A DNA stretch of 62,625 nt, filler included. It is 4 parts of 4 records of this genome, joined end to end, with 100 filler letters (N's around TTAATTAATTAA, not from the genome) between each part and the next. Parts side by side here need not be neighbours in the genome. Positions count along the whole stretch, not along the records: positions 43,041 to 52,713 come from SRR31156797_8418; 3 more parts are not named here. One strand, 5' to 3'. Both the position numbers and the translations under genes were made by a program. This document shows positions 1 through 62,625 of this stretch, piece after piece; within the stretch, counting starts at the first letter, position 1, and each line of letters opens with the position of its first letter. The notes beneath the pieces were generated by a model. That model ran no database searches and was not told the DNA's origin. It saw only the letters and a program-made list of their open reading frames with translations.

Positions 1-96
1 TTCGCTTTTATTACATAAAAGCTCTATGTAAGTACAATTATTATAAAGCAAAAGCAGTATTATTACAATTATCTGTATAAATAAAATTATTGCAAT

Positions 97-119
97 AAAA
101 AAGAGCGGCAAAGCCGCTC
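97..119 (-). terminator. Intrinsic terminator of the C11 peptidase gene
   Basis: GAGCGGC-AAA-GCCGCTC stem with an adjacent A6 run (U-tail on the minus strand) just past the stop at 131. Confidence 0.75.
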
Positions 120-130
120 AGGTTTATAAT

Positions 131-2578
131 TTAGTTATCGTATTCGATTGCATCTGTCCAGTATGTATTATTATAGATATCTGTTAATTGATATGAATAA
201 ACTACTGGCATATCACCAATATCAACATTGCTTATAGTCAGGTCGCCCTGAACAGTCAATTGTTCGCCCAAGTAATAACTGTCCTCGTATACTTCATCAT
301 ATGAATAGTAATCGCAAATGAAATCAATAACATCTCCATCTTTTATTTCCAGCAAACCTTTAGCAAGACTGGTAGGTGAATCTTCGTACAGATATTGAGC
401 ACCCATGACTATACCATAAGGATTTGTATCATCAAATACTACGACTAAATCAACCAATTCATCGTTTAACATACATGGGATACGTCCTGTAATTATGTAT
501 TCACCGTCATCTGTTACATCTTCTGACACTAAGTAATAGCTGACAACCTGCCCATTAACTGCAAGCCATGTATTGGCATAGTCAATTAACAGATTATTAC
601 CGTCAAATTCATAAACATTGTCTAAACCTAGGTCAATGTATCCTTCGCCGTCATCTGCGAATACGTTTAGACAGATTGAATTAACTAAGTCCCACTTATC
701 ATCTGTCATACTAACTACATAACTGCCATTTGACTGACTAAGGTCTATATCTGACTCTTCCAGGTAGTTATCATTATAGTAGTCTGCATTATCAATAATT
801 GACTCTTTATTAACCCAACTGCTTGATTCACTGGTAGTGGCTCCCAAAATTGACTCCAAGCCACCATTTGAAAGGAATGATGTAAGCAAAGAGCCGACAA
901 TGTCACCTGTAATATCTCCGCCGCTGCTGCCGATTAAATCTGAAACATCAATGCTTGTAGACGAATCTCCTGTAGAGCCAAACAGAGCTTCCAAAGCATT
1001 TGAAGAACCACTGGATATTGACTGTCCGCCTAACTCAAGGTTAGCAAATGACTTAATACATTCACTGTATTCTTCATCAAATCCCATTTCATTATAAGTA
1101 TTTAGCATTGGAGATACTTGAGACATTCTTTGATATGGGAAGTAGATGGACAAACCGTTTGCGTTTGGCACTGAGCGTGAATTTCTATTATATTTTACAC
1201 ATTGAGAAATAGCTTCGATTAATTCATTTGATTCAGTAGTGTTAAGATTCTGAGCAAAATGAACTAAGTCAATTTGATCCAGCTGTCCCTGCGAACCAAA
1301 TTCTTTTGTTCCTGCTCTTGCTTGTGCAACACTACTGTAGTCTTCAGTTTCAATAATATTTTTTGTTGAAACTGCAAATGCTGTAAATTTATCAGGTACT
1401 ATTGCGCTTAATTCAGCTATATCGATTAATGAAAGTGTAACTGATTCAGATGAATTTCTTGCTATACATGTTTCATAAAAATCATCAATAATATTTTTCC
1501 CGATTTCAAGTGTGCTCATTGAAGTATTGCTTGATAATGCAGAAATCCAATCTGTATAGTACCATCCGATACCTGGTTCAGTTTCTTCAGAAGCAATGAG
1601 GTAGTCTGAATGTTTGTCTAGCATCATAGCAGTTTCATATGTTGCCATCAGGCAAGCATCGAATCCTACGAAGTCAAATTTCGTACCTGCTGCAGTTAGG
1701 GCATCATTGATTTCGTCTAATGTCATCGTTGTACTTGATGAGTATTCATCATGACCAAATCCTTGATTTGAACCACCGCCATGATCCCAGAATATTAGTG
1801 CATTTCTATTTGCAGGATAATTTTGAGTGCAATAGTTAATGAAATCAGTTAGAGTATCAGGCTCAGTCATTGTACGTCTGCCCAGATTATCCTCCAGACT
1901 CTTTAGCCCCTGTGAAGTAATCTGATATCTTTGGTTTGTTCCTGCGCTGATAACGCTGTTTTGCCATTTGCTTGCTCCGCCTGTTTCAACGATGATATTC
2001 ACATTGTCAGCAATAGTACCATTAAGCATTTCCTGTAAATCTGCCGTAGCCATACCGCTTCTTGACTCTAGATCAGAACCGCACATATAAATCATAATAG
2101 TAAATACATCCTGACCATTGCCTTGAATAGTAGTATATTTCTCTCTGGCATCCTCAGATACACTAGTATCTAAGTTGATACTTGATGATGAAGAGCTTGA
2201 TGAGCTGCTACTAGAAGAACTACTGCTTGATGAACTATCTGTTGTATCATAAGTACTGTAGTCAGTTACTAATGAATCAATTGAATCAGTTGAAATGATA
2301 CCGCAGCTTTTCAGTAAAAAATATCCAACTAAACAGATAATTCCTATAGTAATTATTTGCTTTAAGCTAAGCCCTGAAGCTGTACTCCTAGTACCCGATG
2401 TATTTGAGCTTGAACTGGTGCTTGAAAATGACTGGGTATTGCTTGTTTTCTTTTTTGAGTATGTAGAATTGCTGCCTACTGGTTTTCCAGTCTTTGCAGA
2501 TTCCCTTTTATAAACATTACCGCCACCAGAAGTTACGTTTTTCTTTCTTCCTCTTGACTTAATATCCTTATTATCCAC
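131..2578 (-). CDS. Clostripain-family (peptidase C11) membrane-anchored cysteine peptidase
   Basis: YMCGSDLES, WDHGGG (catalytic His), FDACLM (catalytic Cys), ASEE motifs; basic N-terminus, one TM helix, poly-Ser linker. Confidence 0.9.
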   Translation of the reverse strand: MDNKDIKSRGRKKNVTSGGGNVYKRESAKTGKPVGSNSTYSKKKTSNTQSFSSTSSSSNTSGTRSTASGLSLKQIITIGIICLVGYFLLKSCGIISTDSIDSLVTDYSTYDTTDSSSSSSSSSSSSSSSSSSSINLDTSVSEDAREKYTTIQGNGQDVFTIMIYMCGSDLESRSGMATADLQEMLNGTIADNVNIIVETGGASKWQNSVISAGTNQRYQITSQGLKSLEDNLGRRTMTEPDTLTDFINYCTQNYPANRNALIFWDHGGGSNQGFGHDEYSSSTTMTLDEINDALTAAGTKFDFVGFDACLMATYETAMMLDKHSDYLIASEETEPGIGWYYTDWISALSSNTSMSTLEIGKNIIDDFYETCIARNSSESVTLSLIDIAELSAIVPDKFTAFAVSTKNIIETEDYSSVAQARAGTKEFGSQGQLDQIDLVHFAQNLNTTESNELIEAISQCVKYNRNSRSVPNANGLSIYFPYQRMSQVSPMLNTYNEMGFDEEYSECIKSFANLELGGQSISSGSSNALEALFGSTGDSSTSIDVSDLIGSSGGDITGDIVGSLLTSFLSNGGLESILGATTSESSSWVNKESIIDNADYYNDNYLEESDIDLSQSNGSYVVSMTDDKWDLVNSICLNVFADDGEGYIDLGLDNVYEFDGNNLLIDYANTWLAVNGQVVSYYLVSEDVTDDGEYIITGRIPCMLNDELVDLVVVFDDTNPYGIVMGAQYLYEDSPTSLAKGLLEIKDGDVIDFICDYYSYDEVYEDSYYLGEQLTVQGDLTISNVDIGDMPVVYSYQLTDIYNNTYWTDAIEYDN

Positions 2579-2665
2579 TATAGTTTACTCCTAAATATAT
2601 ATAATTTTCATTATTATAGCATAAATTTGGAATATTTTTATAAATATATTATAAATTTTTGCATA

Positions 2666-2716
2666 TTGACATTTATCGATATGACAAGTATAATCATATC
2701 GATAATTATCGATATG
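2666..2716 (+). promoter_or_regulatory. Sigma-A promoter plus probable ArsR operator
   Basis: TTGACA (2666)-17 nt-TATAAT (2689), followed by the perfect 22-bp palindrome CATATCGATAATTATCGATATG (2695-2716) just before arsR. Confidence 0.8.
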
Positions 2717-2729
2717 TAATGAGGTCATT

Positions 2730-3083
2730 ATGAATAGTAAAAATTATAAAGAAGATGCATTGGTTATGAAAGCATTCAGTGATGAAAATAGATTAAAAAT
2801 CATTGAACAGATTCGGGACAGGGAAGTATGTGCCTGCTGTATTCTGAAAGGATTAACAATATCTCAGTCTACATTATCACATCATATGAAGATTTTGATA
2901 GAATGCGGAATAATTAACGCAAGAAAAAATGGTAAATGGACACATTACTCTCTTTCAGAGGAGGGAATTAGAAAAGCCAGAGCAATAATAGATGATTTTA
3001 CCAAATTTGGAGAAGAAGAAATAGAAAAGAGTGGATGTCTTATGAATACAGCTCATTCAAAGAATAGTCTATGTAAAAGGTAA
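2730..3083 (+). CDS. ArsR/SmtB family transcriptional repressor
   Basis: KAFSDENRLKII, EVCACCI, SQSTLSHHMKIL, GKWTHYSL winged-HTH pattern. Confidence 0.92.
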   Translation: MNSKNYKEDALVMKAFSDENRLKIIEQIRDREVCACCILKGLTISQSTLSHHMKILIECGIINARKNGKWTHYSLSEEGIRKARAIIDDFTKFGEEEIEKSGCLMNTAHSKNSLCKR

Positions 3084-3115
3084 ATTGTATTACAAATAAT
3101 TAAACGGAGGTTAGT

Positions 3116-3604
3116 TTGAATATATTATTATATATAATAGCAGGAGTTTTACTTGCGATATCATTTATAAAAGATAAAACTAAAACAAAAAAGGCATTGA
3201 AAAAGGCATTGAAAGCAGTTAATAATGTTTTACCACAGTTCTTAGGGGTATTCGTATTAGTTGGAATTACACTTGCAGTTTTTGATGCAGATTTCATATC
3301 AAAATATATTGGCACGAATTCAGGATGGCTTGGAGTTTTAGGAGCTGCCATAATAGGATCTATTACATTGATACCAGGCTTAATAGCATTCCCTACGGCT
3401 TCATTGCTTCTGGATAACGGTGCTGGATATATGCAGATTGGTGCATTTGTTTCTGCGCTAATGATGGTGGGTATTGTGACTTTGCCTGTTGAAATTAAAT
3501 ATTTTAATAAAAAACTTGCTATTACCAGAAACATACTGGCATTTTTGTTTACATTTATTGTAGCATTTATTATTGGGAAGGTGGCAAATGGCATATGGTT
3601 TTAG
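3116..3604 (+). CDS. Small permease (ArsP/DUF318-like half), subunit 1
   Basis: Hydrophobic multi-TM protein, GSITLIPG..AFP motif; TTG start after GGAGG; in operon with arsR. Confidence 0.7.
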   Translation: MNILLYIIAGVLLAISFIKDKTKTKKALKKALKAVNNVLPQFLGVFVLVGITLAVFDADFISKYIGTNSGWLGVLGAAIIGSITLIPGLIAFPTASLLLDNGAGYMQIGAFVSALMMVGIVTLPVEIKYFNKKLAITRNILAFLFTFIVAFIIGKVANGIWF

Positions 3605-4131
3605 AATTTATTAAAAAGTATAGATTTTTTCTAATAACACTGTTAATTTTATTGATATTGTTTATTTTCAATAGACAATTAGGGGTGACAGCAGTAAAAA
3701 CAATTTCTTTTTCAATGAAAGAAATGCTTATGGTTCTACCGCCGATTTTTATTCTGTTAGGATTATTGGATATCTGGGTACCAAGAGAAACAATGATAAA
3801 ATTAATGGGTAAAAATTCTGGATTAAAGGGCATTTTACTGGCATTTATTTTCGGCTCAGTTGCTGCCGGTCCTCTGTATGGAGCTTTTCCTGTAGTAGCA
3901 GTTTTTATGAAGAAGGGTGTCAAATTCAGTAACATCTTAATATTTATCGGAGCATGGTCTACAACAAAAGTACCGATGTTTTTGTTTGAACTATCTTCTC
4001 TGGGAGCACGGTTTGCTGTAACACGGTTACTAATTGACATACCAGGAATATTAATAATTGCATTTATATTAGCTAAGATAGTATCTAAAGACAAGTTAGA
4101 CGAAATCTATAAAAAAGCTGAAACATTATAA
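3595..4131 (+). CDS. Small permease (ArsP/DUF318-like half), subunit 2
   Basis: Multi-TM; GSVAAGPLYGAFP and GAWSTTK motifs; overlaps the previous gene. Confidence 0.72.
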   Translation: MVLEFIKKYRFFLITLLILLILFIFNRQLGVTAVKTISFSMKEMLMVLPPIFILLGLLDIWVPRETMIKLMGKNSGLKGILLAFIFGSVAAGPLYGAFPVVAVFMKKGVKFSNILIFIGAWSTTKVPMFLFELSSLGARFAVTRLLIDIPGILIIAFILAKIVSKDKLDEIYKKAETL

Positions 4132-4137
4132 ATAACT

Positions 4138-4168
4138 AAAAGGTGCTGAATAACTAAACAGCACCTTT
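4138..4168. terminator. Bidirectional terminator
   Basis: AAGGTGCTG...CAGCACCTT stem between convergent genes. Confidence 0.7.
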
Positions 4169-4184
4169 AATCTAAAAACTGATT

Positions 4185-5702
4185 TTATTCAGCATGGGTC
4201 CCATATTCAATGTAAAATGAATATAAGTATCCTTTTTCATCAAACTCAAATAAAACGTCATACTGAGGAATGAATACATAATCATACTCTAATTCATCCA
4301 TAGTTACATCAGATAAATCTTCATATTCATCAAAACATGCATAGTATAAACCACGGGTTCCGTCGTCGTACTTAATAATTCTACCGCAGGGAGGTACGCA
4401 AACCTCGCTTTCACTACCAGAATTAGCTCTATAAAGGATATCAAAGTCATCTGCAGACAATTCTGCATCTAATGAGAACTTAATTGTCACATCGTCAATA
4501 TGGTCACCTATATAAATATTTCTAGGACCTGATATGCTAGGATCAATGATATGAGCGAATATTAAAGTATCATACGAAAAACAAACTGAACCAAATGTAT
4601 AATCATATTTTTCAATTGTATCTCCGGTAGCTTCATATGTAACTGATTCATAATTGATAGGCTCGTCGGTAAACATGGACATAAATTGGTCTTTTGATGC
4701 CATATTGATACAGAGACTATTAATACATGCATCATATTGATTAAACGGTGAAGTCAGCATATCCTGAATTTGATTCTGCAACTCAGTGTCATCAATGAGC
4801 CATGTTGACTGAAGCATCATTGGTATATCAGCAGTAAAGCTGGAAAACTCCTGTCCGTCATCGGACTGTTCGCTGGAATAAGGAAAGTCAAATCTTATAA
4901 CTTCATAATAAGATTTTTGACCGATTTCAAGAAATATATTCTTACCCATTTCATCCTGTAAATTGTCTGAAACATCGATATGGAGTAAGATTGGGTTTAA
5001 TTCCAGTTCATTCTGATCCATAGTAATATGATAGAAATATGTTGCAGTACCGTCTATGACATATGAAACTCTATTGAACCAAGAATCTGGTATTGGAACA
5101 TAGTATCCGCCTTCTTGATTTTCTATTTCATTAGAAGTTATTATTTGACCAATAATTGATTGTGTATTTATCTGCTCATTTGTATTTAAAGTATCTGTTA
5201 CACTAACTGATTGAAGTATCTGTGGAATATCTTCTATTAACGCTGAATACTCTATATCATCTTTTGAGCCTTGATTATATGGTGCGTCGAATCTTATTAC
5301 TTCATAATAAGCTTTTTCGCCAATATTCAGGAATACATTCTTGCCAGTTGTATCCTGAAGATTATCAGATACATCTATATGAAGAAGGACAGGATTAGTT
5401 TCTAATTCATCTTTGTATTTCGTAATATGATAAATATAAGTATGTGTTCCATTGGTTTCGTAGGAAACTTTGTTGAACCAAGACTCTGGGATTGGTATAT
5501 AATAGCCTCCTTCAGAATTCTCAATCTGAGTACTTGCGACAATTGTTCCTTTTATATTGTTAGTTGAGCTTTGTACGTCTGAAGAATTTTCTTGTTGAGA
5601 AGAAGTGTTGTCTATTTCGGTTTCCTTTTCAACTACACAGGCCGAAAAAAGAACCATTGCTGATACAAGAACAAAAGCTATACTCAATTTAAGTTTTCTC
5701 AT
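4185..5702 (-). CDS. Acidic lipoprotein of unknown function with a tandem duplicated domain
   Basis: Lipobox LFSAC; two ~115-aa repeats (EGGYYxPIPxSWFNxVSY...NPxLLHIDVSDNLQD...YYEVIRFDxPY); GGAGG RBS. Confidence 0.75.
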   Translation of the reverse strand: MRKLKLSIAFVLVSAMVLFSACVVEKETEIDNTSSQQENSSDVQSSTNNIKGTIVASTQIENSEGGYYIPIPESWFNKVSYETNGTHTYIYHITKYKDELETNPVLLHIDVSDNLQDTTGKNVFLNIGEKAYYEVIRFDAPYNQGSKDDIEYSALIEDIPQILQSVSVTDTLNTNEQINTQSIIGQIITSNEIENQEGGYYVPIPDSWFNRVSYVIDGTATYFYHITMDQNELELNPILLHIDVSDNLQDEMGKNIFLEIGQKSYYEVIRFDFPYSSEQSDDGQEFSSFTADIPMMLQSTWLIDDTELQNQIQDMLTSPFNQYDACINSLCINMASKDQFMSMFTDEPINYESVTYEATGDTIEKYDYTFGSVCFSYDTLIFAHIIDPSISGPRNIYIGDHIDDVTIKFSLDAELSADDFDILYRANSGSESEVCVPPCGRIIKYDDGTRGLYYACFDEYEDLSDVTMDELEYDYVFIPQYDVLFEFDEKGYLYSFYIEYGTHAE

Positions 5703-5880
5703 TATTGCCTCCCTAATAGTCTATTAATTATTAGAATAAAATTAATACTTTGCATTATTATATAGGTATATTATTATTAGTTCAATAATTTAATTGATTA
5801 AATTTACTTTATCAAAATTAATTAAGTAAAATACATATGTTTACATAAATTTGTATAAAGATATTTCTATAAAATCGATA

Positions 5881-6231
5881 TTAGCTTTTTTTAGCTTCGT
5901 CAACATTTGAGATGAAAGAAATATGGTTTCCTCTATTGGATTCTCTTATAAAATCCTGCAGACTTTTGCTATTATATTTTTCAAATGAACCAACAATTGA
6001 AAGCTTAACATTATAGTTAGAGAACTTTTGCAATAATTCACCGGCCCATCTTGTTTTTAAGTCAAAAAATTCACTCTTCAGGCTTTCTTCATATACGATT
6101 AGTGCTAATTTATTAATATTCTCCTGATAGCTTACTGTAGCAAAAATATCAAGCATTTCATGTATAGAATCTATTTTGGTACTTTTATCAATTTACACAA
6201 TTGCTTTATCACTAAATTTTTCTATTTTCAT
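5881..6231 (-). pseudogene. DUF4180-family gene with an in-frame premature TAA
   Basis: FFDLKTRWAGELLQKFSNY...SKSLQDFIRESNRG matches DUF4180 as I recall it; ATG at 6231 with an RBS is in frame but interrupted by TAA at 6195-6193. Confidence 0.7.
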
Positions 6232-6364
6232 ATTTTTCCTTATATATGATTATTAAAAATTATTTAATAGTCATTAACTCCTTATTATTATTACTTAAGT
6301 GATTATAAGTAATAATAAGGAGTTAATCAACATTATAAAGAATTTATAGATTAAAATCACAATA

Positions 6365-6850
6365 CTATGAGTCATTATCACCTATTTGAAGGTATTTAGC
6401 AAATTCAATAGCTTTTTCAATTTGTCTATCTTCCAGCGGACCTTCGGAATCTCTTACATAAAATTTTTCATAATGTACTTTTGGTGCAAGTTTCTTCCGT
6501 AGAATATTCTCAATTGTATCATTAGCGTAGCCAAAACGTTTTTCCATAAAACTAAGAAATTTATTGTTGATTTTTTTAATATCTGAACGAGTGTCAAACA
6601 CTGCAATCGATATATTATGTGCAATATTTGACGGTATTTTTCTGACAAATTTTTTAATTTTACTTGTTGGAGCAAATGCTCTGGTGGGTGAGCCAATAAT
6701 TATTAAATCAAAATCCGACAAAGGTTCATCAATTGCATATTTTACTTTTAAAAGTTTTGTATTGTTATTCTTAGAGATTTCAGTATAGATAGTATTGGCG
6801 ATTTTTTTGGTATTTCCATAGTAAGAATCATAAGTTATTAAAATATTCAT
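6365..6850 (-). CDS. Flavodoxin family protein
   Basis: YDSYYGNTKKIA FMN-phosphate loop, IIGSPT, AVFDTR. Confidence 0.88.
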   Translation of the reverse strand: MNILITYDSYYGNTKKIANTIYTEISKNNNTKLLKVKYAIDEPLSDFDLIIIGSPTRAFAPTSKIKKFVRKIPSNIAHNISIAVFDTRSDIKKINNKFLSFMEKRFGYANDTIENILRKKLAPKVHYEKFYVRDSEGPLEDRQIEKAIEFAKYLQIGDNDS

Positions 6851-7087
6851 GTGAAACTCCTTTCATTTATATTGATGGTTTGTAATGCTTTAGGCAGTAA
6901 TAATTAATAGTAAATGATTTATTATATTGTTTATGATAATATAATATAACTCTATATTAATATATACTGGTTAAAAAATATGTAAATTCAATGTAATATT
7001 ACAATATCTTTATATTATTATATTGACAATAAACAGATAATAATATAGTATGATGTAAATTTTTTGGTATGGATACAAGGAGAAAAA

Positions 7088-7699
7088 ATGAAAAAAGTAA
7101 ATGAAATGGTTTATCAAATTGGTAAATTAAGATTAGGTCAGGTTTATCTTATAAAGGAAGATAACCAGATAACACTAGTTGATACAGGGAAAAAAGGCGA
7201 CTTCAAAAAGATTACAAAACAGCTAAATGAATTTAATATAAATCTTGAAGACGTGGACAATATCATAATTACTCATTCTCACCAAGACCATGTTGGAAGT
7301 TTGAAAGAACTTACTGAAGCAGCCAAAGCAAGAGTTCTAGTCCATGAACATGATAAAGAAGAGATTGATAAAATCTATAATAGTGAAGATGTAGAAATAG
7401 TCAGTGATAAGCAAATTTTAGATATACTTGGAGGACTTGAAGTTATACATATTCCCGGACATACTGATGGAAATATTGCACTTTATAGTATTAAATACAA
7501 ATTGCTTTTAGCTGGTGACTGTGTATTTAATAATATAAGATTATCTTTGCCTCCTATTATCTTTAATAGTAATACTAAAGACTTTAAAAAGAATGTGAAA
7601 GTTTTACTTGATTATGATATTGAAATTATTTGCCCTGGACATGGTAATTTCATAAATGAGAATGCCAAAGAACGACTATCGAAATTGTTAGATTACTAA
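7088..7699 (+). CDS. MBL-fold metallo-hydrolase
   Basis: LVDTG, THSHQDHVG, PGHT, GD, PGHG; ATG at 7088 after AGGAG. Confidence 0.9.
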   Translation: MKKVNEMVYQIGKLRLGQVYLIKEDNQITLVDTGKKGDFKKITKQLNEFNINLEDVDNIIITHSHQDHVGSLKELTEAAKARVLVHEHDKEEIDKIYNSEDVEIVSDKQILDILGGLEVIHIPGHTDGNIALYSIKYKLLLAGDCVFNNIRLSLPPIIFNSNTKDFKKNVKVLLDYDIEIICPGHGNFINENAKERLSKLLDY

Positions 7700-7737
7700 C
7701 TTATTTAGAATTATAGGAGCAATGAAACTGCTCCTTT

Positions 7738-8271
7738 TTAATTAGTTAAGTCTTCAATCAGTTCTTTTATCCAATTTACTGCAAATTCAGATACACCTAT
7801 ACCATAGTCAACAGTAACTAGCTGATATTTAGCTATATTCTTAAACTCAGGTTTAAGCTCAAGTGAATTATTATTATCTTTAATAGTTTTCAAAGTTGAT
7901 ACATATTCTTCTGCTTGATTTAACATTTGCTTTAATATATTGATTTTTTGTTCGTTTTCTTTAATTAGTCCAAGAAAATAGATTTTACTTAAAATTACGG
8001 TTTCTAAATCTTTTTCTGTGATTTTAGTATTTATCCAATTATAAAACTGTTCAGTTCCTTGTGATTTAATATGATATATCTTTTTATTACGTCCGTTTTC
8101 AACTTTTTCTTCAAAATATATTAATCCTTGATTTAAAAGCTTTTTTATAGCATATTGTAAATTGCCATAGCTTGCTGAGTATATAAGGCTTAATCCTTTA
8201 TTAAAGTTAGTGTTTAGTTCATATATAGTCATGCTTCGTAGAATTAGTAAACCTAATACAATGTATTCCAT
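7738..8271 (-). CDS. PadR family transcriptional regulator
   Basis: YIVLGLL, SASYGNLQYAIKKL, ENGRNKKIYHI; helical C-terminal domain. Confidence 0.88.
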   Translation of the reverse strand: MEYIVLGLLILRSMTIYELNTNFNKGLSLIYSASYGNLQYAIKKLLNQGLIYFEEKVENGRNKKIYHIKSQGTEQFYNWINTKITEKDLETVILSKIYFLGLIKENEQKINILKQMLNQAEEYVSTLKTIKDNNNSLELKPEFKNIAKYQLVTVDYGIGVSEFAVNWIKELIEDLTN

Positions 8272-8482
8272 AATATCTCCTCATATACTGTACCTAGCTA
8301 GGAGTCAGCTGTGTTACACATATACGCTAATGTATCCACTTGCTATAGTATTGTTTCATTTCAAAAAGATTCTTAATATATCTAATAGTAATATAAAAAT
8401 TCTTTATATGCAAGTATTGACAATAATTAATCCGTATATTACTATTAGTAATATATAGATTCGGAATATAAAGGAGATAATT

Positions 8483-9658
8483 ATGAATAAAATACTATGG
8501 ACGTTAATAATAGTCTTTATGATTGCAGTAATCGCAATTCTAGTAATGATTATGATGAATTCTGGTTCAATAAGTAAGGTAGAGGCGGAAAAGGAAATTG
8601 ATAAATTGGTTGAAGGACAATTAGGGAAAAATAATATCACTAATGCAATAGTTTATGTGGATTCCAAAGAATATGGGATAAATAGAGTATTTACTGCTGG
8701 TAAAATAAATGACGCAGATATTGATTCATCTCAGCCTTTCCATGTTGCTAGCGTAGGCAAGGCTTTTACAGCAACGTTAATTGGATGTTTAATTGATGAT
8801 GGAAGTATTAGTCTTGACGACTTTGCCGCTGATTATTTAGATGATAATATGCTGGATAAACTTTTTGTAGTAGATGGTATTGATTATAGTTCAAAGGTAA
8901 CAATACGTCATCTATTAAGTCATACAAGCGGTGTCGCTGATTACTTTGATGATGAAACTATTGGAACTAAATCTATGGAAGATTGGGTACTAGAGGAAAA
9001 GGATAAAGTCTGGTCTCCTATTGATTTAATTAATTTCACAAGAGATTATCAGCAAACAACTGCAATACCTGGGGAGACATACCACTATTCAGATACAGGT
9101 TATATTTTGCTTGGATTGATTATTGAGGCAGTAACAGAAAAATCTTTCCACGAATATCTTCATGAAAAAATATTTAATCCGCTTAATATGAATGATTCTT
9201 ATCTCATGTTTTATTCAGAACCTGCTAACAGCATCCGACCTATAGCGGATGTCTGGTTCCATGGAGTAAATATTAAAGATTATAATTCTCTAAGTATTGA
9301 CTGGGCAGGGGGAGGAATTGTATCCACTTCAATGGACTTGGGAATATTTATAAGAGCATTAAATAATTATGAAATAATATCAGAAGAAACATTAAATTCG
9401 CTTTACCAGTTTGATTATAAATTTGTAAACGGAATTCACTATGGTAATGGATTTATGGAGTATCATTTTGGTGAATTCTTTCCTACATTAAAGTCATTGC
9501 CAAATTATACTGGGCATATGGGTGTCTTAGGGACGCAGATGTTCTATGATAAGAATACTGATACAGTGTACATATCAAGCTTTGGATCAAATGACGCAAC
9601 ATCCAGCAGTGTACAGATTATGATAAGGATAATAAGTACGCTGGAACGAATTGAGTGA
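8483..9658 (+). CDS. Serine hydrolase, beta-lactamase/D-Ala-D-Ala carboxypeptidase (class C-like) family
   Basis: SVGK (SxxK), LLSHTSG, YSD (YxN-like), GHMG; N-terminal anchor. Confidence 0.88.
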   Translation: MNKILWTLIIVFMIAVIAILVMIMMNSGSISKVEAEKEIDKLVEGQLGKNNITNAIVYVDSKEYGINRVFTAGKINDADIDSSQPFHVASVGKAFTATLIGCLIDDGSISLDDFAADYLDDNMLDKLFVVDGIDYSSKVTIRHLLSHTSGVADYFDDETIGTKSMEDWVLEEKDKVWSPIDLINFTRDYQQTTAIPGETYHYSDTGYILLGLIIEAVTEKSFHEYLHEKIFNPLNMNDSYLMFYSEPANSIRPIADVWFHGVNIKDYNSLSIDWAGGGIVSTSMDLGIFIRALNNYEIISEETLNSLYQFDYKFVNGIHYGNGFMEYHFGEFFPTLKSLPNYTGHMGVLGTQMFYDKNTDTVYISSFGSNDATSSSVQIMIRIISTLERIE

Positions 9659-9688
9659 TTATTGGAACAAGTCATATTTATGCATATT

Positions 9689-9720
9689 AAAAAACCAACT
9701 TTTTAGTGAAGTTGGTTTTT
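9689..9720. terminator. Bidirectional terminator
   Basis: AAAAAACCAACTT...AAGTTGGTTTTT between convergent genes. Confidence 0.75.
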
Positions 9721-9736
9721 CTTATATAAAATCTAA

Positions 9737-10873
9737 TTAGCAAGTTTCATCTATCGCATATCCATATTGATTAAATAGAAATTTCATTTTTTTGTTTATC
9801 CGAGCCATATTTCTTCTATCCTGATTATGCTTATTTGTTTTGTATGTTTTTTGTGAATCAATATAGTCAAACATTGTATCTTTTGCGTCCTCATATCCTG
9901 GAATACTCAGTTGGCTATAAATTTCTTCAATGTATTCTTTTGGCTTTAGTACAAAATCTTCATATTTAATTTCAATTAAATTAGCTTCTGGTATGTTTTT
10001 CTTTGTTTCAAGATAATTCACGTATAATTTTTCATAAATATCAAGCACAACATCTTCTGCAGTTTCCGTCATCTCATCTGAGATTTCTTCAAAAGAAAAA
10101 ATAGGGAAAAGTGACTTATACATAACCATTGTAGATGGGAATACTTTATAAGGATTTCTATAAATGTGAATAAACTTTGCATCAGGATATAAATCAAGCA
10201 ACATATTTATTCTGCATGTATTATCAGGGCTTTTTAATATTAATTGTTTTCCCTGAGTGTAATAAGTAAGCTTTTTTATAATTTTTTCATATGAATTTCT
10301 AATCTTTCGTTTCTGCCTTTCGCTTAATTCATCATAAAAGGCACATTTTGCGTAGAATCTGGCATTCTTAGGAAAACTAAGCATATGAATAACTGAATAC
10401 TGAGTGTAATTACCAAGTGCAAATACTTCTTCAGCAGGTTCGTTAAGTCCCATTTTCAGGTTATCCATTGGACGTTTTTTAGGCAATACTTTTGGATACA
10501 CTTTTTGCAGTAATTTTCCTAGAGTAAGGAAAGTGGAATGTGTGTAAGTTTTTTCAGCTGTAAAGTATCCTTTTGTAACATCCTTTGACATAATGTTTGT
10601 AAGATATGTTGTACCGCTTCGCCAGTGACCAACAACAAAAATCGGAGGTTTCTCAATCTTTGTGTTTGCGATTTTCTTGGCATGCTTTAGATTTTCAATC
10701 CACACGAATGGTATGAAAAGAAAGCTGATAAGCATTACATAAATCATCATAGGAATCTTATTAAATGATATATCTTTCTTATTATTCCAAATTAATTTTA
10801 TCAGTGTAATAAAATCACAACCTAAAAGATAGTGCATCTGAGCATTTTTCATAGTACTATTAGTTGTTGTCAT
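9737..10873 (-). CDS. PAPS-dependent sulfotransferase family protein
   Basis: PIFVVGHWRSGTT (5'-PSB), LKSP, HIYRNP...S (3'-PB), IKYEDF. Confidence 0.88.
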   Translation of the reverse strand: MTTTNSTMKNAQMHYLLGCDFITLIKLIWNNKKDISFNKIPMMIYVMLISFLFIPFVWIENLKHAKKIANTKIEKPPIFVVGHWRSGTTYLTNIMSKDVTKGYFTAEKTYTHSTFLTLGKLLQKVYPKVLPKKRPMDNLKMGLNEPAEEVFALGNYTQYSVIHMLSFPKNARFYAKCAFYDELSERQKRKIRNSYEKIIKKLTYYTQGKQLILKSPDNTCRINMLLDLYPDAKFIHIYRNPYKVFPSTMVMYKSLFPIFSFEEISDEMTETAEDVVLDIYEKLYVNYLETKKNIPEANLIEIKYEDFVLKPKEYIEEIYSQLSIPGYEDAKDTMFDYIDSQKTYKTNKHNQDRRNMARINKKMKFLFNQYGYAIDETC

Positions 10874-11293
10874 ATATTATCCTCTTTATACGTAGTAATA
10901 AGTCACATAGACCATATTGATTATATCATGAACACTAGCTTTTTATATAACTCAAAAAAAAATTTACATCTGATTTACTTTATTAAAGCTATATATAGTT
11001 TTTAATATAAAATTAATTGCAAATAATTATTATGGTTAATATTAGAAAGAAAATATTTATACAAGTGTAATTTTCCATAAAATTAGTAATAGTGTTCAAT
11101 TACAATATGTGGTAAAATGCTACACAAGATAAAATATTGGATAAAGTGGTTTCTTTAAATAAGAATTTTGCTTAAAAAACGAAAGTTTGGAATACATGGT
11201 ATTTGGTATAGGAATTGATTGAAAGAAATTAAATCCTGAAAATCAATAAATTATATAAGGTAAAAAATCTATTTTGAAACTTTGGAGGTAATA

Positions 11294-12064
11294 ATGAAAG
11301 ATTGGAATCCAGATTTATACTTAAAATTTGAGAAACAAAGAAGTCAGCCAGCAAAAGATTTAATTAACTCAATTAATAAACAAGACATTCATACAATACT
11401 TGATATAGGGTGCGGACCAGGCAATAGTACAGAATTACTCAGCAATAAGTGGCAAAATTCAAAAATTATTGGTATTGATTCGTCACAAAATATGATTGAT
11501 AAGGCAAAAAAGCGTGTTGAGAATGCTGAATTCTTTATTATGGATGCTAATCAAGATTTGAGCAGCTTAGGCAGCTTTGATGTTATTTTTTCAAATGCTG
11601 CATTACAGTGGATGCCAAATCATACAGAGCTACTGACAAAATTATATACGATGTTAAATAATAAGGGGGTAATAGCTGTTCAAATCCCAAATGTTACTGA
11701 TATGCTAATAACGAAAGCAATTGATGATACTATTACTTCGGATAAATGGCAGAATAGTTTTACAACCTTTTCAAAATTTAATCTTAATGATATGGGTTTC
11801 TACTATAATATCAGCTCCTCTCTAAGCAGTGAATTCTACTTATGGACAACCCATTATTATCATGTGTTAAATAGTCATATGGATATTTTGAATTGGTATA
11901 AGTCCACCGGACTAAAGCCATATCTAGATCAGCTGGATGATGTAATGAAAAGTGATTTTGAGGATGATATGCTAATAGCAATCAAAGAATACTATTGTTT
12001 ACAAAAAGATGGGAAAGTTTTGTTCCCATTTATAAGACAATTCTTTACTATTTATAAAAACTAA
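11294..12064 (+). CDS. tam: Trans-aconitate 2-methyltransferase-like SAM methyltransferase
   Basis: WNPDLYLKF..QR, LDIGCGPGNST, FSNAALQW, STGLKPYL, LFPF. Confidence 0.82.
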   Translation: MKDWNPDLYLKFEKQRSQPAKDLINSINKQDIHTILDIGCGPGNSTELLSNKWQNSKIIGIDSSQNMIDKAKKRVENAEFFIMDANQDLSSLGSFDVIFSNAALQWMPNHTELLTKLYTMLNNKGVIAVQIPNVTDMLITKAIDDTITSDKWQNSFTTFSKFNLNDMGFYYNISSSLSSEFYLWTTHYYHVLNSHMDILNWYKSTGLKPYLDQLDDVMKSDFEDDMLIAIKEYYCLQKDGKVLFPFIRQFFTIYKN

Positions 12065-12211
12065 TTTAGTAGTTTACTTTGAATTCTTTTGCTTAATAAA
12101 ACCTGTTGCTGTATTTGCTTTGTAACAGGTTGTTTATATTAGTCATTTTTCAACAATAGCTCAATATATACTTTATTCTAATTATTATGTGCTTGAATTA
12201 TCATTTGTAAT

Positions 12212-12367
12212 TCAGAAATTGAACCTATGGTGATGTTCCATATGACCTCTGTTATGATGCATACAATGGTGCATTCTATGATGATGCATATGTGGATGAT
12301 GTCTATGCATCATAAATGGCAGTAGCGGAAAGAATGGTATTATTGGAAATCTAAAAAAACGTCTCAT
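12212..12367 (-). CDS. 51-aa His/Met-rich micropeptide
   Basis: AAGGAG RBS before ATG at 12367; MRRFFRFPIIPFFPLLPFMM followed by a tail with 15 His. Confidence 0.6.
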   Translation of the reverse strand: MRRFFRFPIIPFFPLLPFMMHRHHPHMHHHRMHHCMHHNRGHMEHHHRFNF

Positions 12368-12526
12368 AAACTTTCTCCTTTGATTTAATATTTGCATTTT
12401 AATAACTTTGTGTCACAGCTATATTACACACATAAATCTTTTAAGTATCATTTATTCGGCACTGTAAAACTGCTGTAACATAACTTATGTATAATGTGAA
12501 AAATAACAGTTAATAGGAATACATTT

Positions 12527-13201
12527 ATGAAAGATAAGAAGATATTAGTTGCAGATGATGAAAAGAGAATGCGAATCTTAATATCTGACTTCCTAAAAGA
12601 TACGGGATATCAGATTGTTGAAGCTGCAAACGGAGAAGAAGCTATTGATGTATTTATGGCTCACAAGGATATTTCACTGGTTATTCTTGATGTTATGATG
12701 CCATTTCTAAATGGCTGGGAAGTGTGCGAAGAAATTCGCAAAATCAGCGATATACCTATTATAATGCTAACAGCTAAAGTTGCAGAAAAAGATGAACTTC
12801 ATGGGTTTAATAAAGGAGCAGATGAATATATCAAGAAGCCATTCAGTCCGTCTATTTTGGTTGCAAGAGTAAATGCATTGCTGAAAAGAACATACAATGA
12901 TACTCTTTTGATTGAAAAGGGAATTCTGCTGATTGATACTGATAAACATATTGTTAAATGCAGGGATGAAAAAATTAATCTTAGTCTAACTGAGTATAAG
13001 CTTCTAATGTGTCTATTGAATAATGAAGAATTAGTAATGCAGAGGGATAAACTGCTAAATAATGTGTGGGGTTATGATTATGATGGCACTGATAGAACTG
13101 TGGATACTCATATAAATAGACTGAGGGATAAACTAGGTTCTGCAGGTTCATACATTCAAACTATTCGTGGTTATGGCTATAAATTTGAGGTAAGCGAATG
13201 A
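12527..13201 (+). CDS. OmpR/PhoB family response regulator
   Basis: VADDE, ILDVMMP, KPFS, RTVDTHINRLR, TIRGYGY. Confidence 0.95.
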   Translation: MKDKKILVADDEKRMRILISDFLKDTGYQIVEAANGEEAIDVFMAHKDISLVILDVMMPFLNGWEVCEEIRKISDIPIIMLTAKVAEKDELHGFNKGADEYIKKPFSPSILVARVNALLKRTYNDTLLIEKGILLIDTDKHIVKCRDEKINLSLTEYKLLMCLLNNEELVMQRDKLLNNVWGYDYDGTDRTVDTHINRLRDKLGSAGSYIQTIRGYGYKFEVSE

Positions 13202-14691
13202 ATTCAATAAGAAAAAAATTATTTTTTTATATAGGCGGTCTTATTTTTTTGCTGGTTGGACTTACTATATTAGCAAATTCTATATTTATGGAACCTTACT
13301 CAGTTCAAAAACAAAAAGATGTACTCTTGCAAGCCTTTAATATAATAAACAGCTATGAAGAGATAGAATATACTGAAAATATTCGTGGATTATTACTTAT
13401 AGAAAATAATAATAGAATTGATATATTAATTAAAGACTCCGATGATAAGATCATTTATAACACAGAAGGATATTCTGAAAATCAACAGGCTGCTTTATCA
13501 GCACAGAGTCAGAATAAGCAGGGTGATAGTCAGAACTCATCAGCAACGCAACTGCCTGAAAGACGCATTTATAATAAAGAAATAATTGATGATAATATTA
13601 TTATTTCATGGATTAACAATCCTCATTTAAATTCGGTGAATTTAGTTCTGTCTGGTAATCTGGAAAATGGAAATAGTATAGAACTAAAAATGCCGCTGGC
13701 AGCTATTAAGGCTAATATAAGACTATACAATAGATTTGCACTGATAATAGGCTTAGTCGTTTTTGTAATATCTATGGTTTTTGCGTTTATTGTATCTAAT
13801 CATTTTACTAAACCAATTATCCAAATAAACACTGCAACAGAAAAATTGAAAAATTTAGATTTTGAGACCAAATGCATAGTTAAATCAAAAGATGAGATTG
13901 GGCAGTTAGCTCAAAGCATTAATGAAATGTCACAAACACTGGCAGAGAATAGTAAAGCATTGCTCAATAAGAATGCACAGCTGAAAGTTGAAATTAAAGA
14001 AAAAATCCGTCTTGATGAAAAGCGTAAAGAGTTGCTGAATAACGTTTCTCATGAATTAAAAACACCTCTTGCGCTAATGCAGGGATATGCAGAGGGTCTA
14101 ATTCTCAATGTGTCAAAGAATAAGGAGCAATCTGAATTCTATTGCAATGTAATTATGGATGAAGCTAATAAAATGAACCAGCTTGTAGATAACCTTCTTA
14201 ATTTAAACAGTCTTGAATTCGGTGATACAAGTATCAAAAGAAGCAAATTTGAAATAAATACGTTTATAGAGAATATTCTAATGAAATATAATAAGGTTTT
14301 TGAAGATAAGAATATAGATTGCAGTATATGTAAGTCAACACCAACAAATGTATATGCTGATGAATTTATGATGGAAAGTGTATTTACTAACTACTTGAAC
14401 AACGCTGTTAACTACGTAGATGAAAATAGAAAAATAACGATATGCATAATTGACAATTCTGAAAAAATCAGAGTGGATGTTTTTAATACAGCTGAAGCCT
14501 TTAGTAATGATGACATTGATAGGATTTGGGGTAGTTTCTACAAAGTTGATAAGGCTAGGACAAGGGAAAAAGGCGGACATGGATTGGGATTATCCATAGT
14601 AAAGGCTATTCAGGAGTCGCATGGAAATAAATATGGAGTTATAAACAAGGATAAAGGTGTTTGCTTTTATTTTGAATTGGACAAAGTATAA
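13198..14691 (+). CDS. Sensor histidine kinase (2 TM, HAMP, HisKA, HATPase)
   Basis: DEIGQLA HAMP, SHELKTPL, NYLNNA, GHGLGLSIV; ATGA overlap with the regulator. Confidence 0.95.
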   Translation: MNSIRKKLFFYIGGLIFLLVGLTILANSIFMEPYSVQKQKDVLLQAFNIINSYEEIEYTENIRGLLLIENNNRIDILIKDSDDKIIYNTEGYSENQQAALSAQSQNKQGDSQNSSATQLPERRIYNKEIIDDNIIISWINNPHLNSVNLVLSGNLENGNSIELKMPLAAIKANIRLYNRFALIIGLVVFVISMVFAFIVSNHFTKPIIQINTATEKLKNLDFETKCIVKSKDEIGQLAQSINEMSQTLAENSKALLNKNAQLKVEIKEKIRLDEKRKELLNNVSHELKTPLALMQGYAEGLILNVSKNKEQSEFYCNVIMDEANKMNQLVDNLLNLNSLEFGDTSIKRSKFEINTFIENILMKYNKVFEDKNIDCSICKSTPTNVYADEFMMESVFTNYLNNAVNYVDENRKITICIIDNSEKIRVDVFNTAEAFSNDDIDRIWGSFYKVDKARTREKGGHGLGLSIVKAIQESHGNKYGVINKDKGVCFYFELDKV

Positions 14692-14840
14692 TGGTGAATG
14701 TGATATATATTTTATAAGGATAGTGAAGTAGAATGTGCTTTTGTTACGTACAATTTAATTTAAATTGTTTATTATAATAAAACTATAAAAAATAACTAAA
14801 AAAATGTATTTAAGCATTATTTTCGTACAAGGAGTAATAG

Positions 14841-15404
14841 ATGCAAGCAAACAAAAGAACATTTACTGTAAAACAGTTTTATAACATAACTATAGATGCA
14901 TTATCAGATATGAAAATAATGATGAATGCTGAGAAGAGCGGCCTGATATCAGGAAAATTAAAAGAGCAAATAATGCTTGCAGTTACTGAAGTCAATGGCT
15001 GTGCTCTGTGTTTATATTATCATACAAGGGCAGCTCTGGAGAAAGGCATTTCTGAAAAAGATATTCATCAGATGTTATCTGGAAATATCAATTACCTTGA
15101 TGAAGATGAGGTCATTGCTGTTGTTTTCGCACAGCATTATGCAGAAACTATGGGTAACTATACTGAAAAATCATACAATAGGGTAGTAGAAACCTATGGT
15201 GTAGATAAATCAAAAGCTATTCTTGCTGTTATAAAAGGAATAATGCTAGGTAATGCTTATGGTATAGCTTATGGATCATTAGGTCAAAGGCTAAAGGGAA
15301 AGCCAGTTAAAAGCAGTAAATTTATTGATGAAATCGGTATTCTATTTTCAGTTTTAGTATTTATTCCTATTGGTTTAGTAAAAAATCTATTAACAAAATC
15401 CTAG
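14841..15404 (+). CDS. Carboxymuconolactone decarboxylase/AhpD-like protein
   Basis: EQIMLAVTEVNGCALCLYYH (E-x-CxxC-x-H) motif. Confidence 0.85.
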   Translation: MQANKRTFTVKQFYNITIDALSDMKIMMNAEKSGLISGKLKEQIMLAVTEVNGCALCLYYHTRAALEKGISEKDIHQMLSGNINYLDEDEVIAVVFAQHYAETMGNYTEKSYNRVVETYGVDKSKAILAVIKGIMLGNAYGIAYGSLGQRLKGKPVKSSKFIDEIGILFSVLVFIPIGLVKNLLTKS

Positions 15405-15493
15405 ACGCTTATTATTCACAATATTCCCCATGAATTTTATCTGATTAACCTGACAAAATAATTGTATATTAAATAATTAGTCAGGAGTACATT

Positions 15494-15742
15494 ATGACAA
15501 AGAGACCATTAGTTCCAAAATCAAAAAGTGAATTGGATAAAATGAAAATGGAAGTAGCAAATGAACTAGGGCTGCAGCCGGAATCAAAAAATAATAAACC
15601 TTACCTAGAGAATTTGACTAGCAAGGAAGCAGGCAAAATGGCTGGCTTTAAGAGCGTAGGAAATGTAGGCGGAGAAATGGTGCGCAGAATGATAGAACAA
15701 TCAGAAAAGGAACTGCTGGAACAGGAGAAGAATAAAACATAA
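15494..15742 (+). CDS. Alpha/beta-type small acid-soluble spore protein (SASP)
   Basis: PLVP..LDKMKMEVANELG...LTSKEAG...GNVGGEMVRRMI. Confidence 0.85.
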   Translation: MTKRPLVPKSKSELDKMKMEVANELGLQPESKNNKPYLENLTSKEAGKMAGFKSVGNVGGEMVRRMIEQSEKELLEQEKNKT

Positions 15743-15749
15743 TTTGATA

Positions 15750-16349
15750 TTACGCAGTTCTATGCTCCATATCAAGCATGGCTGATTGTATTATTTCATC
15801 GGCATTGCTTTCTAGGTTGAGCCATTCACTTTGCGATTTTTTGGGCAGTATTACTGGCATTCGTGAGTGGATAAACGAAATGTCAGGTGATGTATCCCGA
15901 GTAAGTATACAAAACACAGGAAATCCGTATTCTATTCGATACAGTCCAGCCATTAGCATAGCTTTTTTATCTTTTGGATAAATAGCATATTTTATTTTTC
16001 CTGAATTATGCTTTTCCCATTCATAATAGTAATTAGCTGGTATGAGGCATCTTCTCTTTGCCATACCATCCTTAAACATATATTTTTGTGATGCAGTTTC
16101 GCTTCTGGCATTTATTATTAACTTACCATTTGAAAGACTATAACCAAATTTCATAGCAAAGGCATGCAATTGCATATGCTTATTATTTGCTATAACTGGA
16201 ACTATATCCGACGGGAAAATTTCGCCTCTCATTTTTACATTTTTCTCATAATTAGGTGTATTGGTTTTTCTTTCCAATTCTTCTAGTATTCTGATATATT
16301 CTAGTATTTCTTCTTCATTGAAATCAGCTAAATAGTATCTGCCGCACAT
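15750..16349 (-). CDS. SOS response-associated peptidase (SRAP/YedK/HMCES family)
   Basis: N-terminal MCGRY, INARSET, RRCLIPA..YYEW, IHSRMPVIL. Confidence 0.93.
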   Translation of the reverse strand: MCGRYYLADFNEEEILEYIRILEELERKTNTPNYEKNVKMRGEIFPSDIVPVIANNKHMQLHAFAMKFGYSLSNGKLIINARSETASQKYMFKDGMAKRRCLIPANYYYEWEKHNSGKIKYAIYPKDKKAMLMAGLYRIEYGFPVFCILTRDTSPDISFIHSRMPVILPKKSQSEWLNLESNADEIIQSAMLDMEHRTA

Positions 16350-16417
16350 TTTCTATCTCCTTAAATATATTAGTAAATTTATTATACAATGTTTTTACGT
16401 TATTTTTAGATTTATTA

Positions 16418-17719
16418 TTACTTTTGAGGCATCCCGCCATTTGGACGCCAGGAACCAGTTCCCCATGTACCGCCTATCATAGGATCAATCTTTGCTTTGT
16501 ATAGTTTTCCTCTGGTCAATATGTCATTCCCATACTTCTTGCGTATACTATCCACGGCGAAATCTATTTTTTGATTTTTAACTTGTTTTTCTATAGGTGA
16601 GAAAACACTGCCTTGAATATTATTAGTCTCTGCCAAATCTGTTGCTCGAATACCCAGCTGACGTATACGCTTTTCACCGTCCCATAAGCCGTCAAACAAT
16701 TGGCATGCACGAATATAGATTTCCGAAGTAATATTTGTATACGAACCGAATTTGTGCTGTTTACCAATTCTTTCGAATTCATTGGTTGTAAATCCAACAT
16801 ATATATTTTTTGAACTGAATCCATTACTGCGTAGTCTATAGCCAACAGTTTCGCTGATGGAAAGAAGTGCCTGATGAGCAATGTCCAGATCTGTGACATC
16901 TACCGGCATAGTACCAGAGTTGCCGATTCCCTTTATCTTGTGTTTATCGCTGTGAGTCATCATGCCTTGGAAAAATGCTGAGCCGCCTGTGCCGTTCTCT
17001 TCGTATATTCCATTGGCGAAACGCCATAGCAGTGAGCCGAAGGAATTGAAATATTTCACCATCTGATATTCAGGCATTTTCGCCAAATCGCCGATAGTTG
17101 ATATACCTTTTCTCTTTAGATGAAGGCTCATTTTTCGTCCCACCATATACAAATCACCTATTGGTAATGGCCACATTTTTTTCTCTATTTCACCTGGCCA
17201 TAGAGTATGAACTCTGTTTGGCTTTTGGAATTCACTTGCTATCTTTGCCAGTAATTTATTGGTGGATATTCCGATATTGACCGTAAAGCCTAATTTGTCC
17301 TGTATTTCATCTTTTATTCTATAGGCACAATCTGCAGGGTCTCCAAGGAGCTTCTTCATCCCGGTATAATCAACGAAGGCTTCATCAATGGAAAATTTTT
17401 CGACAGTAGGGGAGTAGTTGCCCAGCAGTCCCATAAATGATTTTGATGCAGTTGAATAAATTTCATAATCCGGTGGAATAATTTTCACTATATTACCTGC
17501 CTTTTGGCGAACTTCCATCAGGCTTTCTCCAGTTTTAATGCCGAATTTTTTTGCTGGTATTGATTTTGCCAGCACAATACCATGCCGTGTTTTTTCATTA
17601 CCGCCAATAACAGATGGAATAGTTCTCAAATCCAATTTATTCCCCAATTGCAGACGATGAACAGCCGTCCATGACAAAAAGGCACTATTAACGTCTATAT
17701 GAAAAAAAACAGTTTTCAT
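16418..17719 (-). CDS. dinB: Y-family DNA polymerase (DinB/UmuC-like)
   Basis: HIDVNSAF, SIPAKKFGIKTG, SIDEAF, NKLLAKIAS, little-finger RQLGI. Confidence 0.88.
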   Translation of the reverse strand: MKTVFFHIDVNSAFLSWTAVHRLQLGNKLDLRTIPSVIGGNEKTRHGIVLAKSIPAKKFGIKTGESLMEVRQKAGNIVKIIPPDYEIYSTASKSFMGLLGNYSPTVEKFSIDEAFVDYTGMKKLLGDPADCAYRIKDEIQDKLGFTVNIGISTNKLLAKIASEFQKPNRVHTLWPGEIEKKMWPLPIGDLYMVGRKMSLHLKRKGISTIGDLAKMPEYQMVKYFNSFGSLLWRFANGIYEENGTGGSAFFQGMMTHSDKHKIKGIGNSGTMPVDVTDLDIAHQALLSISETVGYRLRSNGFSSKNIYVGFTTNEFERIGKQHKFGSYTNITSEIYIRACQLFDGLWDGEKRIRQLGIRATDLAETNNIQGSVFSPIEKQVKNQKIDFAVDSIRKKYGNDILTRGKLYKAKIDPMIGGTWGTGSWRPNGGMPQK

Positions 17720-17763
17720 ACCTCTTATACTCCTTCAATACACAAACATACAATCTTACATTT

Positions 17764-17792
17764 ATTATATACGAACATATGTGCTGTGTCAA
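17764..17792 (-). promoter_or_regulatory. Sigma-A promoter with a Firmicute LexA box in the spacer
   Basis: Minus strand TTGACA (17792-17787)-17 nt-TATAAT (17769-17764); GAAC-ATAT-GTGC at 17773-17784 is one mismatch from GAAC-N4-GTTC. Confidence 0.8.
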
Positions 17793-17979
17793 TGGAAAGA
17801 TATTCTCAATAAATGCATTGCAAATCTTGGTTATAATTGTTAAAATACTATGTAATGATAGGTATTTTATTTAACATTTAGCATTTATGAGATTAAGTGA
17901 AATAATAGCAATTATAATGCGCATTTAATGAACAAACAAATAGTGAAGATATATATATTAACTAAGCATTTGGAGATAA

Positions 17980-18696
17980 ATGGTGAAAAAAATAAACATT
18001 GACAACGTTATAAGCGAAAAGGTGCTAAAAAACACCAGAATTGTCTTTGCAGTAATTATTTTGTACTATGTGGTAATGAGAATAATATTTCCATGTAACG
18101 ATAAAGTGCATCCTCTACTGTATTTTACAATACAAAGTAATATCTTTTGTGCTGTATTTTGGTTATTATCGTCTTTTATTAAAAAAGATAGGGTTAGATC
18201 AATACTATCCTTGGCAGTAACTACTTATATGATAATAACAGGAGTAGTATTTATTGTTTTTCTTGATATTGGTTTTACTAATAAAATATATGAAAGACTT
18301 GAAAGCAATATTATTGATGAATACGTTCATTATTATAGTATGATTTGTTCAATTATTACTCACTATTTGATGCCTACACTTGCTTTCATTGACTTTATAT
18401 TATTTACTGATAAATCAATGATTAAAAAGGAACATTTGTTTCTGGTTTTAATTTATCCACTTAGTTACTCGATTTTTCATATTTTGTATTCTATTCTGAC
18501 AGGAATATTTATTTATCCATTTATGGATCCAGGATATTTAGGTCATTGGGTTCTAACTGTACTTGTGGTTATTGTGATAGCAGCAATTATTATTGTTTCC
18601 AGCAGAATATTGATTAGAATAAATAGACGAATTAGAAAAAGAATTAACAATTACTATACGACAGAAAAAGAATTATTATGGAAAAGAAAAATATGA
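17980..18696 (+). CDS. Pr6Pr/FAR-17a-AIG1-like integral membrane protein
   Basis: About 6 TM helices with YFTIQSN, a conserved His (THYLMP) and YPFMD. Confidence 0.7.
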   Translation: MVKKINIDNVISEKVLKNTRIVFAVIILYYVVMRIIFPCNDKVHPLLYFTIQSNIFCAVFWLLSSFIKKDRVRSILSLAVTTYMIITGVVFIVFLDIGFTNKIYERLESNIIDEYVHYYSMICSIITHYLMPTLAFIDFILFTDKSMIKKEHLFLVLIYPLSYSIFHILYSILTGIFIYPFMDPGYLGHWVLTVLVVIVIAAIIIVSSRILIRINRRIRKRINNYYTTEKELLWKRKI

Positions 18697-19583
18697 AAAA
18701 ACGAATTGTTATTATTTCAACCACAATACTATCAATATTTATAATTGGTACAATCATTTTTATGATGCTTAATATTAACCAAGATTTATCTATATTTAAC
18801 TCATACAGTCCTCAACAAGTGGAAGAATCATTAAATGAAAACAATAGTTTTGAAATAGTTAAACTAAATGACAATAATATAAATTATCTTAGTAAGACAT
18901 ATTTTGATGAAAACGCTTCAGTAAATGACAGTATGCATCTCAATCTTACATCTAGCCTAAAAACAATTAGCAGATTCAAAACTGAGTTGCCGTACATATG
19001 TCTTACATTTGATGACTGTCCTTTAGGTGATATGGATGGTATTTTTGATGCTCTGGAAAAATATGATATGCGAGCAACTTTCTTTGTTAATGGCACATGT
19101 ATATCCGGAAATCCGGGATATTTGGTAAAGATGATAGATAAAGGGCATACGATTGGTAATCATACTTATAACCATTTTGACCTTGCAACATTGCAGCCTG
19201 ATGAATATGAGTGGGAGATAAATAGGGTGGATGAGATGGTATATGAAAAAACAGGTATTCATACTACAGTTATGCGTCCTCCTTTTGGTAGCAGGAAATG
19301 GAACTTTATTCTGACAAAGTATACCGAAGTAATGTGGGATTTAGCTTCAGAAGATTCTTTTGTCAATGATGATAAAGCTTATGAGAATGCAATACAGGGC
19401 AGTAAAGGTTCTATTATTCTATTTCATACAGCCAGTATACAGGCAGAAACTATAGAGAAAGTCTGCAAATACTATTACGACAATCAGCTTACTTCCATAC
19501 CAGTTGAGGAAATGATGGCATTGAACTATGCAGAAAAATATGGAATTGATAAGTTGAATGAAATGGAGTACTACATCAAATGA
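18678..19583 (+). CDS. Polysaccharide deacetylase (CE4/NodB), membrane-anchored
   Basis: LTFDDCP, GNHTYNH, RPPFG, IILFH motifs. Confidence 0.9.
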   Translation: MEKKNMKKRIVIISTTILSIFIIGTIIFMMLNINQDLSIFNSYSPQQVEESLNENNSFEIVKLNDNNINYLSKTYFDENASVNDSMHLNLTSSLKTISRFKTELPYICLTFDDCPLGDMDGIFDALEKYDMRATFFVNGTCISGNPGYLVKMIDKGHTIGNHTYNHFDLATLQPDEYEWEINRVDEMVYEKTGIHTTVMRPPFGSRKWNFILTKYTEVMWDLASEDSFVNDDKAYENAIQGSKGSIILFHTASIQAETIEKVCKYYYDNQLTSIPVEEMMALNYAEKYGIDKLNEMEYYIK

Positions 19584-20683
19584 AAATTATAACTTCTTAT
19601 AAGAAAATAATATATATTTCTGTTAAAATTATATTATTGGCAGCTGTTATTTTTACATATTTTGCTGTAAATAGAGAAAAAGATTTCGGAATAGATGGTA
19701 ACTATGTATTAATTTATTCTAATGATCAATTCGGATTAGAGGAGTTTAGCATTGAAAAGAATCATATGTATTTTAATGATTATGAATTCCTAATAAGTAA
19801 AATTGATGATTCAGAATTTTCAATTAAATCATACAACGATCAGGTGAATCTATCGTCAATAGATAATGGCAGTAAGCTTAAGCTGGAATATAATAATAGT
19901 AATGCATTTTATATTAACACTAACTATTTCAATAATAAAGAATATTTTACATCTGATATTTATTGTGACCTTGAAAATAGCTCTATTTTAAAAATTATAG
20001 ATGAAAAGAGCCTGTTAAGAAAAGACATTAGCACAGATGATGCTCAAACACTGTATTATGATTTCTGTGATGATATTATTCGGCTAACAAATAAGGAAAG
20101 TTTAGATTATGAATATTATTATGTAAATAATGATAATGATATAGAAATGATTGATTTGAATGGTAATCCTAGATACTCCTATAAACCACCTATTAATGAG
20201 AATATTCTTACAAGTTATAATGATTTATTAGATAATAATGAAGTTTTTTTGTCAGATACAAATGAATTAAGAGTAATAGATTTTGATAATGTTAGCTTCG
20301 TTGTATTGGATGAGTGCAAACTTTATCAAATTGAATACGATGACGATATTGCAATAGTAAATAACGGACTAGAAAATTATTATTATTATAATACAGAAGC
20401 AGACAATATTAATATTACTGGCTGTTATGCAACGGATGATGCTAGAAATTTGCTGATACTGTCAGAAGGTGGCAGTGGTAATCTAACATTAGACAACAGG
20501 GGAATAAACTTTCAGTATGAAATATATAATAAGTATCTAAAATGTACGGATAGTGCTGGATATAATTTCTTAATCCTATATGAAATGAATAGCAATTTAC
20601 AGGGAATTACAATTGAAATTATTGATGGTGAAAATCAAGAGCCAATGGAGTTTATTAAACTAAATATTAGTGATATCAAATAG
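19580..20683 (+). CDS. Hypothetical membrane-anchored acidic protein
   Basis: 367-aa ORF, N-terminal TM, ATGA overlap with the deacetylase; no recognisable motif. Confidence 0.65.
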   Translation: MKIITSYKKIIYISVKIILLAAVIFTYFAVNREKDFGIDGNYVLIYSNDQFGLEEFSIEKNHMYFNDYEFLISKIDDSEFSIKSYNDQVNLSSIDNGSKLKLEYNNSNAFYINTNYFNNKEYFTSDIYCDLENSSILKIIDEKSLLRKDISTDDAQTLYYDFCDDIIRLTNKESLDYEYYYVNNDNDIEMIDLNGNPRYSYKPPINENILTSYNDLLDNNEVFLSDTNELRVIDFDNVSFVVLDECKLYQIEYDDDIAIVNNGLENYYYYNTEADNINITGCYATDDARNLLILSEGGSGNLTLDNRGINFQYEIYNKYLKCTDSAGYNFLILYEMNSNLQGITIEIIDGENQEPMEFIKLNISDIK

Positions 20684-20807
20684 AATATAATAAAAAAGTT
20701 TATTTTATCTAATAATTTACTAAAAATTTCAAATTATATACATATTCTATCGATGTTTTATGTTATTATTATGTTAACCGTGGTTATTTATTAAGGAGTA
20801 CAACAAA

Positions 20808-21692
20808 ATGATAAAGATTTTTACTGATTCAACCAGTTATATACCGAAAGTAATTCAAAAAAAACTTGATATTACAGTTTTGCCGCTTAGTGTATCGTTA
20901 GATAACAAGCATTTCTTAGAAACAGAAATCAGCAATACCGATTTTTTTAATTTAATGGATAATTCGGATAATTTTCCGAAATCAAGCCAACCCGAAACTG
21001 ACTTAATATATAAAAAATTTATGAATTCAGTTGAAAAAGGAGATACAATAGTTGGTATATTTATATCTTCCAAAATGAGCGGCACATATTCCACTTGCAA
21101 TCTTGCTAAGAATATGATACTTGAGAAGTATCCAGATGCTCAGATTCATCTAGTAGATTCAGAATCAAACTGCATGCAAATGGGTCTTGCTGTCGTTGCT
21201 GCTGCTTCTACTGCACAAAAAGGTGAAAGTATAGCTAATGTGCTAAACGCAGCTTACGATACAATGCGTCGCTCCAGATTCTTATTTATACCAAATACTT
21301 TAGCGTATCTTGAAAAGGGTGGTAGAATTGGTAAAGCTAGTGCGTTGATTGGAAGCGTATTAAACATCATACCAATTCTAACAGTAATAGAAGGTGAGAC
21401 CAGTACATTGCTAAAGGTAAGAACTCATAAAAAAGCTGTTGAAAAAATGCTTGCAACATTGAAAAAAGATATGGAAAATTTGAATCTTGATAAAATTATA
21501 GTATGTCATATTAATGCTTTGGATAAGGCGAAAAAACTACTGGATTCAATAAAAGGGATAACTGATATCATTCCTGAAATTTCTGATATTGGTCCTGTTA
21601 TTGGTGCACACGTAGGTCCAAAGACTATTGGAATCGTTTATAAAACAAAAAAGGTACACCCTTTGAATGCAAGTGTAACATTGCAAGCATAG
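20808..21692 (+). CDS. DegV family fatty-acid-binding protein
   Basis: IFTDST, PKSSQP, ISSKMSGT, YLEKGGRIG, IGAHVGP. Confidence 0.93.
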   Translation: MIKIFTDSTSYIPKVIQKKLDITVLPLSVSLDNKHFLETEISNTDFFNLMDNSDNFPKSSQPETDLIYKKFMNSVEKGDTIVGIFISSKMSGTYSTCNLAKNMILEKYPDAQIHLVDSESNCMQMGLAVVAAASTAQKGESIANVLNAAYDTMRRSRFLFIPNTLAYLEKGGRIGKASALIGSVLNIIPILTVIEGETSTLLKVRTHKKAVEKMLATLKKDMENLNLDKIIVCHINALDKAKKLLDSIKGITDIIPEISDIGPVIGAHVGPKTIGIVYKTKKVHPLNASVTLQA

Positions 21693-21767
21693 GAATATAT
21701 GATTTGATATATAATTTTTAGAATCTAAATTATGTATTGATTTCTATATTAAACTAGCATACTGTAT

Positions 21768-21797
21768 AAAAAAGGGACTGCTAACTGCAATCCCTTT
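21768..21797. terminator. Terminator between degV and the ABC operon
   Basis: AAAGGGACTGC...GCAATCCCTTT stem. Confidence 0.65.
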
Positions 21798-21823
21798 CTT
21801 GTAGTTTTTTGTTAATACAAATA

Positions 21824-23566
21824 TTACTCTATAACGATATCTTCAGCATCACCGAAAGCAGCTTCCCATTTGGCGATACGTTCGTCAATGATTGCTTGCC
21901 CGCCGCTGGCTAGATAGTCCTCCATACCTGCATCAAATACTGCATCAAAGTCTTCTACTGAAGCTGTAACAGCTTGGTTAAGTATTGTTGTTCTCTTCTC
22001 AGCAAGAGCTTCACCCATACCTTGTTCTGCCTCTATTTCTCCTACATATGCTGTGAAATTAGGTGTGTAGATAACTTTATAAGGTGTAAGATCGAGTGAC
22101 ATTTCAATATATTTTGGATCTATTCCTGGATATGTTGAGCCAGCCATGCTCTTTAATGTAGTCTCTTCGTCATCAAGCCACAGACCATTGATAAGAGTTG
22201 TATAGTCAATGTTTATAAATGCATTGATTCTATAGTCTCCTGTTGGGCTTAGAGATGCATAAGCACCATCTTCTGTTCTTTCGTGACCAATGCCTTCAGG
22301 TCCCATTTGTAGGAATATACGTGCTTCATCTGAGTGGATAAAGTCAAGATATAATAGAGAAGCTAAAGGTTCATCGTTTGTTGCTGGGAAGAATACTTTC
22401 CTATCAACAGGAACGCCCATGTATTTAACATAATCTCCGTCTTCATTAGGGAAAGTTGTAATAGGTATATATGCTGCACTGTCGTCACCCAATGTTTGCT
22501 GCATCTGACCCATTAGTCCTTCTAAGCCGTTCTGATATGGAGCGTTTGAGTTTTGTGCGAAAGCACCTACGTAACCATTCTTAGTCAATGCACTCATTTC
22601 ATCACTGCTTGATTCATAAAGTGAGAAATCACTGAATGTAAGACCTTCGTTGTACCATTTATTAAATACTCTTACAGCTTCCTTATAATTAGGCATTGTG
22701 AAATCACGGTCGTCAAAGCTATATGCGAAATATGTCTTCATACTCATATCTGATGGGTAGAAAGATGGAGCAAGGTCTTTTGTTCCCCAGCCTAAATCTC
22801 TTGTTAACAGATATGGAACTATATTGTCAGCATCGTCGCCAAGAAGTAGTTCTGCATTATCTTTGAATGCATACAATACAGCTTCGAATTCTTCTAGTGT
22901 TGTAGGTACATCTAAGTCAAGTTTATTTAGCCAGTCTTCACGGATAAATGTTACTTGCCCAGTACGGTGGTATACACGCCCTTCGATTGCCCATAGTTCT
23001 CCGTCTAGTGTTTGGTCATAATATACATTCTCTTCAGTTGCTATTTCGAATATATTGTCAAGATAAGGTTTATATTCTTCAATTAATGGAGCAAGGTCTG
23101 TTACACCACCCATTTGTGCATATGTATAAATTGTAGGATAGTCATATGTAACACAAATATCAGGAGCGTCATTACTTGCAAGCATGTTGTTGAGCATATC
23201 AACCTCAGACCAACGTGGGATTAGAACAAACTCAACCTCAATATTATACTTTTCAAGCATATTTTCACGTATATAGTCTGCATATGGGTTTTGGTCAGGG
23301 AAGGTTTTACCATCATCCTGTCCACGGTCATAAAGTTCAACAGTGATTTTACGAGTTTCATCAAATCTACCATTTGTGAATCCTTCAATCGCATTTTCGT
23401 CAACGACTTCTTCAGTTGGTTCCTCAACGGTTTCTGTTTTTTCGGTAGTTGTAGTTGGTTCTTTTACCTCTTCTTCCTTCTCACAAGCGGTTAGTATCAA
23501 AGTGAATACCATAATTACCGCAAGTACAAGAAATAGCATTTTCTTAGTTGTCTTCTTAGTTACCAT
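21824..23566 (-). CDS. Carbohydrate ABC transporter substrate-binding lipoprotein (LplA-like)
   Basis: Lipobox LTAC; IREDWLNKL..PTTLEEF motif; follows two permeases. Confidence 0.88.
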   Translation of the reverse strand: MVTKKTTKKMLFLVLAVIMVFTLILTACEKEEEVKEPTTTTEKTETVEEPTEEVVDENAIEGFTNGRFDETRKITVELYDRGQDDGKTFPDQNPYADYIRENMLEKYNIEVEFVLIPRWSEVDMLNNMLASNDAPDICVTYDYPTIYTYAQMGGVTDLAPLIEEYKPYLDNIFEIATEENVYYDQTLDGELWAIEGRVYHRTGQVTFIREDWLNKLDLDVPTTLEEFEAVLYAFKDNAELLLGDDADNIVPYLLTRDLGWGTKDLAPSFYPSDMSMKTYFAYSFDDRDFTMPNYKEAVRVFNKWYNEGLTFSDFSLYESSSDEMSALTKNGYVGAFAQNSNAPYQNGLEGLMGQMQQTLGDDSAAYIPITTFPNEDGDYVKYMGVPVDRKVFFPATNDEPLASLLYLDFIHSDEARIFLQMGPEGIGHERTEDGAYASLSPTGDYRINAFINIDYTTLINGLWLDDEETTLKSMAGSTYPGIDPKYIEMSLDLTPYKVIYTPNFTAYVGEIEAEQGMGEALAEKRTTILNQAVTASVEDFDAVFDAGMEDYLASGGQAIIDERIAKWEAAFGDAEDIVIE

Positions 23567-23645
23567 TTCATGCCTCCAATCTATGTTCTTTATTGTTTAT
23601 TATTATGGGGTTAAAGCTTGCACTTAATCTATTAAGGAATATAAA

Positions 23646-24560
23646 TTATCCTTTGATAGCTCCAAGAGTAACTCCCGCAATAAAATGTTTCTGTAGGAAT
23701 GGATAAACCATCATAATTGGTACTGTAGCAAACATAACAGTAGCAGCTTTGATTGAGACCGAAACGCCAGTTGACAAAACTCCTCCTTCTTTTGTCACAT
23801 CTACACTGGATATACTTTGCAGAATATTATAGAGATGAAGTTGAATAGGATGGTATTCCTGCGATCTGACCAAAAACATCAGAGCATCAGTATATCCATT
23901 CCAACGACCAACTGCATAAAACAATGCTAGTGTTGCAAAAACTGGCTTTGATAAAGGCAGATATATCATTATTAGTGTGCGTATAGGTCCTGCACCATCA
24001 ATTTCAGCAGCCTCTTTTAGACTCGATGGGATACCGAAGAAATAACTTTTCATGATAATCATATTAAACACACTGAGACAGCTTGGAACAATCAGTACCA
24101 ATGGATTCTCCAGAAGTCCTAAATCCTTATAAAGCAGGTAGTGAGGAATCAGACCAGCGTTAAAATACATAGTAAATATAATAAAGGTATTTATTATACG
24201 TTTCCCTTTAAGTTTTTCATATATAAGCGGAAAGGCACATAGTGTCGTCATTGTCATAGATACAATTACACATATAAAAGTAAGAATTATTGTCCAAATC
24301 AATGAACGAACATAACGCTCATCAGTCAGTACGTATTTATATGCATCTAGATTAATGCCTTTTGGGAATAGTCCTACTTCATTTCGCTGCAGTGATTGAG
24401 CATCACTTAATGAACGAGATAGAATATTTAGAATAGGTAAAATACAAACCAAAATTACAATTATACATAATGCAACCATTAAATAATCTATAAAATTACC
24501 AGTTGATTTTTTGGTTTTTTTTACTTTTTTAGCAACCTTATTATCTATTTTTTTATCCAT
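23646..24560 (-). CDS. Carbohydrate ABC transporter permease (LplC-like)
   Basis: SLKEAAEIDGA EAA loop, YAVGRWN, YPFLQKHF..G...GAIKG. Confidence 0.92.
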   Translation of the reverse strand: MDKKIDNKVAKKVKKTKKSTGNFIDYLMVALCIIVILVCILPILNILSRSLSDAQSLQRNEVGLFPKGINLDAYKYVLTDERYVRSLIWTIILTFICVIVSMTMTTLCAFPLIYEKLKGKRIINTFIIFTMYFNAGLIPHYLLYKDLGLLENPLVLIVPSCLSVFNMIIMKSYFFGIPSSLKEAAEIDGAGPIRTLIMIYLPLSKPVFATLALFYAVGRWNGYTDALMFLVRSQEYHPIQLHLYNILQSISSVDVTKEGGVLSTGVSVSIKAATVMFATVPIMMVYPFLQKHFIAGVTLGAIKG

Positions 24561-24561
24561 T

Positions 24562-25512
24562 TTATAGAACTCCTCTTTCACCCCAGCGCTGTGCAAGAGC
24601 GTTTGCAATATATAGGAAAATAATACATATAACAGATTGGAACAAACCTACAGCAGTAGTTAGTGAGAACTGAAGGCTGCGAATACCGTATCTGTAAACA
24701 AAAATCGAAATAACATCTGAAACTTCTGCAACTAAAGGATTGCGCAGAGCAAACGGACGCTCAAATTCACTGCCTAATATACGTCCCATACTTAAGATTA
24801 AGAGTACAACGATAGTAGGGCGAATGCCTGGTAGGGTAACGTGCCATATTTTTCTAAAACGTCCTGCACCGTCAATTTCAGCAGCTTCGTAGAGCTCTGG
24901 ATTTATTGCAGTCATAGCTGCAAGATATATTATGGTGCCCCAGCCGGCATTTTTCCAAATGCCTAAGAATACGTAGGTTCCTATCCAGTGTTTTGATTCG
25001 TTCATAAATGGTATTGGTTCAATACCGTGATTTGCTAGAAATACGTTTATAAGACCTGTGGAAGGTGCAAAAAGCTGTATAGCTAAACCGTATATAATTA
25101 CCCACGAAAGGAAATGAGGCATATATGCAATAGTCTGAGTAACACGTTTGAATCTATTATAAGGAATTTCGTTTAGCAAAATTGCTAGAATAATTGGTGC
25201 TGGGAATCCTAGTAATAGGTCTAGGAAATTCAGTGTAAGTGTATTTCGAATGGCATGCAGAAAATCTCTGTTAGAAAATGCTTTTATGAAATATTCAAAT
25301 CCATTATTGTCTGCCCATTCCATTGCCCAAACACTTTTAAACAAGTTGTATTTTTTAAATGCGATTTGTATATACGTCATAGGAATATATTTGAAAACAA
25401 TAAAATAAGCTACAGGTATAGCCAACATTAGATATAGAGTCCAATATCGGCGCATATAGTTTTTAAATGAAGGTTTATTGCCTTTTTTCGATTTACGATT
25501 TTCTTTTTTCAT
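24562..25512 (-). CDS. Carbohydrate ABC transporter permease (LplB-like)
   Basis: YMPHFLSWV, LYEAAEIDGA, AVGLFQS. Confidence 0.92.
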   Translation of the reverse strand: MKKENRKSKKGNKPSFKNYMRRYWTLYLMLAIPVAYFIVFKYIPMTYIQIAFKKYNLFKSVWAMEWADNNGFEYFIKAFSNRDFLHAIRNTLTLNFLDLLLGFPAPIILAILLNEIPYNRFKRVTQTIAYMPHFLSWVIIYGLAIQLFAPSTGLINVFLANHGIEPIPFMNESKHWIGTYVFLGIWKNAGWGTIIYLAAMTAINPELYEAAEIDGAGRFRKIWHVTLPGIRPTIVVLLILSMGRILGSEFERPFALRNPLVAEVSDVISIFVYRYGIRSLQFSLTTAVGLFQSVICIIFLYIANALAQRWGERGVL

Positions 25513-25525
25513 TATACTTCCTTTC

Positions 25526-27475
25526 CTATTCATACATTTTTCTGCATTTTTTATCTGCTATACCTGTTTTACGAAGGAAATAAGTGTTTACTACATCCCT
25601 CCATTCCTTAGCGTTTGTTAGCTGTAGATATAACCGTTCCAAAACCGATTTATAGGCACTTTTCGGCAAAAATGTCTCAAGAGATTTCCAAGTCTCAATA
25701 AATCTTTTTACATCTTCAACACCTTCATATCGTGAGTCGTATATGTGCTGAATAACAGTCTTTCCGCTTTTTAATGTATAATCATATGGAAGACGATGGA
25801 AAAACAACAATAGATTTTCAGGACAAGTTCTTTTGTCGTTATATATTGCAGCAATATATTGATTATACTGTTTAGTAAAACCTGTACCTTTGTACGTTCT
25901 ATCCACACCTATAGCTTTATAATCTGCTCTGTGATATGTACCCCATTTGGAGTATTCATAGCCATCAACACTAGGTCCATAATGGTTAAAAATGTTTACC
26001 ATCCAACCAATTCCTAAAGGTGATGTGTATTTTTCATAAACCTCTCTGGATTCGAGCATCATTTTGAATAGAGGCTCTAAATCTTTATTTTTACCAAAGG
26101 TTAATTCAATCCATTCTTCAATTATTATTTTTGCAGTAAGTTTAGGATTCCAAGCAAGTCTTCCGAACGCAAACAGATTGCATTGTGCTAATGTGTTCCC
26201 AGTCCAGTTGTCATCATCGCCTATATTTGAAACGGCAGCAATGCTGGTTATTTCGTTTCCTATAAGATCATGCAGTAATTTCTTATCAGATAGTGGTGAA
26301 GCAAACGTTTCTTCCCACTGTACAGCAAGTGTATACAGGTCTATCTGTTGACCAGTATATTCCTGAGTAATTTGGAATTCTATACTTTGATGTGTATGCT
26401 TCATTGATCCAAAAAGCGGTGATAGCGGTTCTCTCACCTGAAAATCTACTGGTCCATTTTTTATCTGTAAAATAACGTTATCGCTAAACAAACCATCAAA
26501 TGGATAAAAATGTTCATATGCCGCCATAGGTCGGTCAGTTTTTGTGTCTCGCCAATCTTGAAGACAATTATACACAAAGCATCGCCAATATAGGATACCT
26601 CCATATGGTTTAAGAGCTTTCGCAATGGTACTGGCACCATCAGCTGATGTTCTACCAAGAACTGCAGGACCATGCTGGTGTTCAGAATCAGCTTTTATTA
26701 ACAATCCTGCAAAATCAGGTATATACTCATATATTTTAGCAACAGCATCTTTCCACCATTTAATAACTTTTTCATCTTTAGGATCAGAAGAAGGTAAATT
26801 ACCCAATATCACCGGACTGTCAAAGCTGACAGAAAGTATCAGCCGTATTCCAAATGGTCTAAATATATCTGAAAGTTTAGCAACTTCAGGCAACATCTCC
26901 GATGTAATAAGCTTTGTACTTTGTTTTGTTATATTGACATTGTTAATAGAAATCTGGTTTATTCCTATGGATGCCAGCATACGTGCATAATCACGAATCC
27001 TATTTTCTTCGTAATTGAAAGTGTTGTCTTTAAAGAAAATCGAATTGCCTGCGTATCCCCGCTCAATATTACCAGTCATATTATCCCAATGATTTATAAC
27101 CCTCTGCTTTAATAGTGGAGAGCTTTCAATTTGGATAGATGATGGGTTACATCCTTGTGAAAGTTTCATAAGGAATCTATATACTCCATATAAGATACCG
27201 TTTGAATCTGCACCAATAATATCTGCAACGCCTTCTTTGCCAACTATTTTAAATCCTTCGGCTGGCATTGAGGTATCTTCCTTTATGTTTACGGTAAATT
27301 CTTTTGTGCCTTTAACAATATTGTGGTTATTTATTCGCTCAATACCCAAAAGCAGCTCTTGAGCAATAAATTCGCTTACTCCATCACTAAGGTTAAGCTT
27401 GACATTTTCTATTGCAAACCCCTGTCCAGGCTGAAGCCAAGTATAATATTGTTTATATTTACTATTAATTCCCAT
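25526..27475 (-). CDS. aguA: Alpha-glucuronidase (GH67)
   Basis: NHWDN..G.IERGYAG, KADSE, IKNGPVDFQVREP, EFQITQEYTGQ, LLLFFH. Confidence 0.93.
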   Translation of the reverse strand: MGINSKYKQYYTWLQPGQGFAIENVKLNLSDGVSEFIAQELLLGIERINNHNIVKGTKEFTVNIKEDTSMPAEGFKIVGKEGVADIIGADSNGILYGVYRFLMKLSQGCNPSSIQIESSPLLKQRVINHWDNMTGNIERGYAGNSIFFKDNTFNYEENRIRDYARMLASIGINQISINNVNITKQSTKLITSEMLPEVAKLSDIFRPFGIRLILSVSFDSPVILGNLPSSDPKDEKVIKWWKDAVAKIYEYIPDFAGLLIKADSEHQHGPAVLGRTSADGASTIAKALKPYGGILYWRCFVYNCLQDWRDTKTDRPMAAYEHFYPFDGLFSDNVILQIKNGPVDFQVREPLSPLFGSMKHTHQSIEFQITQEYTGQQIDLYTLAVQWEETFASPLSDKKLLHDLIGNEITSIAAVSNIGDDDNWTGNTLAQCNLFAFGRLAWNPKLTAKIIIEEWIELTFGKNKDLEPLFKMMLESREVYEKYTSPLGIGWMVNIFNHYGPSVDGYEYSKWGTYHRADYKAIGVDRTYKGTGFTKQYNQYIAAIYNDKRTCPENLLLFFHRLPYDYTLKSGKTVIQHIYDSRYEGVEDVKRFIETWKSLETFLPKSAYKSVLERLYLQLTNAKEWRDVVNTYFLRKTGIADKKCRKMYE

Positions 27476-28040
27476 GTTCCCCCTCGAAACTATTGACTTT
27501 TTACTTACATACACAATATATAATATGATATGTCAATAATTGCTTTTTATAAGCTACATTTTAATACTATCATTTTATAAATATAATAAAATAGATAAAC
27601 TGTTGAATATTTATAATTATTGTGGGTATAAACCATAATTTTTAATAATTGCAATTTATTATATATGTATATATACAATAAATTAGTGGTTAGATAATAA
27701 ATGATACTAAAAAAATAATTTAAAAAATGTATTACTAATAGTAAAAAAATTAAACAAAAACAAATATTCGTTTATAACAAAAGAGAATTTTGCAAAAATT
27801 GATGGTAAAGTTTTGATTTTATGTTAAATCAATGGTATGTCATAATACAAATAGTACACAGTAAAATACAAGCTAATCCTAACAATGGTTTAAAATACAT
27901 ATAAATACAATAATGTTCACTTTAGTATTGCCTTATGATATAATGTAAATAAATACGTTGAGTCTAACAAAACAGTAAAATTATAAATTAGTAATATACA
28001 GTATAATGTATAAAATCAAAAATATTTATTTGGGGTAATA

Positions 28041-28838
28041 ATGAAATACGAAGTGTATAATGATATGGTAGTAGGAATTGAGTATTTTAACCATAGAATT
28101 ACTTCACCTACTTGGGTCATAGAGGAATCACATATTGATTTTGTAGATGTTACCTATTTTGTCCAAGGAAAGGCTGAATACTGTATTAACTCCGTAAACT
28201 ATCTTGTTGAAGCTGGTGATTTATTATGTATTCCAAAAGGGTCTATTCGTTCAGCCGGCGTATTTCGGGATGTAACTATGGAATGCTACTGTGTAAACGG
28301 TAAGATAGGTTTGCTGGATGGCAGGGATGTTGCCCTACCTTTTCCGCTCATAAGTCATATAGGAATTTATACGGATATAATAGATTTATACCGTGAACTT
28401 AATGCAGAATGGTTGTCTCGAGATTCAGGATACGGAATGAGCGTACGTGCTACATGGCTTATGATACTACAGAGATATTTCCAGTTGATGATTTATAAAA
28501 ATAATCCCAATACTGTTGACAATCGAATAAGAAAAGTTTTACGGTATGTTATAGATCACTATGCAGATCCTCTTTCTGTTGATAACATGTCCAAGCTTGT
28601 TGGACTTAGTCCGTGGTATTTCGGTAATTTCTTCAAAAAGGAAACTGGTATTACTTTTCGTAAATACTTAACCTCAATAAGGCTTAATCGTGCAGAGGAT
28701 ATGCTTAGAAGCGGTGAGTTTACAGTTAGTGAAGTAGCTGAAACCTGCGGATTTTCAAACATTTTTTACTTTTGCAAAGTGTTTAAAGAAAATCGCGGCG
28801 TTACCCCATCAAATGTAATTCGCTTTGGTAATAAATAA
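28041..28838 (+). CDS. AraC family regulator, divergent from the aguA operon
   Basis: Cupin N-terminus; FKKETG, VAETCGF..IFYFCKVFK..G.TP HTH. Confidence 0.92.
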   Translation: MKYEVYNDMVVGIEYFNHRITSPTWVIEESHIDFVDVTYFVQGKAEYCINSVNYLVEAGDLLCIPKGSIRSAGVFRDVTMECYCVNGKIGLLDGRDVALPFPLISHIGIYTDIIDLYRELNAEWLSRDSGYGMSVRATWLMILQRYFQLMIYKNNPNTVDNRIRKVLRYVIDHYADPLSVDNMSKLVGLSPWYFGNFFKKETGITFRKYLTSIRLNRAEDMLRSGEFTVSEVAETCGFSNIFYFCKVFKENRGVTPSNVIRFGNK

Positions 28839-28924
28839 TTTAATGAACAAGACACTAAATTCTGTTAATAATAAGAGGGTAGGGTTGTGTGCTTTTTACA
28901 TAATTATTTTTTGATCAATTTTTT

Positions 28925-29827
28925 CTAATGCATTAAGTACTTTATATATATTTTTTTATCAGGTAAGCGTAAACGTATAGAATTTTTATTAAGATTTATG
29001 AAGTCCTTTCCAGATATGACTTTGATATTATGTTTCATCATTTCTTTTGCTAAATCTACTTTAAAATTTTTATGCATAACTAAGCATATTGGCGTAGAAT
29101 AAGATGTTTGCATAATTGATAGTTTCCGCCAGGGTTTCATTATCACGTGCCTTATTAATGTTTCATACTGCTCAATAGTTATATTTATATATTGCATATC
29201 ACCAGGTTTTTCGACCTCAAATTCCCGTATGCAAGATGGTGTAAGCTTAGACTCTAAGTTGGCATATTTAAAATCTGCACCAAAAATTATATCTTCTACT
29301 TCTGAACATAAGATATCCCTTGACTCTTCCAGATACTTTGCGAACATTAAATCACCTACAGCACTTAGCCTATACTTTTTTTGGCTAACAAAATTAGGAT
29401 TCTTGAATGATTGCTTACATTTTCTAAATGATTGAAAATGCTTCTTCTGATTGCTTCCTCGCCATGGATTAATAATCGGATTTTCAGTTTTATGCAGCCA
29501 GTAAGCTACGAATTTCAGATTATTTGAATCCAATGGTAATGCCATTACATCATAAACAAACTCATTTATATTTTTTCTAATCTGTCTGTTGGACAATTCT
29601 TTCTGTGCTTGAATGCTTATAATGGTACAGGCATGCTCCATTGCAATCTTTTCGTAGGCTGTTAGTTTATAATCTTTGTAAAAGTAAGCAGTAGACAAGA
29701 TTTCAACACCTTCATTCAGATATTCATAATTGGGTATTTCACCTTGGGTAACACCTGTTACTACTCTGTCAAAACCTTCCTTACCAGCTAGCAAGACCAT
29801 TTCACTAAACAGTGGTAAATCCAGCAT
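28925..29827 (-). pseudogene. Mosaic remnant: PucR-type regulator pieces + CapA-like piece + PLP-aminotransferase C-terminus
   Basis: LLAGKEGFDRVVTGV (PucR N-term), AMEHACTII (PucR middle), LSAVGDLMF..ANLES (CapA-like), VISGKDF...SIRL (aminotransferase tail); every piece is truncated. Confidence 0.6.
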
Positions 29828-30145
29828 TATTCTTACTGTCAGAGCATAAATGGATACAAACTCCCTTCAACTGCTCAAGATTCAAACCAGATTAATAACG
29901 AAATCCTACAAATTTGGAAATTGTGTGTTTATCTGTTGTTTATAATATTCTACCACGTTTTTGTTTTTTAAGAAAATTATTTGAATTAGTGGTTTGGTTC
30001 GTAAGCTCTCAATTATTATCAGATTTTTCACTATTTTAATTCTTATGTTTGAGACGGTAAAAATTAGTCGAGATCTTAGGAGTAAATATTATTTTTCAAA
30101 AAAGCAGCCGTATAAATACCACAAAAAAATTTACAAATTTTATTT

Positions 30146-31516
30146 TTAGATTGATAATTCAGTCTTGAAATCATTTGCTTTAATATATTTCGAATAAACA
30201 TAAAGAAGAATAATTTCTGCTCCAATCCACGCAAAAATCTCTCCGAAGAAAATACCCGACATACCAATGATTTTTGTTAAAAAGATAGCACATAATACTC
30301 TCATAATGACTTGCATTATACTTGATATCATTGGAACAACTGCATTTCCTACACCTTGAAGACATGCACGTGTTACGTACATTATGTACAATACTGGGAA
30401 GAATATTGATAGGATTATCAAAAACTGATAACCAATATTGATAGCTTGATTAGCTGCGTATGTATTGCTTGATACAAAAGTACCTAATATGAATCTACCG
30501 AAAAATACCATAATTGCTGACATTAATAATGCTGTTGCAATACTCATTACTATAGATGCACGTAATCCTTTTTTTACTCTATGATATTGTTTAGCACCAT
30601 GATTTTGACCAGCGAAGGAGGTCATCGCATATCCAAAGGAAGTGGCGGGTATTTCTAATAATCCATATAATTTATGCGCAGCAGTATAGCCAGCAATAAA
30701 CAACACACCAAAACCATTGATTACAGACTGCACAAATAGTCCGCCTATTGATGTGATAATGTTTTGAAAACCCATTATTCCACCTAATTTCATTTGTTGA
30801 ATAAAAAGCGGTAAATCGACTTTGAATTCTGATTTGTTGAATGATAGTAATTTAATTTTTAGTAATTTTATAATGCAGAATACAAGTGCTATTAATTGTG
30901 CAAGAACAGTAGCAACTGCCGCACCTTTAACGCCCCATCCAAACGATATTACAAATAATATATCTAAAGCAATGTTTGATATTGATGCGATTATCATAGC
31001 TTTCAAGGGTGTTTTTGAGTTGCCCAATGCTCTTAATATTGCAGCAACCATATTGTACAATAATGATATGGGTATAGCTGCATACAATATTTTCAAATAC
31101 ACTTTTGATAACATAATAACTTGATTAGGAGTATTAAGTACTTGCAAAGCTGGCATAATAATTAACTGCCCGATTATTGTAAGTATAATTGATGCACATA
31201 TTACAAATATTGATGCATTTGTAACTGTTTTTTTTACTATGATATAATTTGATGAACCGAAATAATGTGATGTCTTTACACTAAATCCTTGAGTTATTCC
31301 CTGAATAAATCCGAATAGCATAAAAGTGAGCCAGGAAGTAGCACCTAGTGCGGCAAGTGCTTCAATACCGCATACTCTCCCTACTATCAATGTGTCTGAA
31401 AAGGTATATAGCTGCTGAAAAACGTTACCAATCATCAATGGTAATGCAAATTTTAATATCAGCTTATATTCGCCTCCTGAGGTCATATCTCTTGTTCCTG
31501 TGTTTGTTTGGCTCAT
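30146..31516 (-). CDS. MATE family efflux transporter
   Basis: DMTSG, FALPLMIGNVFQQLY..DT.IVG, ALGNSKTPL, FAGQN.GA; ATG 31516 after AGGAG. Confidence 0.93.
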   Translation of the reverse strand: MSQTNTGTRDMTSGGEYKLILKFALPLMIGNVFQQLYTFSDTLIVGRVCGIEALAALGATSWLTFMLFGFIQGITQGFSVKTSHYFGSSNYIIVKKTVTNASIFVICASIILTIIGQLIIMPALQVLNTPNQVIMLSKVYLKILYAAIPISLLYNMVAAILRALGNSKTPLKAMIIASISNIALDILFVISFGWGVKGAAVATVLAQLIALVFCIIKLLKIKLLSFNKSEFKVDLPLFIQQMKLGGIMGFQNIITSIGGLFVQSVINGFGVLFIAGYTAAHKLYGLLEIPATSFGYAMTSFAGQNHGAKQYHRVKKGLRASIVMSIATALLMSAIMVFFGRFILGTFVSSNTYAANQAINIGYQFLIILSIFFPVLYIMYVTRACLQGVGNAVVPMISSIMQVIMRVLCAIFLTKIIGMSGIFFGEIFAWIGAEIILLYVYSKYIKANDFKTELSI

Positions 31517-31824
31517 ATAGCTCCTGTATTGATACCGCTTGTACTTTTTAATATCATTATATCCTAATACAAGCAATAAATGATAATATATAATATATTA
31601 CTAATGTCAACTTTTGCTGTATTTTTATATTCATTTTAGCTTAACAAAGTAATTATATGTCAAATTCTAACACTTTGTAGTTTGATTATACTAAATATGC
31701 CTATATTTATCAAAAAGTTTCGAATTTGATCTATTCAAAGATATCACTATGTTACTAGTAAGTTTAATCTAATAATTTTAGTTGAAACCACTCCAGATTA
31801 CTATTAAAATTCAAATTTATATAT

Positions 31825-31857
31825 AAAAAATAAAGCCCATATCCCAATGGGATATGG
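31825..31857 (-). terminator. Terminator downstream of the tRNA
   Basis: CCATATCCC-AAT-GGGATATGG stem with an A-run, just after the tRNA CCA. Confidence 0.7.
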
Positions 31858-31863
31858 ACTATT

Positions 31864-31924
31864 TGGTAGCGATGACGGGACTCGAACCTGTGACACTCCG
31901 GGTATGAACCGAATGCTCTAGCCA
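31864..31924 (-). tRNA. tRNA-Met(CAT), probably elongator, 5' end cut by the contig end
   Basis: Reverse complement TGGCTAGAGCATTCGG-TTCATAC-CCGGAGTGTCACAGGTTCGAGTCCCGTCATCGCTACCA: anticodon loop, GTTCGA T-loop, encoded CCA. Confidence 0.9.
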
Positions 31925-32024
31925 NNNNNNNNNNNNNNNNNNNNNNNNNNNNNNNNNNNNNNNNNNNNTTAATTAATTAANNNNNNNNNNNNNNNNNNNN
32001 NNNNNNNNNNNNNNNNNNNNNNNN
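31925..32024. other. Artificial contig linker
   Basis: N44-TTAATTAATTAA-N44 (stops in all six frames). Confidence 0.99.
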
Positions 32025-32051
32025 GGGTTACGCTTCGCTAACCCAACCTAC
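32025..32051 (-). repeat. GTAG-type REP-like palindrome, cut by the contig end
   Basis: Minus strand GTAG-GTTGGGTTAGCGAAGCGTAACCC: GTAG foot plus GC-rich hairpin. Confidence 0.6.
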
Positions 32052-32255
32052 GGGGAGAATACAATAAAGTATTTCCGGGAAATAAAAATACAATTGGTTA
32101 TCGGACAGTCAGCAACGAATCTGTTTTAAGAATAAATATTATAAGTAGCGATAAAGGCGTCTAATAATTCAGGACTAGGACTTTCACAAAAATTAGGTTG
32201 GACAACCAATAAATAAATTATAATTGACTATTATCAAAATCAAAGGAGGCGGACC

Positions 32256-33524
32256 ATGAAAGAAGATCCACAAGAGGTCAAAAAGAAAATCCTGGATGAC
32301 TTTGGAACATTTATCAACCCGATGAAAGTCCGGACCATGAAAAACGCCGGCTTGGACATCCTGGAAGAAAAGCGCCTGGGAGCTTCTGTTTGGGACATAA
32401 CCGGAAAGAAATACATAGATTGCCAGACAGGGTCGGGCATAATGAATGTCGGACGCGGCAATCCCGAAATAGCGGCTGTTCTGAAAGAAGCGTTAGATAA
32501 TTACGATATCGGCGTTTTTTTGCTGTGCTCAAAACAAAAAGCCGAACTGGCCGCCAAACTGGCTGAAATAACTCCCGGCGACCTCAAATGCTCCGTTTTC
32601 GGCGTGGGCGGCGGCGAAGCCGTGGATGCGGCCATAAAAATCGCCCGCGGCTACACCATGAAAACCAAGATTATCTATGCCGACAAGTCGTACCACGGAC
32701 ATACCGGTTTCGCCCTTTCCGCCATTGGCCGGGAAGCATACAAGGAACCCTTCGGCCCGCTGATGCCCGATTTTGTCAAGGTCCCCTTCGGCGACATTGC
32801 GGCCGTCGAAAAGGCCGTGGACGATGATACCGCCGGCGTTATCCTGGAACCCATCCAGGGGGAAGGCGGCATAAACGTGCCTCCGGACGACTACCTGCCG
32901 GCGGTCCGGAGTATATGCGACCAGCATGAAGCCGTCATGATCCTGGATGAAATACAGACCGGCCTGGCCCGCACCGGTAAAATGTTTGCGTCCGAACACT
33001 GGAACGTAGTCCCTGACATAATGACTTTGGCCAAATCCCTGGGCGGAGGCCTATATCCCATTTCGGCCACAATATTCAAGGAAGAATTTCAGGATTTCTT
33101 CATCCCGCATCCGTTCATACATCTGTCCACGTTCGGCGGATCAGATTTAGGGTGCATTGTGGGCCTGGCCGCGATTGACTATATTCAGAAAAACAACCTG
33201 GCCGAACATGCTGAAAAAATGGGGTTGCGCTTCAGGCAGGGATTTGACTCCATGCTTGAAAAATACAACGGCCTGCTGTTGGAAGTTCGCCAAAAAGGAT
33301 TGATGATGGGCCTTCAATACACCAATGAGTCGATCGGGCCGCGAATGACCAAAAAACTTTCGGAAAGGGGAGTCATAGCCGTGTACACCGGTAACGATCC
33401 TAGCATCTGCAGGCTCATGCCGCCCCTGGTCATTAGTCCGGAAGAAGTGGATTTTGTCTTAAACGCCCTTGAAGACGCCATGAAGGAATTGTCGACCGAA
33501 GGCGGGCTAGGCAAGGACGATTGA
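32256..33524 (+). CDS. Class III PLP aminotransferase (putrescine/acetylornithine aminotransferase-like)
   Basis: GGGEAVDAAIKIAR, SYHGHT, LEPIQGEGG, DEIQTGLAR, TLAKSLGGG, STFGG. Confidence 0.93.
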   Translation: MKEDPQEVKKKILDDFGTFINPMKVRTMKNAGLDILEEKRLGASVWDITGKKYIDCQTGSGIMNVGRGNPEIAAVLKEALDNYDIGVFLLCSKQKAELAAKLAEITPGDLKCSVFGVGGGEAVDAAIKIARGYTMKTKIIYADKSYHGHTGFALSAIGREAYKEPFGPLMPDFVKVPFGDIAAVEKAVDDDTAGVILEPIQGEGGINVPPDDYLPAVRSICDQHEAVMILDEIQTGLARTGKMFASEHWNVVPDIMTLAKSLGGGLYPISATIFKEEFQDFFIPHPFIHLSTFGGSDLGCIVGLAAIDYIQKNNLAEHAEKMGLRFRQGFDSMLEKYNGLLLEVRQKGLMMGLQYTNESIGPRMTKKLSERGVIAVYTGNDPSICRLMPPLVISPEEVDFVLNALEDAMKELSTEGGLGKDD

Positions 33525-33566
33525 TCTAAAAGCCATCAGGGTTAAGTAAATATCAGGAGGATGTTC

Positions 33567-33926
33567 ATGGCGACTTCACAGGAAATCATGGAAGCTTTGG
33601 CGGACTACACGGTTCAATGCAACAATAACAAGAGGCTGCGCCGCATGCAGAGGGATTGGAGCAAGATAATCCACTTCATGGCCGAAGACACGGGGGATGC
33701 ATTTACCATGAACGTGGTAAAAGGCGAAATTATTTCAACTGAAACGGGCGCGGTCGGAACGCCTGACGTTATAATCACCGCTCATAGTGAAGACATGTGC
33801 GACATGTTCTGGGGAGACCTCAATCCATCTCAAAAATACCTGGACGGCGAAATCAAGGTCAAGGCCAGCCAGGAAGACGTGGTCCGCATCGATGCCATAA
33901 CCATGATCATCTGGCCTGATGTTTAG
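33567..33926 (+). CDS. SCP2 sterol/lipid-binding domain protein
   Basis: PDVIITA...DMFWGDLNPSQKYLDGEIKVK pattern typical of the SCP2 C-terminus; AGGAGG RBS. Confidence 0.78.
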   Translation: MATSQEIMEALADYTVQCNNNKRLRRMQRDWSKIIHFMAEDTGDAFTMNVVKGEIISTETGAVGTPDVIITAHSEDMCDMFWGDLNPSQKYLDGEIKVKASQEDVVRIDAITMIIWPDV

Positions 33927-33935
33927 GAGGGCGCC

Positions 33936-35366
33936 GTGGAAATGCAACTTCGCAAGGTCTTGAAACTCCGAACAGTTATTTCCACTGCCGCGGGCATGGC
34001 CATGGCCACGTCCTGTTACCTGGCCGGCCTGCAGGTCGCCATAATTACGGCCGGAGAACTGGCCTGGATATCGATCCTCACGGCAGGCGCCTTGTGCCTG
34101 CTTTCGGCCATGTGCTTTTCGGAACTCACAGCCCTGTATCCCACGGCCGCGGGCATAAAACTCTTTATCCAGAACGCTTTTAATGAAAAGTCGGCCATAG
34201 CTATCGGCATGTTCTATGTCATCCTGGGCATATCCATGGTCGGCGCGGAAAGCTACCTTTTATCGAGCGTGCTCCTCGAAACAGTGGGCATAATTATCGA
34301 TCCATTGGCCGACCGTTTTATCTGGCAGACCATTTTCATTATTCTTGTCGGATACATAAATTATCGCGGCGTGCAGATTACCGGGCGTTTGCAGGACTTT
34401 CTGACCTATTCCATGCTCGCCTTTCTGATAATCATTTCCATTTACACCTTCACTTCCCATGGATTGGACATGTCCGCCGCCCTGGACAGCCCGCGTTTAA
34501 CGGTCGAAAATGTTTTAAACGCGGCGGCAGTTGGCGTATTTCTTTATGTTGGCTTTGAATGGGTCACGCCGTTGGCCGAAGAAACAACAGATTACCGGCT
34601 TATCGGCAAGGGCATGATGTACGCGATCGGTCTGCTGTCCATTACTTACGCCCTGTTTGTAACCGCCATGTATTCCGGGCTGACCGAAGAACAGTTGAGC
34701 AGCGGAACCAGCATCCCCCATATACTTTTCGCCCGGAACATTCTCGGTCCTGCCGGAGGCGTCCTGTTCATAATCATGAGTATTGTCGCCTCGGTCACTT
34801 CATTCAACGCGGGCCTGCTCAATACATCAAGATTCACATACGCCATGGCCCGGGACAACACCCTGCCGCGCTTTCTGACAAAATTACACCCCGACCACGC
34901 CACTCCCTGGGCGGCCATCCTGGTCCTGATGATATTCGCGGCGTTCCTCAGCCTGGCTATTCTGCTGACCGGTCAATACCTGTTCATAATTGTCATGGCC
35001 GCTGCACTGGAATGCTTCATATACGTGGTTATGGCCGTGTGCGTGCTTCGATTGCGTAAAAGACGCCCGGATCAGGAAAGGTCTTTCAAAGTCCCCTTTG
35101 GACCGGTAATTCCCATCATCACGATTCTGGTCTTCACCGGATTGATGATCGGGCTTTTCGTCGACTCCACCAAGGACTATGCAGGCAATATCCTGTTTGA
35201 AAATTTCTGGGTCGCCGGGGCCATGATAATATTTGCAGGCCTTTGCCTTCTTTACACCCTGACCGTTGTCCCGGCATTTAAAAAGGCTGCGGCGGCCCGG
35301 GCCGCAACCAGAAAAAAACGCCGCCCATCCAGGCGACCGGCGCCGGAAGAAACGGCCGAAATTTAA
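33936..35366 (+). CDS. APC-superfamily amino acid/amine permease
   Basis: CFSELTALYPTAAG, YVGFEW...AEE, SRFTYAMARD..LP, HP...TPW, R.FKVP; about 12 TM. Confidence 0.92.
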   Translation: MEMQLRKVLKLRTVISTAAGMAMATSCYLAGLQVAIITAGELAWISILTAGALCLLSAMCFSELTALYPTAAGIKLFIQNAFNEKSAIAIGMFYVILGISMVGAESYLLSSVLLETVGIIIDPLADRFIWQTIFIILVGYINYRGVQITGRLQDFLTYSMLAFLIIISIYTFTSHGLDMSAALDSPRLTVENVLNAAAVGVFLYVGFEWVTPLAEETTDYRLIGKGMMYAIGLLSITYALFVTAMYSGLTEEQLSSGTSIPHILFARNILGPAGGVLFIIMSIVASVTSFNAGLLNTSRFTYAMARDNTLPRFLTKLHPDHATPWAAILVLMIFAAFLSLAILLTGQYLFIIVMAAALECFIYVVMAVCVLRLRKRRPDQERSFKVPFGPVIPIITILVFTGLMIGLFVDSTKDYAGNILFENFWVAGAMIIFAGLCLLYTLTVVPAFKKAAAARAATRKKRRPSRRPAPEETAEI

Positions 35367-35403
35367 CAATTCAAAAATTCGGCGCCCAATCGGGCGCCGT
35401 TTT

Positions 35404-37806
35404 TTATCGCCCCGCTTCGGTTCGCACGTCCAGTTCCTTTCCATCCGTTATAAAGGTCGCCGCCCCATGCACGTCGGTCCTGTATATCCGGGCGCCGACC
35501 CGCCGGGTGTTATCAAGGGCCTTCCGGGTCGGGAAACCGAAACGGTTGTTTCGTCCTGCTGAAAAAACAACAATACGAGGACGGACCGCTTCCAGAAATT
35601 CAGCGGTCATGGAACCCGCGCTGCCGTGATGCGAAGCCAAAAGGACCGTGCTCTTCAGATCATCATGGCGATTCCGGACCAGCTCCAATTCCGCTTCCTC
35701 CTCTATATCGCCGGGAAAAAGGAAAGATACTCCTTCAAATTCAATTTTTAATACCAGGGAATTATTATTGTCCGACCCGGTGTGCGGCAGCATTTTTCCA
35801 TCTTTAAAACGTTCGACAGGCGGTCCCAAAGCCCTGACCCTGACCGATCCGAACAAGCGGGCCTGGTGAAGCGCTTCCAATCCCGGCTGCATAATTTTCA
35901 TGCTTTGAGCAATAGATAAAAGATTGCGGTGATGCGGGTCCATGGGCGGACAGGAATTTGTCCAAAGCTCCCTTGGACCGAATGTTCTCGCCAAATAAGG
36001 CAGGCCCCCGGAATGGTCTATATCGGGATGGGTCATTACCAAGATATCGACGCCGGTCAATCCCCGGGCCAGCAGGTACGGCCCCACGACCTTTTCTCCG
36101 GTGTCGAATTCCGACCCCGGAAATCCTCCGCCGTCAATCACCATATCGGTCCCGTCAGGCATGGAAATATGGGCCGAATTTCCCTGCCCGACATCCAATA
36201 TCGTGATCCTGAGTGCAGGATCCGAAGCCTCTATCAAAAACGGAACGATAAAGCTCAGGCCGCAAACCAATACAACGACCGCCGAAGCCGCCGCCGCCTT
36301 TTTCAATGGCTGGATAAAAAATATAATCAAAGTCAGAATGTAAAATGAAAAAATTATTATCAAGCCGGGTTTGGGCGCAACCGGGTTTATGCCCGGTAAA
36401 GCCGCCGCGGCCTCGATGGAAGGCAGAATTAGCCAGAGAGCAACCTCTATCCCATGTAATATTATTGAACCAAGCCATGGCCAGACCAGGCCGGCGGCCA
36501 GGGCAATGAGACCCGGCGGTACCACGAACAAGGAAATGAAAGGAGTAAAGACAATGTTGGCCGGCAGCGACAGTATCGGGATGCTGTTAAAATGGTAAAT
36601 CGCGATCGGTAATGTGCCTATCAGAGCCGTTATCGATACAACCGCCAGCCCCCATATCTTTGACAAAAGCCATAACCTTGCCTTTTTACCGTCATCTTTC
36701 CGTACCTTAAAAGGCGAACCCGGAAATCGGGGAACGAGAATTATAAGCGCGCCGGCCGCGGCAAAGGATAGCTGAAACGAAGCCTGAAATACGGCCGCCG
36801 GTTGCATGATAAGAATGATCCAGGCTGCGGCGGCCAGTGCGGTCAAGGAATCCTTCCTCCTTTCAATAAGCGCGGCCAGAAGGAAGATGCAAACCATTGT
36901 CGCCGCGCGCACGGTCGAAGGCCTGCCTCCGGCCAGCATTGCGTAAAATAACACCGGCCACAGGCTCAGCAGGGAGCAGAGCCGCCGGATATTAAACCTC
37001 ATCGCCAGCCTGGTAAAAAAACGCAGTATTATTTTTCGGATCAGTTTATAGGAAAGCAGTGCGACCAGGCCGATGTGCAAACCCGAGACAGCCAGCAGAT
37101 GGGCCAGTCCCAGTTTGCGGAATGCATCGCGTAAATCCGGCTCCAATTCATCCTGCACTCCCAGTAGCAAGGCCTTGACCAGCCCCCGGACCGGCTGGCC
37201 CACGGATCGGTCCATAAGAATCGAGGCCTTTGACCGTACGCCGGAAATAAAGCCCGGGGAAGCGGATTCGCCTTTTTTTGACGCCGGCATGATGAGTCTT
37301 GACGACTTTAAAAACGCAGACGCCCATACCCCCTGACCGGCCATGTACCTTTGGTAGTCAAAAGTCCCCGGATTTCGAAATGTGTTAATCTCTCTTAAAA
37401 CCGCCGGAAAGAGGATCCGGTCCCCTTCATTTATTCCATGTTTGAAGCCCGGAGTCGTAACCATGACCTTGCCCGAAACCGCACATCCGGTCCGGTCGGG
37501 ATATGTCGCTTCATCTACGTCGACAATAATGCGGGTGCGGTCCGCCGTTACCCTGGGCGGGGCGTCCACCCTTCCTCCAAAAACAAATCCCTCTTTATCA
37601 ATAAAACCTCTGACATGATTTGGCGCCTGAGGCGGGCAAAGGGCGGAATAGGATGAAACCGCGCCGGCCAGCACGCACAAAAGCGCCGCCGGTATATGGT
37701 AAGGCATTCTTTTAATTGAAAATATAATGGAGGATAGGGCGGCGGCAAACAAGACGGCGCTCCACGGCCACAGTCCGAAAGAAGAAAGCAACGGACCCGC
37801 GGTCAA
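35404..37806 (-). CDS. comEC: DNA internalization competence protein ComEC/Rec2
   Basis: NPGTFDY, HLLAVSGLH, SFQLSF, LDVGQG, THPDIDH, NNNSLVL, GDIE, HHGS; frame stays open up to a CTG at 37851 (xRPLL N-terminus), so the true start may be ~15 codons upstream. Confidence 0.95.
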   Translation of the reverse strand: MTAGPLLSSFGLWPWSAVLFAAALSSIIFSIKRMPYHIPAALLCVLAGAVSSYSALCPPQAPNHVRGFIDKEGFVFGGRVDAPPRVTADRTRIIVDVDEATYPDRTGCAVSGKVMVTTPGFKHGINEGDRILFPAVLREINTFRNPGTFDYQRYMAGQGVWASAFLKSSRLIMPASKKGESASPGFISGVRSKASILMDRSVGQPVRGLVKALLLGVQDELEPDLRDAFRKLGLAHLLAVSGLHIGLVALLSYKLIRKIILRFFTRLAMRFNIRRLCSLLSLWPVLFYAMLAGGRPSTVRAATMVCIFLLAALIERRKDSLTALAAAAWIILIMQPAAVFQASFQLSFAAAGALIILVPRFPGSPFKVRKDDGKKARLWLLSKIWGLAVVSITALIGTLPIAIYHFNSIPILSLPANIVFTPFISLFVVPPGLIALAAGLVWPWLGSIILHGIEVALWLILPSIEAAAALPGINPVAPKPGLIIIFSFYILTLIIFFIQPLKKAAAASAVVVLVCGLSFIVPFLIEASDPALRITILDVGQGNSAHISMPDGTDMVIDGGGFPGSEFDTGEKVVGPYLLARGLTGVDILVMTHPDIDHSGGLPYLARTFGPRELWTNSCPPMDPHHRNLLSIAQSMKIMQPGLEALHQARLFGSVRVRALGPPVERFKDGKMLPHTGSDNNNSLVLKIEFEGVSFLFPGDIEEEAELELVRNRHDDLKSTVLLASHHGSAGSMTAEFLEAVRPRIVVFSAGRNNRFGFPTRKALDNTRRVGARIYRTDVHGAATFITDGKELDVRTEAGR

Positions 37807-37910
37807 ACCGGCTGCATAAAAGGGCAGAAAAACAAGAAGAGGGCGATTCAGGCTAAAGCTTTTTATTTTTATTCATCCGCCCGGACGAGTGCACTCGCCC
37901 GGGCGATATT

Positions 37911-38231
37911 CTAATCGGGAGCGCCGTTTCCATCGAAAGCCCTCTTTAAACGTTGATCGAACTCGCGTTCCATTGCTTCCATCTGCAAGTGGAGTTCAAC
38001 CATTTTTCGGCGCATTTCCAAAATAACGCCTATCCCGGGCAGGTTAACGCCCAGGTCGGTCTTGAGTCTTTCGATCATGGCAATGGCTTCCACATCCACC
38101 GGTTTTAGAAGGCTCCTGCCTCCAACCCGGTGAAGCTCGATAAATCCCTCTTCTTCGTATATTCGAATAGTTCGCGTGGATATCCCGAATCTGCGTGCAA
38201 CCTGAGTTATGGTCAATATCGGCTTTGGCAT
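37911..38231 (-). CDS. MerR-family regulator (HspR/CbpM-like)
   Basis: TITQVARRFGISTRTIRIYEEEG, DLGVNLPGI; directly downstream of the DnaJ-class gene. Confidence 0.85.
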   Translation of the reverse strand: MPKPILTITQVARRFGISTRTIRIYEEEGFIELHRVGGRSLLKPVDVEAIAMIERLKTDLGVNLPGIGVILEMRRKMVELHLQMEAMEREFDQRLKRAFDGNGAPD

Positions 38232-38238
38232 TTTAATC

Positions 38239-39270
38239 TTAACTCCTCCGGACTTCCTGGGGGGCCAGGTCCTTGAGTTGCTCGAACAGCCCCCGGGCCT
38301 CGGAACTCAAATCCTTGGGAATGATAACTTTAACCGTCACATAAAGATCCCCGGACGGCTTCCCTTTGGAACCCTTGACCCCTTGTCCTTTAAGCCGGAA
38401 CTTGCCCCCGTTCTGCGTTCCCGGCGGTATCTTCAGGGCCGCCCTTCCCGTCAGGGTCGGGACTTCTATCTTACCCCCAAGAACAGCCTCGTAAAGAGTT
38501 ATTTCCGTTTCAAGCAAAATATCCTGCCCCTGCCTGCTGAATACGTTGTCAGGGGCTACTTCTACTTCTAAAAACAGGTCGCCGGCCGGCCCTCCGTTCT
38601 GCCCGGGCATGCCCTTTCCGGCCAGCCGAACTTTTGAACCGGTATCGACGCCCGCCGGTATGCGGGCTTTTAATTTTTCCCTTGTCGAAGTCCGTCCCCG
38701 TCCTCCGCAGGCAGGGCAAGGCTGCATCTGGTTTCCGACCACGGAAAATCCCTGGCCCTCGCAGGCGTTGCACAATGCCGGCCGGTCGAATTCCAAAGTG
38801 GTTTCCGTTCCGAATACGGCATCCCGAAAACCTATTTTCAGGCTGTAAGAAAGGTCGCCCCCGCGACGCGGGCCGGCCTGGAACTCAAATCCGCCTCCGC
38901 CCCGGTTAAAAGCGGTTCCGTAATCAAAACCGCCTCCGCCGCCCGCGGCCCGGGCCTGTCCTCCGAAAATATCACCGAATAAATCTTCAAAACTGAAACC
39001 CGTACTAAAATCCGGTCTCTCGTACCCGGCTCCGCCGAAAGCATTGTCGTAAAATGCCTGTTGGCCCAGGTTGTCGTACTCGGCCCTCTTGGCTTCGTTG
39101 CCGAGAATGTCGTGAGCCTCGGATATCTCCTTGAACTTTTCCTCGGCTTCCTTATCCCCGGGATTGACATCCGGATGATACTTTCTGGCCAGCTTGCGAT
39201 AAGCTTTTTTTATGTCTTCCTGAGACGCGTCCTTTGACAGCCCCAACACTTCATATGGATCGATATTCAT
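38239..39270 (-). CDS. DnaJ-class chaperone (J domain, G/F region, two CxxCxGxG, C-terminal domain)
   Basis: [36 protein letters not shown]. Confidence 0.93.
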
Positions 39271-39498
39271 GGCTAACTCTCAGCGTATATTGACGTTTTA
39301 AAAAAAATAGTAAGATCGGGACCGGCCGATGTCAAGGACCGATCCGCAAACCCGACCCGCTTGCGGTCGTCCAATGATTATAGTAAATTGAAAGACAAAT
39401 GATGCAGCATCCTCATAAAAAACGGCGAAGCGCTTCATATACCAGGGATATGTTAATGATTCCTGTAAACGACGGATCCGGCCCGGAGGGACGCATAA

Positions 39499-40794
39499 GT
39501 GGTCGATAACATGCCAGGTAAAATTGGCCGTTACAATGTCCTTAAAGCACTCGGCCGCGGGGGCATGGGCGCTGTTTTTCTGGCCCACGATCCTTTTATC
39601 GACCGGCCCGTGGCCGTAAAAACAACCAAGGCCCCTCCACCCAGCGACCCGCAAAAATTCGACGAATACCAGCAGTTATTTTTTAATGAAGCCCGGGCGG
39701 CCGGCAAACTCATGCATAGAAATATCGTTTCCATGTACGACGCCCTGGTGGATGAACACCACAGTTACATGGTCATGGAATACGTGGACGGCCTGACCCT
39801 TTCCAAATACTGCCGCCAGGACAATCTTCTGCCCATTCACAAGGTGGTCAACATAGTATTCCAGTGCGCCAAGGCTTTGGATTACGCTCATGAGCGCGGC
39901 GTCGTGCACAGGGATATTAAACCCAGCAATATACTTGTTTCCGAACTGGGCTCGGCCAAGATATCCGACTTCGGCATCGCCAGGATAGCAGGCGCCTCCC
40001 TGACCGAATCCATGAAAACATTGGCCGGTTCCGTTAATTACTCTTCTCCGGAACAACTTCGAAACGAAGAACTTACCGGGCAGACAGATATTTTTTCCCT
40101 GGGCGTGGTCTTATATGAAATGCTGACCGGCGTTCGGCCGTTTGACGCGGAAACAGACATTGCCGTCTTCTACCGAATCAATAATGAAGAACCCAAACCG
40201 GTTAAGGAATGCCGGGTGGATGTGCCTGAATCCCTGGAAAAAATCGTTCATCGCTGTTTGCAGAAAGACCTGGATAAAAGGTATGCCTCGGGCGGGCTGC
40301 TGGCCCAGGAATTGATCGCCTCCTTCGACCACCTGCGGTTTCTCAAGGAAGAAATTAACAACGAAGAAAAAATCAATGTATTGAAAAAAATAGGGTTTTT
40401 TAAAGGATTTTCAGCCAGTGAACTGGCCGAGGTCCTCAAGGAGACAGCCTGGGTCAGGTATGAAGGCGGCTCCCTGATCATTTCCGAAGGGGAAATAGAC
40501 GACAGTTTTTTTGTCCTGGTTTCCGGAGAAGTCATTGTCAGGAAAAAAGGACGAGTGCTGGCTACACTTAAACCCGGAGACTGTTTCGGTGAAATGGCCT
40601 ATTTTGGCAATATCAAACGCACGGCCAGCATTCTGGCCGTGGGCGCGGCAATACTGATGAAAATACATGCTTCAAACGTAGACAATATGTCCATCAGCAC
40701 TCAACTTAGATTTTACAAAATATTTTCAACAACCTTGATACAAAGGCTGGCCCGGACCAGCGAAGAATTGTCCAGGACCGGCTTTACTCTGTAA
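39499..40794 (+). CDS. Hanks-type Ser/Thr kinase fused to a cyclic-nucleotide-binding domain
   Basis: LGRGGMG, VAVK, HRDIKPSN, DFG, YSSPE; C-terminal G.CFGEMA....RTAS. Confidence 0.93.
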   Translation: MVDNMPGKIGRYNVLKALGRGGMGAVFLAHDPFIDRPVAVKTTKAPPPSDPQKFDEYQQLFFNEARAAGKLMHRNIVSMYDALVDEHHSYMVMEYVDGLTLSKYCRQDNLLPIHKVVNIVFQCAKALDYAHERGVVHRDIKPSNILVSELGSAKISDFGIARIAGASLTESMKTLAGSVNYSSPEQLRNEELTGQTDIFSLGVVLYEMLTGVRPFDAETDIAVFYRINNEEPKPVKECRVDVPESLEKIVHRCLQKDLDKRYASGGLLAQELIASFDHLRFLKEEINNEEKINVLKKIGFFKGFSASELAEVLKETAWVRYEGGSLIISEGEIDDSFFVLVSGEVIVRKKGRVLATLKPGDCFGEMAYFGNIKRTASILAVGAAILMKIHASNVDNMSISTQLRFYKIFSTTLIQRLARTSEELSRTGFTL

Positions 40795-40846
40795 TTCAAT
40801 TATCAATTACCTGAAGTTAGAATTCTCTATCGGAGGCAAAAAAATC

Positions 40847-41923
40847 ATGAGCAAGGAATTTCCACTGGTTGAATTAAGCGGCGCTCCTTTTGATATGGGT
40901 TTTGCTCACGGCCGGGCCCTGGCCCATAAAATTAAAGAAAACCTGGCTCACTATACCGGCTGGATTACATACCTGACCGGAACGCAGGCGGACTGGACCC
41001 GGGAGGCGGCCCGTAAATTTATCCCCGCCCTGGAAAACGAAGCTCCCGAATTGCTTGAAGAAATGCAAGGCATTGCCAAAGGTGCGGATGTGTCGTTGGA
41101 AGACGTCCTTTTTATCAACGCCCGGTCGGAATTGCTGCTTATGAGCCCCCAGTCGGGATTGCCTCAGGCAGGCGAATGCACAGCCGTAGCTTTAGCCGGG
41201 AATCGGACCGAATACGGCCGGCTCATCATGGGCCAGAATTGGGATTGGTATCACCGCATACTCGAGACTTCGGCCGTGTTCCATATAAAACCTTCAAAAG
41301 CTCCGGCCGCCTTTTACCTGGCCGAAGCCGGGCAGGTGGGTAAAATAGGAATCAATGAAGCCGGCGTAGGCGTTCTGATTAATATCCTTATGACTGGCGG
41401 CGTGGGGCAAGGCATCCCCTTTCACGTTCTTCTGCGAATGGTTTTGGCTGAAGAAAAATGCACGGACGCTGCGGCCATGGTCAAAAACGCCCCCAGGGCC
41501 GGCGCCAGCCATTTGATGATCGGCGACGCCAATGGAGATGCAATCGGTATTGAAATAAGCGATGTCACATCCGCTGAAATCAAGCCGGATAACGGCCTGC
41601 TGATACACACCAACCATTATTGCGACCCGGATCTCGCCCCCCAAGACCTGGGCAAGGCCCTGTTTGTCGATTCCGAACCTCGATACAACCGGGCCCAATC
41701 AATATTGGCCGAAAAAGATATCTGGGACGAAAAATCTTTTGAAACCCTGTTTGTTAATCATGAAGACGGATTGCCGTCCATATGCCGGCATGTGGACCAC
41801 GAAGCTGACGAATACATGAGAGTCGCCACCCTGGCTTCCGTCATTATGGTCCCGGACAGCAAAACCATGCGCGTCACGTATGGAAATCCCTGCGACGCCG
41901 AATATAGCGAATACAAGCTGTAA
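40847..41923 (+). CDS. Peptidase C45 (isopenicillin-N acyltransferase-like Ntn hydrolase)
   Basis: G..HG, EEMQGIA.GA, GECT autocleavage site, GQNWDW, GINEAG, HTNH. Confidence 0.9.
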   Translation: MSKEFPLVELSGAPFDMGFAHGRALAHKIKENLAHYTGWITYLTGTQADWTREAARKFIPALENEAPELLEEMQGIAKGADVSLEDVLFINARSELLLMSPQSGLPQAGECTAVALAGNRTEYGRLIMGQNWDWYHRILETSAVFHIKPSKAPAAFYLAEAGQVGKIGINEAGVGVLINILMTGGVGQGIPFHVLLRMVLAEEKCTDAAAMVKNAPRAGASHLMIGDANGDAIGIEISDVTSAEIKPDNGLLIHTNHYCDPDLAPQDLGKALFVDSEPRYNRAQSILAEKDIWDEKSFETLFVNHEDGLPSICRHVDHEADEYMRVATLASVIMVPDSKTMRVTYGNPCDAEYSEYKL

Positions 41924-41958
41924 AGCCTGTTGCAGCCAGTCCCCTTTGGAGAACCAAC

Positions 41959-42840
41959 ATGGAAACCGCTTTCGGACCCGTGCGTATACTTTTTGGAGAC
42001 AACCGCGGCAAGTACCCAAATTGCCATACAATTTACGTGGAAGCCGACACCAGGGTCGTCATAGATCCCGGCTGCAACCGGGACGTGTTATCCGGGCTGC
42101 TTAAAGGGCCCGGCGTGGATGCTGTCTGGTTGACCCATGTTCACGAAGATCATATAACCCACCTCGATCTTTTCATGGACCGCCCGTTGTGGGTTTCTGA
42201 AAAAGAGGCTTCCGCTTTTGACAGCCTGGACGCCTTCATGAGCTTTTTCCCTCAAACAGATGAAGAAAGAGCCATGTGGGATCAAATGCTTATCGAAACA
42301 TTTCATTACCGGCCGCGGAAAGTCGACCGTCTCTTTTCAGGGCGGGAAACAATAGATTTGGGCGGCGTAATTGTGGAAGCCGTGCCCGCCCCCGGACACA
42401 CGCCCGGGCATTATTCCTTTTATTTTCCGGAACAGGGCGTCCTGTTCATGGCCGATTACGACCTGACCCCGTTCGGCCCGTATTACGGCGATTTATATTC
42501 GGACATTGACGACGTGATCGACTCGGTCAACAGACTGCGTGAAATCCCGGCCAAAATCTGGCTGACTTCCCACGAAAAGGGGATGATTGAAGCCGAACCA
42601 GGCGACCTTTGGGATAAATACCTGGCCGTAATCGATACACGGGAAAACAAGCTGCTCGATCTGTTAAAAGAGCCGCGCACCATGGAAGAAATTATCCAGG
42701 CCAGGATTGTATACGGCAAAGTCCGTGAACCTAAGGAATTTTTCGATTACGGCGAACGAAACCTCATGGCCCGGCACCTTGTCCGCCTGATGAACAATGG
42801 CGTCGTAGCCCATGAAAATGATAGATATTCTCTGATTTAA
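41959..42840 (+). CDS. MBL-fold metallo-hydrolase with C-terminal wHTH-like region
   Basis: IDPG, THVHEDH, PGHTPGH, ADYDL, TSH. Confidence 0.88.
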   Translation: METAFGPVRILFGDNRGKYPNCHTIYVEADTRVVIDPGCNRDVLSGLLKGPGVDAVWLTHVHEDHITHLDLFMDRPLWVSEKEASAFDSLDAFMSFFPQTDEERAMWDQMLIETFHYRPRKVDRLFSGRETIDLGGVIVEAVPAPGHTPGHYSFYFPEQGVLFMADYDLTPFGPYYGDLYSDIDDVIDSVNRLREIPAKIWLTSHEKGMIEAEPGDLWDKYLAVIDTRENKLLDLLKEPRTMEEIIQARIVYGKVREPKEFFDYGERNLMARHLVRLMNNGVVAHENDRYSLI

Positions 42841-42940
42841 AACCTCTCAAGCCGTGGTGATTTTTACTGCTGCCCAATTTACTCTTTAATTACTCTCGCT
42901 CCCAGGCTCTGCCTCAATGTTGTTGATTTAAGCTATTACG

Positions 42941-43040
42941 NNNNNNNNNNNNNNNNNNNNNNNNNNNNNNNNNNNNNNNNNNNNTTAATTAATTAANNNN
43001 NNNNNNNNNNNNNNNNNNNNNNNNNNNNNNNNNNNNNNNN
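42941..43040. other. Artificial contig linker
   Basis: N44-TTAATTAATTAA-N44. Confidence 0.99.
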
Positions 43041-43430
43041 TTAAGGCCATTATTTTTGCAGTTCATTATAGATTGAACTAACTAATTTATTTAGCAAAGT
43101 TAGTTTTTTGAATTTTTTTACTGATATTAGACAAATTGTCGTTTTGTGTTATTTTTGTCTAAAAATTTCAGTTTTTTTACAAAATTCATGTTTTAATTTA
43201 TTTTTATGCTGATTAGTAGAGCAAATAACACTAAACAGTGTCTTTATGTGTCACATATGACGTTTTTATAATGTTTGTTTTTCTTGTGAAAGTTATGTGG
43301 AAGGTGTATAATTTAGGGAAATATGAATAATGCGCAATAATGTTGCGTGTTATTATATATGCAACTTTTTACTTATATAATGCCTATAAACGAATTAGGT
43401 GTGATACTTCATTAATTTTAAGGAGGAAAT

Positions 43431-44051
43431 ATGAATATATTTCAAGCGGTTTTATGTAATTGGTATACACTAGATGTTAAGTTTAATTATGTACTTTTTA
43501 TCGGAATCATTTCCATTATTTTACTGATTAGATTTTTTATTAAGCATAAGGCACAAGATTTCGAAATTGATTCTGCTGAGTTTGGTTTTGGAGCCAATAA
43601 GTTAGTCATAAAAGAAAATAGCCTTGATTATCAAATTGCATATATGATATGGATTGAACTAAGTACAAGAAAGTTAGGGATAATGATCGACAAGGAACAT
43701 GATGTTGTTCACGAAATTTATGATTCTTGGTATAATTTTTTTGAAATCACACGTGAGTTGTTGAAAGAAATACCAGTAAGTAAAATTAATAGATCGGATA
43801 CCACATATAAATTAATTGAGCTTTCTTTTGAAGTTTTAAATGATATAATACGTCCTCATTTAACAGTTTGGCAAGCTAAATATAGAAAATGGTATAAAAA
43901 TAATGAGAATAATTATGAGAACCTTACTCCTCAGGAGACACAAAAGAAGTATCCAGAGTATAATAAACTTTTGAAAGAGATGGAGTTAGTTAATAAACAG
44001 TTAATAAATTATAGAAATTTAATGTATGGAATTATAAGGAGGGGAAGATAA
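43431..44051 (+). CDS. Uncharacterised single-TM helical protein, first gene of the TIR operon
   Basis: AAGGAGG RBS; TM at ~aa 19-36; WIELSTRK, YDSWY, IRPHLTVWQ motifs; TAA directly abuts the next ATG. Confidence 0.75.
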   Translation: MNIFQAVLCNWYTLDVKFNYVLFIGIISIILLIRFFIKHKAQDFEIDSAEFGFGANKLVIKENSLDYQIAYMIWIELSTRKLGIMIDKEHDVVHEIYDSWYNFFEITRELLKEIPVSKINRSDTTYKLIELSFEVLNDIIRPHLTVWQAKYRKWYKNNENNYENLTPQETQKKYPEYNKLLKEMELVNKQLINYRNLMYGIIRRGR

Positions 44052-44657
44052 ATGCACAAGGTATTTATTAGTTATCATCATGCCAATGATCAGTATTATA
44101 AAGATGAACTATTAAGACTCAATGAAACTAATCAATTTTTTGTAGATAGATCCGTAGGTGATTATGATATTGATGATTCATTAGATGATCAATCTATTAG
44201 AAAAATAATAAGAGATAAATATCTAAAAGATAGTACTATTACAATCCTTTTAGTTGGTGCAGAAACTAAGAACAGAAAACATATCGATTGGGAGCTTTAT
44301 TCCAGTATGTATAATGGTAGTAAAAATAAAAAGTCCGGAATAATTGTTGTTACTCTACAGGAACCAGATAATCAAAATTTTATTGCGGTTCATGATAAAG
44401 AGAAGGAAACCATATATCCAGAATGTACTAACTGGATTCCAACTTTACCTGAAAATGAGTTAAAGCGTAGATATCCTAATATGCCTAAGAGAATTATTAA
44501 GAACCTTTTATATGAGGAATCATTCATTTCAGTTATTTCTTGGGAACGATTTATTAGTAGCCCAACTATAATTAAGTTTCTTCTTGACGCAACTTACAAC
44601 GATAGAAGTAAAGCTGAATATGATTTAAGTATGCCAATGAGAAGGGCTAACGGTTAG
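44052..44657 (+). CDS. thsB: Thoeris ThsB-like TIR protein (DUF1863 type) 1
   Basis: KVFISYHH.ND, IRDKYLKDSTITILLVG.ET..RKHIDWEL (putative catalytic Glu). Confidence 0.88.
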   Translation: MHKVFISYHHANDQYYKDELLRLNETNQFFVDRSVGDYDIDDSLDDQSIRKIIRDKYLKDSTITILLVGAETKNRKHIDWELYSSMYNGSKNKKSGIIVVTLQEPDNQNFIAVHDKEKETIYPECTNWIPTLPENELKRRYPNMPKRIIKNLLYEESFISVISWERFISSPTIIKFLLDATYNDRSKAEYDLSMPMRRANG

Positions 44658-44744
44658 CTTCGTAATAGCAATCAATATAGACAAAGTCTAGAAGTGCATT
44701 CATATCGTAAAATTATACTAAATATTAATAAAGGAGTTGAACGT

Positions 44745-45311
44745 ATGGCATATAATGGTTTTGGAATAAAACGTCAAGTGTTCATATCTCATTATAAAGG
44801 AGATAGAAAAGAAGTTGATAATTTTATTGAAAAATTTGCTAATCAAGAAAAGGTATTTACTCCTTATGTTCTAGGTGCTAATGACAATGATGAGTTCATT
44901 AACAGCACTAATACAGATTATGTAATGAATCAAATAAGGAAAAAATATTTACAAGATACAACTGTTACCATCGTTTTAATTGGGAAATGTACTCATAGTA
45001 GAAGATACATTGACTGGGAGATAAAAAGTTCTTTGAGACAAGGAGGTTTTACCCCTAATGGATTATTGGGAATTCTTTTGCCCAGTCAAGGAAATTCGGC
45101 ACATCTTCCTCCTAGATTTAAACAAAATTGGGAAAGAGGTGAACAAAATTGCTACTCTAGGTATAGATCATACCCTAAAAGTGCAAAAGAATTGCATGAT
45201 TGGATTGAAGATGCTTACGATGCAAGAATTAAAAAGGCTAATTTAATAAAAAATAGCCAAGAAATGATGAAATATAATAATAAATGCAACGTTTGTAAAA
45301 TAACCCATTAG
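44745..45311 (+). CDS. thsB: Thoeris ThsB-like TIR protein (DUF1863 type) 2
   Basis: ATG 44745 after AAGGAG; QVFISHY, IRKKYLQDTTVTIVLIG....RRYIDWEI, NGLLGI.LP...LPPR. Confidence 0.87.
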   Translation: MAYNGFGIKRQVFISHYKGDRKEVDNFIEKFANQEKVFTPYVLGANDNDEFINSTNTDYVMNQIRKKYLQDTTVTIVLIGKCTHSRRYIDWEIKSSLRQGGFTPNGLLGILLPSQGNSAHLPPRFKQNWERGEQNCYSRYRSYPKSAKELHDWIEDAYDARIKKANLIKNSQEMMKYNNKCNVCKITH

Positions 45312-45346
45312 ACAACATGTCACAAAAATAAAAAAGGAGATAAAAA

Positions 45347-45901
45347 ATGGCTATAATTAATCTATTCGATCAATTTGAAAAAAGTAAATTATATAATGAA
45401 AGTGTAATCTTAGAAAACGTTGCACTTAACAAAGAAAGAATTTTTTTATCACATAAAAGCATTGATAAAGAAAAAGTTAAAATAATTGCTAAATTTCTTA
45501 ATAAAAATGGATATGATATTTATTTAGATGAATATGATAAATTTTTGCAAGAAGCAGTTACAAATAGTAATCATAATAAAGTCGTTGAAGCGATTAAAGA
45601 AGGTATTGAAAAATCTACACATCTATTATCTTATATTTCAAAAAATACAGATAAATCTTGGTGGGTTCCTTATGAAATCGGTTTAGCTGATGAGAAATTA
45701 AAAAAAATTATGAGTTTAAAAGATAAAGAAGTTGATAACTCAAGACTTCCAGAATTTATTAAGATTAAGCCTATCATCAGAGAAGTAATTCAATTAGAAA
45801 AATATTTCCCTAAGAAATATTCTTCTAATGGTTTATTCCTATTTTCTGAAAGTAATGACAATTCCAATTATAGAACCAATCTGTATGAAATACTTGAATA
45901 A
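45347..45901 (+). CDS. Stand-alone TIR (TIR_2-type) protein
   Basis: IFLSHKSIDK, GYDIYLD, STHLL..IS..T..SWWVPYEIG (putative catalytic Glu); AAGGAG RBS. Confidence 0.88.
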   Translation: MAIINLFDQFEKSKLYNESVILENVALNKERIFLSHKSIDKEKVKIIAKFLNKNGYDIYLDEYDKFLQEAVTNSNHNKVVEAIKEGIEKSTHLLSYISKNTDKSWWVPYEIGLADEKLKKIMSLKDKEVDNSRLPEFIKIKPIIREVIQLEKYFPKKYSSNGLFLFSESNDNSNYRTNLYEILE

Positions 45902-45919
45902 TGAAAGGAGTGATATAAG

Positions 45920-47914
45920 GTGTATAAAGAGCCTTTAACTATACATATCTTGTGGCATGAAAAATTTGAAGAAGGAACAAATTTTGCCGAGTATATATTT
46001 AAAAAACTAAATAGAGATCCTGATAATATTAATTTTAGAGATATTGGTATCCCTGTAATTTTTAAAAATCTTTCTAAAAATGATACTCATATTAATTATG
46101 ATAAAACAGACAGAACATTTATAGTAATATTAGTTGATGATTACATGGTTATGGATAAAGAATGGGGTAATTATATTAATTTAATTTCGGAAAAAGTAAA
46201 AACCTCTAATAATATTCATCTTTTACCAGTAGCAATGAATAGTAATTCTTTTAATTTAAATATTGGAAGTAAAAATTACATTCGATTACATGATGTAGAA
46301 ACTTTTGAATCAATATTTAAAAATTCAGAAAATTTAAGAGATAATTTAGAGTTCAAAAAAGAGTTTTTATTAAGTGAACTATCTCATGAAATAGCAAGAG
46401 AATTAATTAATCCTGATAATAAAGCTCCTTTAAAGCTATTTTTAAGTCATGCTAAATCTGATGGAGTTAATATTACAAGAATTTTAAAAAAATATATAGA
46501 AACTTTTACGAAATCAAAAACCTTTTTTGATGCTAATGATATTGAAATTGGAAAAGAGTTTTGGGAAAGAATTGAAAAAAATATTGAAACATCTTTTTTA
46601 GTTATTATTCAATCTGATCAATACTCAAATAGTATGTGGTGTCGAAAGGAAATTCTTGCTGCAAAAAAACATAATAGACCTATTTTATGCATTAATTCAA
46701 TTGAAAAAGAAGAAAATCGTTCTTTTCCTTATATGGCAAACATTAAAAATATACGTTTGACAGAAAAATCTTCATTCAAGGATTTTTACCATGTAATAAC
46801 TGAAATATATATTGAAGCAATTCGTAATAAATTTAACCAATTAAAAATGGAAGTTTTTGTTAAAAATAATAACATTGATAGCAAAATAATAATTAATTCT
46901 CCAGAATTATTGGATTTTGTTGAAAATAAAGATTTTACAGAAGATTTAATCATTTATCCTGATCCACCATTATCTGAAGAAGAAATAGAATTATTTGATA
47001 ATTCAAAAAAATACCTAACCCCATTAACTTATATAACCAAGCATAAAAGAATATTGGAAAATAAGAAAATTTCATTCTCTATTTCTGAAGAATCTATGAA
47101 ACAAAAAAAAGTAAAGTTTTATATGCTAAAAGATATCATGAATGAATTAATTAGATATATATTTTATTACGGAGGAAATATATATTATGGCGGGGATTTA
47201 AAGTATGATGTTAAGGATAATTACAATTTATTAAAAAGTATGATTAATGTTCTAGAAGCATATAATAAAACTGCTGATAAAAACGATAAAGAAATTGTTA
47301 ATTACGTAGCATATCCTTTAACAGAAAATTTATCAATTTCAGATGAAGCAAAATATAAAAAAATAGTTAAATTTGAGAAAATAATTCCAAATGATTTTAA
47401 AACAGATTTAACAGATATAGAAAAAAATAACATATTTTGTTTAAATAAAATTGAGGATTTAGAAAAATGGTGTATATCTCTTTCTACAATGCGAGAAAAC
47501 TTATTAAAAAAAGTTGATGCTGTTGTCATAATGGGTGGAAAAACAATAGGATATAAGGGATGTTATCCTGGAGTTTTAGAAGAATTTTTGATAGCAAAAG
47601 ACAATAAAAAACCAATCTATATACTAGGCGGATTTGGTGGTACTAGTAAGGAAATAATTAATTTAATCAAAGGAAAGGATTCTGAAAAACTAAGTGAACT
47701 ATATCAACTAGAGAATAATAATGAACATTACAAAAATTATTATAATCAAAAAATAGAATTAAAATACGAAGCTATTTGTTCTCAGATTAAAAATGATGAA
47801 ATAAATCAATTGAATAATGGTCTAACTGATGAGGAAAATAAGGTTTTATTTGAATCAGAGAATGCCTATGAAATCATGAATTTAATCATAAAAGGACTAG
47901 CTAATATTTTCTAA
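45920..47914 (+). CDS. TIR-like + TIR + SLOG fusion protein
   Basis: TIR: LFLSHAKSDG, TFFDANDI, YSNSMWCRKEI (from ~46430); SLOG: ISFSISE, YYGGDL, LSTMRE, VIMGG, PGVLEE, KPIYILGGFGG (from ~47065); N-terminal alpha/beta domain resembles a degenerate TIR. Confidence 0.82.
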   Translation: MYKEPLTIHILWHEKFEEGTNFAEYIFKKLNRDPDNINFRDIGIPVIFKNLSKNDTHINYDKTDRTFIVILVDDYMVMDKEWGNYINLISEKVKTSNNIHLLPVAMNSNSFNLNIGSKNYIRLHDVETFESIFKNSENLRDNLEFKKEFLLSELSHEIARELINPDNKAPLKLFLSHAKSDGVNITRILKKYIETFTKSKTFFDANDIEIGKEFWERIEKNIETSFLVIIQSDQYSNSMWCRKEILAAKKHNRPILCINSIEKEENRSFPYMANIKNIRLTEKSSFKDFYHVITEIYIEAIRNKFNQLKMEVFVKNNNIDSKIIINSPELLDFVENKDFTEDLIIYPDPPLSEEEIELFDNSKKYLTPLTYITKHKRILENKKISFSISEESMKQKKVKFYMLKDIMNELIRYIFYYGGNIYYGGDLKYDVKDNYNLLKSMINVLEAYNKTADKNDKEIVNYVAYPLTENLSISDEAKYKKIVKFEKIIPNDFKTDLTDIEKNNIFCLNKIEDLEKWCISLSTMRENLLKKVDAVVIMGGKTIGYKGCYPGVLEEFLIAKDNKKPIYILGGFGGTSKEIINLIKGKDSEKLSELYQLENNNEHYKNYYNQKIELKYEAICSQIKNDEINQLNNGLTDEENKVLFESENAYEIMNLIIKGLANIF

Positions 47915-48001
47915 AAATTCTTATCCTAAAACTAAAGTTTTTATCCTATGCGTAGTGTGCTTGTAAACTAAGAAATAATTATGAAAGGAAGTGATTCGTA
48001 C

Positions 48002-51000
48002 ATGCAAAATACTGTTAAAACTCTTAATAGAGATTCTATATTTAAGACAGCCTATAAGCAATATCAAATATTTTTTAAATTTCTAAATAAAAATAATTGG
48101 CTCGCAAGAATAACTTCTTTATTGGTTTTTACATTACTTTCAACTCTGGTTTGGTATCTCTTACTTGGTTATCTACAATTTAATATTTGGAAACAACCTG
48201 ATCCTGGTAAACATATTGATCACTTTATACTAAATATTCTTAAAATTGATGGGATAAAATTCAATTATTTTCAGTTAAAAGGTATTTTAATGATGTGGGT
48301 TGACTCTTTAAGTATTGTCCTTCCTACCATATTTATGGTATCTATTGTTACGCTATATGCAAGTAAAATATCTAAAAAATCAAAATATTCTTTTTTATCT
48401 CTTTCTCTAAGTTTTATTATAAATATTTTTATCGCATTAGTTCCATCACTAATAGCTTTTTATATAACAGAAGCATATTTTAGTAATAATACTCTCTATA
48501 AAGAGCAAACTACTTGGTTTTTAGAGAAGTTTATAGATATTTCTTCTGATTATACATACTTTGAATCGTTTAGTATCTATGCTTTATCTACCCTTACTCC
48601 TTGGTTTATATGGATTTGTTTGTTACTATTAGAGATTTCTAAACGTAGCTCGCGTTCAGCAATTTATGTATTAACATTTATGTTTCAAGTCTTGAGATTT
48701 CAATACTCTATTTCCAATTCATTAAATATCGAAGCTGAAAAACTTGAAGAAGTTCATGGAATTAATCATCTAAAACATAAGATAAAAGGTTATTCTATAT
48801 TAACTCGTGCAGCAATAGCACGCTTTGGGGGATACGATTTTTTTATTTCATATAGTCGAAAACCTGAAAAATTAATTAAAGTTGGAGGATATAATTATGC
48901 TCATAAACTAAAAGAAATACTGGAATCAGATGGATTTAAATGTTTTATTGATGATTCAAGTATGCATCATGGTGAATCTTGGAAAAAATCAGTTTTTAAA
49001 GCATTAACACGTTCTTCAGTATTACTAGTTGTGGCAAATGCAAAAGCCTTAAAACAATCCAGTGTTATTAACGAAATCAGAACTTTTTCCCATATGCCAC
49101 GTCCAATAATGCCTATTTCTTTTAATAATAGCGTTAAAAATCTTGATACGAATTTAGAGGTCTGGTCATTATTAGAACAACGGTTACGATGTGAAGAACC
49201 TAGGGGGATTGTCGCATTAAAAGATGGAATCCCTTCGCCTGATATTATTGAAACTTGTAATAATGCTTTTATTGGAGTAAAAATACAGCGTGTTCGGCAA
49301 TTAATACTATTTCTTCTGGTGTTAGTTCTAACTGGTTTATCATTATTTGCTTGGAGAAACGCCACTAAAGAAGTTAAAGCCCGTAAAGCATTAAATATCC
49401 AACTTATTGGAAGCTCTTCAATAAATGAAATTGAAAAAAACCCTTATTTAGCTTTAATCTTAGCAAGAAAATCTGGTGACTTACTAGAAAATACTCAACC
49501 TCCTTCATCCACAATAAATGCAATTAATAAAATCTTAAATCAATGGCCTGCCCTCCACAGCGCTCAACGGATTGTAACCAATACTTTATTAACATCATCT
49601 CCATGGTTAGAAAAGGATTTTATTGCTGTAGGTAGTAGCTACGCATGGCTATTTCCAGAACTAAGAAAACCTAGGGAATTTCAACCTATTGAATATCGAA
49701 ATCCTATAGATTTTTCTGAAATTAATCCAACAAGTGGAACTTATCTAAAAAATATAAATCAGTTTATATTAGGTGATTACAAAGGTAATATTTATAAGCT
49801 TTCGCGTGATGCTTCTAAACTCAAACTTTTAGAAAATTTAGCAGATGATAGAATTTCCCCCATTGTTAGTACAGAATCGCTACCTAACTATATACTATAT
49901 GCTACTGAAGCTGATCATCCAGAGATTTGTCTTTTAAATATTAAAACAATGCAAACGCAAAAAATTAATTTTAATCAATTTAAGTATCAAATTGATCAGC
50001 TGGCTATGACTTCAAATAAAATATATGCTCTCTCTAGAGGAAATCTATTTGAAGCATCTCTTTTAAAAATAAAAGATGAGATCCAAATTGATGAAAATTC
50101 ATGGAAAAAACTAGAAACACCTATCGACTCTATAGATCATTTTGCATTAAAAGCAGATTCTAACATTTTTGCAGTTACAGACGGTTATAAGTATTTTATA
50201 ATTGATTCCTCTAAAAATGAAATTATTCATAACGACGAATTTAAAAACACCTATATAAGTGCACTTACTTTTGCACTTAATAGTAACCAAATAGCTATTA
50301 GCTTACAGAGCAATAAGAAAAACGAAGTTATTTGTATTGATTTTTATAACAAGAAATCTTTAAATTCCTATCCAAGTCTTGATAATGTTGCTGCTTCTTA
50401 CATTAAGTACATCGATAACGATTCGAAACTTGTATCTGTAAGCTACGAAGGGCTAGCTGTAATATGGGATCTAGAAATTGAACAATTACAACCAACAACA
50501 CTTCCTGGAAAGCTGATAGCAGTTGAACCAAAATTTAAAGGTGGCTTTGACTTACTTATTGACAAAAAAAATGATGAACCTCTATATAATTCAAACGATA
50601 ATATTAGAGTAAATATAATGCCATACGAAAGTACAGGGACTTTTCATGATTTTTCTTCATCTGTGGAAAATGATTTCCTATTTTTATCAAAAGGTAATTC
50701 CGTGTATAAAAAATCTCCTTCTGATGAAAATGAATGGGAAAAATTACTCACCGATAATACTGGAAAGCAAATTAAAAAACTAGATACAATTAATAACCAC
50801 ATTTGGTTATTTCGTGATGATCTTATGTTCAACAATTATGACTTAAAAAATGGGTCTTTTAATAATGAATGGTTAAAATCACCTCGCAGTAGTGCTCGTT
50901 TTGTAAATCGTTCAATGTCAAAAAATGAAATTGAACAGAGAAGTATTATAAGACAAATTATCTACTCACCACAACTTAACTTGAAGCTATTGATATTATC

Positions 51001-51598
51001 TAATGGTAGTTTAATAAAATATCAATTAGGATTACTACAAAAATTAAATATTCTTCCCTTACATAGTTCATTAACTTATGGAATTACTAACATTAGTAGT
51101 AATGAAATTATTCATACCTCTAATAATAACTCATTTCTTGCAATTGCTAATGAAAATAGTTCTGAAGTCACAATGTTCCATATTAAGGAAAAAAGAATTA
51201 TTAAAAAAAATAAATATTTTGATAAAAAACCTGTTGGTTTAGCTCTTTCAAATCATAGTGAAATGCTAGCAATAATATTTGAGAAGCAAAATCCAAATAC
51301 AGCTGAAGGAATTGATTTAATCCTTCAAATACTCGATCCTAACTCTTTTGAACCTTTAACTTCTGAAATCTTAATACCAGGAGAATACGATGAAGAAAGG
51401 CATCCTTTAATGGCTTTTGATCCAATTGAAGAAAAATTATTAATTAGCCGTTATGGTCGAGATTATATAATTTTGCCATTTTCATTTAACCATAGTTATC
51501 AGCAATTAAGAAATAAAGTTTCTTTTGAATTATTCCCTGACGAAGCTAAAAGGTATAACTTAGAGTATATTGAATTACCAAAAAGATCTGTTAAATAA
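48002..51598 (+). CDS. Multi-TM + TIR + TM + WD40-like beta-propeller protein
   Basis: About 4 N-terminal hydrophobic helices; TIR YDFFISYSR, CFIDD, SSVLLVV, SVINEI; TM LILFLLVLVLTGLSLFAW; WD-like blades such as LVSVSYEGLAVIWDL; ATG 48002 after AAGGAAGTGA (ORF track starts at 47981). Confidence 0.78.
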   Translation: MQNTVKTLNRDSIFKTAYKQYQIFFKFLNKNNWLARITSLLVFTLLSTLVWYLLLGYLQFNIWKQPDPGKHIDHFILNILKIDGIKFNYFQLKGILMMWVDSLSIVLPTIFMVSIVTLYASKISKKSKYSFLSLSLSFIINIFIALVPSLIAFYITEAYFSNNTLYKEQTTWFLEKFIDISSDYTYFESFSIYALSTLTPWFIWICLLLLEISKRSSRSAIYVLTFMFQVLRFQYSISNSLNIEAEKLEEVHGINHLKHKIKGYSILTRAAIARFGGYDFFISYSRKPEKLIKVGGYNYAHKLKEILESDGFKCFIDDSSMHHGESWKKSVFKALTRSSVLLVVANAKALKQSSVINEIRTFSHMPRPIMPISFNNSVKNLDTNLEVWSLLEQRLRCEEPRGIVALKDGIPSPDIIETCNNAFIGVKIQRVRQLILFLLVLVLTGLSLFAWRNATKEVKARKALNIQLIGSSSINEIEKNPYLALILARKSGDLLENTQPPSSTINAINKILNQWPALHSAQRIVTNTLLTSSPWLEKDFIAVGSSYAWLFPELRKPREFQPIEYRNPIDFSEINPTSGTYLKNINQFILGDYKGNIYKLSRDASKLKLLENLADDRISPIVSTESLPNYILYATEADHPEICLLNIKTMQTQKINFNQFKYQIDQLAMTSNKIYALSRGNLFEASLLKIKDEIQIDENSWKKLETPIDSIDHFALKADSNIFAVTDGYKYFIIDSSKNEIIHNDEFKNTYISALTFALNSNQIAISLQSNKKNEVICIDFYNKKSLNSYPSLDNVAASYIKYIDNDSKLVSVSYEGLAVIWDLEIEQLQPTTLPGKLIAVEPKFKGGFDLLIDKKNDEPLYNSNDNIRVNIMPYESTGTFHDFSSSVENDFLFLSKGNSVYKKSPSDENEWEKLLTDNTGKQIKKLDTINNHIWLFRDDLMFNNYDLKNGSFNNEWLKSPRSSARFVNRSMSKNEIEQRSIIRQIIYSPQLNLKLLILSNGSLIKYQLGLLQKLNILPLHSSLTYGITNISSNEIIHTSNNNSFLAIANENSSEVTMFHIKEKRIIKKNKYFDKKPVGLALSNHSEMLAIIFEKQNPNTAEGIDLILQILDPNSFEPLTSEILIPGEYDEERHPLMAFDPIEEKLLISRYGRDYIILPFSFNHSYQQLRNKVSFELFPDEAKRYNLEYIELPKRSVK

Positions 51599-51711
51599 TT
51601 ATAAACAAATTAGTATACATAAACAAAACCGTCTAACAACATGACCTAAAATGAAAAGCGGATTTCAGTTTAGTCGCAAATACGATAAACTCATCAAAAG
51701 CTCTACAAAAG

Positions 51712-51763
51712 AAAAAACAACCCCTCCCAAAACGCTCAACAGCGCCTCAGGAGGGGTCTTTTT
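51712..51763. terminator. Hairpin/terminator between the TIR operon and the HEPN gene
   Basis: ACCCCTCC...GGAGGGGT stem flanked by A and T runs. Confidence 0.65.
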
Positions 51764-51774
51764 ATCTTAAATAT

Positions 51775-52680
51775 TTACTTTTCCTTCTCAGCCAATTCCC
51801 TAAACTGCTCCAACTTCTCATTACAAATATCATATGTCAGCTTCTTCAACTGCTCCACTCGAACTACTAAATACTCCAACTGTTCTTTAGTAATCACAAA
51901 GTCTTTCTTATAACGCGATCCAATATATGATTCTTGCAATTTATCAAACATATCTTTTTCCAATTGAGTTTTTCGAGGAAATGGATGTCTAAATCTTGAG
52001 TCTTCTTTTATCGCCTGCCCTAAAAGCATTTCCAAATCATGAGTTTTCGGTTTATAATCAGTAAAAATAAGAATATTCGTCATTAAAAATCTTTCTGTTG
52101 CTTGATGTAGCATCAAAGAAGCCAGTTTATAGTATTCTTTATCAAATTCAGATTCTCCCATATTAAGGTAATAATTTCTTAAGAATCTAGTAGCACTGCC
52201 TCCCCACTCTTCCAGATACTCATTCACCTTTTCAACTCTCACAACATAGCTAATCTCTTTCGGTTCCTCAAACTCCCAATTTGGCTCATTATACAGAACT
52301 ATCCCTTCATGATAAATGTCGCAGAAGAAATAACGCCTTTCATCCAACATCTCAGTTATATAGTCATAGCCGTGAAAGATCAAACTAACGGGAGTCTCAG
52401 TTTCATAGTGAGCTCTGACATAATCTCTCACTTTCCCCACGAACTTCTTGCTCCTTGATCTCCCCTCATATCTGGTAACAATCAGCAGATCATAGTCACT
52501 TTTATATTCATATGTGATACCATCTTCTACATAGCTGTCATCTACCCAAGTCCCCCGTGCAAAACTACCATAGAGAATTATCATCTCTATCCTGCCTGCG
52601 AATTCCTCTTTGATCAGATCAACGAATCTATTCAGCTCATCCTGCTTTGACTGTGGTAAATGTGCAATACTTGTCTTCAT
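51775..52680 (-). CDS. Fused nucleotidyltransferase (MNT)-HEPN protein
   Basis: ILYGSFARG, SDYDLL (pol-beta NTase); HEPN LHQATER...PKTHDL...YIGSRY. Confidence 0.88.
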   Translation of the reverse strand: MKTSIAHLPQSKQDELNRFVDLIKEEFAGRIEMIILYGSFARGTWVDDSYVEDGITYEYKSDYDLLIVTRYEGRSRSKKFVGKVRDYVRAHYETETPVSLIFHGYDYITEMLDERRYFFCDIYHEGIVLYNEPNWEFEEPKEISYVVRVEKVNEYLEEWGGSATRFLRNYYLNMGESEFDKEYYKLASLMLHQATERFLMTNILIFTDYKPKTHDLEMLLGQAIKEDSRFRHPFPRKTQLEKDMFDKLQESYIGSRYKKDFVITKEQLEYLVVRVEQLKKLTYDICNEKLEQFRELAEKEK

Positions 52681-52713
52681 AAACTCATCCTCAATAATTA
52701 GTTTTTATTCATT

Positions 52714-52813
52714 NNNNNNNNNNNNNNNNNNNNNNNNNNNNNNNNNNNNNNNNNNNNTTAATTAATTAANNNNNNNNNNNNNNNNNNNNNNNNNNNNNNN
52801 NNNNNNNNNNNNN
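52714..52813. other. Artificial contig linker
   Basis: N44-TTAATTAATTAA-N44. Confidence 0.99.
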
Positions 52814-53207
52814 ATTTTTCTTTTATTATCATTTTTACATCTTTTGTTGTAAAAATTTGTTTATCTATTAATAATAATTTAAGCTCATCAAACTCTTTTG
52901 GTGTTAACCGCGAAGGTCTTCCAGGTTGTTTTGTAGGTACTAAACCTTCATAACCACTTTGATTCCAGTAGTCACGCCATCGATAGATATTTCTACTGGG
53001 AATTTTAAATGTAGTGATGACATCTTTGACCTTCATGCCATGATATATAGCATTTAAACAAAGTAATTTAATTTTGATATTACCATTTTTTTCTTCAGAT
53101 ATACATTTTTCTAATAACTCAGGATTTAAAATCTCCATAACAATCACCCATATATGTTATACTCCATTTTTCATATAAATCTGTCATTATTTAGGATTAT
53201 CATTATA
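52814..53207 (-). mobile_element. IS630-family element, left part (transposase N-terminal HTH, 53147 to contig end)
   Basis: IYRWRDYWNQSGYEGL....PGRPSRLT pattern of IS630 HTH domains; putative end at the TA at 53207-53206. Confidence 0.72.
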
Positions 53208-53795
53208 GTTACCTGCTCCGAATTTATAACCAAGTTCAAGTGAAGTTGTTGTATAAATTAAAGCTGCGTCTAAAGAAAAGAAAGCATTACTAAGTTCAAC
53301 TGTTACTGCCTGAACTTCATATACTGCTTCAAATAAGAAGTTATTAACTTCAATTCCTAAACCAGCTCCATAATACAGCCCCATTCCAACTTCTGCATCT
53401 TGTGTATCTGTATCTAAAGCATCAATATAATCTCCACTAAAAGACGAAGCTCCAGCACTTAATCTCAAATAAGGGTTCATTCCAGCTTCTCCTAAATTTA
53501 ATTTACCTGTACCGTATACTATCATTGTATCAGTAGATGTATTATCATTATCATCCTCTTCCAAACTTGCATATTTTTTATAAGCTAAACCTGCACCAAA
53601 TTCTAAACCTTCACCAAAAAGATATTCAGCCCTAAGTACGTAACCTCCACTTGCCAAATCATTATCTGTATCATCAAAATCTCCACCAACAGTCTGAGTT
53701 CCTGATAAATCCATTCCACCTCTTACTTCTAATCCGGCTGAAAAAGCAGTTAATGATACTGTTGCTATTAATAATAGCAATATTATTTTTTTCAT
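53187..53795 (-). CDS. Outer membrane beta-barrel protein (paralog 1)
   Basis: Signal peptide MKKIILLLLIATVSLTAFSA; amphipathic strands, PYLR, LYYGAGLG, ELGYKF. Confidence 0.82.
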   Translation of the reverse strand: MKKIILLLLIATVSLTAFSAGLEVRGGMDLSGTQTVGGDFDDTDNDLASGGYVLRAEYLFGEGLEFGAGLAYKKYASLEEDDNDNTSTDTMIVYGTGKLNLGEAGMNPYLRLSAGASSFSGDYIDALDTDTQDAEVGMGLYYGAGLGIEVNNFLFEAVYEVQAVTVELSNAFFSLDAALIYTTTSLELGYKFGAGNYNDNPK

Positions 53796-53958
53796 ATTTC
53801 TCACCTACACTCTACGCATAAATATTTCTTCACCAAACCAATAATACCTTGGCATAATAATTATACGACATTATAGTTGAACAATTCATCATTATGAATT
53901 TAAAAATTGAGCAGAATAAAATCTGCTCAAAGATTAGTTAGTTTAATTTATAAAGTAA

Positions 53959-54606
53959 TTAATTTCCTGCTCCGAATTTATAACCTACTTCAAGTGTAAC
54001 TGTAGCTATATTAATTGCATCATCTGTATCAGTAAAAGTTATATCTCCTAAATTAGTTTCTCCAGTAATATCCGTTACAACTGTAACAGCATCGTAAGAA
54101 ACTTCAATCAAGATATTATTATAATCAAAACCTGCTGCAACTCCATAATATAAACCCGGACTTACTTCATATGTTACTTCTGCGCTTGTTATTAAACCTG
54201 ATGAAGCAATATAAAACGCTTCGAATACTTCTTCAACTTCTGTAAAGTAATCACCGGCACTATTCATTGCATATCCTACATTTGCTCTTAAGTAAGGACT
54301 AAATCCAGATTCTCCTAAGTTTAATTTAGTTGTACCATACAAAATCGTTGATGTCATAAATGATTTCCCATCAAGTGCTTCAGTATCTGATTCTACATTA
54401 CCAAATTGCTTATATGCAACTCCACCACCAAACTCTAATCCTTCTCCAACTAAATATTCTACTTTCACTACATAACCTGCACTCATATCTGTATCATCTG
54501 CATCTATTGAAGTTGAAGCGTCAAATCCACCTCTTACTTCTAGTCCAGCTGAAAAAGCAGTTAACGACATTGTTGCTATTAATAGTAGTAATATTATTTT
54601 TTTCAT
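53959..54606 (-). CDS. Outer membrane beta-barrel protein (paralog 2)
   Basis: Near-identical signal peptide; SPYLRANVGY, GLYYG, EVGYKFGAGN. Confidence 0.82.
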   Translation of the reverse strand: MKKIILLLLIATMSLTAFSAGLEVRGGFDASTSIDADDTDMSAGYVVKVEYLVGEGLEFGGGVAYKQFGNVESDTEALDGKSFMTSTILYGTTKLNLGESGFSPYLRANVGYAMNSAGDYFTEVEEVFEAFYIASSGLITSAEVTYEVSPGLYYGVAAGFDYNNILIEVSYDAVTVVTDITGETNLGDITFTDTDDAINIATVTLEVGYKFGAGN

Positions 54607-54902
54607 ATTCATCTCCTTTTTTAAACTCTAATTAAATCAATATTAAAGTATTAACTCCAGACCAATGAACAGATGACTTTAATCAAACGCCTCCTTTCGT
54701 TGATATATAAAAAAGATGTATATATTAATATTATCGATATAGAATCTAATTTTTTTAGTTTTTTCTCTTAAGTCATTTTACTGATTTTAGGATTTTTTCC
54801 TTTTTTTATTTACATTATGTGAAAATTTAGATCAATTTCCCTCTTGTCAATTACTCTAATAAGTTATAAAATATAAAATAAAATTAGCACAGGAGGTGTT
54901 TT

Positions 54903-55703
54903 ATGCTTACATATTACACTGATCAAAATCTTGATTTTTTTGAAATAAAAAAATGTCGAAGTGTCAGTCAGTCTGAGAAGGCACATTTTCATAACGAGAT
55001 ATCAATTATTCTAATCGAAGACTCTATAACCTATGTTACTTCAGACAAACAAATTGAATATAAATTTGAAAAAGATAGCTTTGTAATTATTCCATCTTTT
55101 AAAACTCATAACTGTGTTCCTGTTAATAAAGATGAGTTTAAATTCACTATAATGTATCTAAGCTCTGAATGGTTCGAAAAAACTTTTCACTTTAATCTGG
55201 ATAATAAAGAGATTCAATTTTATAAACTTAATTCAGATGAAGTAAAGGAAGTTATTAATTTATTTGAAATATTTCAATCGGATATCTCTCCTATAACAAA
55301 GGAGTTTAACTTAATAAAATTCCTGGAAAAATACCTTATTGAAAAAACTGATTTTTCTAATGAGAGTCAAATTAATTCTGTTAAGCAGAGTAAGCTTGAG
55401 CTTGTAAGAAAATATTTAAGTCAAAATTATAATGAGAAAGTTTCCTTGGAAAAATTAAGCGAGATTTCAGGTTTAAGTAAATATCACCTTACAAGAAGTT
55501 TCAAATCAAAATATGATCTCAGCCCGCTTAACTATCAAAAAAATATTAAATTTAATCATGCTAAAAAGTTTTTAAGAAGAAATAATAATATCTCAGACCT
55601 TGCACTTGATTTGGGTTATTATGACCAGAGTCATTTTACTAATGAATTTAAGAAATTTTCAGGAATTTCTCCAAAAAAATATAGAAAAAGTACAAAACAT
55701 TAA
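54903..55703 (+). CDS. AraC family transcriptional regulator
   Basis: AHFHNE cupin; SGLSKYHLTRSFK, LGYYDQSHFTNEFKK..G.SP. Confidence 0.93.
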   Translation: MLTYYTDQNLDFFEIKKCRSVSQSEKAHFHNEISIILIEDSITYVTSDKQIEYKFEKDSFVIIPSFKTHNCVPVNKDEFKFTIMYLSSEWFEKTFHFNLDNKEIQFYKLNSDEVKEVINLFEIFQSDISPITKEFNLIKFLEKYLIEKTDFSNESQINSVKQSKLELVRKYLSQNYNEKVSLEKLSEISGLSKYHLTRSFKSKYDLSPLNYQKNIKFNHAKKFLRRNNNISDLALDLGYYDQSHFTNEFKKFSGISPKKYRKSTKH

Positions 55704-55818
55704 TTTAAGTTTGCTGAATCATAATTTTTATTTAAAATAGCAATTTCTTCCAAGATTATTTTTGTACATATGACTAAAATATACTAGAGATTAATATTTA
55801 ACTAAAGGAAGTGAAGAA

Positions 55819-56700
55819 ATGGAAAAAAAAGAAGTAAAAGGTTATATTCTGGCTTTAACAACAGTAGTTATCTGGGCAAGTACATATGTTTTTAAGAAAC
55901 ATTTATTACTTGAACTAAATCCATTGGAGATTTTATTTTATAGGTTTTTAATAGCATTCTTAATTTCATGCATAATTTATCCAAAATTTAGTTTTAAATT
56001 CGATTTTAAATTAGAAAGAGATTTTCTACTAACAGGTTTAGTTGGAGTTACTACATATTATGCACTTGAAAATATTGCACTTCAATATACTCAGGCTTCA
56101 AACTTTGGATTAATAGTATCTTCCATACCGATTTTTACAGCTATCATTGCACACTTCATTCATCATGATGAAAAGTTTCATAAAAATCTTTTATACGGAT
56201 TTGCTTTCTCAATAGCTGGAATTTTTCTGATTATATTTAACGGAAAGTATGTGTTAAATTTAAAACCGATTGGTGATCTCCTTGCTGTATGTGCTGCTAT
56301 AGCATTTGCAATATACTCCAACTTACTTAAAAGGATTAATTCCGAGCTGCATATTATTGCATTTATCAGAAAAATATTTATGTATGGAGTTATTACAATG
56401 TTGCCTCTGCTGTATTTTACCAAAACTCCAATAAACTTAATTAAAATAATCGAACCTGTTGTATTTATCAATTTAATCTTTTTGGCACTTTTTGCATCTA
56501 TTATTGCTACAATATTTTGGAATAAGGCGATTAAATTAATTGGAGTTAACAAAACAAGTTCATTTATATATCTTGTACCGATGGTATCTATGATTAATTC
56601 ATTTATATTTTTAAATGAAAAAATAAGTATTTTAATGTTAGTTGGTGGTTCTTTAATTTTATTCGGAGTTTCATTCAGTGAAAAAAAGAAAAAAACTTAA
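55819..56700 (+). CDS. DMT/EamA family transporter
   Basis: IWASTY, RFLIA, ENIALQYTQAS, GDLLA, WNKAIKLIG; about 10 TM. Confidence 0.92.
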   Translation: MEKKEVKGYILALTTVVIWASTYVFKKHLLLELNPLEILFYRFLIAFLISCIIYPKFSFKFDFKLERDFLLTGLVGVTTYYALENIALQYTQASNFGLIVSSIPIFTAIIAHFIHHDEKFHKNLLYGFAFSIAGIFLIIFNGKYVLNLKPIGDLLAVCAAIAFAIYSNLLKRINSELHIIAFIRKIFMYGVITMLPLLYFTKTPINLIKIIEPVVFINLIFLALFASIIATIFWNKAIKLIGVNKTSSFIYLVPMVSMINSFIFLNEKISILMLVGGSLILFGVSFSEKKKKT

Positions 56701-56766
56701 TAAAAAAGAACTTAGCTGATAATACTAATTTAAAATAGGCAAAAGTTTAATTTTATTCCAAAAAAT

Positions 56767-56807
56767 AAAAAAGTCTCGCTTCCCAATAATGAAGCGAGAC
56801 TTTTTTT
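56767..56807. terminator. Bidirectional terminator
   Basis: AAAAAAGTCTCGCTTC...GAAGCGAGACTTTTTT. Confidence 0.85.
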
Positions 56808-56985
56808 ATTGCATGTTGTTTTGTTGTTTTATTTCATCCAGTAATTTAGCATAATCTTCTTTCGAAATAAGTACGTATTCTCTTTCCAGATGAAATAAAT
56901 CCATTCCTGATAAGATTCTTTTGGTTTTGATAATTCTTGATGCTTCTGCAGTTGAAGCTTCAAATTTTTCATGCAACTCTTTCAT
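56806..56985 (-). CDS. 59-aa small protein absent from the ORF track
   Basis: AAGGGGG RBS; MKELHEKFEASTAEASRIIKTKRILSGMDLFHLEREYVLISKEDYAKLLDEIKQQNNMQ*; stop runs directly into the terminator. Confidence 0.65.
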   Translation of the reverse strand: MKELHEKFEASTAEASRIIKTKRILSGMDLFHLEREYVLISKEDYAKLLDEIKQQNNMQ

Positions 56986-57425
56986 AATAATTCCCCCTTG
57001 AAATATAATTATGTACAGTATACATTATTTTGTTTTTTCTGTCAAATACTTTTTTCATTATTATGGAGTTTTACTCCTTCAACTTATAATCTTTTGGAAT
57101 CTTTATTTTTCATAGCATTTTCGTTGTATATACAAGTAGTAAAAAATTTCTCAACTTAATTAATTTTATTAACATACTTTTAACATGTTTTTTTCATCCG
57201 TTTAACCATTGTGAACAAAACTAACATGACAATGTGATTTTATTAACTTCTAACAAAACTTAGTTGGAGTTTTACTCCTTTTAATTGGCGCAAAATCTCC
57301 AGTTTTGGATTGTTTTATCGTTAAAAATTTAATAATCTCATTCATTTTTCTATCTTAACCCATTGATAAATCTTGAAAATAATGCTAGAATATGGCGATA
57401 AATAAATATATTAGGAGGTTGGCTA

Positions 57426-58340
57426 ATGACAACATTAGTTTTCGGGCATAAGAGTCCAGATACAGATTCAATTTGTTCAGCAATTGCATTTGCAACTTTA
57501 CAAAATGAATTAGGTGGAAACGCCGAAGCGGTTAGACTAGGGGAAATTAACAAAGAGACTGAATTTATCTTAGATCACTTCAATATCGAAGTACCAAAAT
57601 ATATTAGCAAAGTTGACAACGGACAAAAAATCATGTTAGTGGATCACAACGAAACTGCACAATCAGTTACAAACAGAGAGAATGCAGAAATTGTACAAAT
57701 CGTTGATCATCATAGAGTAGATCTTTCTACAGCAGCTCCTATCAATTTAAGAGTTGAAGCTGTTGGATGTACATCTACAATTATTTCAAAAATTTACGCA
57801 GAAAACAGTTTAACTCCTGACAAAAAAACAGCAGGAATTATGCTAAGCGCTATTTTATCTGATACTTTATTATTCAAATCTCCTACTTGCACAGACGAAG
57901 ATATTAAACAAGCTAAAAAATTAGCTGAAATTGCAGAACTTGACTATGAAAAATATGGAATGGATATGTTAATCGCAGGTACTTCATTAGGTGATAAAAC
58001 AGCAGAAGAGATCTATCACATGGATATGAAGCCTTTCCAATTTGGTACTCAGAGAGCTACAGTTGCTCAGGTTAACACTGTAGATATCAAATCTGTTATG
58101 GAGATGAAAGATGAGTTAGAAGCTGTTATGACAGATTTAATGAAAAAAGAAAATCTTGATTTTACTTGTTTCATGATTACTGATATTGTAAATAAAGGAA
58201 CTGAGTTCTTTGTAGTTGGAGATAAAACTCTTTCTAACAAAGCATTTGGAATGGATATGAATTCTGAAACAATCTATTTAGAAGGTGTAGTTTCAAGAAA
58301 AAAACAGATCGTTCCTCCTTTAACTGAAGCTGCAAAGTAA
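57426..58340 (+). CDS. ppaC: Manganese-dependent inorganic pyrophosphatase (family II, DHH)
   Basis: GHKSPDTDS, LVDHNE, VDHH, VGCTST, ILSDTL, GVVSRKKQIVP. Confidence 0.96.
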   Translation: MTTLVFGHKSPDTDSICSAIAFATLQNELGGNAEAVRLGEINKETEFILDHFNIEVPKYISKVDNGQKIMLVDHNETAQSVTNRENAEIVQIVDHHRVDLSTAAPINLRVEAVGCTSTIISKIYAENSLTPDKKTAGIMLSAILSDTLLFKSPTCTDEDIKQAKKLAEIAELDYEKYGMDMLIAGTSLGDKTAEEIYHMDMKPFQFGTQRATVAQVNTVDIKSVMEMKDELEAVMTDLMKKENLDFTCFMITDIVNKGTEFFVVGDKTLSNKAFGMDMNSETIYLEGVVSRKKQIVPPLTEAAK

Positions 58341-58357
58341 TATAAATTTAACCATAC

Positions 58358-58389
58358 AAAAAACGTCTCGACAAAGTTCGAGACGTTTT
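58358..58389. terminator. Bidirectional terminator
   Basis: AAAACGTCTCGA...TCGAGACGTTTT. Confidence 0.8.
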
Positions 58390-58395
58390 ATTTTT

Positions 58396-58980
58396 TTAAA
58401 ATCTAATTTTATAACCTATACCCAATGTTAGCATTGTTTGAGAACACTCTTCATTTTGATACTCACCCTTTGATTTTTCATAAATCAAATCATACACCCA
58501 TGTATCAAGTACCTCAAAACCAAAACCTCCTGAATAATATATTCCCTGGCTAAAATCATCACTATGATTAAAACTTATTCCATAATTTACTTTAATAAAT
58601 GGTTTATATTTTTTTGTCTCCAGAGGGAAAAATCTATAAGTAAAGTATATAGGCAGAGAATCATAAACAAATACTTCTCCCGAATCTGTTTTCATTCTAC
58701 CCCGAAATATTGCCGAGGCTCCCAAACCAAATTTAATGTCATTTTCAACTTTATAAAGTGTTTCTGACGAGATGCTTAAATTTGCTTCTGATGAATTTGT
58801 TTCACCAGCAAACTCATATTCTCCCATTATTCCAACAGATATTTTATTCTCAATCTCCATATGATCCATATAAGCTTTTCTTACCCTTCTTATCTTCTCT
58901 TTTTTCTCATCGCCATCTTCCGAGATAGTAAAAACAAACATCGTTATCATCATAACTAAATATACAATTTTTCTAATCAT
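58396..58980 (-). CDS. Outer membrane beta-barrel protein
   Basis: ATG 58980 after GGAGG; signal-like N-terminus; LPIY, KPFIKVNYG, GIYYSGGFG, C-terminal GIGYKIRF. Confidence 0.72.
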   Translation of the reverse strand: MIRKIVYLVMMITMFVFTISEDGDEKKEKIRRVRKAYMDHMEIENKISVGIMGEYEFAGETNSSEANLSISSETLYKVENDIKFGLGASAIFRGRMKTDSGEVFVYDSLPIYFTYRFFPLETKKYKPFIKVNYGISFNHSDDFSQGIYYSGGFGFEVLDTWVYDLIYEKSKGEYQNEECSQTMLTLGIGYKIRF

Positions 58981-59208
58981 TTTAACACCTCCAGCACGAA
59001 AAATTCCTTTTTTATAAATTCTCTCTATATTAATTTTATACCACATTATTCATACTAATACCCATTTTTTTGACTTGAATTTTTATTTTTAATTAGGAAT
59101 TTACTGGATAAAATGCTAAAATTAGTAAAATAAATTGAGAAAAATATTATTTTTAAATCAAAGTCAGATTAAAACATTCTGACTTAAAAAATAATTTGAG
59201 GTGATGAG

Positions 59209-59691
59209 ATGATTAGAGATGTAAGACTGGAAGATGCAGCTAAAATAAGCGATATTTACAACTATTATATTAAAAATACTATTATTACTTTTGAAGAGAT
59301 AGAAGTTGACAGTCATGAGATACAAAATAGAATAAAAACTGTTCTGGAAAAATTCTTTTGGATAGTTTACGAGGAAGATGGTGAAATCAAAGCTTATGCC
59401 TATATCACCGGATTTAAAAACAGATCTGCATATGATAAAACTGTAGAGTGCTCAATATATGTTGAAAACGGGGCTTCCGGTAAAGGAATTGGTTCTGCTC
59501 TTTTTCAGGAATTACTAAATAGAGCTAAAGACTTAAAACTTCACGTTTTAACTAGCTGTATCACATTACCAAATGAAAAAAGCGAAATTTTACATAATAA
59601 ATTTGGATTTGAAAAAGTAGCTCATTTCAAAGAAGTTGGTTATAAATTTGATAAATGGCTGGATGTAGGATATTGGCAATTAATTATCTAA
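59209..59691 (+). CDS. GNAT N-acetyltransferase (phosphinothricin/YncA-like)
   Basis: IYNYYI..TIITFEE, RSAY..TVECSIY, GKGIGS, LPNEKS..LH.KFGF, VGYKFDKWLD. Confidence 0.92.
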   Translation: MIRDVRLEDAAKISDIYNYYIKNTIITFEEIEVDSHEIQNRIKTVLEKFFWIVYEEDGEIKAYAYITGFKNRSAYDKTVECSIYVENGASGKGIGSALFQELLNRAKDLKLHVLTSCITLPNEKSEILHNKFGFEKVAHFKEVGYKFDKWLDVGYWQLII

Positions 59692-59799
59692 TATAATAAT
59701 TAAAAGAATTAATAAGAAAAAATAAATGAAATATTGCTAAGATAGCGTATAATATTTTTACAGGTTTGCAAATTATTTTTGAATACAAAGGGTGATATT

Positions 59800-60693
59800 A
59801 TGAAAAAGATGAAACTTTTATTTGTTGATGATGAACAAAATACCTTAAATAGTTTTAAAAGAATTCTCAACAATAAAAAAGATGTGTGGGATTTATACTT
59901 TTCTACCTCTGCTGAAGATGCTCTTAACAAGTGTGATGATATCTCATTTGATTTAATAATAACTGATGCCAATATGCCTGAAATTAGTGGAGTTGAACTG
60001 TTAAAAGCACTGCAAAAAAATGAATTAACAAAATATATTCCTACTATTATGCTTACAGGGCAACCTGCAGCTTCTCTTAGAAAAGAAGCTCTTGAAGCTG
60101 GTGTTGTTGAATTTCTGCATAAACCTATAATTGCAGAGGAATTTATTTTAAGACTAAGTAATGTATTAAAATTAAAAAAACTAAATGATGAACTGCTTAA
60201 AAAAAATCAATTATTAGAAAGTTTATCATACACTGATCCACTAACTAATTTATATAACAGAAGAGGTTTGATCTCAAATATAGAAGAAAAAATCTCTGTG
60301 TACAAAAGATACCATAGACCATTCTCTATCTTAATGTTTGATATTGATAACTTCAAAGCAATTAATGATAAATTTGGACATAGTGTTGGTGATGATCTAT
60401 TAATAAAAATAGCAAAAGTATTACACAAGACTCTTAGAAAAACTGACTATATATGCCGATATGGCGGAGATGAATTTTTAATTCTTCTTCCGGAAACTAA
60501 TCTGGGCGGTGCAGACCAATTCATAGAGAGAATAATAGAAAATATCAATAATATACCTCTTATGAATCAAAGAATCTCAATAAGCGGTGGAGCTGCCGAA
60601 TACAAAGGTCAGGATTTTGACGAATTTATTAGAATAGTTGATTCACTTCTATATGAAGCTAAAAGTAGTGGAAAAAATAAAATCATATATTAA
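59800..60693 (+). CDS. Response regulator-diguanylate cyclase (REC-GGDEF)
   Basis: VDDE, ITDANMP, KP; DPLTNLYNRR, DIDNFK..ND..GH..GD, RKTD I-site, YGGDEF. Confidence 0.93.
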   Translation: MKKMKLLFVDDEQNTLNSFKRILNNKKDVWDLYFSTSAEDALNKCDDISFDLIITDANMPEISGVELLKALQKNELTKYIPTIMLTGQPAASLRKEALEAGVVEFLHKPIIAEEFILRLSNVLKLKKLNDELLKKNQLLESLSYTDPLTNLYNRRGLISNIEEKISVYKRYHRPFSILMFDIDNFKAINDKFGHSVGDDLLIKIAKVLHKTLRKTDYICRYGGDEFLILLPETNLGGADQFIERIIENINNIPLMNQRISISGGAAEYKGQDFDEFIRIVDSLLYEAKSSGKNKIIY

Positions 60694-60702
60694 AAATTAT
60701 AT

Positions 60703-60741
60703 AAAAAAATGAAGCTTAATAATGAGAGCTTCATTTTTTTT
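60703..60741. terminator. Bidirectional terminator
   Basis: AAAAAAATGAAGCT...AGCTTCATTTTTTTT between the convergent DGC genes. Confidence 0.8.
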
Positions 60742-60759
60742 ATATAAATATTTTTTATT

Positions 60760-62301
60760 TTACACTTGCAGTGAAAGCTGCATTTGTTTCTCTTTTTTTA
60801 TAAAGTACATATTTTCATCTGCATTTTTTATAAACTCTTCAATTGTTTCAGGGTATGAATCTTTATACTCAGCAAATCCGTAACTTATGCCTAGTTTATA
60901 AATTTCGCCATAATTTCTGCTTAATAGCTTAACTTCATTCACAATTTTATCCAGAGTTAATTTAGCAAATCTAGGATTGATGTATTTAAAACAGATTACA
61001 ACTTCATCTCCACCATATCTAAATGCTATATCTTCAGAGTGAATATTTCTAAGAATTATTTCAGCTATCTGTTTCCTAACAATATCACCTTGACTATGAC
61101 CAAACATTGAGTTAATCTGATCAAGATTATCTATATCTATAAAACAAACAGTCAGATCAAAATCTTTATTTTTAAGTAATCTAAAAGCTTCTTCAAATAA
61201 AAGCATTCCCGATCTTCTATTTAACAGACCTGTCAGGTAATCAACTGTTGCATAATGTCTAAGTATTTGTTCCTGATTTTTTTGCTCTGAAATATTAGTA
61301 AGACCTATTAAAAATACTTTTCTTTTATGATAATAAATAGTAGACAGTGACATTAACATAGCAGTTTTTTCACCATTTATATCTTTTAATGTTATCTCTA
61401 TCTCTTTTAGCTCTTTACTGTTTCTATGAACATAATCTACTGACATCTGTCTAAGGAATTTCTCCTCAATAAATTCAGTGATTAAAAATTCAGACTGATT
61501 ATCTTTATTTAATCCTATCATATGAAGTGCCAGTTCATTCATCCTAAGTATTTTAAAGCTAAAAGGATCTACTAAACACATCATTTTTGGAGAAACATCA
61601 AAAAGTTTCTTCATATTTTTTTCATTTATAATCAAATTTTCTATTTTTTGTCTTATCTCTTTCATTAGAGGCATAAATATCAAAATACCCTCTAAAACCA
61701 GTACGAATAAAATTGTCAGTAAAAGTACAAAATTTAGAATTTGCGCTCTTCTAAATTTGATTTTACTCTCCTCTTCATAAGTAAAAACTATTTTATTCAT
61801 TCCGGGTAAAAAAATCTCTTCATTTTCAGAAATTCTATTTATATATGGTTTTAATTTAGCCTTCATATTTAATGCATCTTCATCAATTTCCAAAATTCTA
61901 TACGAATTATCTATCATGATTTCAAATGAATCATTTATTTCAGCATATAAAGTCTCTACTTCCACACTATTTCTTCCGGGTAAACCTAAATCAAGGTTAC
62001 CTACACGAAGTCCTAAATGTGATTCTTTCCATAACTCAACTGCGCCCTTTAACTCTCTCCTAAATCCATCCCTCTCGCTCATAGTCTCTGACATAAAAAT
62101 TCCATAAGCTGCTTTAGTTATTTTTTGGCTTAACATTCTTTGGCGTCCTGCAATATTTATCACATGTGAATCAAACTCTGATTTTTTATTTGAGTAGATC
62201 ATTATGAAGTGGCTAAATAAAATTAAAAACACAACGATACTAATTCCTATCAAATACCCTAACTTCAAACTATCAGATTTTTCTTTGATGTTATATTCCA
62301 T
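60760..62301 (-). CDS. Membrane diguanylate cyclase with NarX/PilJ-like periplasmic sensor and PAS domain
   Basis: Two TMs flanking INIAGRQRMLSQKI (P-box-like); PAS-like middle; DYLTGLLNRR, DIDNL..IN..FGH..GD, YGGDEV. Confidence 0.85.
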   Translation of the reverse strand: MEYNIKEKSDSLKLGYLIGISIVVFLILFSHFIMIYSNKKSEFDSHVINIAGRQRMLSQKITKAAYGIFMSETMSERDGFRRELKGAVELWKESHLGLRVGNLDLGLPGRNSVEVETLYAEINDSFEIMIDNSYRILEIDEDALNMKAKLKPYINRISENEEIFLPGMNKIVFTYEEESKIKFRRAQILNFVLLLTILFVLVLEGILIFMPLMKEIRQKIENLIINEKNMKKLFDVSPKMMCLVDPFSFKILRMNELALHMIGLNKDNQSEFLITEFIEEKFLRQMSVDYVHRNSKELKEIEITLKDINGEKTAMLMSLSTIYYHKRKVFLIGLTNISEQKNQEQILRHYATVDYLTGLLNRRSGMLLFEEAFRLLKNKDFDLTVCFIDIDNLDQINSMFGHSQGDIVRKQIAEIILRNIHSEDIAFRYGGDEVVICFKYINPRFAKLTLDKIVNEVKLLSRNYGEIYKLGISYGFAEYKDSYPETIEEFIKNADENMYFIKKEKQMQLSLQV

Positions 62302-62625
62302 TAACGCCTCTCTTTCAAATTTTTTCTATAAAAAACACTTGGATAGAATATATCATATTTACAAACTTAAGTCAAGTTTTGTTTTGTTTTACGTAAACTT
62401 TTTACAAACATTTAAGTCGTTTTCAACCCAATATGTTCGCTAAACCTGTATATACATAGATCTTTTTATATGAAATGTCGTAAAAAAAAATTGTATTTTA
62501 TAGAATTTAATCCTATACTTTTAGTGAGGGTCATTTTCTAAATTATATGCTAAAGCAAAATATTTTATTATTAAGAAGTCTTGCTTATTATTATTTACTA
62601 TATAAATTCTAATTAGTTTCTGGTA

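Follow-up and report, generated by a model that had tools for sequence, protein, structure and literature searches.

A six-gene multi-TIR locus as a probable composite of Thoeris-type anti-phage signalling modules

Overview

The six genes analysed here (g1, g2, g3, g4, G5, and g6) occupy positions 43431-51598 of the window, i.e., of the whole analysed stretch of 62,625 nucleotides. We consider it probable that they form a composite Thoeris-type anti-phage signalling island of separable modules, which would share NAD-derived signals made by TIR domains. The locus appears to hold two or three variants of known Thoeris side by side, and not a wholly new form of immunity. The gene structure, domain identities, conserved residues of catalytic sites and motifs, structural similarities, and recurring neighbourhoods are observations, on which the proposals for signal production, ligand binding, NADase and membrane activity, defence as such, and cross-talk between the modules are built. 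Three testable items (g1, G5, and g6) are contained in a single clonable piece of 8 kb.

Organization of the locus

The window consists of four contigs joined by N linkers and the wider context of the locus is thus artificial, for which reason arguments from flanking genes were dropped. A block with a GC content of 0.52 at positions 32025-42940 was considered as an island boundary and was rejected, this block being a separate contig. The locus lies on a contig of its own (record SRR31156797_8418, 9,673 bp, positions 43041-52713), which is bounded by linkers of the form N44-TTAATTAATTAA-N44 at positions 42941-43040 and 52714-52813. In a preliminary description of this DNA six tightly spaced, co-oriented genes had been claimed at 43431-51598, and ORFs were found at exactly these coordinates, all on the plus strand, with intergenic gaps of 0, 36, 35, 18, and 66 nt in the order from g1 to g6; the first base of g2 directly follows the stop codon of g1. 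A non-coding leader on the plus strand (43041..43430) extends from the contig start, behind the linker at 42941-43040, to g1, and since the contig begins only 390 nt before g1, additional upstream genes may exist. A promoter-like site in this leader (43284-43312, plus strand) is a consensus match of a kind no more numerous than in shuffled sequences, and a putative Shine-Dalgarno motif (AAGGAGG) can be read on the same strand directly 5' of the g1 ATG. Using a terminator scan, a G+C-rich hairpin with an 18-pair stem (nine G-C pairs) and T runs on both sides was detected at 51719..51758, between g6 and a convergent gene for an NT-HEPN fusion; it is a probable bidirectional terminator that closes the operon.

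The tight co-oriented spacing and the single terminator after g6 speak for one integrated system in which all six proteins are obligate, for example with four TIR sensors signalling to a SLOG-TIR hub and from there to g1. We regard such a system as unlikely on account of the gene neighbourhoods presented below. A non-immune cluster, whether for envelope signalling, for NAD metabolism, or as a fortuitous series of TIR genes on a short contig, was also weighed, as the function of the locus is proposed from sequence alone, the contig of just 9.7 kb does not allow defence-island enrichment to be assessed in the source genome, and g6 resembles a membrane receptor that could serve non-immune signalling. 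This explanation is most improbable given that the sole other gene on the contig encodes the NT-HEPN fusion, and the profile matches and recurrent neighbourhoods of the genes argue against it as well.

The small TIR proteins g2, g3, and g4

The protein encoded by g2 (44052..44657, 201 aa) matches the Pfam model ThsB_TIR at 6.4e-20 and carries its catalytic glutamate, E81, in the motif IDWEL. The second ThsB-type TIR, g3 (44694..45311, motif IDWEI), matches the same model at 7.2e-18, and translation probably begins at the ATG at 44745, as judged from an alignment of its orthologues. The third small TIR, g4 (45347..45901, 184 aa, motif VPYEI), matches TIR_2 at 8.1e-10. The ThsB models of PADLOC match all three proteins (for g4 down to 5e-18), which counts against a non-immune function. 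These were the only PADLOC matches, with none on g1 or G5, and no NCBIfam model scored above its cut-off, so that neither collection contains a model covering the set.

The five TIR domains of the locus (g2, g3, g4, G5, and g6) all retain the glutamate that had been noted in the motifs IDWEL, IDWEI, VPYEI, CRKEI, and VINEI, in each case at the catalytic position. A profile built from g2 and g3 aligned their DWE with the RYE of Bacillus cereus ThsB (6lhy, E-value 5e-7); this match came with the profile, the single g2 sequence having none among PDB sequences. The glutamate was conserved in all 27 of the g4-type TIRs compared. By analogy with ThsB, g2, g3, and g4 may serve as sensor TIRs that would produce an ADP-ribose-derived signal upon phage detection.

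The small TIRs are associated with both of the candidate effectors discussed below. Orthologues of g2 adjoin G5 genes as well as g1 genes in other loci, those of g3 (E-values 1e-84 to 1e-96) are located directly 5' of G5 homologues (L035, L058, L075, L076, and L143), and homologues of g4 were detected in 33 of the 80 loci centred on G5, many of them abutting the G5 homologue. In a quick phylogenetic tree of 90 TIRs of the g2/g3 type the partner label (g1 or G5) changed at least eight to nine times when only well-supported branches were counted, where labels of 'g1 only' derive largely from short contigs and G5 may lie off their ends. Since closely related TIRs adjoin g1 as well as G5, the locus lends itself to asking whether both effectors respond to the same signal, a question that extends to the identity of that signal, i.e., which cADPR isomer or new molecule it would be. 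The TIRs of the window itself were the queries for TIR detection in the loci, and TIR counts are therefore lower bounds. Additional TIR families (c15 and c20) surfaced in the loci through Pfam only.

The single-TM protein g1

The first gene, g1 (43431..44051), encodes a helical protein of 206 aa. Its N-terminal hairpin is followed by one TM helix (about residues 20-43, the only TM segment in the hydropathy profile), another hairpin, and a four-helix bundle, and the AF2 model has a pLDDT of 92.9. No match to Pfam (E-values up to 0.01), PADLOC, or NCBIfam was obtained, Foldseek returned no PDB structure at E-values up to 0.001, and a wide structure search retrieved only generic or designed four-helix bundles. 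The family comprises hundreds of cluster representatives (501), its alignment shows three invariant arginines (R80, R108, and R141), and its pairing with ThsB-type TIRs is as regular as that of named effectors.

The leading TM gene had been viewed as an odd addition, a view contradicted by the neighbourhoods of 80 metagenome loci centred on g1, which were found with an alignment of its closer homologues. A co-oriented ORF for a ThsB-type TIR lies within 250 bp of g1 in 53 of these 80 loci and a TIR ORF within about 1.3 kb in 14 more; in 10 of the 13 loci in which no TIR was found, the contig extends less than 600 bp to one side. Its own gene neighbourhood makes g1 the leading candidate for the role of an autonomous Thoeris-type effector, and we propose that it represents a signal-gated membrane effector of an unnamed family. 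The cytoplasmic four-helix bundle would read the signal, probably in an arginine-lined pocket between protomers, and the oligomer might then damage the membrane via the N-terminal TM helix.

A four-copy model of g1 is consistent with oligomerization. It scored 0.45 compared to 0.01 for the best control, at least 40% of its contacts agreed between runs, and the partner pLDDT was at least 67. In the calibration of the tool, 21 of 30 proteins solved as pairs of one chain and none of 23 solved as single chains attained the mark, whereby the calibration used two copies and the g1 complex was folded with four, with an input other than the family alignment made here. The predicted interface places residues 67-79 against residues 102-118 and 133-137, beside the invariant residues.

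The soluble domain of g1 occurs alone, with a TM helix, or fused to lipases, namely to a patatin plus seven TM segments in L007 and L010 and to a Tle1-like lipase in L064. Many g1 homologues beside G5 are devoid of the TM helix (L011, L024, L048, and L051), and membrane damage can therefore not be the general mode of action of the family. That the g1 domain serves the N-terminal or linker region of G5 as a homotypic adaptor was considered and rejected based on hhalign probabilities of 0.1-0.2%.

The TIR-SLOG fusion protein G5

G5 (45920..47914, 664 aa) consists of an N-terminal beta-alpha domain (residues 1-165), a TIR domain (about 170-302) with E244 in the motif CRKEI, a linker with an invariant YPDPP motif, and a SLOG domain of cluster 2 (about 378-664). 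The TIR domain matches TIR_2 at 3.5e-12, and E244, which aligns with the glutamate in the CLDEL motif of AtTIR (3jrn), is invariant in 24 of 24 homologues. The SLOG domain matches PF18163 (LD_cluster2) at 4.4e-74 with 249.8 bits against a cut-off of 25.3 bits, residues 379-643 covering profile positions 2-264 of 264; the STALD model scored 24.4 bits against its cut-off of 24 bits. TIR and SLOG domains also filled the structure-based match lists. The domain calls of the preliminary description thus find support in Pfam for ThsB_TIR, TIR_2, and SLOG, and what could not be demonstrated is the TIR likeness that it had ascribed to the N-terminal domain of G5. This domain has a predicted beta-alpha fold and hhalign gave 0.8-1.4% for its comparison with the TIR of G5 itself and with ThsB TIRs, a test that is uninformative because the likeness between two true TIR sets was also missed (just 3.9%).

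The locus had further been described as one with no canonical effector. While SIR2, Macro, and caspase domains are indeed absent according to Pfam, the SLOG domain of G5 superposes on the SLOG sensor of ThsA, its closest structural matches being ThsA domains solved with 3'cADPR. We therefore propose that G5 is a ThsA-like effector with a TIR NADase. As a second effector of the island and an analogue of ThsA, it would bind the signal through its SLOG domain and assemble, and its own TIR NADase would thereby be switched on and deplete NAD+. In that case, G5 would demonstrate that TIRs act in Thoeris not only as senders but also as read-outs.

Alternatively, G5 could make or process the signal, either through the product of its TIR or through a LOG-like N-glycosidase activity of the SLOG domain by which an ADPR derivative would be converted or degraded, and g1-type or other partners would do the killing. 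The LOG-type motifs GG and PG..EE are invariant in the G5 family, and some SLOG domains may process ADPr derivatives, according to passages of PMC9503650. The 80 loci centred on G5, which were found with an alignment as query (a single-protein query found none), bear on both readings. No separate TIR gene was found within 4 kb of G5 in 34 of them, so that G5 may work by itself or with different partners, and in L007, L010, and L064 it adjoins the proteins joining the g1 domain to a phospholipase, which look like the real effectors of these loci. On the other side stand the structural kinship of the SLOG domain to 3'cADPR-bound ThsA sensors and the presence of separate small TIRs that could make the signal within 4 kb in 46 of the 80 loci, 34 of which have two or more. 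Overall, we hold G5 as a signal maker or processor to be decidedly unlikely, and the ThsA-like effector remains our proposal.

Modularity of the gene neighbourhoods

The recurrence of multi-part combinations would be expected of an integrated six-gene system. In L143 the order TIR-g1-g4-g3-G5-TIR is nearly that of the window, an Aureispira plasmid carries a TIR-G5-TIR-TIR-g1 cassette within a type III-B CRISPR locus, L018 combines a TIR, G5, a TIR, a TIR-TM-WD40 protein, and g1 within 9 kb, and L051 has TIR-TIR-g1-G5 within an R-M operon. TIR genes accompany both g1 and G5 in L003, L008, L018, L035, L048, L051, and L078. Against such a system, pairs of g1 and a TIR usually occur without G5 in view: G5 is present in three of the 80 loci centred on g1 (L100, L106, and L143) and in two of the 12 that have at least 5 kb on both sides. 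Conversely, ORFs of the g1 family were found in 14 of the 80 loci centred on G5 and none was detected in the other 66, and none of the loci examined (80 per centre) contained all six families in the order of the window. These counts speak against an indivisible six-gene system, as originally envisaged, and the search for the set elsewhere points to modules. The accompanying idea that several TIR sensors converge on the SLOG-TIR fusion and/or the TM protein is compatible with the present data.

The genomic context further speaks for defence and against a non-immune cluster. In seven loci a TIR-G5-TIR cassette separates hsdS from hsdR in a type I R-M operon, which adds to the cassette in the CRISPR locus, and the pairings recur across many phyla. 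The G5 family itself spans bacterial phyla and extends to an Asgard MAG. Its other neighbours include nSTAND1/WD40 giants (14 loci) and sets of Nmad2, ThyA-like, and MazG_C genes (about 20 loci).

Relationship to known Thoeris types and other TIR effectors

Type I Thoeris comprises a ThsB TIR and a ThsA SIR2-SLOG protein with 3'cADPR as the signal. The window locus resembles it in its ThsB-type TIRs, with their catalytic glutamate aligned to that of BcThsB, but differs in that the six proteins lack SIR2 according to Pfam, the enzymatic half of G5 being a TIR instead, its SLOG domain falls into cluster 2 of Pfam (PF18163) and not into the STALD family, G5 bears an extra N-terminal domain, and several TIR genes are present compared to one or two in type I. 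No Pfam match was obtained on the six proteins for the effectors of type II (Macro, E-values up to 0.01) or type IV (peptidase or caspase).

Kinship to the multi-TIR and SLOG system of type III, for which other papers cite van den Berg et al. (2024), had been suggested. Both combine several TIR proteins with a non-STALD SLOG protein, and in a real type III example the genes for ThcB4 (TIR_2), ThcA, and a ThsB_TIR protein follow one another; this likeness stands as an analogy only. ThcA (NF058525) is a free-standing SLOG protein of 184 aa and cluster 3, whereas G5 is a TIR fusion of 664 aa with a SLOG of cluster 2. True ThcA scores 257.6 bits with its NCBIfam model and matches PF18180 at 1.6e-78, and neither ThcA nor PF18180 matched any of the six window proteins at E-values up to 0.01. 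The model of ThcB4 (NF058526, cut-off 220 bits) gave 39.7 bits for G5 and 22 bits for g6, in both cases over the TIR core only, compared to 399-484 bits for true members. BLASTP of G5 against ThcB4 returned an E-value of 0.20, and the hhalign probability of the G5 family against ThcA was 1.2%.

According to a recent preprint (bioRxiv 10.64898/2025.12.03.692087), Thoeris now comprises eleven verified types, formerly four, each defined by its effector and often with a new NAD-derived signal; 29 putative types are listed, and some operons combine multiple ThsB genes with two or more effectors. In the models of this preprint the effectors of types V-VII (ThsF with DUF2270, ThsG with DUF6650, and ThsH with SLATT) assemble into rings or filaments whose inter-protomer pockets carry positive charge, and ThsG is known with and without N-terminal TM helices. 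The two-gene operons of a TIR and a small effector in these types are similar to the g1-TIR pairs, and g1 parallels their effectors in that members exist with as well as without a TM helix, an oligomer is predicted, and invariant arginines lie near the predicted interface. The comparison covered DUF2270, DUF6650, and SLATT, out of a preprint in which Figure 1C and Table S1 present another 18 putative types of effector. These three families were absent from the 25 Pfam families most matched by 49 members of the g1 family (E-values up to 1). A relationship of g1 to DUF6650/ThsG is kept as a weak lead only, as the g1 profile found none of three real DUF6650 proteins and the hhalign probability was 1.3%; the lead derives from the ESM-Atlas (score 0.78, with DUF6650 on 13% of the cluster members). 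The literature searched yielded no experimental work on the g1 family or on TIR-SLOG proteins of cluster 2, and among the full-text excerpts retrieved the term 'TIR-SLOG' appeared in one paper, with a passing mention of TIR-SLOG-based systems.

Outside Thoeris, the proposed design of G5, a sensor domain plus a TIR that would consume NAD+ on assembly, is shared with SPARTA TIR-APAZ and SARM1 and presumably with TIR-SAVED and TIR-STING of CBASS. G5 differs from these proteins in that its sensor is a SLOG domain and that TIRs are its neighbours in place of CD-NTases or Argonautes.

The membrane-anchored TIR protein g6

The last gene of the operon, g6 (47981..51598), encodes 1205 aa and combines four TM segments (residues 44-217), a TIR domain (287-383, motif VINEI), another TM segment (about 437-461), and a WD40-like propeller region of roughly 740 aa. 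Hydropathy supports four TM segments before and one after the TIR domain, which matches TIR_2 at 1.4e-9, and the glutamate is kept in seven of seven g6-type TIRs. The beta-propeller is less certain than the preliminary description had it; it is based on weak Pfam hits (4.8e-4), on look-alikes in the ESM-Atlas (best score 0.92, all WD40), and on the alignment of residues 283-475 with TIR-TM-WD40 proteins, and PDB sequences yielded no meaningful match for the C-terminal region. We propose that g6 is a rare, membrane-anchored TIR sensor with a divergent WD40-like propeller; the propeller region, predicted to be extracytoplasmic from hydropathy and a count of charged loop residues only, may be an additional sensor domain.

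The layout recalls Toll-like receptors and the TIR-TM-WD40 and TIR-nSTAND1-WD40 proteins of bacteria, in that a membrane span separates a cytoplasmic TIR from a large repeat domain with a predicted location across the membrane, but the domain order is reversed relative to Toll-like receptors (TIR first), a block of four TM segments is added, and the propeller is very divergent. As a bolder extension of the composite island, g6 could be a Toll-like transmembrane immune receptor, in which the extracytoplasmic propeller would sense phage contact or envelope damage and, by a signal passed through the membrane, switch on the cytoplasmic TIR, the products of which, together with those of g2-g4, would be read by the g1 oligomer and the G5 NADase. 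We consider this quite unlikely. If true, the locus would be a bacterial TIR network of the outside-in kind with several sensors and two effectors, with g1 as a new type of Thoeris effector.

The rarity of g6 also weighs against an integrated six-gene system. A search among proteins of near length returned a single full-length homologue (P0121, 36% identity), and a second protein search with the TIR-TM part as query added one further TIR-WD40 protein only. TIR-TM-WD40 relatives were found near G5 in five of the 80 loci, and those in L018, L079, and L080 combine TIR_2, a TM segment, and WD40 repeats.

Organization of the TIR locus

ORF calling (translation table 11) reproduced exactly the six co-oriented genes that the preliminary description had placed at 43431-51598, with intergenic gaps of 0, 36, 35, 18, and 66 nt from the first gene (g1) to the last (g6). 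All six are on the plus strand. Pfam assigned no family to g1 (43431-44051), which encodes the transmembrane (TM) protein, and ThsB_TIR to both g2 (44052-44657; 6.4e-20) and g3 (44694-45311; 7.2e-18); alignment with orthologs suggests that the true start of g3 is the ATG at 44745. The gene g4 (45347-45901) matched TIR_2 (8.1e-10), the gene for the TIR-SLOG fusion protein G5 (45920-47914) matched TIR_2 (3.5e-12), SLOG cluster 2 (PF18163; 4.4e-74) and STALD (2.2e-5), and g6 (47981-51598) matched TIR_2 (1.4e-9) and a WDR5-type propeller (4.8e-4). The PADLOC matches were those of ThsB models to g2-g4 only, with g1 and G5 unmatched, and none of the locus proteins reached an NCBIfam cut-off. By hydropathy g1 has one TM segment and g6 has four upstream of the TIR domain and one downstream.

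We favor a reading of the locus as a composite of Thoeris-like modules in which two genes are candidate effectors and four are candidate sensors. Its modules are a ThsB and g1 pair, a cassette of multiple TIRs with the TIR-SLOG protein, and a rare membrane TIR. We infer all functions from domains, structure models, and gene neighborhoods. The earlier view of a six-gene multi-TIR Thoeris-like locus without a canonical effector, possibly related to type III, stands as an observation and is right only in part as an interpretation.

Three identical N44-TTAATTAATTAA-N44 spacers (31925-32024, 42941-43040, and 52714-52813) join the four contigs of the window (1-31924, GC 0.32; 32025-42940, GC 0.52; 43041-52713, GC about 0.28; 52814-62625), so that contig order and adjacency in the window are non-biological. 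Because of this artificial joining, neighborhood arguments must rest on related loci elsewhere. The TIR locus occupies the 9,673 bp contig at 43041-52713, where an AT-rich leader of 390 nt with a good Shine-Dalgarno sequence extends from the contig edge to g1; more genes 5' of g1, beyond this edge, are possible. The sole further gene on the contig encodes a nucleotidyltransferase-HEPN fusion (51775-52680, minus strand; HEPN 4.6e-10, weak SMODS/NTP_transf matches, PADLOC candidate PDC-S09 at 4.2e-6). It is convergent with g6, shares with it a probable terminator, a strong hairpin at 51719-51758 with T runs on either side, and may be a separate defense or toxin-antitoxin-like gene.

The ORF listed at 52758-53147 (minus strand) enters a linker and is a gene truncated by the contig edge. 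The 10.9 kb contig at 32025-42940 (GC 0.52 versus about 0.30 elsewhere in the window) holds genes of housekeeping type, which encode class III aminotransferase, amino-acid permease, ComEC, MerR, a DnaJ-like protein, a cNMP-binding Ser/Thr kinase, an AAT-family acyltransferase, and a protein with a metallo-beta-lactamase fold; this contig may derive from another organism in the same bin.

Catalytic glutamates of the TIR domains

The profile of g2/g3-type TIRs matched ThsB of B. cereus (6lhy, 9b7d; E 5e-7), and their invariant R..DWE..SS aligned over the ThsB motif RRWVRYEIMKS, whose Glu we take to be the catalytic residue of this protein. E244 of G5, invariant in 24/24 homologs, paired in the alignment with the SSWCLDEL Glu of AtTIR (3jrn), and a Glu at the catalytic position was retained in 27/27 g4-type and 7/7 g6-type TIRs. 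The corresponding residues in the other genes are E81 of g2 and the Glu of DWE in g3, of PYE in g4, and of NEI in g6. The proposal that five TIRs of the locus keep the catalytic Glu is borne out by these alignments to BcThsB and AtTIR and by the conservation in the g4-, G5-, and g6-type families.

The TIR-SLOG protein and its genomic context

A word-seeded search yielded 135 homologs of G5, nearly all annotated with PF13676 and PF18163. The AF2 model of G5 (pLDDT 85.4, pTM 0.85) predicts a beta-alpha domain at residues 1-165, for which hhalign did not establish TIR likeness; the GG and PG..EE motifs were invariant in the homolog alignment. A pattern scan over species-representative genomes gave 600 candidate stretches, and the 475 that were confirmed spread over many bacterial phyla and one Asgard MAG.

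For the genomic context analysis the best 80 of the 475 confirmed stretches were used, neighboring ORFs being grouped by BLAST and Pfam being run on cluster representatives. A TIR-family ORF lay within 4 kb of G5 in 46/80 loci, at least two such ORFs in 34/80, and one abutting G5 in 30/80, while 34/80 showed no separate TIR gene. These TIRs included orthologs of g2 (E 1e-57 to 1e-73), g3 (1e-84 to 1e-96), and g4 (1e-24 to 1e-32). In seven of the 80 loci (L019, L020, L025, L028, L051, L056, L075) a TIR-G5-TIR cassette was placed inside a type I restriction-modification operon, between hsdS and hsdR, and giant nSTAND1/WD40, TIR-nSTAND1 or TIR-TM-WD40 proteins were encoded near G5 in 14/80. Nmad2, ThyA-like, and MazG_C genes were other repeated neighbors. 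On the plasmid NZ_CP133672.1 of Aureispira sp. CCB-E (L177; record positions 49576-54737) a longer gene row lies within a type III-B CRISPR locus, the order from cas1/cas2/cas6 to cmr being a nucleoside 2-deoxyribosyltransferase-domain gene, TIR, G5 homolog, TIR, TIR, and g1 homolog. An IS4 transposase adjoins this row.

In a distinct conserved operon (L012, L034, L036, L040, L041, L044, L061, L062, L066, L069, and others) G5 was accompanied by two TIR genes, one long (about 350 aa) and one small, a gene resembling thymidylate synthase, and a gene with an Nmad2 domain; some copies also had MazG_C. This operon suggests that some TIR-SLOG systems are tied to nucleotide modification or depletion. 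In L018, L023, and L048, which belong to Saprospiraceae and other Bacteroidota, a gene for a trypsin-like peptidase (PF13365, 1e-20) is located 3' of the G5 homolog, followed in L018 by TIR and TIR-TM-WD40 genes and, farther along, by a g1-family gene; a protease branch of the same signaling set is possible. A repeated trio with no small ThsB genes (L007, L010, L011, L024) combined a g1-domain protein, either free or fused to patatin and seven TM segments, with a G5 homolog and a giant STAND-WD40 protein, which had TIR and nSTAND1 in L024 and nSTAND1 and WD40 in L010, the giants of L007 and L011 being assigned by BLAST clustering only. In this trio the role of sensor may fall to the NLR-like TIR protein. 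Among the hits of the word-seeded G5 search, many Bacteroidota proteins (P0095-P0120, about 370-400 aa) aligned with no more than the first 55% of G5, which spans its N-terminal domain, TIR, and linker, and lacked the SLOG domain; a SLOG-less form of the G5 architecture therefore exists.

Comparison with known Thoeris types

Type III Thoeris combines several TIRs with a SLOG effector, as described in the Yirmiya preprint on Thoeris types (bioRxiv 10.64898/2025.12.03.692087), and its SLOG is distinct from STALD according to a review. The NCBIfam models ThcA and ThcB4 served as references, with true examples in 4/401 genomes of one family; one of these (L090) had the order ThcB4 (TIR_2), ThcA (184 aa, SLOG cluster 3, 1.6e-78), and ThsB_TIR. 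The suggested relation to type III did not extend to family membership, since G5 did not match ThcA and scored 39.7 bits with ThcB4 against a cut-off of 220 bits. Likewise BLAST of G5 against ThcB4 gave an E-value of 0.20, and hhalign of the G5 family against ThcA a probability of 1.2%. The likeness to type III is therefore one of design, not of family.

The effectors of types I, II, and IV were absent from the locus by Pfam, and the effector families of types V, VI, and VII were not matched by g1. TIR-SLOG systems have been recorded computationally by the Aravind group (PMC9503650), and PF18163 is an already existing Pfam family. The Yirmiya preprint gives 29 predicted Thoeris effector types, 18 of them untested, which may include a TIR-SLOG or g1-like effector (bioRxiv 10.64898/2025.12.03.692087).

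The g1 family as a candidate effector

HMMER, run in full over 1.84 billion representatives, returned 501 relatives of g1, 84 of them below 1e-30 and most with a length of 200-230 aa; no Pfam family matched across the family as a whole. The g1-centered set comprised 80 metagenome loci (495/596 candidates confirmed). A co-oriented ThsB-type TIR ORF lay within 250 bp of g1 in 53 of the 80 and a TIR ORF within about 1.3 kb in a further 14, and for 10 of the 13 loci without a TIR the contig was too short. G5 was present in three of the 80 (L100, L106, L143) and in 2/12 g1 loci having at least 5 kb on each side. Since a TIR adjoins g1 and G5 is seldom present, g1 and TIR behave as an independent operon of two genes, the signature of Thoeris.

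In the AF2 model of g1 (pLDDT 92.9) a TM helix (20-43) lies between two hairpins, and a four-helix bundle follows the second of these; fold searches with g1 returned generic or designed bundles only. R80, R108, and R141 were invariant in an alignment of 49 sequences. A model with four copies scored 0.45 versus 0.01 for the best control, with contact agreement between runs of at least 40% and partner pLDDT of at least 67, on a scale whose mark was reached by 21/30 solved one-chain pairs and 0/23 solved single chains and was calibrated with two copies, not four. The modeled interface (67-79 versus 102-118 and 133-137) borders the invariant residues, and such a predicted oligomer would resemble ThsF, ThsG, and ThsH, which the Yirmiya preprint presents as modeled rings with charged pockets between protomers (bioRxiv 10.64898/2025.12.03.692087). 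If g1 falls outside the 18 untested types of that preprint, it would establish a new type of Thoeris effector.

Beside G5 the g1 domain also occurred in soluble form with no TM helix (L011, L024, L048, L051), at the N-terminal end of patatin proteins with seven TM segments (L007, L010), and at the C-terminal end of a Tle1-like lipase protein (L064). These architectures, with the domain joined now to a TM helix and now to either of two types of phospholipase, give it the appearance of a sensor or regulatory module serving membrane-attacking effectors. An ESM-Atlas lead to DUF6650 as a relative of g1 found no support in HMM and hhalign tests and stays a weak one.

Possible partner exchange among g2/g3-type TIRs

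A quick maximum likelihood tree was constructed for 90 g2/g3-type TIRs, located beside g1 (43 rows), beside G5 (33), or with both in the locus (14). The tree required the partner label to change 13-14 times, or at least 8-9 times counting starred branches only, with many of the g1 labels coming from short contigs. The g2 clade (support 100) contained 12 G5-linked, three g1-linked, and two "both" rows. These results fit an exchange of effectors between sensors that are close relatives, which would then have a signal in common.

The membrane TIR protein g6

One full-length homolog of g6 was found (P0121), with 36% identity end to end and the TIR Glu retained, and P0272 was one more TIR-WD40 protein. 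Residues 283-475 of g6 (TIR and TM) aligned with the N-termini of TIR-TM-WD40 proteins encoded near G5 (L017, L018, L042, L079, L080), and its C-terminal 736 residues resembled WD40 clusters by ESM-Atlas features (best 0.92). The arrangement of the TM segments, four ahead of the TIR domain and a fifth behind it, predicts an extracytoplasmic propeller region, and the Lys/Arg count of the loops favors a cytoplasmic N-terminus.

Follow-up and report, generated by a model that had tools for sequence, protein, structure and literature searches.

What does a protein that carries a TIR domain and a SLOG domain in one chain do in an operon that encodes several further TIR proteins? The locus lies in a window of 62,625 nt (the whole stretch of DNA that was analysed; all coordinates are positions along it), within the part from SRR31156797_8418 (43,041 to 52,713). 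Six genes on the same strand (+) form a tight operon with gaps of 0, 36, 35, 18 and 66 nt, in the order small membrane protein (g1), three ThsB-type TIR proteins (g2-g4), TIR-SLOG protein and membrane TIR/propeller-like protein (g6). By Pfam, the six co-directional genes encode TIR domains in five proteins and a SLOG domain in one. Our best reading, to which we give about even credence, is that the TIR-SLOG protein is the central, single-copy component of a Thoeris-like multi-TIR defence operon, an effector built like ThsA with a TIR in the place of SIR2. It would be a SLOG-gated TIR NADase that reads signals from its partner TIRs.

Gene layout and domain architecture

The operon, the domains of the TIR-SLOG protein and the downstream hairpin are as follows.

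43431..44051, + strand: g1, 206-aa membrane protein with a predicted N-terminal helix (aa 19-37) and a helical domain
44052..44657, + strand: g2, 201-aa ThsB-type TIR protein (Pfam ThsB_TIR, E 6.4e-20; PADLOC ThsB)
44694..45311, + strand: g3, 205-aa ThsB-type TIR protein (Pfam ThsB_TIR, E 7.2e-18, aa 30-132)
45347..45901, + strand: g4, 184-aa TIR_2/ThsB-type TIR protein (Pfam TIR_2, E 8.1e-10; PADLOC ThsB, E 5e-18)
45920..46414, + strand: TIR-SLOG protein, N-terminal domain (aa 1-165), predicted Glu-less TIR fold (AF2 model, structure search, conservation)
46433..46819, + strand: TIR-SLOG protein, central TIR domain (aa 172-300; Pfam TIR_2, structure matches, conservation)
46820..47050, + strand: TIR-SLOG protein, helical linker (aa 301-377; conserved PEL and YPDPP motifs, helices from the modelled secondary structure)
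47051..47914, + strand: TIR-SLOG protein, SLOG cluster2 domain (aa 378-664) and stop codon (Pfam LD_cluster2, structure matches)
47981..51598, + strand: g6, 1205-aa membrane TIR protein (Pfam TIR_2, E 1.4e-9; hydrophobic segments)
51719..51758, strand (.): strong, bidirectional terminator-like hairpin (18 pairs, 9 G-C; consensus scan only), between the operon end and a convergent gene

The TIR-SLOG ORF (45920..47914, + strand) encodes 664 aa from a GTG start codon, which lies about 9 nt downstream of an AAAGGAG Shine-Dalgarno sequence and gives the same start residue as in the homologues. A long ORF in DNA of 23-25% GC, together with strong homologues, argues against a chance reading frame: the best homologue has an E-value of 6.6e-274, and of the 8000 candidates that were scored, 135 have E <= 0.001. 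All motifs quoted in the original prediction are present, both in the TIR-type regions (LTIHILWH at residues 6-13, FIVILVDD at 67-74, LLPVA at 101-105 and WCRKE at 240-244) and in the C-terminal region (YGGD at 423-426, PGVLEE at 550-555 and GGFGG at 570-574). Pfam assigns LD_cluster2 (PF18163, SLOG cluster2) to aa 379-643 with 249.8 bits (E 4.4e-74; cut-off 25.3 bits), spanning profile positions 2-264 of 264, and TIR_2 (PF13676) to aa 174-284 with 47.3 bits (cut-off 28). STALD is borderline (24.4 bits against a cut-off of 24) and covers the pocket region only. No Pfam family matched aa 1-170, no SIR2 family was found in Pfam at E <= 1, and PADLOC returned neither a ThsA model nor any model for the whole protein.

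Predicted folds and the SLOG pocket

The model of the whole protein was predicted with a pLDDT of 89.4 and a pTM of 0.89, and conservation was read from 55 full-length homologues. The central TIR is closest to the SARM1 TIR (Z 15.1, r.m.s.d. 2.4, 125 aa), with further matches to TIR-1 (Z 14.2) and SPARTA TIR-APAZ (Z 13.9); among the matches listed, it is nearer to NAD-depleting effectors than to the solved ThsB-type producers. Its WCRKE motif aligns with the WCLDE of AtTIR (3jrn), and S176, H177, K179, W240, C241 and E244 are invariant (55/55), in keeping with the canonical TIR read earlier from the letters. The linker that follows also has invariant positions (P328, E329, Y346, P349 and P350; 55/55).

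The N-terminal domain had been described as TIR-like and devoid of an obvious catalytic Glu, which agrees with its model. When this domain was folded alone (aa 1-172; AF2, pLDDT 88.5) and searched widely with VIA-align, TIRs took ranks 1-4 of 48,161 chains (Cat1 TIR, Z 11.1; AtTIR, 10.5; RPS4, 10.5; IL-18Rbeta, 10.1), and flavodoxin-like folds came next with Z of about 8-9. A Foldseek search with the domain alone gave nothing at E <= 0.001, with weak TIR and flavodoxin rows. The term TIR-like is supported by the model at fold level, slightly above generic background. Across the 55 homologues the domain has no conserved Glu; P45 is invariant, and D73, W82 and P103 are conserved in at least 90%. 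Ligand-gated TIR effectors are among its structural matches (for example, the cA4-bound Cat1 filament and the c-di-GMP complex of TIR-STING).

The SLOG call for the C terminus, already clear from Pfam, is also borne out by the predicted structure. The model is nearest to the BcThsA SLOG with 3'cADPR (7uxs_A; Z 15.5, r.m.s.d. 3.0, 182/196 aa), followed by EcThsA (15.2), TM1055 (LOG-like chain 1rcu; 13.6), TRPM2 (13.3) and LOG (12.3-12.4). PDB sequence searches with the whole protein, the family profile or the SLOG alone returned TIR domains only, ThsA and LOG being absent. S389, Y423, G425, R525, G539, G540, G551, E555 and G574 are invariant (55/55). In BcThsA, the accessible part of the source describes 3'cADPR contacts by R371-K388-G399-E403, with spacings of 17, 11 and 4 (10.1101/2022.05.07.491051). 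R525-K541-G551-E555 of the TIR-SLOG protein are spaced by 16, 10 and 4, and from this spacing, rather than from an alignment, we infer that they may be the equivalent residues.

In LOG-type N-glycosidases, the Arg and the Glu that are conserved in the SLOG pocket are catalytic residues. By fold and conservation, a ligand sensor and a LOG-like enzyme are inseparable here. In a rather unlikely alternative, the TIR-SLOG protein, alone or with its partner TIRs in a hetero-oligomeric TIR assembly, would make an ADPR-type product that the SLOG processes as a LOG-like N-glycosidase or another kind of enzyme, and the second signal would pass to separate effectors (g1 family, patatin, Tle1-like lipases). 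Two catalytic elements of LOG, the Arg and the PG..EE motif, are kept in the SLOG, which also matches LOG and TM1055 in structure, but it is closer to the non-catalytic ThsA sensor (15.5) than to either (12.3-12.4 and 13.6), and its TIR is, among the matches listed, more like NAD-depleting effectors than ThsB-type producers. A signal-making SLOG would also accord with the view of Aravind and co-workers, in the accessible portion of their paper, that certain SLOG domains may turn NAD+ into ADPr-derived signals (PMC9503650).

Partner genes and the TIR-SLOG family

The claim that TIR genes lie upstream held for three genes, g2-g4, which match ThsB_TIR or TIR_2 in Pfam as well as PADLOC ThsB models; with ThsB_TIR (PF08937) they score 71.9, 65.3 and 31.6 bits, above its cut-off of 21.2. 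The Glu at the catalytic position is E81 in g2 (DWELY), where the alignment to BcThsB (6lhy) spans it, E109 in g3 (DWEIK), and E110 in g4 (VPYEIG), where the alignment to PDB 8btn_B (E 4.6e-8) spans it. The true start of g3 may be an internal ATG near residue 18. In a quick tree, g2 belongs to a clade of 5 members (SH-aLRT 99) whose genes lie just downstream of the TIR-SLOG gene in four loci (L015, L024, L030 and L072). The clade of g3 has three members (SH-aLRT 99), and g3 shares 72% identity with the immediate upstream neighbour of the TIR-SLOG gene in L051. That of g4 has 18 rows (SH-aLRT 98), and no locus contributes more than one of them.

Relatives of the TIR-SLOG protein were found in 443 of 185,579 species genomes, in a patchy distribution across phyla; viral contigs contributed 2 relatives only. 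Of 80 loci, 59 have TIR and SLOG as a fusion and 16 have them as separate genes. The split forms break at a fixed point, at query residues of about 371-377, and the natural split point (aa 371-374) lies at the end of the linker. Among the best 150 SLOG2-domain proteins out of 1.84 billion representatives, 75 have the length of the fusion and 55 that of a standalone protein; the remainder are mostly truncated, and one has another, giant architecture. Judged from these sequences, TIR and SLOG form an obligate pair.

The neighbours met most often are ThsB-type TIR genes. Within 5 kb, at least one separate TIR gene is present in 34 of the 50 loci with full flanks, at least two in 27 and at least three in 14. 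Both in the window and in many loci, coupling to the TIR neighbours is tight, with overlaps or gaps of <40 nt, and across five genomes that have the gene, 12 of the 14 ThsB_TIR matches genome-wide lie at the TIR-SLOG locus. Partner TIRs fall into discrete orthologous clades, none of them represented more than once at a locus (quick tree), the ThsB clades are found again beside the TIR-SLOG gene across phyla, and the catalytic Glu is kept in 83 of 84. The partner TIRs are fixed classes rather than variable paralogues, which suggests a multi-subunit or multi-step machine rather than a set of interchangeable sensors, as would also suit the signal-making alternative.

In 16 of the 50 full-flank loci, a separate TIR gene is missing from the 5 kb around, so the TIR-to-TIR relay of the original prediction can account for no more than a part of the family. 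These loci favour a self-contained sensor-effector, in which the SLOG would read another nucleotide (a phage-made or modified (deoxy)nucleotide, or ADPR) or the NAD+ level and gate the TIR directly, the neighbouring TIRs belonging to separate or auxiliary systems of a defence island. Nmad2 occurs in 14 of 50 loci, some of which also carry MazG_C, 5-hmdU DNA kinase, UDG or thymidylate kinase/synthase genes; these genes indicate modified-nucleotide metabolism. Other inputs are indicated by relatives whose TIR part has an N-terminal fusion, with a cNMP-binding domain in P0108 and with a ParA-like ATPase in L035. We nevertheless regard this explanation as decidedly unlikely, since it sits poorly with the tight coupling of TIR neighbours, with the 12 of 14 ThsB_TIR genes that lie at the TIR-SLOG locus, and with ThsB clades that recur with the TIR-SLOG gene across phyla.

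The remaining partners are g1 and g6, which are likely to be further parts of the system. The stop codon of g1 directly abuts the start of g2 (0 nt). No family in Pfam, PADLOC or NCBIfam matched g1, and its ESM Atlas clusters are all unnamed; jackhmmer found relatives in 12 of the 80 related loci. There the domain is joined to a membrane helix, stands alone, or forms part of a patatin (L005, L056) or a Tle1-like lipase (L070), and g1 is a candidate downstream effector or adaptor. A complex prediction of the whole TIR-SLOG protein with g1 aa 40-206 (score 0.00, mark 0.34) says nothing either way. Effector-type neighbours, some with the g1 domain, are present in some loci (patatin, Tle1-like lipase, trypsin-like peptidase) and would fit a TIR-SLOG protein that acts upstream of another effector.

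These observations bear again on the signal-making alternative. The g1 pattern is that of a shared regulatory domain on varied effectors, and calcineurin-like phosphoesterases, fused to the protein in L078 and adjacent in L018, L023 and L034, could degrade a signal; but the g1 family is limited to those 12 loci, and many loci have no candidate effector besides the TIR-SLOG protein. A two-tier TIR cascade is likewise unlikely, in our estimate: a first NAD-derived signal, made by several non-redundant partner TIRs that are catalytically intact by their Glu, would be read by the TIR-SLOG protein and, through its own TIR, amplified or converted to a second, which the g1 domain would couple to membrane or lipase effectors. 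If true, the 'SLOG effector' of type III Thoeris would be the regulatory half of a TIR enzyme, and the g1 family a new signal-receiving domain family. The g1 family is also a new candidate for a domain that couples membrane and lipase effectors to a signal.

g6 is a candidate membrane sensor TIR. It has about four N-terminal membrane helices, a TIR at aa 287-383 (Glu in VINEIR) and one further membrane helix at about 440-458, followed by a long C-terminal region with a weak match to the WDR5 beta-propeller (E 4.8e-4, far under the cut-off). TIR-WD40 or STAND-WD40 genes stand beside relatives in L006, L009, L013, L028, L029 and L032. Because of its receptor-like layout, and because ordinary metabolic and regulatory genes flank the operon on one side, we also considered that the NAD-derived signalling serves housekeeping or development, such as sensing at the envelope or between cells via g6. 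This is very improbable, given the patchy cross-phylum distribution and the company the genes keep: restriction-modification, AbiJ/AAA, OLD-TOPRIM, Schlafen-like helicase and transposase genes in related loci, and, adjoining the operon in the window, an NTase-HEPN gene and a transposase-like HTH gene. The operon is unusually low in GC (23-28%), and its layout is akin to that of a system reported, in sources available in part, to be anti-phage.

The SLOG-gated NADase remains our preferred reading and would work in four steps. It follows the logic of the original prediction, which agrees with the data: a SLOG that reads a TIR-made nucleotide and turns on a TIR NADase, with the degenerate TIR as a scaffold. 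By analogy with Thoeris, the ThsB-type TIRs g2-g4, and perhaps g6, would sense infection and convert NAD+ into an ADP-ribose-derived signal. The SLOG cluster2 domain, whose fold and conservation are described above, would bind this signal in a predicted pocket formed by S387/S389, Y423-G425, R525, G539-G540-K541, P550-G551, E554-E555 and G570-G574. Binding would shift the oligomeric arrangement, with the Glu-less N-terminal domain as an extra TIR-TIR interface, and so switch on the central TIR (E244), which would deplete NAD+. The infected cell would then stop growing or die, and g1 may act downstream or in parallel. We favour this reading because the SLOG is nearest to 3'cADPR-bound ThsA and the TIR to SARM1, TIR-1 and SPARTA, because the TIR Glu and the SLOG pocket are invariant, and because TIR and SLOG form an obligate pair accompanied by partner TIRs. 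Against it stand the LOG-like pocket, the loci without a separate TIR gene (16/50), the effector-type neighbours, the fixed TIR classes, the field's naming of a SLOG protein as the effector, and the lack of a sequence match to the ThsA SLOG.

Relation to type III Thoeris and other TIR systems

While the domain calls of the original prediction stood, the layout of type III Thoeris, g1 and g6 had been overlooked. Type III Thoeris was reportedly described by van den Berg et al. in 2024 in Cell Host Microbe (32:1427). It comprises several TIR proteins and a SLOG protein, and the part of a later preprint that was accessible calls its signalling uncharacterised (10.64898/2025.12.03.692087). In the excerpts of citing papers available, its named effector is the SLOG protein, not a TIR. 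The window operon is alike in that several TIR proteins share one operon with a SLOG protein. The type III loci examined encode a ThcB4 of ~380 aa, with an extra N-terminal region before the TIR, then ThcA, with overlapping stop and start codons; split forms of the TIR-SLOG family are arranged in this way too. An accessory module of a ThsB-type TIR with Nmad2, MazG_C and UDG is common to type III loci and the TIR-SLOG family.

However, the TIR-SLOG protein scores 39.7 bits against the NCBIfam ThcB4 model (NF058526; at least 220 bits required), in the TIR region only, and has no match to ThcA (NF058525; at least 110 bits) at E <= 0.01 or to LD_cluster3 (PF18180) at E <= 1. A split-form relative (L018) reaches 50.9 bits with the ThcB4 model, compared with 478 bits for a genuine ThcB4 (L092) and 253.5 bits, plus LD_cluster3, for a genuine ThcA. 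The SLOG of the TIR-SLOG protein is of Pfam cluster2 and about 287 aa long, that of ThcA of cluster3 and about 184 aa; the former is part of one fused polypeptide, unlike ThcB4 and ThcA. The window operon is without Nmad2, MazG_C and UDG and has three other ThsB classes, g1 and g6. A profile comparison of the TIR-SLOG family with ThcB4 gave a probability of 80.7% (E 1.3e-5), the match covering the TIR and some of the region upstream. The profile of the N-terminal domain alone gave 0.4% against the ThcB4 profile, which does not support N-terminal homology between the two, and the 80.7% match is probably carried by the TIR. Because the protein falls short of both NCBIfam equivalog models, we treat the system as a variant of the type III layout rather than a member; at the sequence level it looks like a fused, SLOG-cluster2 variant.

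Type III is the one named Thoeris type still called uncharacterised in its signal and effector mechanism, in the portions of the literature available. A ThcB4-like TIR that is fused to a SLOG, or split from it at one fixed point, argues that the two act as one unit. On the basis of the models, the 'SLOG effector' would in that case be a TIR enzyme under SLOG control, namely a SARM1-like NADase with a ThsA-like pocket as its gate. The TIR-SLOG family offers a testable model for type III-like systems (the SLOG ligand and NAD+ depletion by E244). It also raises the question of why there are three or four distinct TIR subunits, catalytically intact by their Glu.

The TIR-SLOG protein resembles type I ThsA in having an NAD+-cleaving domain, predicted here, followed by a C-terminal SLOG, and as in type I Thoeris, ThsB-type TIR genes are adjacent to its gene. 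It differs in that the predicted NADase is a TIR rather than a SIR2, in the Pfam family of the SLOG and in the extra N-terminal TIR-like domain; the partner TIRs of the window family, unlike those of type I Thoeris, form several fixed classes. TIR-STING, TIR-SAVED, Cat1 (CARF-TIR), SPARTA TIR-APAZ and SARM1 are sensor-coupled TIR NADases that are switched on by assembly. The coupling of a sensor-type domain to a TIR is common to these ligand-gated enzymes and the TIR-SLOG protein. Here, however, the sensor is a SLOG, its ligands are by analogy likely to be TIR products themselves, and two TIR-fold domains stand in tandem.

Burroughs, Aravind and co-workers are said to have predicted 'SLOG-TIR' conflict systems in NAR in 2015. 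The accessible sections of two papers refer to this class, one as predicted earlier from comparative genomics (PMC7824862), the other by name (PMC9503650). As far as these sections describe it, the class has in common with our family the LD_cluster2 domain and a SLOG that senses or processes ADPr derivatives in TIR-linked immunity; the fused and split forms, the ThsB clades and the g1 family may in part already belong to the 2015 description. The literature searched yielded no experimental study of a TIR-SLOG cluster2 protein. Among 61 genomes of Sediminibacterium, the genus of one relative (L037), ThcA is present in 0 and LD_cluster2 in 2, and the accessible part of the Yirmiya preprint names a Sediminibacterium genome as having a 'ThsD', which is a hint, though no proof, that cluster2 SLOGs are already filed under type III Thoeris by the field.

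Domains, structure and conservation of the TIR-SLOG protein

The TIR-SLOG protein is encoded by the fifth of six co-directional genes, which are separated by 0, 36, 35, 18 and 66 nt and bounded on the 3′ side by a strong, terminator-like hairpin:

43,431-44,051, +: g1, 206 aa, one predicted membrane helix
44,052-44,657, 44,694-45,311 and 45,347-45,901, +: g2, g3 and g4, three small ThsB-type TIR proteins, 5′ of the TIR-SLOG gene
45,920-47,914, +: TIR-SLOG open reading frame, 664 residues, GTG start
47,981-51,598, +: g6, 1,205 aa, roughly four membrane helices, then a TIR, one more membrane helix and 750 C-terminal residues

The TIR-SLOG GTG codon is preceded, at a distance of approximately 9 nt, by an AAAGGAG ribosome-binding sequence, and homologues share this start residue. 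The homologues of g3 align from around residue 15-18, the site of an ATG, and the listed GTG start of g3 may be too far upstream. All motifs quoted in the original prediction occur in the TIR-SLOG protein, in order and at their stated positions. Its calls of a TIR containing WCRKE and of a C-terminal SLOG are both borne out by Pfam: residues 174-284 match TIR_2 (47.3 bits; cut-off 28) and residues 379-643 match SLOG cluster2 (PF18163; 249.8 bits; cut-off 25.3). A STALD match was borderline. The Pfam scan assigned no family to residues 1-170, and the PADLOC scan returned no model for the protein.

An AlphaFold2 model, computed from an alignment of 55 full-length homologues, was confident (pLDDT 89.4, pTM 0.89). 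The TIR and SLOG regions were compared with known structures by re-alignment of Foldseek's best 998 chains. Among these, the top match of residues 378-664 is the SLOG domain of BcThsA with 3′cADPR (7uxs_A; Z 15.5, r.m.s.d. 3.0, 182 residues aligned), followed by EcThsA (15.2), TM1055 (13.6), the ADPR-binding region of TRPM2 (13.3) and LOG enzymes (12.3-12.4). Residues 170-297 are closest to the SARM1 TIR (Z 15.1, r.m.s.d. 2.4, 125 aligned), ahead of Caenorhabditis elegans TIR-1 (14.2), SPARTA TIR-APAZ (13.9) and MyD88 (13.7). The N-domain (residues 1-172), modelled alone (pLDDT 88.5), gave no match at E ≤ 0.001 by Foldseek alone. Against 48,161 representative chains, its top four matches are TIR domains (Cat1, 11.1; AtTIR, 10.5; RPS4, 10.5; IL-18Rβ, 10.1), with flavodoxin-like and receiver folds next at around 8-9. 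This ranking suggests that the N-domain is best called TIR-fold, as originally proposed, although generic three-layer folds score only modestly lower.

Conservation across the 55 sequences establishes an intact TIR site and a conserved SLOG pocket in this protein of three folds. Invariant residues include S176, H177, K179, W240, C241 and E244 in the TIR, P328-E329 and Y346..P349-P350 in the linker, and S389, Y423, G425, R525, G539, G540, G551, E555 and G574 in the SLOG. The WCRKE of the central TIR aligns with the WCLDE of AtTIR. The N-domain has a single invariant residue, P45, with D73, W82 and P103 near-invariant; it has no conserved Glu, in keeping with the original observation of no obvious catalytic one. 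The available text of a preprint by Manik et al. (10.1101/2022.05.07.491051) gives the 3′cADPR contacts of BcThsA as G289, S290, L326, Q359, R371, K388, G399 and E403. The spacing of R525-K541-G551-E555 (16, 10, 4) is nearly that of R371-K388-G399-E403 (17, 11, 4), on which basis the two sets may be equivalent. PDB sequence searches yielded no sequence alignment of the protein to ThsA.

Spread of the family and its partner TIRs

A word-indexed search found 135 relatives at E ≤ 0.001 among 8,000 scored candidates, and more than 90 of the 120 relatives listed share the full-length architecture. Sources include Halanaerobium, Bacillus, Priestia, Lysinibacillus, Pectobacterium, Dickeya and many metagenomes. 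Among 2.9 million viral contigs, only two relatives were found. With one genome per species, a relative is encoded at 443 of 454 pattern matches. The 80 loci kept for locus analyses span Bacillota, Bacteroidota, Pseudomonadota, Myxococcota, Planctomycetota, Verrucomicrobiota, Spirochaetota and one Promethearchaeota (Asgard) MAG. The last carries a full-length TIR-SLOG cluster2 gene (L044, 8001-10022, on a 269-kb contig) with an adjoining ThsB-type TIR gene.

TIR and SLOG are obligately coupled: they are fused in 59 of the 80 loci and encoded by two genes in 16, with the break at query residues ~371-377 and stop and start codons often overlapping; the other 5 are cut by contig ends or unclear. 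The SLOG domain alone, searched against 1.84 billion representatives, matched 1,435 proteins at E ≤ 0.001, 672 at 1e-10 and 58 at 1e-30. The best 150 comprise 75 of fused length (600-780 aa), 55 of standalone length (230-345 aa), 13 of intermediate length, mostly beginning within the TIR or linker, 6 fragments and one of 1,569 aa that also has a TIR motif. These lengths mark SLOG cluster2 as dedicated to this TIR partner, not a promiscuous sensor module. The TIR part is occasionally fused at its N terminus to a cNMP-binding domain (P0108), a ParA-like ATPase (L035) or a calcineurin-like phosphoesterase (L078). Calcineurin-like phosphoesterase genes also adjoin the system downstream in L018, L023 and L034; in all four loci the enzyme could be a signal-degrading off-switch.

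Neighbours were counted in the 50 loci with flanks of 4 kb or more on each side, TIR genes being found by iterated searches seeded with g2, g3 and g4. At least one separate TIR gene lies within 5 kb in 34 loci, at least two in 27 and at least three in 14; these searches found none in 16. In five whole genomes that have the gene, examined as a control, 12 of 14 genome-wide ThsB_TIR matches fall at the TIR-SLOG locus. The gene thus has a strong and specific association with small TIR genes that bear the Glu. Pfam scans of 146 of the 150 same-strand neighbouring ORFs (four were left out) recurrently found ThsB_TIR and TIR_2 genes, TIR-WD40, WD40 and nSTAND1-WD40 giants, patatin, trypsin-like peptidase and calcineurin-like phosphoesterase, together with restriction-modification, AbiJ/AAA and OLD-type genes of the defence-island kind.

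We placed 98 small TIR neighbours in a quick maximum-likelihood tree, with SH-aLRT support only; it resolved well-supported clades, each spread across phyla with at most one member per locus. In this tree g4 belongs to a clade of 18, g2 to one of five whose genes lie just 3′ of the TIR-SLOG gene, and g3 groups with L051 and L019. The catalytic Glu is kept in 83 of 84 sequences of seven partner-TIR clades. From the clade structure and the retained Glu, the partner TIRs look like fixed, non-redundant, catalytically intact subunits, unlike the variable paralogues described for type I Thoeris. In a Niallia locus (L012) the gene set matches that of the window but the order differs.

Proposed signalling logic of the system

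We put about even chances on a signalling logic like that of ThsA but with a TIR as its output; each of its chemical and regulatory steps is our inference. The partner TIRs would make an ADPR-derived signal, which the SLOG pocket would bind; the central TIR would then be switched on as its assembly changes, with help from the N-terminal TIR-like domain, leading to NAD+ depletion. The main points against this logic are that catalytic LOG enzymes share the SLOG pocket residues, that one third of loci lack separate TIR genes, that the partner TIRs fall into fixed classes, and that classical effector domains and the g1 family lie nearby in some loci.

The g1 domain has no family name in Pfam, PADLOC, NCBIfam or the ESM Atlas. 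Iterated searches found relatives in 12 of the 80 loci (L003, L005, L006, L010, L011, L012, L013, L020, L051, L056, L066 and L070). Four have N-terminal membrane helices, and five are soluble proteins of ~170-215 aa, three of which, in loci that lack small TIR genes, lie directly 5′ of the TIR-SLOG gene. The remaining three are domains within larger proteins, namely patatins (L005, L056) and a Tle1-like phospholipase (L070), as assigned by Pfam. The helical domain has motifs resembling W.LYVEL.TR and LN..LRPFL..WH, and could represent an adaptor or signal-receiving domain not recognised before. Its distribution is the pattern of a common regulatory or receiving domain on varied effectors. Because of this pattern, the main rival to the ThsA-like logic is that the TIR-SLOG protein converts or amplifies the signal, its TIR and SLOG making or processing a second signal that activates separate effectors. 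A complex prediction of g1 with the TIR-SLOG protein gave no verdict. The layout of g6 is receptor-like, with the TIR on one membrane face and the large domain probably on the opposite one; a β-propeller signal in its C-terminal region was weak.

Relation to type III Thoeris and genomic setting

In its available text, a preprint (10.64898/2025.12.03.692087) names the type III Thoeris effector ThsD, citing van den Berg et al. 2024; a Rousset preprint has a like passage, and two papers mention the phage inhibitor TadIII-1. As a predicted class, SLOG-TIR immune systems are traced to Burroughs et al. 2015 by two later papers that name the class (PMC7824862, PMC9503650). NCBIfam holds two type III equivalog models, ThcB4 and ThcA. 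The window protein scores 39.7 bits against ThcB4 (cut-off 220), over the TIR region only, and has no NCBIfam match to ThcA. In the family of G001 (the genome with L062, listed as Azotobacter chroococcum), 4 of 401 genomes have ThcB4 above its cut-off. The genuine type III loci retrieved there encode a 380-aa ThcB4 and then an overlapping 205-aa ThcA, which is Pfam SLOG cluster3. Both systems place before the SLOG a long TIR protein that carries additional N-terminal sequence, the two being split or fused in the window's family, but the window's family uses cluster2. In profile comparison, the family matched ThcB4 with a probability of 80.7%, and the N-domain alone gave no match (0.4%).

A module of ThsB-type TIR and Nmad2 genes is common to both systems. 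It accompanies cluster2 TIR-SLOG genes in 14 of the 50 loci (L033, L034, L037, L045, L047, L049, L055, L059, L069, L073-L076 and L079) and ThcB4/ThcA in two (L091 and L092), where a convergent ThsB_TIR, Nmad2, MazG_C, UDG operon adjoins them. MazG_C and 5-hmdU DNA kinase or UDG genes are often present, and thymidylate kinase/synthase genes sometimes. The module ties TIR-SLOG signalling to modified-nucleotide metabolism, a link for which we found no explanation in the accessible literature. Given the similar plan, the shared module, the different SLOG family and the equivalog scores, we file the system, from sequence comparison, as a probable variant of the type III kind outside the ThcA/ThcB4 families. 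There is a hint that cluster2 SLOGs may already have been counted by others as 'ThsD'.

The operon has a GC content of 23-32%. A 10.6-kb block of ~52% GC (32,250-42,840) with sharp boundaries, in DNA that is otherwise ~30% GC, ends ~590 nt before it. The block lies in part SRR31156797_8414 and the operon in SRR31156797_8418, parts that need not be neighbours in the genome; the block represents a recent insertion of foreign DNA or an assembly chimera. Its genes code for a class-III aminotransferase, an SCP2 protein, an amino-acid permease, ComEC/Rec2, a DnaJ-like protein, a Ser/Thr kinase with a cNMP-binding domain, an AAT-family acyltransferase and an MBL-fold hydrolase. On the other side of the operon are:

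51,775-52,680, −: nucleotidyltransferase (weak SMODS/Polbeta) fused to HEPN, 301 aa, convergent to the operon
52,758-53,147, −: small transposase-like HTH protein, beyond the nucleotidyltransferase-HEPN gene, its coordinates beginning in the filler before part SRR31156797_8427

These two genes suggest a defence-island or mobile setting. The remaining genes of the window are ordinary for a low-GC bacterium and include a family II pyrophosphatase, DinB, a histidine kinase and ABC permeases.

Follow-up and report, generated by a model that had tools for sequence, protein, structure and literature searches.

In Thoeris type I, the TIR protein ThsB is partnered by ThsA, a SIR2-SLOG protein, and for bacterial TIR systems, Thoeris and others, the sensing described so far is, to our knowledge, of phage components within the cell. 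Transmembrane sensing through an extracytoplasmic propeller occurs elsewhere in bacteria, as in the mycobacterial Ser/Thr kinase PknD. Thoeris type III, as portrayed in the parts of two preprints drawn on here, combines several TIR proteins with a SLOG effector, and its signalling is described there as uncharacterised (bioRxiv 10.64898/2025.12.03.692087, 10.64898/2026.01.22.701046). Among published Thoeris TIRs, we found none that spans the membrane with a sensor on the outside. The locus described here resembles Thoeris in that its TIR proteins are encoded together with a SLOG-domain protein and in that two of its small TIRs match ThsB models. It differs in the SLOG itself, which belongs to cluster 2 (PF18163) and has a TIR as its fusion partner instead of SIR2 or NucS.

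The operon and the domains of its membrane TIR protein

The window, that is, the whole stretch of DNA analysed (62,625 nucleotides), includes a 9673-nt contig (SRR31156797_8418, positions 43,041 to 52,713) that is a single piece among the contigs of the source run, with zero differences, and the genomic context given here is that seen within these 9.7 kb. A co-directional cluster on the plus strand holds five TIR-bearing genes and one SLOG (PF18163). Four genes come first (43431..45901), specifically ORF1, a 206-residue protein with a single N-terminal hydrophobic helix that matched no family; two ThsB-like TIRs (44052-44657 and 44694-45311), matched by Pfam PF08937 (E 6e-20 and 7e-18) and by PADLOC ThsB models; and a TIR_2 protein identified with Pfam (45347-45901). 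They are followed by the gene (45920..47914) for a 664-residue protein with an N-domain, a TIR (TIR_2, E 3.5e-12) and a SLOG cluster 2 domain (PF18163, E 4.4e-74). Relative to ThsA/ThcA effectors, Pfam reported no SIR2, Macro or NucS domain in this protein and no PADLOC model matched it; the ThsA-type STALD model barely clears its cut-off (24.4 versus 24 bits), and the only NCBIfam match, ThcB4, scores 39.7 bits, below its cut-off of 220. The gene under study lies 66 nt downstream of this TIR-SLOG gene. Because the two share a strand, are separated by so short a gap and are followed by no terminator-like site before 51719 (none was found between 47914 and 47981 by pattern scan), their co-transcription is plausible. 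The site that closes the operon (51719..51758) is a strong, two-way, terminator-like hairpin whose 18-bp stem has 9 G-C pairs, with a T-run on each strand. Pfam also places an MNT-HEPN gene next to the operon.

The gene itself (47981..51598, plus strand) encodes a 1205-aa protein with the order 4TM-TIR-TM-double propeller. The first-pass annotation had set it at 48002..51598; the frame and end stand, but the open reading frame runs from 47981, with 48002 an in-frame alternative start at Met8, and both starts are possible. The gene is real, given that a 1193-aa relative (P0002) matches the protein over its whole length at 36-37% identity and that the contig is intact in the source run.

Five hydrophobic segments were found in Kyte-Doolittle profiles with 19-residue windows (aa 44-62, 102-126, 141-163, 199-219 and 439-458; peak scores 1.9-2.3). 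The first four, TM1 (48110-48166), TM2 (48284-48358), TM3 (48401-48469) and TM4 (48575-48637), make up an N-terminal membrane domain (48110..48637), whose first loop, predicted to lie outside, carries the conserved motifs GY[LI]QF.IW.QP and IDHF. The AF2 model of this domain is of low confidence (pLDDT 40-73), and no Pfam family matched aa 1-270, even at E up to 10. The fifth (49295..49354; Kyte-Doolittle peak 2.34) lies within one continuous modelled helix (431-479) and follows a basic juxtamembrane motif (F.G.KIQRVRQ) that is conserved in the wider family discussed below.

Between the fourth and fifth helices lies the TIR domain (aa 284-430, 48830..49270), predicted to be cytoplasmic and modelled at pLDDT 87-96, with Pfam TIR_2 (PF13676) matching aa 287-383 at E 1.4e-9 (38.9 bits, above the gathering score of 28). 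Its Glu365, present in all 27 of the sequences aligned, is the putative catalytic glutamate, judged by its place after the LLVVAN strand and without residue-level superposition; a conserved glutamate after beta-C is needed for TIR NADase activity (PMC7075850). The best structural matches among solved folds are the NADase TIR domains of SARM1 and RUN1, the former with a TM-score on the target of 0.70-0.73. From sequence and model, this TIR looks enzyme-type and SARM1-like.

Beyond the fifth helix, the C-terminal 747 residues were modelled (mean pLDDT 80.4, pTM 0.81) as a three-helix stalk followed by about 52 strands. The stalk (aa 459-521, 49355..49543; AF2 helices at model residues 2-28, 30-42 and 51-63) is predicted to stand outside the inner membrane. 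Propeller A (aa 522-833, 49544..50479) is of the seven-bladed WD40 type, in that model residues 64-375 superpose on the seven-bladed WD40 propellers RACK1, G-beta and WDR61 (VIA-align; Z ~26, rmsd ~3 Å, ~290 residues aligned), and the Pfam WDR5 propeller gave a weak match at aa 717-835. Propeller B (aa 834-1168, 50480..51484) is more divergent, with about six blades by strand count in the AF2 secondary structure. With Foldseek, the whole C-terminal region matched tandem WD40 double propellers at E 1e-17 to 3e-20, the alignments to Apaf-1 covering model residues 31-698. The propellers of the protein and its two full-length relatives (P0002, P0003) have diverged, and Pfam WD40 models barely detect them.

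This architecture agrees with what the first-pass annotation had read from the letters: about four N-terminal helices, all recovered by hydropathy; a TIR starting near 48833, the position at which the beta-A strand begins; a strongly hydrophobic helix at about 49300-49355; and some 700 residues of WD40-like blades, which the model and Foldseek check that it proposed resolved into the stalk and two WD40-type propellers. The Walker A motif that it had reported missing is likewise found neither in the protein nor in its two full-length relatives by pattern scan ([AG]xxxxGK[ST] or Gx(1-2)GK[ST]), and Pfam reported no NTPase family in the protein. Thus, although a TIR at one end and WD40 at the other recall the TIR-STAND-WD40 NLR-like proteins, the NTPase module, Walker A and any Pfam NTPase match are lacking.

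Predicted topology and comparison with known receptors

By the best topology prediction, the N-terminus and the TIR are cytoplasmic and the propellers lie outside, the arrangement that the first-pass annotation had favoured from three basic motifs, which we located at aa 129 (KISKKSK), 221 (KRSSR) and 434 (KIQRVR). Two charge patterns point this way. First, in each of the three clade members, the 4-TM domain has K/R-rich segments where an inside position is predicted and acidic loops where an outside one is, a positive-inside pattern that is consistent with an inward N-terminus. Second, in a set of 116 family proteins, K+R number 5.3 in the 15 residues that lead into the post-TIR helix, versus 3.3 after it; the N-terminal flank is the richer one in 95, equal in 15 and the poorer one in 6 (Wilcoxon p 5e-17). 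The protein's own fifth helix does not follow the positive-inside rule (about 3 K/R before and 5 after), as the earlier caution over basic residues beyond the last helix had rightly noted; its orientation is therefore read from the 4-TM domain and from the family.

Those same flanks lend something to a reading in which the propellers are cytoplasmic, the post-TIR helix being a non-crossing anchor or the topology inverted, so that the protein would be a membrane-tethered, NLR-like TIR-WD40 protein without an NTPase. Most characterised WD40 sensors are intracellular, Apaf-1 for example, which is among the best structural matches here. We nevertheless consider this arrangement decidedly improbable, given the 95 versus 6 bias, the ~20-22 apolar residues of the family's helix and the charge alternation across five helices that fits N-in, C-out in 3/3 clade members. 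Further, a TIR-less paralogue on a Rhizobium plasmid has a basic N-terminus (MANIRR) and a single hydrophobic helix, signal-anchor-like, before its stalk and WD40 region, which also speaks against propellers in the cytoplasm.

With the propellers taken to be outside, the protein shares its predicted layout with two groups of receptors. The Bacteroides hybrid two-component systems BT4673 and BT4663, whose periplasmic domains were matched by Foldseek (3ott, E 5e-17; 4a2l, E 1e-16), similarly join a cytoplasmic signalling domain across the membrane to outside propellers, but here the output is a TIR rather than a kinase and the propellers are of the WD40 type. The likeness to animal Toll-like receptors, by which the first-pass annotation had characterised the protein, is one of layout: a single-chain receptor with, by prediction, an outside sensor, one TM helix beside the TIR and the TIR inside. 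In other respects the label fits poorly. The order is reversed, with the TIR before the TM helix and the sensor at the C-terminal end; WD40 propellers take the place of an LRR sensor, and Pfam reported no LRR family; the TIR looks like an enzyme, with its conserved glutamate and likeness to SARM1, and not like an adaptor-recruiting scaffold; and the sequence relationship is limited to the TIR fold.

The TIR-TM-WD40 family and its pairing with TIR-SLOG2

Judged by sequence, the protein belongs to a large family with an N-terminal TIR, one TM helix and WD40 propellers, in which it represents a rare branch that bears four further TM helices. When 1.84 billion cluster representatives were searched exhaustively and without a profile, 883 matched at E<=1e-3, and 108 reached E<=1e-10. 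Residues 267-455 of the protein align with residues ~20-200 of about 100 proteins (E<1e-10), the TIR, the juxtamembrane motif and the TM helix being 30-43% identical. Among the non-clade matches listed, 138 of 148 have a hydrophobic 19-mer, nearly always just after the N-terminal TIR and so at the place of the protein's fifth helix, and Pfam found WD40-type propellers in 22 of the 28 family matches scanned. Stalk and propellers are recognisably homologous as well, with the stalk conserved in a local profile search and one member (P0128) matching profile positions 17-519 at E ~1e-15. Family members are named only “WD40 repeat protein” or “hypothetical protein” in their sources, and we found no published description of a TIR-TM-propeller family. 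What sets the target clade apart is its N-terminus: the TIR of other members is at the extreme N-terminus, whereas here ~265 residues with four TM helices precede it, an addition present in only three known sequences (the protein itself, P0002 and P0003).

The adjacency of the membrane TIR and TIR-SLOG2 genes recurs in the family. Of 79 metagenome loci with the nearest family members, 22 carry a TIR-SLOG2 homologue (E<1e-20), which corresponds to 14 of 59 clusters at 90% identity, 12 of the 28 clusters with at least 2.5 kb upstream and 7 of the 12 flanked by 2.5 kb or more on each side; the linkage of homologues to TIR/SLOG operons, on which the first-pass annotation had staked its proposal, was therefore found. 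In seven clusters the two genes lie less than 500 nt apart, and one locus (L041) repeats the arrangement studied here, with the same strand and a 66-nt gap. At that locus and at L011, Pfam confirms PF18163 and TIR_2 next to the TIR-TM-WD40 gene. At L011, which groups with the target clade in the family tree (support 100/99), the neighbouring genes include a split TIR/SLOG2, a ThsB-like TIR and a further TIR; an integrase lies alongside. Elsewhere, the second ThsB-like gene has a 68%-identical homologue at L079, where a TIR-TM-X gene follows two genes downstream, and L050 has a SLOG2-CHAT fusion, which from its domains is counted as an instance of modular effectors on the same SLOG.

The pairing is recurrent, not obligate. 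Among 10 plasmid loci that carry a TIR-SLOG2 homologue, a TIR-TM-X gene was present in the examined stretch of only 1 (in Rhizobium beringeri). An Aureispira plasmid operon has homologues of ORF1, the three small TIR genes and TIR-SLOG2 and is without the membrane TIR; it is flanked by type III-B Cmr genes and by cas6/cas1/cas2. The neighbours of unpaired family loci range from CHAT giants, patatin and other TIRs to plain housekeeping genes. One could therefore argue that the membrane protein is sensor and effector in one, its clustered SARM1-like TIR, with the conserved glutamate, depleting NAD+ alone, while TIR-SLOG2 and the small TIRs are separate or modulating. The 5 of 12 well-flanked clusters without TIR-SLOG2, and the occurrence of TIR-SLOG2 systems without a membrane TIR, are in keeping with such independence. 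We consider it unlikely all the same: in the family tree, both main branches contain paired loci, and direct adjacency that recurs in this way is hardly explained by island clustering alone.

The pairing could also be wired in reverse, the cytoplasmic TIRs and TIR-SLOG2 sensing and the membrane protein, recruited through TIR-TIR contacts or a messenger, executing, with its 4-TM domain disturbing the membrane. The extra domain of the target clade would suit this role, and the part of one preprint drawn on here describes membrane-spanning effectors as common in Thoeris-type systems (bioRxiv 10.64898/2025.12.03.692087). However, nearly all TIR-SLOG2-paired relatives lack a 4-TM domain and have just one TM helix, a ~700-aa double propeller is typical of sensors and not of executors, and the 4-TM domain, for which no Pfam family was found, gave an hhalign probability of 0.2 when its three-sequence profile was compared with one annotated S-4TM protein, the sole comparator. 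These points make reverse wiring very improbable.

A possible transmembrane input to TIR-SLOG signalling

Taken together, we give not quite an even chance to the reading in which the membrane receptor and the TIR-SLOG protein, with the three small TIRs of the locus beside them, constitute a Thoeris-like nucleotide-signalling system with a transmembrane input TIR. In this scheme, an inner-membrane protein with an inward N-terminus, a cytoplasmic enzyme-type TIR set between four TM helices and a fifth, and a stalk and two propellers outside would bind an extracytoplasmic ligand on its propellers, and its tethered TIRs would cluster. The assembled TIRs would convert NAD+ to an ADP-ribose-derived messenger, and the SLOG of the neighbouring protein would bind it and activate the TIR NADase of the same protein, so that NAD+ would be depleted and growth would stop. 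Clustering by ligand, messenger production, sensing by SLOG, the direction of the signal and a phage trigger (adsorption or injection) are steps that we infer.

A more specific version, somewhat unlikely as it stands, is immunity that runs from outside in: the periplasmic double propeller would sense phage tail or ejection proteins, or a breach of the envelope, and pass an NAD-derived messenger to the partner SLOG, so that the partner's TIR NADase would fire before the phage genome is expressed. In the target clade, the conserved outward loop of the 4-TM domain might co-detect. The same machinery might instead serve other biology, responding to envelope stress, neighbouring cells or kin in a contact- or quorum-type role, and the housekeeping neighbours of some family loci could be read in that light. 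We regard this as quite improbable, because the surroundings are of the conflict type, with MNT-HEPN at the target locus, an integrase by L011, Cmr and cas6/cas1/cas2 around the Aureispira operon, and ThsB-like TIR, CHAT and patatin neighbours in relatives.

If immunity does run from outside in, it would be the first TIR pathway of bacteria whose trigger lies outside the cytoplasm, and in function it would correspond to Toll-type receptors. Should the topology prediction fail, the pair would remain an undescribed TIR/SLOG configuration. It is compact, widespread in metagenomes and, in our scan, not in the PADLOC 2.0 defence catalogue, and so is a practical candidate to express and to challenge with phage. 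A conserved pair of a membrane TIR and a TIR-SLOG protein, with its sensor predicted outside, would let bacteria start NAD-based immunity from the envelope, and would provide a directly testable parallel to Toll-type receptor signalling.

A transmembrane TIR protein with tandem propellers

The open reading frame at 47981-51598 (+) encodes a protein of 1205 residues (P0001), in which the start at 48002 chosen by the first-pass annotation is the in-frame Met8; both starts are possible. Hydropathy revealed five apolar segments (aa 44-62, 102-126, 141-163, 199-219, and 439-458), the last of which corresponds to nt 49295-49354, and a Pfam TIR_2 match above threshold covers aa 287-383, with the beta-A strand at nt 48833. 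These features agree with the earlier reading of four N-terminal transmembrane (TM) helices, a TIR domain beginning near 48833, and a hydrophobic helix after it, at about 49300-49355. Within the TIR domain, Glu365 is invariant in 27 of 27 aligned sequences. As the first pass had also noted, no Walker A pattern was found in the protein, nor was any Pfam NTPase family, and in this it differs from NLR-like TIR-STAND-WD40 proteins, which have an NTPase.

Structure modeling and fold searching, which had been proposed as a check, recovered both the suspected WD40-like blades and a TIR domain. The C-terminal 747 residues, folded from a 21-row alignment (mean pLDDT 80.4, pTM 0.81), comprise a three-helix stalk and ~52 strands, and model residues 64-375 align structurally with seven-bladed WD40 propellers (Z ~26, rmsd ~3 Å). 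For the C-terminal region as a whole, the search matched tandem WD40 propellers, including Apaf-1, as well as the double propellers in the periplasmic domains of Bacteroides BT4663/BT4673. A 27-row alignment was used to model the N-terminal 480 residues; the TIR domain and a continuous helix at 431-479 are confident (pLDDT 87-96), and the 4-TM domain is of low confidence (pLDDT 40-73). The closest folds to the modeled TIR domain are those of SARM1 and RUN1, and a sequence search of the same domain against PDB chains returned zero matches at E<=0.01.

The protein falls within a very large TIR-TM-WD40 family: of 1.84 billion cluster representatives searched exhaustively, 883 matched at E<=1e-3, 108 of them at E<=1e-10, and just 2, P0002 and P0003, at E<=1e-30. 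P0002 (1193 aa; a singleton on a 6.1-kb contig) matches over its full length at 37% identity, while P0003 (964 aa; a singleton on a 4.0-kb contig) spans target residues 7-877. Between P0001 and P0002, identity is 52% in the TIR domain, 39% and 32% in the two propellers, and 37% in the 4-TM domain. The next ~100 matches, most of them 800-1150 aa long, align through their own residues ~20-200 to target residues 267-455, that is, to the TIR domain and the TM helix. Among the 148 matches listed outside the clade formed by P0001-P0003, 138 contain a hydrophobic 19-mer, almost always directly after the TIR domain. A Pfam scan of 28 relatives, annotated at source as "WD40 repeat protein" or "hypothetical protein", gave 18 strong and 4 weaker WD40 propeller matches and 6 with TIR_2 only, and the C-terminal profile of the clade also recovers the stalk and blades of these relatives. 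The full-text passages covered by our literature search (including PMC7159879, PMC8195603, PMC5587647, PMC7075850, and PMC9503650) describe neither the TIR-TM-WD40 architecture nor its pairing with TIR-SLOG proteins, although supplements, such as Thoeris candidate tables, may list either.

The 4-TM domain is shared, among the matches listed, only by the target, P0002, and P0003. The target is thus a rare and elaborated member of the family. Pfam gave no family for the 4-TM domain at an E cut-off as high as 10, the ESM Atlas gave no usable match, and the single S-4TM protein compared showed no likeness to it; further clade relatives, sought with a two-sequence alignment in the genome and metagenome contig collections, were not found. 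Its predicted outward loop is conserved (GY[LI]QF.IW.QP ... IDHF). The domain may provide an extra membrane-level input or may hold the TIR domain from both ends.

Predicted membrane topology

The first-pass annotation placed the TIR domain in the cytoplasm and the propeller outside the inner membrane, with the caution that residues after the last helix are also basic. We judged topology by K/R and D/E charge statistics. K/R residues are abundant in the N-terminal tail, in loop 2, and in the segment following TM4 of every one of the three clade members. Loops 1 and 3 have a net acidic charge in two of these members; in the target, loop 1 has 5 K+R vs 3 D+E, and loop 3 of P0002 is just slightly acidic (2 vs 3). 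This pattern fits an N terminus and a TIR domain that both lie inside, the latter being also sensible for an NAD+-using enzyme. The caution was well placed: the fifth helix of the target is ambiguous taken alone, because ~3 K/R precede it and 5 follow.

Across the family (n=116, the count omitting 32 of the 148 listed non-clade matches that were <260 aa or had no segment with KD >=1.9), the 15 residues before the post-TIR helix carry 5.3 K+R and those after it 3.3; the N-terminal flank holds more K+R in 95 of the 116, an equal number in 15, and fewer in 6. Further, a paralogue that lacks the TIR domain, carried by a Rhizobium beringeri plasmid, starts with MANIRR and continues with a single hydrophobic helix (~9-27), a stalk, and WD40 repeats, a layout that looks signal-anchor-like. 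Taken together, the clade charges, the family-wide flank bias, and this paralogue make a TIR domain inside and propellers outside the best prediction. The proposed arrangement is thus favored by the clade and the family, while the fifth helix of the target itself leaves it ambiguous.

The operon and the pairing with TIR-SLOG2

The 62.6-kb window comprises four contigs (1-31924, 32025-42940, 43041-52713, and 52814-62625) rather than one molecule, joined by three N44-TTAATTAATTAA-N44 linkers at 31925-32024, 42941-43040, and 52714-52813. An ORF listed at 52758-53147 (-) crosses a linker, and its start is therefore an artefact. Rfam and tRNA scans of the window gave no match. The third contig, which carries the target, is a single piece of 9673 nt with ~23-30% G+C across the operon; it shows zero differences from the contigs of the one public run found to contain it, its probable source, at a depth similar to that of the run's other contigs that match this stretch. 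Among the runs listed as containing this DNA, none is of RNA. Separately, the contig at 32025-42940 has ~50-53% G+C vs ~23-38% in the other three and encodes ComEC-like, DnaJ-like, MerR-like, Ser/Thr kinase, and aminotransferase-like ORFs; its origin may be a different organism of the same bin or sample.

Five genes, all co-directional, lie upstream of the target. The first, ORF1 (43431-44051, +), encodes 206 aa with one N-terminal apolar helix and has no Pfam, NCBIfam, or PADLOC family. Two ThsB-like TIR genes and one TIR_2 gene, identified by Pfam and PADLOC, lie on the same strand between ORF1 and the fifth gene, TIR-SLOG2 (45920-47914, +). The 664-aa product of the latter consists of an N-domain, a TIR domain, and SLOG cluster 2 (PF18163, E 4e-74). 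SLOG clusters were reportedly defined by Burroughs et al. in 2015. Only 66 nt, with no terminator-like site, separate the end of TIR-SLOG2 from the target, and a strong terminator-like hairpin follows the target at 51719-51758. The first ~170 aa of TIR-SLOG2 (45920-46430) are conserved in all homologues and, with the E cut-off relaxed to 10, have no Pfam match; where the gene is split (in Klebsiella, Rhizobium, Mesorhizobium, and L011, a metagenome locus), they remain with the TIR part. In the TIR domain of TIR-SLOG2, the motif W240-C241-x-x-E244 does not vary among the 6 aligned homologues. Beyond the hairpin, a convergent gene at 51775-52680 (-) encodes a 301-aa fused minimal nucleotidyltransferase-HEPN protein (HEPN at E 5e-10; SMODS/Polbeta matches weak), a neighbour of the toxin-antitoxin or defence type.

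The multi-TIR and TIR-SLOG2 set is a system of its own, because an Aureispira operon and other plasmids carry it. All five upstream genes have homologues in the one Aureispira sp. plasmid operon (L002, NZ_CP133672.1, 7948-13109), from which the membrane TIR is absent. This six-gene block (nucleoside 2-deoxyribosyltransferase-like, TIR, TIR-SLOG2, TIR, TIR, and the ORF1 homologue) is flanked by type III-B Cmr genes on one side and cas6/cas1/cas2 on the other. ORF1 is 36% identical to its last gene (12513-13085) and is a conserved component, perhaps acting as an effector at the membrane or as a regulator. TIR-SLOG2 homologues, either full-length or split, also accompany other TIR genes on plasmids of Priestia, Gloeothece, Klebsiella, Pseudomonas, Methylorubrum, Roseicitreum, Mesorhizobium, and Rhizobium; a single-sequence TIR-SLOG2 query of the genome contigs gave no match. 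The R. beringeri plasmid (NZ_CP140877.1) carries an unannotated ~19-kb cluster (L005, 7094-25980) with two TIR-TM-large proteins, the TIR-less TM-WD40 protein, two further TIR proteins, a split TIR/SLOG2, an AAA/FGE-sulfatase protein, and a multi-TM patatin-like protein, and a patatin and many-TIR locus resembling it lies on a Mesorhizobium plasmid (L010).

The first-pass annotation had made linkage of homologues to TIR/SLOG operons a point on which its proposal could fail, and such a link is present. We scanned metagenome contigs with a TIR+TM profile and the pattern G[YF]DFF[IV]SY, taking the best 80 of 193 confirmed matches (79 loci), and sought TIR-SLOG2 with a local profile built from the window sequence and three plasmid homologues (E<1e-20), with domains at paired loci confirmed by Pfam. 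Among these best 80 of 193 matches, a TIR-SLOG2 homologue occurs in 22 of 79 loci and, after clustering of the focal proteins at 90% identity, in 14 of 59 clusters, in 12 of the 28 with >=2.5 kb upstream, and in 7 of the 12 with >=2.5 kb on both sides; seven clusters have a gap of <500 nt between the two genes. Three loci (L041-L043) reproduce the order, strand, and 66-nt gap of the window. Other paired loci vary: L011 encodes an integrase, TPR, TIR-TM-WD40, N+TIR, SLOG2, a ThsB-like TIR, and TIR; L034 has TIR-SLOG2 followed by two tandem TIR-TM-WD40 genes; and L050 has a SLOG2-CHAT fusion 4.5 kb distant. A maximum-likelihood tree built from the TIR+TM region (62 rows) shows paired loci on both of its main branches, and in it the target clade joins L011-L014 (support 100/99). 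At L079, the homologue (201-767) of the second ThsB-like gene is 68% identical to its counterpart in the window and lies two genes upstream of TIR-TM-X in DNA of 51% G+C vs ~28% here, which suggests recent horizontal transfer of the module.

Against the link, 5 of the 12 well-flanked clusters from the best 80 of 193 matches lack TIR-SLOG2, and the membrane TIR occurs in 1 of 10 plasmid TIR-SLOG2 loci within the stretch examined. Neighbours at unpaired loci are DUF7379-CHAT giants, patatin with TIR, ThsB-like or other TIRs, and ordinary metabolic genes. DUF7379-CHAT proteins lie directly upstream of TIR-TM-WD40 at L021 (2337-7790, 1817 aa) and L037 (2163-7931, 1922 aa), and the membrane TIR may alternatively be partnered by CHAT proteases. 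L057/L058 (5754-12736; dCTP deaminase-like, ThsB-like TIR, Nmad2, TIR-TM-WD40, and pentapeptide-repeat-TIR, with no SLOG2) represent a further conflict-type setting of the family. A few paired loci (L028/L030, L054-L056) have an apparently broken membrane TIR gene; L028/L030 were considered as a natural split between TIR and TM-WD40 and rejected, a frameshifted gene being more likely, and they were omitted from the topology argument.

A Thoeris-like reading

The pattern across these loci is one SLOG2 hub protein with varying TIR sets, and among its frequent partners is a TIR that spans the membrane and bears a large repeat sensor. As described in two preprints on Thoeris (bioRxiv 10.64898/2025.12.03.692087 and 10.64898/2026.01.22.701046), TIR proteins act as sensors and produce an NAD-derived messenger, which SLOG reads to activate its fused effector. 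Because the SLOG2-hub pattern matches this logic, we interpret the target as an input TIR with a sensor that would lie outside the cytoplasm. Ligand binding would gather the TIR domains within the plane of the membrane, and the effector on SLOG2 would be the TIR domain in the target operon and the CHAT protease in L050. TIR enzymes require self-association, as established for SARM1 and bacterial TIRs.

The proposed likeness to Thoeris lies in this TIR-to-SLOG logic. The operon falls outside Thoeris types I-III, as it holds no ThsA/ThcA-type effector domains; the 664-aa protein has no PADLOC match, and its NCBIfam ThcB4 score is far below the cut-off. To a Toll-like receptor, the target is similar in layout only. 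Extracytoplasmic propellers joined to cytoplasmic signaling domains are known for kinases, as in BT4663/BT4673, and PknD is a kinase with an extracytoplasmic propeller sensor.

The first-pass observation is confirmed in every element listed, and the interpretation, a membrane TIR with an outside propeller feeding the adjacent operon, is partly supported: the architecture and the TIR/SLOG pairing are findings, the topology is the best prediction, and the signaling model is inferred. On the basis of prediction and gene neighbourhood, Thoeris-like TIR-to-SLOG signaling with a transmembrane input TIR is the most likely reading. Specialists would find the system surprising if both the topology and the coupling hold, and it lends itself to direct tests.
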